Positions 1-24,188 of a stretch of DNA of 24,188 nucleotides are shown here, piece by piece. Source of the stretch: Polyangiaceae bacterium (GTDB lineage: Bacteria > Myxococcota_A > Polyangia > Polyangiales > Polyangiaceae); assembly GCA_035762175.1 (NCBI GenBank), contig DASTPP010000381.1, forward strand, positions 1-24,188, in the 5' to 3' direction. Positions within the stretch are counted from its first letter, which is position 1, and each line of letters begins with the position of its first letter. The translations under genes were made by a program, and so were the position numbers. The notes under the pieces were generated by a model. It was not told where the DNA came from. It worked only from the letters and a program-made list of their open reading frames with translations, and did no database searches.

Positions 1-1
1 G

Positions 2-88
2 CCCCCCGGGGCACCTCGCGAGGCGCCCCCCCCCTCGTTGCCGAGCCCCCGGGCACCTCGGGAGGCGCCCCCCCCCTCGTTGGCCGAG
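2..88. repeat. Tandem ~44-nt direct repeat x2 with C8-C9 homopolymer runs, at the window edge
   Basis: CCCCCGGGGCACCTCGCGAGGCGCCCCCCCCTCGTTGCCGAG (2-45) is repeated with small differences at 46-88. An inverted partial copy CCCCCGAGGTGCC sits at 101-113. Confidence 0.7.
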
Positions 89-346
89 ACCCCCGAGCAG
101 CCCCCGAGGTGCCTTCGCCCCCTACGAAGAGGTCTACGAGCAGCACGCGGGGGGGGTAACGGGCGCATGACAGTGGCCGCGCGTGGCTTCCTGCGCGCCT
201 GACAACGTGACGACGCCAATATAACCCCGGGGCCGCGTGATGGCTCACGGCTGACGACGCCGGCGGCTGCGCGGGCCGCGCTCAATTGAGCGTGAGGTGC
301 AAAGGCGGCCGACTCGATCGCCTGGCCCGAGGGGCATACCGAACTA

Positions 347-422
347 GGCTCTGTCGGGCGAATGCGGGCCGAGCGCGCCGCGGATCGGCCGTCGGGCGAC
401 GGGAGCATCCGCCCGATAGAGC
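347..422. repeat. 76-bp palindromic (MITE/REP-like) element, short member of the family also seen at 17689-17848
   Basis: Left end GGCTCTGTCGGGCGAATGC (347-365) is identical to 17689-17707. The right end GCATCCGCCCGATAGAGC (405-422) is its imperfect inverted copy (16/18). The internal arms match the internal arms of the 17.7-kb copy in the opposite orientation. Confidence 0.6.
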
Positions 423-490
423 GGTTCCAGCCTTGACGGCGGCGAGCCCTCGGCCCAGAGCACCCCACCCCTTTGGGTACGGAGGGCACC

Positions 491-1732
491 ATGCGAACGA
501 GCTCGAGCCAGAAGAAGACGACGACCGCCCGGCTTTTCTTTGCCGCGGCGGCCGCGATCGCGCCGCTCTCGGCGCTGCATTGCGTCGAGGGGGGGGGCGA
601 GGGCGCGCCCTCGGCCTCGGCGCGCCCAGCCGCGCTCGCCGGCGCGCACGCGCCGACGCTCACGGTCCAGGCGAGCGGCACCACCCGGTCGCTGATGGCC
701 ATCAGCCCGGTCGACGCGCACGTGGTCTGGGCGAGCGGCGTCGGCGGCACCTTCTTGCGCACCACCGACGGCGGGGCGACCTGGCAGGCGCGCGTCGTGC
801 CGGGGGCCGAGGCGCTGCAGTTTCGCGACGTGCAGGGCGTCAGCGATCGGGTCGCGTACCTGCTCTCGGCCGGGGTCGGCACCGACTCGCGCATCTACAA
901 GACCGAAGACGGCGGCGAGACGTGGGCGCTGCAATTTCAGAACGAAGACCCCGCCGGCTTCTACGACTGCTTCGCCTTCTGGTCGCCCGAGCGCGGCGTC
1001 GTCATGGCCGACTCGGTCGACGGCCGCTTCCCCGCGCTCGCGACGGCCGACGGCGCGTCGTGGCAGGACATCGGCGCGGCCCTGCCGCCGGCGCTGCCGG
1101 GCGAGGCGGCCTTCGCGGCGAGCGGCACCTGCGCGGCCACGCAAGGCAAAAAGCGCGCGTGGTTCGTGACCGCGGGCGCCGCGAAGGCGCGGGTGCTCGC
1201 GACGAAGAACGGCGGCACGAGCTGGGCGGCGTACGAGACGCCGATCGTGCAAGGCACCCCGAGCTCGGGCATCGCCAGCGTCGCCTTCCGCGATCGCCGC
1301 CACGGTATTCTCGGCGGCGGCGACCTCGCCGCGCCGGCCGAGCTCTCGAACAACGTCGCCCGCTCGCGCGACGGCGGCAAGACCTGGCAGCTCGCCGCCG
1401 GCAGCCCCTTCCCGGGCGCGATCTACGGCCTGAGCTACGCGCTCGGCCGCCCGGCCGACGAGCTCGCGGGCGACGAGCGCGACGACGGCGCCGACGAGCT
1501 CGCGGGCGACGAGCGCGACGACGGCGCCGACGAGCGCGAGGGCGACGGCGAGCGCGGGGGCTGTGCGACGGTGGTCGCGACCGGCCCCGGCGGCGCGGCG
1601 TGGTCGACCGACGAGGGCGACAGCTGGCACCGGCTCGAGGGCGTCGACGGCTACTGGGCCGTGGCCTTCGCCGACGAGCGCACGGGGTGGCTGGTGGGCA
1701 CCGGGGGCCGCCTGCTGAAGATCGAGCTCTGA
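491..1732 (+). CDS. Secreted BNR/Asp-box repeat beta-propeller protein (Ycf48/sialidase-like fold)
   Basis: ORF-track frame 473..1732. The ATG at 491 is preceded by GGAGGG (481-486). The N-terminus has a signal-like hydrophobic stretch (ARLFFAAAAAIAPLSA). Five Asp-box motifs S/T-x-D-x-G-x-T/S-W are present (TTDGGATW, TEDGGETW, TKNGGTSW, SRDGGKTW, STDEGDSW). GC3 is high in this frame. Confidence 0.8.
   Translation: MRTSSSQKKTTTARLFFAAAAAIAPLSALHCVEGGGEGAPSASARPAALAGAHAPTLTVQASGTTRSLMAISPVDAHVVWASGVGGTFLRTTDGGATWQARVVPGAEALQFRDVQGVSDRVAYLLSAGVGTDSRIYKTEDGGETWALQFQNEDPAGFYDCFAFWSPERGVVMADSVDGRFPALATADGASWQDIGAALPPALPGEAAFAASGTCAATQGKKRAWFVTAGAAKARVLATKNGGTSWAAYETPIVQGTPSSGIASVAFRDRRHGILGGGDLAAPAELSNNVARSRDGGKTWQLAAGSPFPGAIYGLSYALGRPADELAGDERDDGADELAGDERDDGADEREGDGERGGCATVVATGPGGAAWSTDEGDSWHRLEGVDGYWAVAFADERTGWLVGTGGRLLKIEL
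1454..1525 (+). repeat. Perfect 36-nt tandem duplication inside the BNR protein gene (ADELAGDERDDG x2)
   Basis: GCCGACGAGCTCGCGGGCGACGAGCGCGACGACGGC at 1454-1489 and again at 1490-1525, followed by a diverged third unit (ADEREGDGERGG). Confidence 0.9.
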
Positions 1733-2258
1733 CGCCGACCCGCCCCCGCGCCGACTGCCCGGTCGAGCCGCTCGCGGGGCGATTCGCTGTCACCCCTGCT
1801 GCTTTCGCTCGGTGTCGAAGAGGTCGTCTCACCCGCTCATGGCGATGAAAGTATGCATCGTGATACCGAAGAAGCAAAAGGGGTAAGCGAGAACGAGGCG
1901 GCGTTGCCCCCGACGACCGATCTCGTCGGGGCCCACCTCGGCTGGCCGCGCGCTGCCGCGAGCGTGCCCGCGGCGTGTCCAGTGGTAGCGGAACGTGGCC
2001 CGGCCTCGCCACCCAGCCTCCGCCGGGCGAGACGCGCGCCCCGCAGCCGGGAGTACGGGACCAAGAGCCCGTCGGATTGCCGAATCTCCGCCTTATGCTG
2101 AGCTCGGTCAGGACGCGGCCCCCGCCGACGTCTCGGCGCGAAGGCTCGATTCGGCAATTCAGGCGGGTTTTTCGCCCCGGCGACCTTCGGGCGTGCGTTG
2201 CCCACCCGTGGCCCCTGCTCGGCCTGGAGATTTGGGTCACAGGCTATTAAATGGGAGC

Positions 2259-3740
2259 ATGGGAAACGACACCAACCGTCTCTCGACGGCGATCGTCACC
2301 GCGATCTCGGGCATCGCGGCAGCGGCCGACAGGCAGGCGCTCCTCGCCGCGATCGGGAAGAACCTGGCCTCGTTGCCGGCTGACACGTACCTCCTCTCAC
2401 AGCTCCGTGGTAACGAAGAGCATGAGCTGGTCGGCGCCTGGGAGCACAAGGGCGTGCCCGCGTCCCTCGCCCTCGGCACCCGGTATCCGTACGCGGACTA
2501 CCCGGCCATCCGGCTCATCGAGCCGGGCCGGCCGTTCCTCTCCAGCGACGTCTCGAGCGACCCGCGGCTCGACGACCGGACCCGGGGCTTTCTGCAAGAC
2601 ATGGAAATCGAGGCCGTCGTCAGCTTTCCGCTGGTCGTGCGCGATGAGTACGTCGGCATCTTCTCGACCGGGTACCGCACGAAGCACGAGCACACGTCGG
2701 AGGAGCTCGAGCTCTTGCAGATCATCGCGCAGCTCGCGGCCGTGGCGCTGGCGCACATCGAAGGCCGCGAGGCGCTCGCGCGCAAGGTCGAGCAGTTGCA
2801 CGGGCTCTACCGCGCGGCCGAAGAGCTGGGCGCCATCGACGACGAAGTGACGATGCTGCGCACGGGGGCGCGCATGGTGCGCACGCACCTGGGGTGCCTC
2901 AGCTGCTGGATCGCGGTGCTGGACCGCGAGCACAACGTCCTGCGCGGCATCACCACGGAGGCCGACCAGCCCCGCGAATTCGAGGCGCCGCCGGTCTCGA
3001 TGGACGACGTGGAGAACATGGCGGTCGCGGTGGTGCGTTCGGGCCACCCGGCCGCGTATACGGACGCCGTGGCCCGTGCGGACGCGGAGGGCTGGGGCGA
3101 CGTCGCCCGCCTCGTCGGCGTGCGCAGCGTCGCGTACGTGCCGCTGCGCGCGGGCGCGGACGTGCTCGGCGTCTTCGCGGTGGGGGACTCCGCCGACCGC
3201 ATCGAGGAGGACGAGCTCGCGCTGCTCGCGACGTTCGGCAACCAGCTCGCCGGCGCCATGGTACGCAGCCGGATGGACCGCGAGCGCGCCGCGCAGGTCG
3301 CGAGCCTGCAGCGCGCCTACGAGCAGCAGGCGCGGCTGCTCGACGTCGTGCGCGAGCTGTCCACGCCCGTCATTCCGGTGCACGACCGCATTCTGGTGCT
3401 GCCGCTCATCGGGGGCATCGACGCGGCGCGCAGCGTGCAAATCATGGACGCGCTGCTGTCGGCGGTGCAGCGCGAAGGCGCGTCGGTCGTGATCGTGGAC
3501 GTCACCGGGGTGCCCATGGTGGACAGCAACGTGGCGAACCACCTGATGCAGGCCATTCGGTCCGTGTCGCTGCTCGGCGCCAAGTGCGTGCTGGTGGGCA
3601 TCTCGGCCATGGTGGCGCAGACGATCGTGCACCTCGGCATCGAGCTCGGCGGCGCGGTCACCCGGGGCAACCTCCAGGCGGGTATCGCCTACGCGCTGCG
3701 GCTGCTCGATCTGGAGATTCGCCCCGTCGCGCCGAAGTGA
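2259..3740 (+). CDS. GAF-GAF-STAS domain signalling protein (RsbR / anti-sigma-antagonist-like C-terminus)
   Basis: Frame of ORF 1995..3740. The ATG at 2259 is preceded by GGGAG (2253-2257), and the upstream part of the ORF is Arg/Pro-rich and non-protein-like. There are two GAF-like regions. The C-terminal STAS-like block is ILVLPLIGGIDAARSVQIMDALL...VVIVDVTGVPMVDSNVANHL...LLGAKCVLVGISAMVAQTIVHLG. Confidence 0.8.
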   Translation: MGNDTNRLSTAIVTAISGIAAAADRQALLAAIGKNLASLPADTYLLSQLRGNEEHELVGAWEHKGVPASLALGTRYPYADYPAIRLIEPGRPFLSSDVSSDPRLDDRTRGFLQDMEIEAVVSFPLVVRDEYVGIFSTGYRTKHEHTSEELELLQIIAQLAAVALAHIEGREALARKVEQLHGLYRAAEELGAIDDEVTMLRTGARMVRTHLGCLSCWIAVLDREHNVLRGITTEADQPREFEAPPVSMDDVENMAVAVVRSGHPAAYTDAVARADAEGWGDVARLVGVRSVAYVPLRAGADVLGVFAVGDSADRIEEDELALLATFGNQLAGAMVRSRMDRERAAQVASLQRAYEQQARLLDVVRELSTPVIPVHDRILVLPLIGGIDAARSVQIMDALLSAVQREGASVVIVDVTGVPMVDSNVANHLMQAIRSVSLLGAKCVLVGISAMVAQTIVHLGIELGGAVTRGNLQAGIAYALRLLDLEIRPVAPK

Positions 3741-4206
3741 GGGGGGGGCGCGGAGGCGGCGTTGATGGCGCGCGGGGGCGCGACGTCGACGCGGACGCCG
3801 GGGGCGCCGGCGCGGTCGCCGTCGCCGGGCCCGAGAGCCGCCAGGCCTTCGCCCGAGCGTCGAGCCGGCGGGCCGGTGGCGTGAATGGTCAAGACTCTGG
3901 TGCGTTCAGCCCTGGCCGCGGCGCGGGGCGCTGGCCATGCTGCGAGGCGGTCGATGGTCGCCCCTCGGGGCCCGCGCTCGGCCGGGGCCGCGCGCCGAGG
4001 GCGCGAGCCCGTGCGCCAGGTGCTGCGGCCGCGAGGGCTCGGGCGCGGGGCGCTCGGCCGCTCGTCGGGAGCGGCGGCGAGCCACGCCGCGAGCGGGGGG
4101 GCCCCCGTGACCGACGCGCCATACCTCCGACCCTCGCGCCCCGGCCGTTCGCGGCGAACCCCCCACGCCGCCCCGCCCTGGCCCGAGTTTTGATAGACGG
4201 GCGCCA

Positions 4207-4932
4207 ATGCGATCGATTTCAGTCTTCGCTTTGGTCTGGCTCGGCGCCCTCGCGAGCGGTTGTACCGTCATCGACGGCGAACCCACCGACGAACAGGGCG
4301 ACTGTCTCGTCGGCTATATTACCCCCACCGTCCACGTTCGCGACGTCGACGGCAGGTCGATTTGCGACGCGAGCGTCGTCGCTCGCGAAGGCGGCTACGA
4401 GGTGGCGCTCACGCGGCAGGGCACGTGCGGCGCCTATCGGTTGCCCGACCGGCGTGGCATCTACGCGGTGACGGTCGAGGCCCCCGGCTATCGCAGGGCC
4501 GTGCGCGAGGGCGTCAGGGCGGGGCTCGATTCTTACGCCGGCTACGGCTGCGCGGGGCCGCCGAGCAGCAAGACTGACCTCGAGGTGAGGCTCGAGGCCG
4601 AGACGCCCGAGTGTGACACCTCGGCCGCGCTGTCGTTCCTGGTCGACCTGCGCGACGAGGCCGGGGCGCCCGTCTGTGACGCCCGCGTCGTCGTGCGCGA
4701 CGGCGCGTTCGTGCAGGAGCTCCGCCCCTCGCCGGCTCCGGGCGCTTCGTGTTTTTGGGACGGCCCGGCCGAGCGGCCCGGCTCGTACGAAGTGACCATC
4801 AGCAAGCCCGGCTACGAGACGATCGTGCTGCCGTCGGTGGTCGTCACCAAGGCGGCGGGCGCTTGCCACGTCACGCCGGCCAAGATCGAGGCGCAACTCG
4901 CGCCCGCGGAGACCCCGCCCGCGGGCGGCTGA
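4207..4932 (+). CDS. Lipoprotein with two carboxypeptidase-regulatory-like beta-sandwich repeats
   Basis: ORF 4207..4932. The signal peptide has a lipobox (LGALASGC). Two internally similar halves each carry the pattern D..G.P/S.CDA.VV.R.G...G.Y.VT...PGY (GIYAVTVEAPGY / GSYEVTISKPGY). The function is not assignable. Confidence 0.7.
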   Translation: MRSISVFALVWLGALASGCTVIDGEPTDEQGDCLVGYITPTVHVRDVDGRSICDASVVAREGGYEVALTRQGTCGAYRLPDRRGIYAVTVEAPGYRRAVREGVRAGLDSYAGYGCAGPPSSKTDLEVRLEAETPECDTSAALSFLVDLRDEAGAPVCDARVVVRDGAFVQELRPSPAPGASCFWDGPAERPGSYEVTISKPGYETIVLPSVVVTKAAGACHVTPAKIEAQLAPAETPPAGG

Positions 4933-5037
4933 AAGCGCCCACCCGCGCGCAGGGTCGGCAGAGTGCCGACCCTGCGCGCGCCGAGCGGCGGGTGCCGAGC
5001 TTGGCGTTGCGTTCGGCCGTCGCGCGCCGAGCGGCGC

Positions 5038-5120
5038 GGCCGCGTGGCGGGGGGAGAGACCACCAGGGTAGCCGAGCGACACGGTCGCGTGGCGGGGGGG
5101 AGAGACCGCCGGGGTAGCGG
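5038..5120. repeat. Tandem ~45-nt direct repeat x2 upstream of the 5179 gene
   Basis: GG(C/T)CGCGTGGCGGGG(G)GGAGAGACC(A/G)CC(A/G)GGGTAGC at about 5038-5074 and 5083-5120. Confidence 0.7.
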
Positions 5121-5178
5121 CCGGGCCGGGCGGTTCGATTTTCGGTCACAAAGTCGCTCGGCGGCGGTCAAAGCCCTC

Positions 5179-5754
5179 ATGGTCCAACGAATGCTCGGCG
5201 CGGCCTCGGTGGCGGCGGCGCTCTTGGCGTACGGCGAGGTCGCGGCCGCGGACGAGGCGAGCCCGTGCGCGCGCCGGCCGAACCAACTGATTGCCGACCT
5301 CGGGCTGCACGTCGTCAACGCGGGGTATCAGCGCACGTTGAGCTGCACGTTCAGCGCGCAGATGAGCGCCGGGCTCTACGTGCCCTGGGTGGTCAACCGC
5401 GACGTCTTCGGGCTCGGGGGCGGCGACCGCTCGCCGCCCGACGACGTGGCCGGCCTCGTCGTGCGCGGGCGGGGCTTCGTGCACCCGGCGAACGAGCCCC
5501 AGGCGGGGCCTTGGCTGTCGCCCTTCGTGCAGGCGGGCCCGGTGCGGGCGACGCGCGAAGGCAGGCGCGTGTGGGGCAGGGCGCTGGCGGCTGGGCTCAG
5601 TATAGGCTGGACGTTCGCCTTCGGCGAGCGCTGGCGGCTCGCGCTGGGGGCGGGCGCGCAGTATCACGTGGCGCAATTCGGCGAGACGGCGGCCCGGCCC
5701 GGGTTCGCGCGGCTCGGCCCCACGGTCGACATCAACCTCGGCTACGCGCTGTGA
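5179..5754 (+). CDS. Secreted hypothetical protein (possible small beta-barrel outer-membrane protein)
   Basis: Frame of ORF 4963..5754, with the ATG at 5179 (second ATG at 5191). Signal-like N-terminus MVQRMLGAASVAAALLAYGEVAAA. The C-terminal half has alternating hydrophobic beta-strand-like segments ending INLGYAL. The upstream part of the ORF is a non-coding tandem repeat. Confidence 0.6.
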   Translation: MVQRMLGAASVAAALLAYGEVAAADEASPCARRPNQLIADLGLHVVNAGYQRTLSCTFSAQMSAGLYVPWVVNRDVFGLGGGDRSPPDDVAGLVVRGRGFVHPANEPQAGPWLSPFVQAGPVRATREGRRVWGRALAAGLSIGWTFAFGERWRLALGAGAQYHVAQFGETAARPGFARLGPTVDINLGYAL

Positions 5755-6016
5755 CGACGTTTGGTCTGCCCGCCTGGGCTCTGGCGCGCTCAAGGTCGGG
5801 GTCTGTGATCTGACCGAGGGGCCCGGGCGGGGTCGGAGCGCGCCGGCGCACGCCGCCCCTGCGCGGACGGCGCCGTGGGCCCGAGCGCGGCGGCGGGTGT
5901 GGGTGCGCGGCACCGGCGCGCGTTACGCCGCCGACGGAAACCCCGCGGGGTACCATTCGTTCTACCGACGGCGTGCGCCTTCGAAAGGGGCCGCGAGGCG
6001 GCGCCCGCGCCCACGT

Positions 6017-6066
6017 GGCCGATGCGCGCGCATTGTCCGAATGCGCGAGGCCGATGCGCGCGCATT
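6017..6066. promoter_or_regulatory. Twin operator-like sites: GGCCGATGCGCGCGCATT x2, each with the perfect 12-bp palindrome ATGCGCGCGCAT
   Basis: Identical 18-mers at 6017-6034 and 6049-6066, a 32-bp period. The palindromes are at 6022-6033 and 6054-6065, with a half-site AATGCGCG between them (6040-6047). They lie about 290 nt upstream of the precursor ATG and next to a rare AT-rich patch (6067-6103). Confidence 0.35.
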
Positions 6067-6352
6067 CGAAACTAGTACTACGTCCTACGACGATTGTACC
6101 TATCGGGCGGCGCCCCCAGGCGCGGCCGAGGCCTGCCGGCGCGCCCGGCGGAGGGCGAGATTTCAGGCGCGGCGACGCCCGTCGAAGGGGGCCGCGTTCG
6201 CCGGCCGCGCGGCCGCGCCGGCCGGTGACGGGGCGGGCCTCGGCGGTGGCATTCGCCTTGCTCGAGCGCTCTGCCGGCAGCCGGGCCACGACGCTCATGG
6301 GGAACGTGGGGCCCGCGCCGCCCGCTCATTCACTTCATTGGGGAGGAACACC

Positions 6353-6538
6353 ATGGATACCACGAAGAAGAACGCGCCGTCGACCGAGCAAGCCCAGCCG
6401 CCCGCCGAGCGCATCTTGGCCCGCCGGCTCGCCCGCGAGCTGAGCAAAGACGAGCTCGACGCCATCTCGGGCGGCACGATGAAGGATCGCGACGTCGAGG
6501 GCACGGGCTCGGGCATGTGGGGCAACCTCGACGACTGA
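6353..6538 (+). CDS. RiPP precursor peptide (61 aa): 41-aa double-glycine leader plus 20-aa core TMKDRDVEGTGSGMWGNLDD
   Basis: The ATG at 6353 is preceded by GGGAGG (6341-6346) and lies in the frame of ORF 5897..6538. The peptide is MDTTKKNAPSTEQAQPPAERILARRLARELSKDELDAISGG|TMKDRDVEGTGSGMWGNLDD. LSKDELDAISGG fits the classical double-Gly leader pattern L-S-x-x-E-L-x-x-I-x-G-G. It lies directly upstream of an ATP-grasp ligase and a C39 ABC exporter. Confidence 0.8.
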   Translation: MDTTKKNAPSTEQAQPPAERILARRLARELSKDELDAISGGTMKDRDVEGTGSGMWGNLDD

Positions 6539-6618
6539 TCGGCCGATCGGCACGGTCACGGTACGAGGTTCGAGGTCGGCCGCGCGGCGTGTAATGCGCC
6601 GCGCGGCCGGCCGCGGCC

Positions 6619-6702
6619 GGGGCCCGCTCGCGGGCGCCGTACCGAGGCCGCCCGGCGGCCGAGGCCCGCTCGCGGGCGCCGTACCGAGGCCGCCCGGCGG
6701 CC
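6619..6702. repeat. 42-nt tandem repeat x2 (40 nt identical) in the precursor-ligase spacer
   Basis: GGCCCGCTCGCGGGCGCCGTACCGAGGCCGCCCGGCGGCC occurs identically at 6621-6660 and 6663-6702. Each unit holds two GC palindromes (GCCCGC-tc-GCGGGC and GGCCGCC-cg-GGCGGCC). Confidence 0.9.
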
Positions 6703-6745
6703 GCCCGCGCGGCGGGCCGACGGCGCGGCCGCCGGTGCTTTTCTC
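6694..6745 (+). terminator. Terminator/attenuator-like hairpin between precursor and ATP-grasp genes
   Basis: The 11-bp perfect stem CCGGCGGCCGC (6694-6704) pairs with GCGGCCGCCGG (6725-6735). The loop is 20 nt and is followed by TGCTTTTCTC (6736-6745). It lies about 155 nt after the precursor stop. Confidence 0.4.
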
Positions 6746-6885
6746 GCCGAGGCCCGCCTCGCCGGGCCTCGCTCGCGCGACTTCGCCCGCGCGCCGACCG
6801 GCGCGCCCGGGCGGGCACTCTCGATCGAACGCGGCGGCCCGGCCTCGGCCCGCCGGCCACCCCGACGTCAACCTATCACACTACC

Positions 6886-8004
6886 ATGGCCCGAATTCTC
6901 ATCGCTACGATCTCCGACGATATGCACGCCGCCGCCGTGGCGCACGTGCTCGAACGCATGGGGCACGAGCCCGTGCGGTGGGTCTGCGCCGACTTTCCGC
7001 AGCGGGGCACGATCTCGCTGTCGCCCCACGACCCCGAGGGCGCCTCGCCCCGCGTGGCCGACGCGCGCGGCGAGCTGCCGGCGGCGCCGGCCGACGTCTT
7101 CTGGAACCGCCGCCCCTCGCTGCCGGTCATCGGCCCGGGCGTGCTGCCCGAAGGCGACCGGCGCTTCGCCCTGCGCGAGTCGGCCATCTTGCTGACGGGC
7201 GCGATCGACCTGCTCTCGCAGGGCGGCTTCGCGGTCAACGGGCCGCGTGAGGCGGCGCGCGCCGAGAACAAGGTGGTGCAGCTCTCGGTCGCGCGCGCGC
7301 TGGGCTTCGCGCTGCCCGACACGCTCATCTCGAACGAGCCCGAGCGCATTCGCCGGTTCGTGCGCGAGCGGGCCGACGTCGGCGCCATCTACAAGCCGTT
7401 CCGGCCCGCGACGTGGGAGTCGGCGGACCGCCTCGCCATGCTCTACACGGCGAAGGTCGACGAGGCCTCGCTGCCCGACGACGACCTCTTGCGCCTCGGG
7501 CCGGGCATCTTCCAGGCGTACGTGCCCAAGGCCTACGAGCTGCGGGTGACCTGCATGGGCGACGAGGTGCTGGCCGCGCGGCTCGACTCGCAGGCCACGC
7601 GCGACGGCAAGGTCGACTGGCGCATCGCGCACGTGCACGACCTCGCGGTGCGGCCCGTCGAGCTGCCGCCGGCGGTCGCGCGGCGCTGCCTCGAGCTGCT
7701 GCGCCGCCTCGGGCTGGTGTTCGGGTGCATCGACCTCATCGTCACGCCCGAGGGCGAGTACGTGTTCCTCGAGGTGAACCAGATGGGCCAGTTTCTGTGG
7801 GTCGAGATCGCCTGCCCCGCGATGCCGATGTTGCAGACGTTCTGCGAATTCCTCGTCCGCCGCGACCCGCACTTCCGGCGCGCGCCGGGCGCGCCCGTCG
7901 TCCACACGTTCGCCGGGGTGCGCGCCGCCGCGTCGGCGACGCTCGAGGCCGAGCGCGGCCGGCACGCGCGCCCCGAGCAAGAGTCGCACGTCATGCCGGA
8001 GTGA
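6886..8004 (+). CDS. ATP-grasp ribosomal peptide maturase (MdnC/MvdD-like macrocyclase)
   Basis: ORF 6886..8004. The blocks line up with my recollection of microviridin MdnC. These are ILIAT.SDD at the N-terminus, WNRR, ENKVVQLSVARALGF.LPDTLISNEPE, FQAYVPKAYELRVTCMG, DWR, and FGCIDLIVTPEGEYVFLEVNQMGQFLWVE. Confidence 0.88.
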   Translation: MARILIATISDDMHAAAVAHVLERMGHEPVRWVCADFPQRGTISLSPHDPEGASPRVADARGELPAAPADVFWNRRPSLPVIGPGVLPEGDRRFALRESAILLTGAIDLLSQGGFAVNGPREAARAENKVVQLSVARALGFALPDTLISNEPERIRRFVRERADVGAIYKPFRPATWESADRLAMLYTAKVDEASLPDDDLLRLGPGIFQAYVPKAYELRVTCMGDEVLAARLDSQATRDGKVDWRIAHVHDLAVRPVELPPAVARRCLELLRRLGLVFGCIDLIVTPEGEYVFLEVNQMGQFLWVEIACPAMPMLQTFCEFLVRRDPHFRRAPGAPVVHTFAGVRAAASATLEAERGRHARPEQESHVMPE

Positions 8005-8102
8005 GAGGGGGGCGGCCGCGCCCGGCCCCGGCCGTGCCCGCGCGCGGGGCGGCGGGGGGCGCGGCGGCGGCCGGGCGGTCGCGCGAGGCGGAGGCGAGGG
8101 CG

Positions 8103-9026
8103 ATGGTTTGGCGATGGAAGGCAGCGGGCGTCGGGGGCGCGGTCGTGGCGGCCGCGATCGCCCTGCGCGCCGGCGGGGCCGGGGGCGTCGAGCGGGCGCG
8201 CGAGGCGAGGGGGGCGCCGGCCGACGTCGTGCCGCCGCCGCCGGCGCCCGCGGCGCCCGCCGACGCGGGCCCGGCGGTGACGTTCCCGGGCGTGGTGGTG
8301 GCGCGTCGGTCGGCGCAGATCGCGGCCGGGCGCGAGGGGCGGCTCGCGGCGGTGTACGTGCGGCCCGGCGACCGGGTGCCGGCGGGCGGACGCATCGGCT
8401 CGCTCGACGCGCGGGGGGCGGGCTACGACGCGAAGGCGGCCGAGGCCGCCTGGAAGACCGCGCGGCTCGCGGCCGAGGGGGCCGCGGTCGAGGCGGCCGA
8501 GGCGGCGGCGAGCGCGCGCCGGGTGCGGGCGCTCGCGGACGAGAAGCTGGCCGCCGACGAAGATCTGTCGCGGGCGACGTATCAAGAAAGCGCGGCGAAG
8601 CTCCGGGCCGAGACGGCGGGCGCGCAGGCGGGCGAGCGGCGCGTGCGCTTCGAGCAGCTCGCCCAGGCGGCGCGCGACGCCGAGATCGTCGCGCCCTTCG
8701 AGGGCGTCGTGGCCGCGCGCTACGCCGACCCGGGCGCCGTCGTGACGGCGTCGACGCCGGTCGTGCGGCTCATCAGCGCCGACGATCGGGTCGTGCGGTT
8801 CGCCGTCGCCGAGTCCCACGCCGGGCAGGCGCGCGTCGGGCGGCCGGTGCGGGTGGCCCGCGGAGCGGGCGGGGCGGCGGTCGGGGGCGTGGTCGAGAGC
8901 GTCGCGCCCGAGATCGACCCCTCGTCGCGGACGCTGGTGGCCGAGGCGCGCCTCGACGCCGCCCCGGACGGGGGCGCGGCGCCGACGGCGGGCGAGGTGG
9001 TGCGGGTGTCGTGGGGGGCGCCGTGA
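8103..9026 (+). CDS. HlyD/membrane-fusion-protein family periplasmic adaptor (RND/MacA-like)
   Basis: Frame of ORF 7413..9026, with the ATG at 8103 (the upstream part overlaps the ATP-grasp gene). N-terminal TM anchor GVGGAVVAAAIAL. Lipoyl-like hairpin GRLAAVYVRPGDRVPAGGRIGSLD, an Ala-rich coiled coil, then IVAPFEGVVAARYADPGAVV, which is typical of adaptor proteins. Confidence 0.8.
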   Translation: MVWRWKAAGVGGAVVAAAIALRAGGAGGVERAREARGAPADVVPPPPAPAAPADAGPAVTFPGVVVARRSAQIAAGREGRLAAVYVRPGDRVPAGGRIGSLDARGAGYDAKAAEAAWKTARLAAEGAAVEAAEAAASARRVRALADEKLAADEDLSRATYQESAAKLRAETAGAQAGERRVRFEQLAQAARDAEIVAPFEGVVAARYADPGAVVTASTPVVRLISADDRVVRFAVAESHAGQARVGRPVRVARGAGGAAVGGVVESVAPEIDPSSRTLVAEARLDAAPDGGAAPTAGEVVRVSWGAP

Positions 9027-9039
9027 GGGGCGGGTGGCC

Positions 9040-9974
9040 ATGAGCGTGACGAAGATTTATCGGGCGGCGGCGCTCGCGCACGCCGACGTGCGGCGCCGCG
9101 AAGAGAATGTCTTGCGGCTGTCGCCCGCCTGGACGCGCTGGGCCTACTGGGTGGTCGTCGCGGCGCTCGGGGCCGCGGCGGCGTTCGGCCTGCTCGCGAC
9201 GGTCTACGAGTACGCCGGCGGCCCGGCGGTGGTCTGGGCGAGCGGGCGCGAGGACGTGACGTCGGCCGTCGCGGGCACGATCGCCTCGGTCGAGGTGCAG
9301 CCGGGCCAGCACGTCGACGCCGGGCAGGTGCTGGTGCGGCTGCACGCCGGGCGCGAGCGCGCCGAGCTCGAGGGGGCCGAGCGCGAGTTCGAGGCCGAGC
9401 TCGTCAAGACGCTGCGCGACCCGGCCGACGGGGCGGCGCGCCAGGCGCTCGCGGCGCTCCGGGCGAAGCGCGACCTGGCCGCGGCGCGGCTCGCCGAGCT
9501 GTCGCTGCGGGCGCCGCGGGCCGGGGTGGTGGGCGATCTGCGCCTGCGCCCGGGCCAGCCGCTCGCGGCCGGCGACGCCGCGCTGACGCTCACGTTCGAC
9601 GACGCCCGTTGCGCGGTGGTCGCGGTGTTGCCCGGGCAGCACCGCCCCCACCTGCGGCCCGGGCTGCCGCTGCGGTTCGAGGTGGCGGGCTACCGCCGCG
9701 CGCACCGCGACCTCGCGATCGACGCGGTCGAGGGGCAGGTCGTCGGGCCGGCCGAGGTGCGGCGGGCGCTCGGGCAGAGCGTCGCCGACACGATCAAGGT
9801 CGAGGGCCCGGTCAACCTCGTGCGGGCGGCGCTGCCCTCGTGCGACTTCGAGGCCGACGGCGAGAGGCTGCCCCTCTACCACGGCATGGGGGGCCGCGCC
9901 GAGGCGAGGGTCAGGCCCGAGCGCGCCGTCTTTGCCTTCGCGCCGGCGCTGCGGGCGGTCTTCGGGGGCGGGCC

Positions 9975-9978
<4 letters not shown>
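9040..9978 (+). CDS. HlyD-family bacteriocin/peptide secretion accessory protein
   Basis: Frame of ORF 9034..9978, with the ATG at 9040, 13 nt after the previous stop. TM helix WAYWVVVAALGAAAAFGLLA. Lipoyl-like GTIASVEVQPGQHVDAGQVLVRL, a coiled coil, and LRAPRAGVVGDLRLRPGQPL. Its stop overlaps the next start (GTGA at 9975-9978). Confidence 0.8.
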
Positions 9979-12197
<2,219 letters not shown>

Positions 12198-12204
12198 GCC
12201 CCGC

Positions 12205-12540
12205 CATGTGCGCGATCGCCTCGCCGAGGGCGAGGCGAGACCCAGGAGGGCCGCCGACCGCGAGCTTGGCCGTTGCCTCGCCAAGGACGGCCGAACGTCT
12301 TGATCGCCGAGGCCTTGGGCGTCACCGAAGCGGCCGCCAGCCAGTGGCTGACGCGCGCGGCGCGCGACGGCCTGCAGGCGCTGCGCTCGCGGTCGCGACG
12401 GCCGCCGTGCCGCCATGACCTCGACGCTGCTTCCGCTCGCCCCTCGGGCCGTGGGGGCCAATCGTGACTTCTGGCCCATTGCCCGGCCCGCTCGGGGGGG
12501 GTACCCCATCGAGCATGACCGAGAGCCGCTTCACGCCCCC
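12205..12540 (+). pseudogene. Degraded IS630-family-like transposase N-terminal (HTH) remnant
   Basis: RELGRCLAKDGR in one frame continues after a 1-nt shift as NVLIAEALGVTEAAASQWLTRAARDGLQALRSRSRRP (frame of ORF 12273..12467). This resembles the HTH region of IS630/Tc1-type transposases (..AEG.S...IAE.LGVS...VS.W..R....GL.AL..R.R.G). Further shifted fragments follow, with no DDE domain. The family assignment is from memory only. Confidence 0.45.
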
Positions 12541-12578
12541 CCTCGCACGCGCCGCGCCCTCGGGCGCGCCCTGACGCC

Positions 12579-13037
12579 GTGCCGACCTTCACGCTTCGCA
12601 TCAACGGCGCCGACCGCGAGGTGACCGCGAGCGACGAGATGCCCCTGCTCTGGGTGCTGCGCGATCGGCTCGGGCTGACGGGCACCAAGTACGGCTGCGG
12701 CATGGCCCTCTGCGGGGCGTGCACGGTGCTCGTCGGCGACGAGCCCGTCCGGTCGTGCGTCGCGCCCGCGTCTTCGCTGCGCGGCCAGGCGATCACGACG
12801 ATCGAGGGCCTGTCGCCCGACCGATCGCACCCGGTGCAGCGGGCGTGGGCGGCCGAAGACGTGCCGCAGTGCGGCTATTGCCAGTCGGGCCAGATCATGA
12901 GCGCGGTGGCCCTGTTGCGGAGGGTGCCGCGCCCGAGCGACGCCGACATCGACACGGCCATGGCCGGCAACCTCTGCCGGTGCGGCACGTACGGCCGAAT
13001 TCGCAAGGCGATCGTACGGGCGAGCGGGCGGCCGTGA
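12579..13037 (+). CDS. (2Fe-2S)-binding small subunit of a molybdenum hydroxylase (IorA / aldehyde oxidoreductase alpha-like)
   Basis: ORF 12579..13037 (GTG start). Both [2Fe-2S] Cys clusters are present: [13 protein letters not shown] and [11 protein letters not shown]...CRCGTY. Translationally coupled to the next gene. Confidence 0.9.
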
Positions 13038-15145
13038 GCGACCTGCGCCGGCGCTCGTTCTTGGTCGTCGCCGCGTCGGCGGCGGGCGCGCTTCTCTGGG
13101 CCCGGGCCCGGGGGCGCCTCGGCGGCGGCATGCGCGCCGGGCGCGAGCTCCACCCGCTCGTCTCGATCGCGAGCGACGGGGCCGTCACCGTCGTGGTGGC
13201 GCGCACCGAGATGGGGCAGGGGGTGACGACGGCGCTGCCGATGTTGCTGGCCGAAGAGCTCGACGTCGACTGGGCGCGCGTGGCGGTCGAACACGAGCGC
13301 TTCGACCCGCGGCACGGCGGGCAGAAGACGACCGCGAGCTTCAGCGTCTACGACGGCTGGGATCGCTACCGCAAGGCCGGCGCGACGGCGCGCGCGCTGC
13401 TCGTCGGGGCCGCGGCCGCGCGCTGGGGCGTGCCGGCCGAGCGGCTGCGCACCGAGGCCGGCTTCGTGCTCGGCGAGGGGGGGCGGCGCGCGAGCTACGG
13501 CGATCTCGTCGACGAGGCCGCCGCGCTGCCCGCCCCGGCCGACGTCGCGCCCGACGACCGCCGTCCGCCCCGCGTCGTCGGCCGGCCGCTGCCGCGCCTC
13601 GACACGGCGTCGAAGATCGACGGCAGCGCGAGGTTCGGCCTCGACGTGCGGGTCGACGGCATGCTGATCGCGTGCGTCGCCCGGGCGCCGAGGGCCGGCG
13701 CCGTCGCGGCGCGCTACGACGCCGAGGCGGCGAAGCGGGTCGAGGGCGTGCGGCACGTGGCGCCGATCACGTCGGGCGTCGCCGTGCTCGCCGACGACAC
13801 CTGGGCGGCCCGGCGGGGCGTCGAGGCGCTCGGCGTCGTGTGGGAGGGCGGCGCGAGGGGGGGCTCGGCCGAGCACGCCGCCCGGCTCGCGAGCGAGCTC
13901 GGGCTGCCGCCGAAGGTCGTGGCGAGCCGTGGCGACGTCGACGCCGCGCTCTCGGCCGGGGGGCGCCGTCTCGCCGCGACGTACTCGGTGCCCTTCGTGC
14001 CGCACGCGACGATGGAGCCGGTCAACGCGACCGCGCACGTCGAGCGCGGCCGTTGCACCATCTGGGCCCCGACCCAAGACCCGGGGCGCAACCGCGCCTA
14101 CGCCGCCAAGCTGCTCGGCGTGCCCGAAGGGGCGGTCGAGGTCCGCCGGACGCTGGCCGGCGGGGGGTTCGGCCGCAAAAGCTGCCAGGACTTCATTCAC
14201 GACGCGGTCGAGGCGTCGCGCGCGGTCGGCCGCCCGGTGCAGGTCGTCTACACGCGCGAAGACGACCTGCGCCACGACTACTTCCGGCCGGCCTTCGCGC
14301 ACCGGCTCGAGGGCGCCGTCGCGGGCGGCAAGATCGTCGCCTGGGACCACCGCCTCGTGGGCCCCTCGGTGCTCGCGAGCTGGTCTCCCGAGGGGGCGCC
14401 GGCGCCCGGCGAGATCGACCCGGTCTCGATCGCCGGCGCCGAAGAGCTGCCCTACGACGTGCCGAACTTTCGCGCGGGCGCGCGCATGGTCGACCTCGGC
14501 GTTCGCGTCGGCATCTGGCGCTCGATCGCGCACTCGTACACCTGCTTCGCCAACGAGTCGTTCTTCGACGAGCTCGCCGCCCTCGCGGAGAAAGACCCGC
14601 TCGAGTGGCGGCTCGCGCACCTCACCGCCCCTCGCCCGAGGCGCGTGCTCGAGCTCGTCGCCGAGAAGGCCGGCTGGCAGCGTCGCTCGGGCCGCCCGCT
14701 CGGCGTCGCCCTCGAGGTCGAGGCAGACGAAAGCTACTCGGTCCAGGTCGCCCACGTCGTCGAGCTCGAGCCGGGGGCCGACGGCTCGTTCGCGATCGCG
14801 CGCATCGTCGTCGCCGTCGACGCCGGCCGCATCGTCAACCCGAACATCGCGGCGGCCCAGATCGAAGGCGGCGCGGTGTGGGCCCTCTCGGCGCTGTTTC
14901 ATGAGATCACGTTCGCCGACGGGGCCGCCGTGCAAAGCAACTTTCACGACGCCCCCGTCCTGCGAATGCCCCAGACGCCGCGCGTCGAAGTTCACTTCGT
15001 CGACTCGACCGCGCGCCCGTCGGGGCTGGGCGAGAAGGGCGTGCCGTCGCTGGGCCCGGCGCTCGCGAACGCGCTCGCGGCGGCGACCGGGCGCCGGGTC
15101 CGCGCGCTGCCCATTCGCCCGGCCGACCTGCGGCAGACCACCTGA
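13034..15145 (+). CDS. Molybdopterin-binding large subunit of xanthine dehydrogenase family oxidoreductase (IorB-like), Tat-signal type N-terminus
   Basis: Frame of ORF 12719..15145. The GTG at 13034 overlaps the IorA stop (GTGA). N-terminus [21 protein letters not shown] is twin-arginine-like. Family-typical blocks: [47 protein letters not shown]. Confidence 0.9.
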
Positions 15146-15159
15146 ACGATCGCCTCGAG

Positions 15160-15435
15160 CGGTCGCCCACTCGGGGCGGGCGAAGGGCCGTCGTCGCGAC
15201 GATGCGGGTACGAGACGGGGCCCTCACGTACACGGTCAGCCGTGGCGGCAAGGGCATGCTCGTCGACTCGGGGCTGGGCCTCGACCTCGAGGGGCTCGGG
15301 CCCCTCGGCCTCGGCGTATAGATCGTCGCCGTCGAGCGCCGCTCTGAAGACCAAACGTGGAACCCCGTGTGGGGCGCCAGCTCGGAGATCCGCGAGCGCT
15401 ACGACGAGATGGTCGTCCGCCTCGAACGCGGCGCG
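15160..15435 (+). pseudogene. Glycoside hydrolase family 97-like N-terminal fragment with in-frame stop
   Basis: One frame reads SPTRGGRRAVVATMRVRDGALTYTVSRGGKGMLVDSGLGLDLEGLGPLGLGV*IVAVERRSEDQTWNPVWGASSEIRERYDEMVVRLERG. The LTYxVS..GK.vl..S.LGL and DETW.PVWGE..EIRN.YNE..V.L blocks match my recollection of GH97 (SusB-like) N-termini. TAG at 15319-15321. GC3 is high in this frame, and nothing GH97-like follows 15435. Confidence 0.55.
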
Positions 15436-15820
15436 CTGAGCCGGGCGCCGCCCGCCGCCGCGGGGCGCGTGAAGGCGAGCGCACCGAGCAGCGCGAGGGC
15501 CGGAGGCTGGAGGGTGCGAAGGGTGCTCGTGGCGAGGCGCATGGCCCATTGGGCGGCTCGCGCGGGGCTCCCGCAAGCTCGCGCGCTGGCCCTCGGTGCG
15601 CCGGAGCTTGCACGATCTGCGAACCAGGTTCTCTACATTCTCCACTTACGCCGGGCGGGCCCAGGCGCTACGCATGGGGGCGGGCAATGACCTTTGCCCT
15701 CGACGAGGTACCCATGGCACCCGAATTCCTAACGAACCGACCTCCGTACCACGTTCGGCCGACGGCGCCGGCCAAGCCCGCCGCCGTCGAGGCGCGCCCG
15801 GGCGCGCGAGGGGGTGCGCC

Positions 15821-16735
15821 GTGACGGCGGCCGAGGGGGCGAAGCGTATCGCCGTCGTCGGCGCTTCCGGCGCGCAGGGCGCCGGCGTCGTCGGCGCGCT
15901 CAAGGCCCGCCCGGGCTTCGCCGTCCGCGCCATCACGCGCAAGCCGAGCGCATACCGCGGCCCCGCCGACGAGGTCGTCGAGGCCGACCTGACGAAGCCC
16001 GAGACTCTCGGGCGCGCGTTCGAGGGCGCCGACGGCGTCTTTGTGGTGACCAACTTCTGGGAGAAGTCCGGCGCCTCCGAGCAAGAGCAGGCCCGCGCCG
16101 CCGTGCGCGCCGCCGCCGCCGCCGGCGTCCGGCACTTCGTCTGGTCGACGCTGCCTGACGTGCACGCCATCTCGGGCGGCCGCTTCGAGGTGCCCCACTT
16201 CACGGGCAAGGCCGAGGTCGACGCCGACGTCGCGGCGGCGGGCTTCCCGGCGTACACCTTCGTCGAGGCCCCCTTCTACTTCCAGAACCTCACCGGCGCC
16301 ATGGCGCCCCAGACCCGCCCCGACGGCACCAAGGTCTGGGGCCTGCCGCTCGACCCCGCCGCCCGCTGCATCCACGTCGGCGACATCGCCGACCTCGGCA
16401 AGGTCGTCGCGGGCGCCTTCGAGCGGCCCGACCAGGTCGGCCGCGGACAGCACCTCGCGCTCGCCGCCGCCCTCACCAGCTTCGACGAGATCGTCGCCAC
16501 GCTCCGGGCGCAGGGCCACAAGGTCGGCTTCGAGCAGGTGCCCGACGAGGTCTTCGCGACGTTCTTTCCGGGCGCCGAAGAGATGGTGGCGATGTGCCGC
16601 TATTGGCAGCAGTACACATATTTCGGCCCCGACGCCGAGGCGAAGATCGCCCTCGCGCGGGCCGTCGCGACGGGGCCGTTCGTTTTGTTTGCCGATTGGG
16701 CTCGCCAAGCGATGCCCGTTGCAACCGGGGCGTAA
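15821..16735 (+). CDS. NmrA-family NAD(P)-binding protein
   Basis: Frame of ORF 15596..16735. The GTG at 15821 is preceded by GAGGGGG (15808-15814). Rossmann motif IAVVGASGAQG at residues 10-20. NmrA-like blocks GADGVFVVTNFWE, HFVWSTLPD, VPHFTGKAEVD. Confidence 0.85.
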   Translation: MTAAEGAKRIAVVGASGAQGAGVVGALKARPGFAVRAITRKPSAYRGPADEVVEADLTKPETLGRAFEGADGVFVVTNFWEKSGASEQEQARAAVRAAAAAGVRHFVWSTLPDVHAISGGRFEVPHFTGKAEVDADVAAAGFPAYTFVEAPFYFQNLTGAMAPQTRPDGTKVWGLPLDPAARCIHVGDIADLGKVVAGAFERPDQVGRGQHLALAAALTSFDEIVATLRAQGHKVGFEQVPDEVFATFFPGAEEMVAMCRYWQQYTYFGPDAEAKIALARAVATGPFVLFADWARQAMPVATGA

Positions 16736-17256
16736 CAAGACAACCGAGCTGAACCGCCTCGCCGCCCGCCGCGAGCGAGATCGACCCCGGGGGCGAAGGT
16801 TCGACATCATCGACGAGGTGCCCGTGCGGGGCCTGACCCGGGCCGACTTTTTCGGCATTCGGCGGGCTTTCCGCTGACAACGGAAGAGACGGCGGCCCGG
16901 CGCCTGGGCCGACGCGAACGAGCCGGGCCGACGCGCGCGGGCGCCCGGCCGAGCCCCCGTTGAATTGCCTAAACCTCCACCGAGCCCTGCGCCATTTTTG
17001 TTGATAATGGAAGAGGCAGCCGAAGCGTCATCCGCTCGAGCACCGTCGGTGGGCGAGGGGCGGGTGGCGAGCGCGAACTTCAACCGCAACGGAAGCGCGG
17101 GCCGCCCCCACCCCGGCGTGGGAGTCCGTCAAGGGGGCGATCCGAGGCAGAGTTGCTTTTGATAATTGCGATTGCGTCGGCGTGCCCTTTGACCCCTTTT
17201 CAGATTCGTTGAACCCGCGTCTCTATATAAATAGTGTTCGCCCTCGGGCATCGGGC

Positions 17257-17268
17257 GACAATATTGTC
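17257..17268. promoter_or_regulatory. Perfect 12-bp palindrome GACAATATTGTC downstream of an AT-rich TATATAAATA patch
   Basis: GACAATATTGTC at 17257-17268. TTGAAC (17209-17214), a 17-nt spacer, then TAGTGT (17232-17237), which overlaps TATATAAATA (17224-17233). No convincing gene lies downstream. Confidence 0.25.
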
Positions 17269-17688
17269 ACAGTGGGGCAAAACGCGACTGCCGGGCCGCG
17301 CGCGTGGGGTCACGAGCAAGCTAGGGCAGGCACTTTATTGGCCCTGATGAAGTCCGGCGTGCCGACGACGCGTTGCGTCGTTCGTGCGACAGGCGAGCCG
17401 GTGCGGCGCTCAGGCCGTCGGCCCGAATCGTCGCAGAGGGCAGGCGCCGTCGACGTCTGGCGCGTCGGCGTCAGGCCGTCGCACCTTCTTTGCGAGCGCA
17501 ACGAATCGAACTTTCATCAAACTAAAATTCAAGACGGCGACCGTGCTTGAATTCGTCGATCCCGTCGCGGTCGACGGGCTAGTGCTGCGGCCCTGAAGTT
17601 TCGATCGGGTTCGAGTGGGGCCGCAGCCCTAGAGATTGCCTGGTAAAACCGTGCTCAGGCGCCCTGAAACCAGGCTGCCTGAGCACTC

Positions 17689-17848
17689 GGCTCTGTCGGG
17701 CGAATGCCCCCGTCGCCCGGCGGCCGAGCCGCGGCGCACTCGAGGCCGGCGGGGCGCTTGAAATCCGGGCGGGTTCCGGCGCGCTCCGCCGGCGCCGAAC
17801 GCTGGCGCCGCGGCCGCCGCGCTCGGCCCGCATTCGCCAGACAAAGCC
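17689..17848. repeat. 160-bp MITE-like element with 19-bp imperfect terminal inverted repeats
   Basis: GGCTCTGTCGGGCGAATGC (17689-17707) versus the reverse complement of 17830-17848, GGCTTTGTCTGGCGAATGC (17/19). It is the same family as 347-422 and has no coding capacity. Confidence 0.6.
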
Positions 17849-17952
17849 TCGAGCGCTGACCGTCAAATACCCGACGTCGGGCATTTTGCGGTCAAGCGTC
17901 TCTCGCTTCGAGCCATTCCGAGAGCGCCGAACGGGTTTTCCCGGTCGGCGTT

Positions 17953-18058
17953 CTAGAGCGGGGCGCGCGTGCGGGGGTGCCAAGCGCAAGGCTTTGATAG
18001 CCAATTTCGGCTGCTGAAGCGCCGTTCGGGGCCCATCGATGGGCGCGCCCCGCTCTAG
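17953..18058. repeat. 106-bp element bounded by a perfect 16-bp inverted repeat
   Basis: CTAGAGCGGGGCGCGC (17953-17968) and GCGCGCCCCGCTCTAG (18043-18058), separated by 74 nt. The interior includes CTTTGATAGCCAATTTCGGCTGCTGAAGCGCC. Confidence 0.7.
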
Positions 18059-18500
18059 GCGAAATGCGGGCGCGGCATTCACGACCACGAACGTAGTACT
18101 GCGCCTCCCGTGTACGACGCGCCCGGCCGGTCGCTTCCGGAGTCAGGGGGGCGCCGGGCGGCGCTCTTGCATGGGGCGAGCGGGCCCGGCCCTCTGCCGC
18201 TTCGGCCCGGCGCGGGGGGGGCCCCGGCGGGGGGGGGGTGATTCAAATCCAATTAGCCCGAGGGGGGCTTCGCGGGGGGGCGTGCGCGGCGTCGTCGCCA
18301 GGCTCGGCACCTCAGAATAAGCAGGCGACTGCGGGCGAGTTTCTGTGCGCGAGACGTCATTGACACCAGGTGCAAATTAGAAAACGGTGCTACAGTGCCA
18401 TGGTGGGCTTGGGGGCCCCCGGCGCGCCGAGCGGGCGATACTCCCAGCGCTTCGAGCGGCGTGTCGTTCGAGGCGGGCGCGGGCGCGGGCACCACGCCTG

Positions 18501-18662
18501 GTGTTGGTTGGTTTCGGTGACTTTCGCGTTTGGCAACGCGGGCCCGGCATTGGTTTCGATAGCTTTCGGCAGCGTAAGCCCCGACACTAGTTTTGATAGT
18601 TTTCGGCGGCGTAAGCCTCGGCATTGGTTTCGATAGCTTTCGTTTTCGGTAACGTAAGACCC
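18501..18662. repeat. Four tandem 37-45-nt units (GGCATTGGTTTCGATAGCTTTCGGCAGCGTAAGCCCC-like) with phased TTTCG pentamers
   Basis: Units at 18501-18545, 18546-18582, 18583-18619 and 18620-18662. TTT(C/T)G pentamers start at 18512/18522, 18554/18564, 18591/18601 and 18628/18638(/18644). The spacing is 10 nt within units and 37 nt between units. Confidence 0.85.
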
Positions 18663-19045
18663 GGCCGCCCTGCGTCGGCGTGCGGCTTTTTTCTGCGGCG
18701 TTCGTGAGCGCGCGGCCGGTCGGCGGTCGCGTCGCGGCCTTTCGCGAAGGGCGAGAGAGGGGGGGGCAAGCCAGTGGGTTCGACAGAACGAGAGCGTCGG
18801 GCGGGCGGGCACCGAGGGCGGTCTCGGCGTACCGCCCGACCTCGGCCGGCGCGAGCGCCTCGGGGGGGCCGGCCCCTTCGAGCCGGCGTCGTCCGCATCG
18901 CGCGCACACCGCCTTTTGCTTGCTTTCCATGTCACCTCGCCGCCGCGAGCCCGTCGCTCGCCACCAGGCCCCTTCGCGCCGCTCGCCGAGCGGCCACGAG
19001 GGGGCCGCGCCCGGCCGGGCCCATCACCACCGAGGAGGTTCGATC

Positions 19046-20029
19046 ATGACCATCCGCTGGCACAATCTCGCGCTCGTTTTGCCCCTCGCGACCGCCTGCG
19101 CCATGGCGGGTCCGAGCGAGCCCGACCCGGCCGAGGGGGGGGCCGAGGGCGCCGTGGTCGACGACGACCTCTCGCTCCACGGCATCGCCACCAACGGCGC
19201 CTCGCTCAACGGCATCGCCACCAACGGCGTCTCGCTCAACGGCATCGCCACCAACGGCGTCTCGCTCCACGGCATCGCCACCAACGGCGTCACCCTCAGC
19301 ACCGTGACCGTCGAACAGAGCGAGCTGGTCGCCCATGGCCCCGACGGCGCTCGCTACGACGGCACGGGGCTGGTCGGCGCCGAGGTGCTCGGCTCCCTGG
19401 CCTCCGGCACCAGCGTGTCGATTCGCATCGACTCGGCGCGCCAAGCCGACGGGGTGTGGTTCTACGCGGCCAGCTACGCCTCGGGCTCGAGCTGGCAGCC
19501 GCTCTGCCTGCCCTACGCCGGCGCCGCCGGCGAGGCGATCGCGCTCGATGGCCGGTGGAACACGAACGAGGGCAAGCCCGGCGGCGGGTCGTGGACCGCC
19601 GACCCGACGACGTTCACGTTCGCGTGCCGCGGCTCGGCGCTCGCCAAGTGCGTCGAGCTCGGGTACAAGCCCTGGGCCTCGGCCGGGGGCGTGTCGCTGC
19701 GCGGGCACCACCAGGCCTGTACGCGCCTCTTGCGCGCCGACTACTGCGGCGACGGCACGCCGTGGACGACCGACGGCGTGACCGTCAACCTCTACGACGC
19801 CGTGGGCGTGCAGGCCGACACCGAGTCGTGGTCCATCGAAGCCGAGTGGGGGCCCGACGGCGCGCGCGCCATCTCCGTCCCCGCCCGGCAGCGCTTCTTG
19901 AACGCGGGCGGGCCGGTCCCACCCTGTTTTGCTTCGAAGGTTTCGATGTCCGCCGGCGCCCCGGGGCACTTCTCGACCGGCTCGCTCGTGATGAGTGAAA
20001 CCCTCTCGCACCCCTCCCCCGTCCAGTGA
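19046..20029 (+). CDS. ADYC-motif domain lipoprotein with N-terminal decapeptide (double pentapeptide) repeats
   Basis: Frame of ORF 18680..20029. The ATG at 19046 is preceded by GAGGAGG (19032-19038). Signal plus lipobox LPLATAC. Four repeats of SL(H/N)GIATNG(A/V). Cys-rich C-terminal domain containing RADYCGDG, which resembles what I recall NCBI labelling as ADYC domain proteins of myxobacteria. Confidence 0.8.
   Translation: MTIRWHNLALVLPLATACAMAGPSEPDPAEGGAEGAVVDDDLSLHGIATNGASLNGIATNGVSLNGIATNGVSLHGIATNGVTLSTVTVEQSELVAHGPDGARYDGTGLVGAEVLGSLASGTSVSIRIDSARQADGVWFYAASYASGSSWQPLCLPYAGAAGEAIALDGRWNTNEGKPGGGSWTADPTTFTFACRGSALAKCVELGYKPWASAGGVSLRGHHQACTRLLRADYCGDGTPWTTDGVTVNLYDAVGVQADTESWSIEAEWGPDGARAISVPARQRFLNAGGPVPPCFASKVSMSAGAPGHFSTGSLVMSETLSHPSPVQ
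19171..19290 (+). repeat. 4 x 30-nt near-perfect tandem repeat inside the ADYC lipoprotein gene
   Basis: CTCGCTC(C/A)ACGGCATCGCCACCAACGGCG(C/T) starts at 19171, 19201, 19231 and 19261. It encodes SL(H/N)GIATNG(A/V). Confidence 0.95.
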
Positions 20030-20351
20030 CGAGAGCGGCCCCGGGCGTCTCCGCGCGAGGGGCCGCCCGGCGGCGGGGTCGCGGCGCTGGCGGCGGCGAG
20101 CGGGTCGCCCGTCGGCTTCGGCCGGGCGCTCGCGCTCCTTCGCCCCTACCTCGAGGCGCTCGCATGACTCGCCCAGGGCGTCTGCTCGGCGCCCGTCGAA
20201 GACGACGGGCTCGTCTTCGATCCGGCCGCGGTGGCGGCCGAGCGCATCAAAGAAGACGCCCGCGTCGAACGTGCGCCAGCGCTCGGCGCCGTCGCGGGGG
20301 CCGCCGTCGAGCGGACGCTCGGTCGGGGGCAGAGGCGAGGAGACACTCTGG

Positions 20352-20397
20352 CTGAAAACGAAAGCGCCCCCGCGCCGCGATCGCGACGGGGGCGCTT
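20352..20397 (-). terminator. Rho-independent terminator of the protease gene
   Basis: The 11-bp perfect stem at 20362-20372 pairs with 20387-20397 (AAGCGCCCCCG / CGGGGGCGCTT), with a 14-nt loop. On the minus-strand transcript it is followed by UCGUUUUC (20352-20361). It begins 23 nt after the stop at 20420-20422. Confidence 0.6.
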
Positions 20398-20419
20398 GGG
20401 GCCGAGCGCTCGGGTTCGA

Positions 20420-21454
20420 TCAGCCGCAGATCTGGACCTTGTCGGCGCAGCAGTCGCCGAACTGGGAGCAGGAGCTATCGCACTGGCAGGGCAGCGACGC
20501 GTTGAAGTTGCCGCAGCGGCCGACGCAGCTGTTGGTCGACGGCGGAGGCGGAGGCGGAGGCGGCGGCGGGGGCGGCGGCGGCGGCGGCGGCGTGGTGGTG
20601 CTAAGAACGTTCGACACCGCGCGGATGCGCGAGATCCGCATGCCCGAGTTGGTGCCGCCGCTGGCCGTGCAGCCGCCGTTCGTGTGCACACCGGCGACGC
20701 TGCCGGCCGAGTCGAGAATGGCCGAGCCCGAATTGCCGCCGAGCGTGTCGAGGTTACCATAGCGAATACTGTTGCCTGAAATGCTCGAGACGGTGCCCGC
20801 CTCGATCTGCTTCGGCTTGCCCTCGGGGTGGCCGATGATGGTGATGGCGGCGCCGGTGGCCGGGTCGGTCTGGCGCACGGGCAGGACGCCGAAGGTCGCC
20901 CCCGGGTTACCCTCGAGGCGGAGGATGGCGTAGTCGAGGCCGCCGAGGCCGTCTTCGAGAACCTGGCTAATGCGAAAGTGGCTTTGCGCCAGCAGCGTCG
21001 TGCTGCCGGCGGCCTTCTCGAAGTTGAACGAGACGAACTGGCCGACGGTGGTCGAGTCGACACAGTGGCCCGCCGTGAGAAAGAGGTCGTTCGCAATGAG
21101 CGCGCCCGAGCAGAACTTGCTCGAGTTGTCGGCGTTGGTGGTTTCGAGGGCGCCGACGGGGCGCTTGTTGCTTTGCACGAAGGCGACCGAAGGCCCGAGG
21201 GTGCCGTCATAGTCGTTGACATGTTGGGCGTCGTTGGTCGGGCCGCAGATCGACGGGTCTTTGTTCTCGGCGACGTCGCCTGAGTCGCCCGCGTCTGCCT
21301 GCTCGGCGCACGCGACGGCGAGCAGCGAGAGCCCCGTGGCCGCGAATGCCAGCGCCACCCTTCGGTGGCCGCGGGGGGTCGACAACGTGGAAGCCTTGGG
21401 CAGTCGCTCATTCTCTTGAGTCATGTCGGCACCCGAATCTCTTGGCCGCGCCAT
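20420..21454 (-). CDS. Trypsin-like (S1 family) serine protease lipoprotein with poly-proline linker and C-terminal somatomedin-B-like domain
   Basis: ORF 20420..21454 (alternative ATG at 21424, MTQENE...). Signal plus lipobox LLAVAC. Catalytic motifs LTAGHC (His), LDYAIL (Asp), GGNSGSA (Ser). A run of 17 Pro. The C-terminus SCVGRCGNFNASLPCQCDSSCSQFGDCCADKVQIC has 8 Cys. Confidence 0.85.
   Translation of the reverse strand: MARPRDSGADMTQENERLPKASTLSTPRGHRRVALAFAATGLSLLAVACAEQADAGDSGDVAENKDPSICGPTNDAQHVNDYDGTLGPSVAFVQSNKRPVGALETTNADNSSKFCSGALIANDLFLTAGHCVDSTTVGQFVSFNFEKAAGSTTLLAQSHFRISQVLEDGLGGLDYAILRLEGNPGATFGVLPVRQTDPATGAAITIIGHPEGKPKQIEAGTVSSISGNSIRYGNLDTLGGNSGSAILDSAGSVAGVHTNGGCTASGGTNSGMRISRIRAVSNVLSTTTPPPPPPPPPPPPPPPPPSTNSCVGRCGNFNASLPCQCDSSCSQFGDCCADKVQICG
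20540..20590 (-). repeat. (CCN)17 trinucleotide tract encoding Pro17 in the protease gene
   Basis: The plus strand reads GGCGGAGGCGGAGGCGGAGGCGGCGGCGGGGGCGGCGGCGGCGGCGGCGGCGG. The minus-strand translation is TTTPPPPPPPPPPPPPPPPPST. Confidence 0.9.
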
Positions 21455-21516
21455 GCGACCCGGACGTATTTACCCGATACGAGGCAAAGCACAACCCGGT
21501 TAATGTATGAGATAAG

Positions 21517-21557
21517 CGTTCTTTTTTTGAACTCGAACCGTTCTCTTTTTGAACTCG
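21517..21557. promoter_or_regulatory. Two tandem 19-bp sites CGTTCTYTTTTTGAACTCG (GTTC-N7-GAAC), 22-bp period, in a divergent intergenic region
   Basis: Copies at 21517-21535 and 21539-21557 (18/19 identical). Each holds the inverted half-sites GTTC/GAAC around a T-tract. They lie in the AT-rich gap upstream of the minus-strand protease gene. Confidence 0.35.
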
Positions 21558-22134
21558 TCGCCCGCCGCCCGCAGCGGCACGAAAAACATGCGCCCTGGCA
21601 GCACGAAAGGCCCCCCCACGGAAGCCCGCCGCCGTAGCGGGCCGCCCCGAGCGTCGCCTCGCGATCGCAGCATCGTCCGGTGCCTCACGGCTCCGGGCCC
21701 GAACCTTCGGTACTTAACGGCCTTTTCCAGTGCCGACGGACCGCTCGTCCGATGCGGCTACCCGGCCCCACCTCGCCGGCTGCAGTCCCGCCCGCACGGA
21801 CGAGTAGGCAAACCAGCCGGGGCTCGTTGGGGCGCCCGCGCGTCGGCCCGCGCGTCGGCCCGGGCGCCGCGCCGCGCGCCCCTTCTGCTGATGATGAAAA
21901 ATGCCACCGAATGCCGCACCTCATCATTCGCCCCGAGGTCGGGCCGCTGCTCTTCGAGCACGCCGCGGCTCGGGCGGTGCCCGACGGGGCGCCGGAGGCC
22001 GCGGGGGCGGCTACGACGCCCGCCGAGCGAGGCGGGCGGACCGGGGGCCGGGGCAACCGGCGGCGAGCGGAGGCGCCGCGCCGGCGCGCGAACGCGCTCG
22101 CCGTCAGGCCCGAGCGGCGGAAGGCGGCGAGGAC

Positions 22135-22890
22135 GTGCAGCCCGGCGTGCCCGACCGAAAGGGCACGGTCGGCGTCGGCAGCAAGCGCTTCGGCGTCGCG
22201 GGCCAGAAGCTGCTCGAGCCCGACCAAGACGCGACCACCCACGATTTCATCTTTCAGGACCACGACGTCTTCTTCGTCGATACCGCGCGCGACCTGTGCG
22301 AGTTCACCCGCCAGTCGCTGCACGGGCGGGCCGACGAGTATTTCGACAAGCACCCGAAGACGAAGCAAACCCCCGACGCGATGGCGAACGACGTGCCCTC
22401 GGCGCTGGGCTCGCCCTCCTGGGGCGTGCTGCCCTTTCGCTTCGGCGCCGGCCGCGACGGGAAACACAAGCTCGAGCCGGTCGAGCCGCTGCCGCCGGGC
22501 GAACCGCCCGACGACGGCGACAGCTCGCAGGACGCAGTTCAACGGGCCCCGGCTTCGAGCCCCGGCAGAGCTGCCCGGCTTGCTGGTGAGCTTGGGGCGG
22601 CGCGTCCGCGCGTGCGTCGATCGCGGCGGCGAAGGGGTCTGTGCGAACGTCGCGCTCGACGGAGGCGCGAGCCGCCGGGCATTCGAGGCGGCCGGGCGAG
22701 GGCGGCCGGCCTCGCCTCGTCAGGGGGTGAGCAGGGGTTGAAACGGCCCTTCGCCGCGCCCGCTTCGCCCCCCCGAGCTGAAGCAAGGCTTGTGCTAGGG
22801 CAGAGACAGAGGTGCACTTCCTACCTCCTGCGAGCGTCGCCGCTGGGCCGGAGACGACTATCCGAAGTGGAGGGGCTCGGGTATCTTTGA
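22135..22890 (+). CDS. Hypothetical protein (coding core about 22115-22540; start and 3' end uncertain, possibly frameshifted)
   Basis: Frame of ORF 21901..22890. Only the segment ...DVQPGVPDRKGTVGVGSKRFGVAGQKLLEPDQDATTHDFIFQDHDVFFVDTARDLCEFTRQSLHGRADEYFDKHPKTKQTPDAMANDVPSALGSPSWGVLPFRFGAGRDGKHKLEPVEPL has protein-like composition and high GC3. In-frame GTGs at 22135 and 22147. After about 22540 the high GC3 moves to the frame that stops at 22741. Confidence 0.35.
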   Translation: MQPGVPDRKGTVGVGSKRFGVAGQKLLEPDQDATTHDFIFQDHDVFFVDTARDLCEFTRQSLHGRADEYFDKHPKTKQTPDAMANDVPSALGSPSWGVLPFRFGAGRDGKHKLEPVEPLPPGEPPDDGDSSQDAVQRAPASSPGRAARLAGELGAARPRVRRSRRRRGLCERRARRRREPPGIRGGRARAAGLASSGGEQGLKRPFAAPASPPRAEARLVLGQRQRCTSYLLRASPLGRRRLSEVEGLGYL

Positions 22891-23024
22891 CTGGTTCCCG
22901 AAAGGGTACGAACCATGCAGGCCCGTGAATCGGCCGCGCCTCGCGAGATTCGTTTCTCATCGATGACGGCCCGTCAGGCGCACGCGGCCCCCTGCGCCGA
23001 ACCCTCGCCGCGAAAGAAGCTCCC

Positions 23025-24188
23025 ATGTCCAAGACCCGCGCCCCCTTCATCCCGCGCCGCCGCCTGCCCCGCCCCCGCCTCGTATCTCGCCCGGCCCCCG
23101 GGGGCGCGCTGCCGTTCGACCGCCGGTCCTTTCTGGGCTCGTTGCTCGCCGGGGCCGCGCTCGCGGCGGTGGGTTGCGACAAAGATGACCCCCCCGCCGC
23201 GACGACGCCGTCCTCGCGGGGCGTGTCGATCGCCGAGGTCCGCGCGGGCGAAGACCTGTTCGGGTACGTCGTCCGGGTGCGCGGCGGGCACGACGAGGCG
23301 CTCTACAAGGCCATCCTCGGGGCCGCCAACGAGTACAAAGAGGGCGACGAGGCGCTCGGCATTCACGCGCTCGACCAGGCGACGCGCGACAACGCGCGGG
23401 CCTTGCTCGGCAACACCCGGCTCGGCGATCTGCGGGCGCACCCCCTGCACCGCGACGCCGTGCTCGCGCTCATCGAGGGCGCGGTCGACGAGGGCGCGGC
23501 CGCGCGGGTCGCCGGGTGGACGATGGCCGAGCTGCGCGAGTTTCTCTTGCGCGAAGACGAGCCGGCGATCAAGGCCGTCATGGTCGGCCTGTCGAGCGAG
23601 ATCATCGGCATGATCGTCAAGCTCATGACCAACGATGAGCTCATCGCGGTCAGCCGCAAGGTGTTCAACCCCTTGCCCGGCTCCAACATCGGCGCGCGCG
23701 GCTACCTGGGCGCTCGCATTCAGCCGAACTCGCCCACCGACAACGTCGACGACATCGTCTGGCAGGTGTTCTCCGGCTGGTCCTACGCGGTCGGCGACGT
23801 GGTGCTCGGCAACAACCCGGTCTCGAGCGAGGTCGACAGCGTGGCGGCGATCGAGCTCGCCCTGAAAGATGTGCTCGTCACCTTCGGGCTACAAGACACC
23901 CTGCCGCACTGCGTGCTCGCCCACATCGACGTGCAGGCCGCGGCCGAGGGCGAGTACCCCGGCTCGACCGCGCTCTGGTTCCAGAGCCTGGGCTCGACCG
24001 ACGACGCCAACGCCACCTTCGACGTGAGCGTCGACAAGATGCTCGCCCACGCGGCCCAGCGCGGCGGCAAGTTCGGGCTCTACTTCGAGACCGGCCAGGG
24101 CGCCGACGCCACCAACGGCCACGGCGCCGGCTTCGACATGGTCGTGCACGAGGCGCGCAAGTACGGCTTCGCCCGCGCGCTGACCGGC
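23025..24188 (+). CDS. eutB: Ethanolamine ammonia-lyase large subunit (EutB), 3'-truncated by window end, with N-terminal Tat-lipoprotein-type signal
   Basis: Open frame from the ATG at 23025 to the window end, so it is not in the ORF track (no stop). EutB-typical blocks: ARIQPNSPTDNVDDI, YAVGDVVLGNNPVS, CVLAHIDVQ, LYFETGQGADATNG, VHEARKYGFARAL. The N-terminal extension contains FDRRSFLGSLLAGAALAAVGC. Confidence 0.9.
   Translation, partial: MSKTRAPFIPRRRLPRPRLVSRPAPGGALPFDRRSFLGSLLAGAALAAVGCDKDDPPAATTPSSRGVSIAEVRAGEDLFGYVVRVRGGHDEALYKAILGAANEYKEGDEALGIHALDQATRDNARALLGNTRLGDLRAHPLHRDAVLALIEGAVDEGAAARVAGWTMAELREFLLREDEPAIKAVMVGLSSEIIGMIVKLMTNDELIAVSRKVFNPLPGSNIGARGYLGARIQPNSPTDNVDDIVWQVFSGWSYAVGDVVLGNNPVSSEVDSVAAIELALKDVLVTFGLQDTLPHCVLAHIDVQAAAEGEYPGSTALWFQSLGSTDDANATFDVSVDKMLAHAAQRGGKFGLYFETGQGADATNGHGAGFDMVVHEARKYGFARALTG

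What the first reader, a model, noticed from the sequence alone, without database searches (positions are those of the whole stretch)
23025..23180. Ethanolamine ammonia-lyase large subunit carrying a twin-arginine lipoprotein signal
EutB is a cytoplasmic (often microcompartment-associated) AdoCbl enzyme in the characterised systems. Here about 70 extra N-terminal residues precede the EutB homology. They contain a Tat motif (DRRSFLG, RR at 23121-23126), a hydrophobic h-region and a lipobox-like AAVGC (Cys at 23175-23177), followed by a DKDDPPAATTPSS linker. The extension has normal codon bias. Tat export of a folded, cofactor-loaded enzyme would be mechanistically coherent. It implies periplasmic or surface ethanolamine (or related amino-alcohol) deamination, possibly linked to a predatory lifestyle.
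Basis: partly seen in the sequence, partly recalled or inferred. Interest (0 to 1): 0.65.

Follow-up and report, generated by a model that had tools for sequence, protein, structure and literature searches.

The report
Exported single-chain ethanolamine ammonia-lyase
The window ends in a vitamin-B12-dependent ethanolamine-splitting enzyme that carries a conserved export and lipid-anchor signal, and it belongs to a large, apparently undescribed group of such enzymes predicted to work outside the cytoplasm, where this enzyme has always been assumed to act.

Summary
An ORF starts at ATG 23025 and runs off the window end (388 codons). Residues 1-51 form a long basic n-region, a D-R-R-S-F-L-G twin-arginine motif, an uncharged h-region and an A-V-G-C lipobox. 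A 14-residue linker follows, then the EutB domain. GC3 is 0.91-0.94 in the extension and 0.61 just upstream. Shuffles rarely reproduce the pattern (23 of 200,000).

The signal is a family trait. At least 511 species genomes from eight or more phyla encode close relatives. Of 76 classifiable loci, 67 have an RR (or RK/KR) motif directly before the h-region, and myxobacterial copies add a lipobox. A Desulfuromonadales/Desulfobacterota branch, including Syntrophotalea (Pelobacter) carbinolica, has classical Sec signal peptides at the same position.

Intact relatives are single 750-830 aa EutB-EutC fusions, so EutC need not hitch-hike. The catalytic residues are invariant. No eut accessory genes, shell genes or riboswitch are linked.

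Best reading: a lipid-anchored, periplasm-facing, adenosylcobalamin-dependent ethanolamine ammonia-lyase. Export is inferred from sequence only. The link to predation is not supported. I found no paper describing exported ethanolamine ammonia-lyases. I class it as a new variant of a known kind.

The parts
22926..22928 (+). In-frame TGA that closes the reading frame upstream of the start codon
   Evidence: There is no ATG, GTG or TTG between this stop and ATG 23025.
23013..23019 (+). Purine-rich AAAGAAG, a weak Shine-Dalgarno-like stretch 5 nt before the ATG
   Evidence: Read directly from the sequence. It is suggestive only.
23025..24188 (+). First 388 codons of an exported EutB-EutC-type ethanolamine ammonia-lyase gene, cut by the window end
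   Evidence: EutB 2.7e-80; PRK15067 1.1e-104. The closest full-length relatives are 750-830 aa fusions.
23025..23117 (+). Signal n-region: residues 1-31, basic and proline-rich (MSKTRAPFIPRRRLPRPRLVSRPAPGGALPF)
   Evidence: GC3 is 0.94 for 23025-23120 (codons 1-32). Similar long M-x-K-T basic n-regions occur in the Nannocystis, Polyangium and Archangium orthologues.
23118..23138 (+). Twin-arginine motif D32-R33-R34-S35-F36-L37-G38
   Evidence: R33 is one of only two columns that are at least 90% conserved in the 77-sequence N-terminal alignment. An RR or RK/KR motif sits before the h-region in 67 of 76 species loci.
23139..23177 (+). Uncharged h-region S39-G50 ending in the lipobox A48-V49-G50-C51 (Cys at 23175-23177)
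   Evidence: The lipobox recurs in the myxobacterial and some other orthologues (27 of 76 loci).
23178..23219 (+). Low-complexity tether D52-R65 (DKDDPPAATTPSSR) between the lipidated Cys and the folded domain
   Evidence: Linkers of variable length and sequence occupy the same place in relatives.
23220..24188 (+). Start of the mature catalytic (EutB) domain. Substrate-site residues: R231 (23715-23717), Q233 (23721-23723), N264 (23814-23816), F319 (23979-23981), E355 (24087-24089).
   Evidence: The alignment to E. coli EutB 3ABO maps these to R160, Q162, N193, F245 and E287. All are invariant in alignments A1 and A3.

Best explanation
The gene encodes the N-terminal part of a single-chain (EutB fused to EutC) adenosylcobalamin-dependent ethanolamine ammonia-lyase (EAL) that is made as a precursor with a twin-arginine lipoprotein signal.

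Proposed mechanism:
1. The roughly 85 kDa fusion protein folds in the cytoplasm, probably with its cobalamin cofactor bound.
2. The D-R-R-S-F-L-G motif targets it to the Tat translocase.
3. After transport, Cys51 is lipidated, and signal peptidase II cleaves before it.
4. The enzyme then hangs from a membrane on a 14-residue tether, facing the periplasm. Which membrane leaflet it sits in cannot be decided.
5. There it converts ethanolamine to ammonia and acetaldehyde. The ethanolamine would be released in the envelope from phosphatidylethanolamine head groups, glycerophosphoethanolamine or phosphoethanolamine.
6. Both products enter the cell without an ethanolamine transporter or a microcompartment.

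Shown here: the ORF, its start, its coding signature, the motif, the conservation of export signals across the clade, the fusion architecture in relatives, and the conservation of the active site and fold.

Inferred: actual export, Tat dependence, lipidation, cofactor loading before export, and the physiological substrate and role.
For: ORF and start
- ATG 23025 is the first start after an in-frame stop. GC3 in the extension is 0.91-0.94, against 0.61 upstream.
- The motif, h-region and lipobox together are very unlikely by chance: 23 of 200,000 shuffles.

Conservation of export signals
- The best 120 database hits mostly begin with RRxF[LIV] signals.
- At least 511 species genomes carry relatives.
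- Of 76 classifiable loci, 61 have RR and 6 have RK/KR right before an uncharged hydrophobic stretch. 27 add a lipobox.
- In the N-terminal alignment, only R33 and E76 are at least 90% conserved while everything else drifts. That pattern is typical of signal peptides.
- Three interchangeable export signals sit at the same place before the conserved 'V-x-I-x-x-V-x-x-G-E-D-V-F' start: Tat with a signal peptidase I site, Tat with a lipobox, and classical Sec with an AxA site.

Enzyme integrity
- All E. coli EutB substrate-site residues are conserved: R160, Q162, N193, F245, E287, D362 and M392. Those that fall within the window's 388 residues (all but D362 and M392) are invariant across the clade.
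- Full-length relatives contain a complete EutB and EutC.
- The AlphaFold model of the S. carbinolica member has pLDDT 87.8 and pTM 0.86. It has a detached, low-confidence N-terminal helix at residues 3-21.
- That model matches 3ABO chain A (target-normalised TM-score 0.88) and chain B/D (0.66-0.73).

Functional context
- S. carbinolica is reported to grow by splitting ethanolamine and to lack eutA (PMC3543383).
- Its gene lies next to cobalamin biosynthesis genes.
- An EAL that needs neither a metabolosome nor EutA is experimentally documented in Acinetobacter baumannii (PMC9426561).
- A second Tat-type motif ([14 protein letters not shown]) heads the molybdopterin oxidoreductase at about 13037 in the same window. 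This suggests the organism uses Tat.
Against: - No dedicated predictor (SignalP, TatP, LipoP) could be run.
- The short Tat profile models are below threshold for the window protein (17.3-20.2 bits against 22.7; no TIGR01409 hit). They detect only 16 and 13 of the 77 N-termini.
- The RR pair lies at residues 33-34 and the Cys at residue 51, which is late for generic lipoprotein rules.
- The window ends at residue 388, so the EutC fusion is inferred from relatives.
- No tat genes are in the window.
- No member of the clade has been localised experimentally.
- A radical B12 enzyme outside the cytoplasm has no ATP-dependent reactivase and needs a supply of cofactor.
- The canonical alpha6-beta6 assembly would be too large to cross Tat pre-assembled (my own knowledge).
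- The Sec-type relatives show that folding before export is not obligatory for the family.
- Some relatives lack any signal: a second paralogue in Archangiaceae and Pyxidicoccus, plus P0148 and P0153.
Confidence: 0.6

Rival explanations
1. The annotated start is wrong. Translation begins downstream of the signal, for example at GTG 23223 (V67), exactly where the mature domain starts. This would give an ordinary cytoplasmic EutB.
For: GTG 23223 coincides with the start of the conserved domain. A few relatives start there without a signal (P0064, Archangiaceae paralogues). The Tat profile models are sub-threshold.
Against: GC3 of codons 1-66 is 0.91-0.94, like the core and unlike the upstream DNA. 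The signal is conserved in 67 of 76 species loci across phyla, while the surrounding sequence is not. The chance probability is about 1e-4.
Confidence: 0.03
2. The N-terminus is a vestigial or non-exporting Tat-like peptide, as in NarG. Alternatively it is an uncleaved membrane anchor. Either way it binds a chaperone or tethers the enzyme while the catalytic domain stays in the cytoplasm.
For: Remnant Tat signals on cytoplasm-facing cofactor enzymes are known (my own knowledge). A. baumannii EAL associates with the membrane without being exported (PMC9426561). B12 supply and repair are easier in the cytoplasm.
Against: The peptide keeps a full consensus motif, h-region and processing site (a lipobox here, AxA-type sites in others). 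It is replaced in one branch by textbook Sec signal peptides with basic n-regions, which by the positive-inside rule would place the domain outside. A proline-rich tether follows the Cys, as in true lipoproteins.
Confidence: 0.1
3. The protein is exported but is not primarily an ethanolamine deaminase. It may act on another vicinal amino alcohol in the envelope, or serve mainly to bind or scavenge corrinoids.
For: There are no eut accessory genes, transporter, aldehyde dehydrogenase or conserved neighbours around the Tat-type genes. The clade is only about 30-35% identical to characterised EutB and has its own insertions.
Against: Every residue that contacts ethanolamine in E. coli EAL is conserved. 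The EutC motifs are conserved too. S. carbinolica, whose only reported EAL genes are the two eutBC fusions (eutBC1 and eutBC2, 70% identical; P0377 is one of them), is reported to grow on ethanolamine.
Confidence: 0.15

Closest known systems
Canonical two-subunit ethanolamine ammonia-lyase EutB/EutC of E. coli, Salmonella and Listeria (PDB 3ABO, 2QEZ)
   Same: Same fold: target-normalised TM-score 0.88 to 3ABO_A and 0.66-0.73 to 3ABO_B/D. Same Pfam families. Same substrate-site residues.
   Different: Only about 30-35% identical. EutB and EutC are fused in one chain. It has an N-terminal export signal. There is no eut operon, EutA reactivase, EutH/Eat transporter or microcompartment shell genes nearby. 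[quoted passage not shown]
Fused EutBC of Pelobacter (Syntrophotalea) carbinolicus, Pcar_0491 / Pcar_0467 (PMC3543383)
   Same: Same clade. P0377 is 68% identical to P0053 (which is itself 55% identical to the window protein), and P0377 is 57% identical to the window protein in alignment A3. It has the same EutB-EutC fusion, no eutA, and an N-terminal export signal.
   Different: The Pelobacter branch has a classical Sec signal peptide (MRLRSKFLYGITFGLALTFVASLAGA|VAIRD) instead of a Tat lipoprotein signal. Its gene sits beside a periplasmic binding protein, a Gcw_chp protein and cobalamin biosynthesis genes. The 2012 paper noted the fusion, but no mention of a signal peptide on EutBC turned up in the passages retrieved; it assumed ethanolamine is taken up.
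Tat-exported corrinoid enzymes (reductive dehalogenases RdhA/PceA) - from my own knowledge
   Same: They are a precedent for a cobamide-containing enzyme that is loaded in the cytoplasm and moved across the membrane by Tat.
   Different: They are an unrelated fold. They use a cob(I)alamin/Fe-S redox mechanism, not adenosylcobalamin radical chemistry. They are anchored by a separate membrane protein, not a lipid.
Acinetobacter baumannii EutBC (PMC9426561)
   Same: An EAL that works without a metabolosome and without EutA, and that associates with the cell membrane.
   Different: It has two subunits, and the retrieved passages describe no export signal. No exported location was reported, only membrane association.

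Membership tests
Ethanolamine ammonia-lyase large subunit (EutB, PF06751 / PRK15067) | Significant match to the family profile | tested here: met
   Pfam EutB gives 2.7e-80 over residues 95-386. NCBIfam PRK15067 gives 350.8 bits, below the whole-protein cut-off of 554 only because the protein is cut by the window end.
Ethanolamine ammonia-lyase large subunit (EutB, PF06751 / PRK15067) | Substrate and radical-site residues (E. coli R160, Q162, N193, F245, E287, D362, M392; list from my own knowledge of Shibata et al. 2010) | tested here: met
   R231, Q233, N264, F319 and E355 are present in the window protein and invariant in the clade. D362 and M392 lie beyond the window end but are conserved in relative P0004.
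Ethanolamine ammonia-lyase large subunit (EutB, PF06751 / PRK15067) | Partner small subunit EutC that closes the cobalamin site | not testable with these tools
   This lies outside the window. In relatives, EutC is fused C-terminally in the same ORF, with the fold confirmed.
Ethanolamine ammonia-lyase large subunit (EutB, PF06751 / PRK15067) | Adenosylcobalamin-dependent deamination of ethanolamine | not testable with these tools
   Needs an enzyme assay. Indirect support comes from S. carbinolica physiology and the neighbouring cob genes.
Twin-arginine (Tat) signal peptide | Consensus S/T-R-R-x-F-L-K at the n/h boundary | tested here: met
   D-R-R-S-F-L-G at residues 32-38. An RR or RK/KR motif is at the same place in 67 of 76 species loci.
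Twin-arginine (Tat) signal peptide | Uncharged, moderately hydrophobic h-region followed by a processing site | tested here: met
   S39-G50 contains no charged residue and is followed by the A-V-G-C lipobox.
Twin-arginine (Tat) signal peptide | Score above the curated cut-off of PF10518 / TIGR01409 | tested here: not met
   PF10518 scores 17.3 bits (whole protein) or 20.2 bits (N-terminal fragment) against a cut-off of 22.7. TIGR01409 gives no hit. Of the 77 N-termini, 16 (Pfam) and 13 (TIGR01409) give hits. These 21-residue models are known to be insensitive.
Twin-arginine (Tat) signal peptide | Export that depends on TatABC and on the RR pair | not testable with these tools
   Needs reporter fusions in tat+ and tat- hosts.
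Bacterial lipoprotein (signal peptidase II substrate) | Lipobox [LVI][ASTVI][GAS]C at the end of the h-region | tested here: inconclusive
   A-V-G-C fits the looser PROSITE-style pattern used, but not the strict L at position -3. The Cys is at residue 51, later than generic rules expect. A lipobox Cys at the same place is found in the Nannocystis, Polyangium, Archangium, Myxococcus, Pyxidicoccus and Haliangium orthologues.
Bacterial lipoprotein (signal peptidase II substrate) | Sorting residues after the Cys | tested here: inconclusive
   Position +2 is Asp and +7 is Pro. In M. xanthus, Lys at +2 marks inner-membrane lipoproteins and Ala at +7 marks matrix lipoproteins (PMC3222651). In E. coli, Asp at +2 means inner-membrane retention. 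The rule for this organism is unknown.
Microcompartment-associated Eut system | Shell genes, EutA, EutH/Eat or an N-terminal amphipathic encapsulation peptide | tested here: not met
   None are in the window or in the relatives' loci. The N-terminus is a hydrophobic signal, not an amphipathic helix.

The most novel reading that the evidence does not exclude
A whole clade of adenosylcobalamin radical enzymes (thousands of sequences, at least 511 species) operates in the periplasm. In its Sec-dependent branch the apo-enzyme must acquire adenosylcobalamin outside the cytoplasm. Everywhere, it must turn over without an ATP-driven reactivase. That would imply an unrecognised route delivering or retaining adenosylcobalamin in the cell envelope. 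It would also imply a transporter-free, compartment-free way of harvesting nitrogen from phospholipid head groups.
Probability: 0.4. Interest if true: 0.8.

Novelty: new variant of a known kind. Interest (0 to 1): 0.66.

Why it matters
Ethanolamine ammonia-lyase is a textbook cytoplasmic or microcompartment enzyme. [quoted passage not shown] An exported, single-chain form would change several things:

- It would place a coenzyme-B12 radical reaction in an ATP-free compartment. That raises concrete, testable questions about cofactor loading (Tat versus Sec branches), repair and oligomerisation.
- It would explain how many soil and aquatic bacteria that have no eut operon could still take nitrogen from phosphatidylethanolamine breakdown products.
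- It would warn against inferring 'ethanolamine uptake and catabolism' from a EutB annotation in metagenomes.
- It offers a compact, self-contained 85 kDa enzyme for engineering.

Tried and rejected
1. Split EutC or programmed frameshift. Two relatives (P0008, P0017) showed EutB plus half of EutC in one ORF and the rest in a second ORF. Three-frame translation showed one needs a -1 shift and the other a +1 shift. Other disrupted copies have in-frame TAG codons at a conserved Trp or Tyr/Phe, or frameshifts elsewhere. About 72 of 80 species genomes have an intact fusion. I rejected this as assembly errors or pseudogenes. The excess arose because the first hit list held only proteins of 675 aa or fewer.

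2. Conserved operon partners. All-against-all clustering of ORFs within 6 kb in 75 loci found no family in more than 10 loci. Pfam scans of the recurrent neighbours showed nothing related to ethanolamine.

3. Cobalamin riboswitch or other RNA upstream. Rfam found nothing in the window at gathering threshold, and nothing in 21400-23200 at E<=1.

4. Profile-HMM detection of the Tat signal. It is sub-threshold.

5. Link to predation. The taxonomic spread contradicts it.

6. Literature. Seven searches combining ethanolamine ammonia-lyase or EutB with twin-arginine, Tat, periplasm, signal peptide, Myxococcus, Planctomycetes or fusion found no description of an exported EAL, and neither did a search on the Pcar locus tags and eutBC.

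7. Downstream start codon. Rejected on GC3 and conservation.
Full report
**1. The observation**

The window has 73.6% G+C. Reading the plus strand from 23025 gives an open frame that runs off the window end at 24188, 388 codons in all.

The N-terminus is MSKTRAPFIPRRRLPRPRLVSRPAPGGALPF-DRRSFLG-SLLAGAALAAVG-C-DKDDPPAATTPSSR-GVSIAEVRAGEDLF... R33 and R34 lie at 23121-23126, and C51 at 23175-23177.

- ATG 23025 is the first possible start after an in-frame TGA at 22926-22928.
- Third-position G+C is 0.94 for codons 1-32, 0.91 for codons 1-66 and 0.96 for the core. It is 0.61 in the same frame upstream. Overlapping ORFs in other frames and on the minus strand lack this signature. The extension is therefore translated.
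- Pfam EutB covers residues 95-386 (2.7e-80). NCBIfam PRK15067 covers residues 86-386.
- Composition-preserving shuffles of residues 1-66 gave a Tat-like motif plus h-region in 518 of 200,000 trials. They gave the motif plus a lipobox in 23 of 200,000.
- The weak point is the short profile models. PF10518 scores 17.3-20.2 bits against a cut-off of 22.7, and TIGR01409 does not hit. No dedicated signal predictor was available.

**2. The signal is a property of a large clade**

- A search of 5.8 billion proteins returned EutB homologues at 52-72% identity. Most begin with RRxF[LIV] signals.
- These span Myxococcota (Nannocystis at 70% identity, then Polyangium, Archangium, Myxococcus, Pyxidicoccus, Haliangium), Planctomycetota, Acidobacteriota, Verrucomicrobiota, Bacteroidota, Betaproteobacteria and Gemmatimonadota.
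- Of 76 classifiable loci, 61 have RR and 6 have RK/KR directly before an uncharged hydrophobic stretch. 27 add a lipobox, mainly in Myxococcota.
- In the alignment of 77 N-termini, mean column identity is 15%. Only R33 and E76 are at least 90% conserved. This fits selection on a signal rather than on a fold.
- A search seeded with P0053 revealed a Desulfuromonadales/Desulfobacterota branch of full-length proteins (753-775 aa). Their N-termini are textbook Sec signal peptides ending in AxA-like sites immediately before the conserved 'V-T-I-x-D-V-x-x-G-E-D-V-F'.
- That branch includes Syntrophotalea (Pelobacter) carbinolica DSM 2380 (P0377).
- Three kinds of export signal therefore occupy one position: Tat with a signal peptidase I site, Tat with a lipobox, and Sec.
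- Signal-less members exist. One is a second paralogue in Archangiaceae, Vitiosangium and Pyxidicoccus; others are P0148 and P0153. In a rough neighbour-joining tree, the Archangiaceae/Pyxidicoccus paralogue and P0148 nest inside the signal-bearing clade, while P0153 falls just outside it. Canonical EutB and eukaryote-like fused forms branch outside too.

**3. Architecture**

- Walking the ORFs in the 80 loci gave single reading frames of about 765-830 aa in about 72 of them.
- Pfam finds a complete EutB and a nearly complete EutC in one chain.
- The PDB sequence search matches both EAL chains.
- An AlphaFold model of P0377 has pLDDT 87.8 and pTM 0.86. Residues 1-24 form a low-confidence isolated helix.
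- The rest of the model superposes on 3ABO chain A (target-normalised TM-score 0.88, rmsd 2.4 Å) and on chain B/D (0.66-0.73).
- The window gene most probably continues into a fused EutC.
- Several metagenomic copies looked split. These are heterogeneous frameshifts or nonsense codons, not a conserved feature.

**4. Is it still the enzyme?**

- The alignment to E. coli EutB shows R160, Q162, N193, F245, E287, D362 and M392 all conserved.
- Five of these fall inside the window protein: R231, Q233, N264, F319 and E355. All five are invariant in two clade alignments.
- The EutC motifs are conserved too: GRVRAGY, IGERPGxGH and VDH.
[quoted passage not shown] It notes the absence of eutA and states that strains grow by splitting ethanolamine (PMC3543383).
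- In that genome the gene sits beside a periplasmic binding protein, a Gcw_chp protein and cobalamin biosynthesis genes.
- A related Sec-type copy sits next to an aldehyde:ferredoxin oxidoreductase and a BtuF-type binding protein.

**5. Context of the window gene**

- Nothing within the 24 kb relates to ethanolamine use.
- No Rfam family, and so no cobalamin riboswitch, is present.
- Across 75 loci no neighbour family recurs in more than 10.
- The gene is a stand-alone unit with no shell genes, EutA, EutH/Eat or aldehyde dehydrogenase nearby.
- The molybdopterin oxidoreductase at about 13037-15145 starts with its own Tat-type motif, [14 protein letters not shown]. This suggests the organism uses the Tat pathway.

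**6. Mechanism proposed**

The precursor folds, probably with cobalamin bound, and is exported by Tat. It is lipidated at Cys51, cleaved, and tethered by the 14-residue linker facing the periplasm. There it deaminates ethanolamine released from phospholipid head groups. My own knowledge and reference 3 of PMC5821096 both indicate that glycerophosphodiester phosphodiesterase is periplasmic in E. coli.

Ammonia and acetaldehyde then enter the cell, so no ethanolamine transporter or microcompartment is needed. A reactivase-free and metabolosome-free EAL has an experimental precedent in A. baumannii (PMC9426561).

The final membrane cannot be assigned. Position +2 is Asp and +7 is Pro. The known M. 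xanthus rules are Lys at +2 for the inner membrane and Ala at +7 for the matrix (PMC3222651).

Everything after 'the signal is conserved' is inference. The Sec branch shows that cofactor loading before export cannot be universal in the family.

**7. Comparison and novelty**

The protein is a member of the EutB/EutC families by profile, residues and fold. It departs from every characterised EAL in predicted location and in being single-chain.

The fusion itself was noted in 2012 for Pelobacter. Seven full-text searches pairing the enzyme with export, fusion or taxon terms found no description of an exported EAL, nor did a search on the Pcar locus tags and eutBC. A 2018 review assumes a cytoplasmic reaction. 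I classify it as a new variant of a known kind.

**8. Verdict**

The signal and export are supported. EutC hitch-hiking is replaced by a fusion. The predation link is not supported. Tat-only logic is incomplete.
- My confidence in the full mechanistic statement is about 0.6. For export alone it is about 0.8.

Noticed in passing
window 12579-13037 (+) and about 13037-15145 (+): A 2Fe-2S subunit is followed by a molybdopterin (MoCoBD) subunit of the IorAB / aldehyde-oxidase type. The large subunit starts with its own Tat-type motif, [14 protein letters not shown]. It may be a second Tat substrate in the window, and conceivably a periplasm-facing aldehyde oxidoreductase. No linkage to the lyase gene was shown.
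   Followed up: partly
window 20420-21454 (-): A secreted trypsin-like serine protease with a run of 17 prolines and a C-terminal somatomedin-B domain, which is an unusual domain for a bacterium.
   Followed up: partly
window 18680-20029 (+): A protein with an ADYC domain preceded by GLTT-type 'NGIATNGVSL' repeats.
   Followed up: no
window 9609-12197 (+): A C39-peptidase ABC exporter (bacteriocin/peptide export type).
   Followed up: no
window about 22030-22480 (+), inside ORF 21901-22890: A stretch with GC3 of 0.86-0.93, in the otherwise gene-poor 1.5 kb upstream of the lyase gene. It is probably a small gene of about 150 aa. It has no Pfam match.
   Followed up: partly
L087 (S. carbinolica CP000142.2) 7887-22262: The Sec-signal eutBC lies in one direction with a Gcw_chp protein, an SBP_bac_8 binding protein, a 282-aa unknown protein, and cobalamin biosynthesis genes (CobU, CobT, CobS, CbiA/CobQ, CobD, CobA).
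   Followed up: partly
L085 4722-10654: Another Sec-type eutBC is flanked by an aldehyde:ferredoxin oxidoreductase upstream and by an ABC ATPase plus a BtuF-like Peripla_BP_2 protein downstream. This hints at a corrinoid transport link.
   Followed up: no
L047, L050, L055, L063, L064, L072 and P0064: Archangiaceae, Vitiosangium and Pyxidicoccus carry a second, signal-less fused paralogue. It nests inside the Tat-lipoprotein myxobacterial branch, so it looks like secondary loss of the signal. It lies next to acyltransferase, epimerase, NUDIX and alpha/beta-hydrolase genes.
   Followed up: partly
L083 about 3015; L085 about 8420; L001 about 11930; L002 about 11850; L084; L086: All six long-contig copies taken from the first hit list are disrupted. 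Two have an in-frame TAG at a conserved Trp or Tyr/Phe codon, and four have frameshifts in different directions. This probably reflects assembly errors or pseudogenes, plus a selection artefact from that list.
   Followed up: yes
P0164, P0174-P0176, P0184: Eukaryote-like fused EutBC homologues, one with what reads like an N-terminal C2 domain (judged by eye from the N-terminal sequence; 1110 aa), branch just outside the exported bacterial clade.
   Followed up: no
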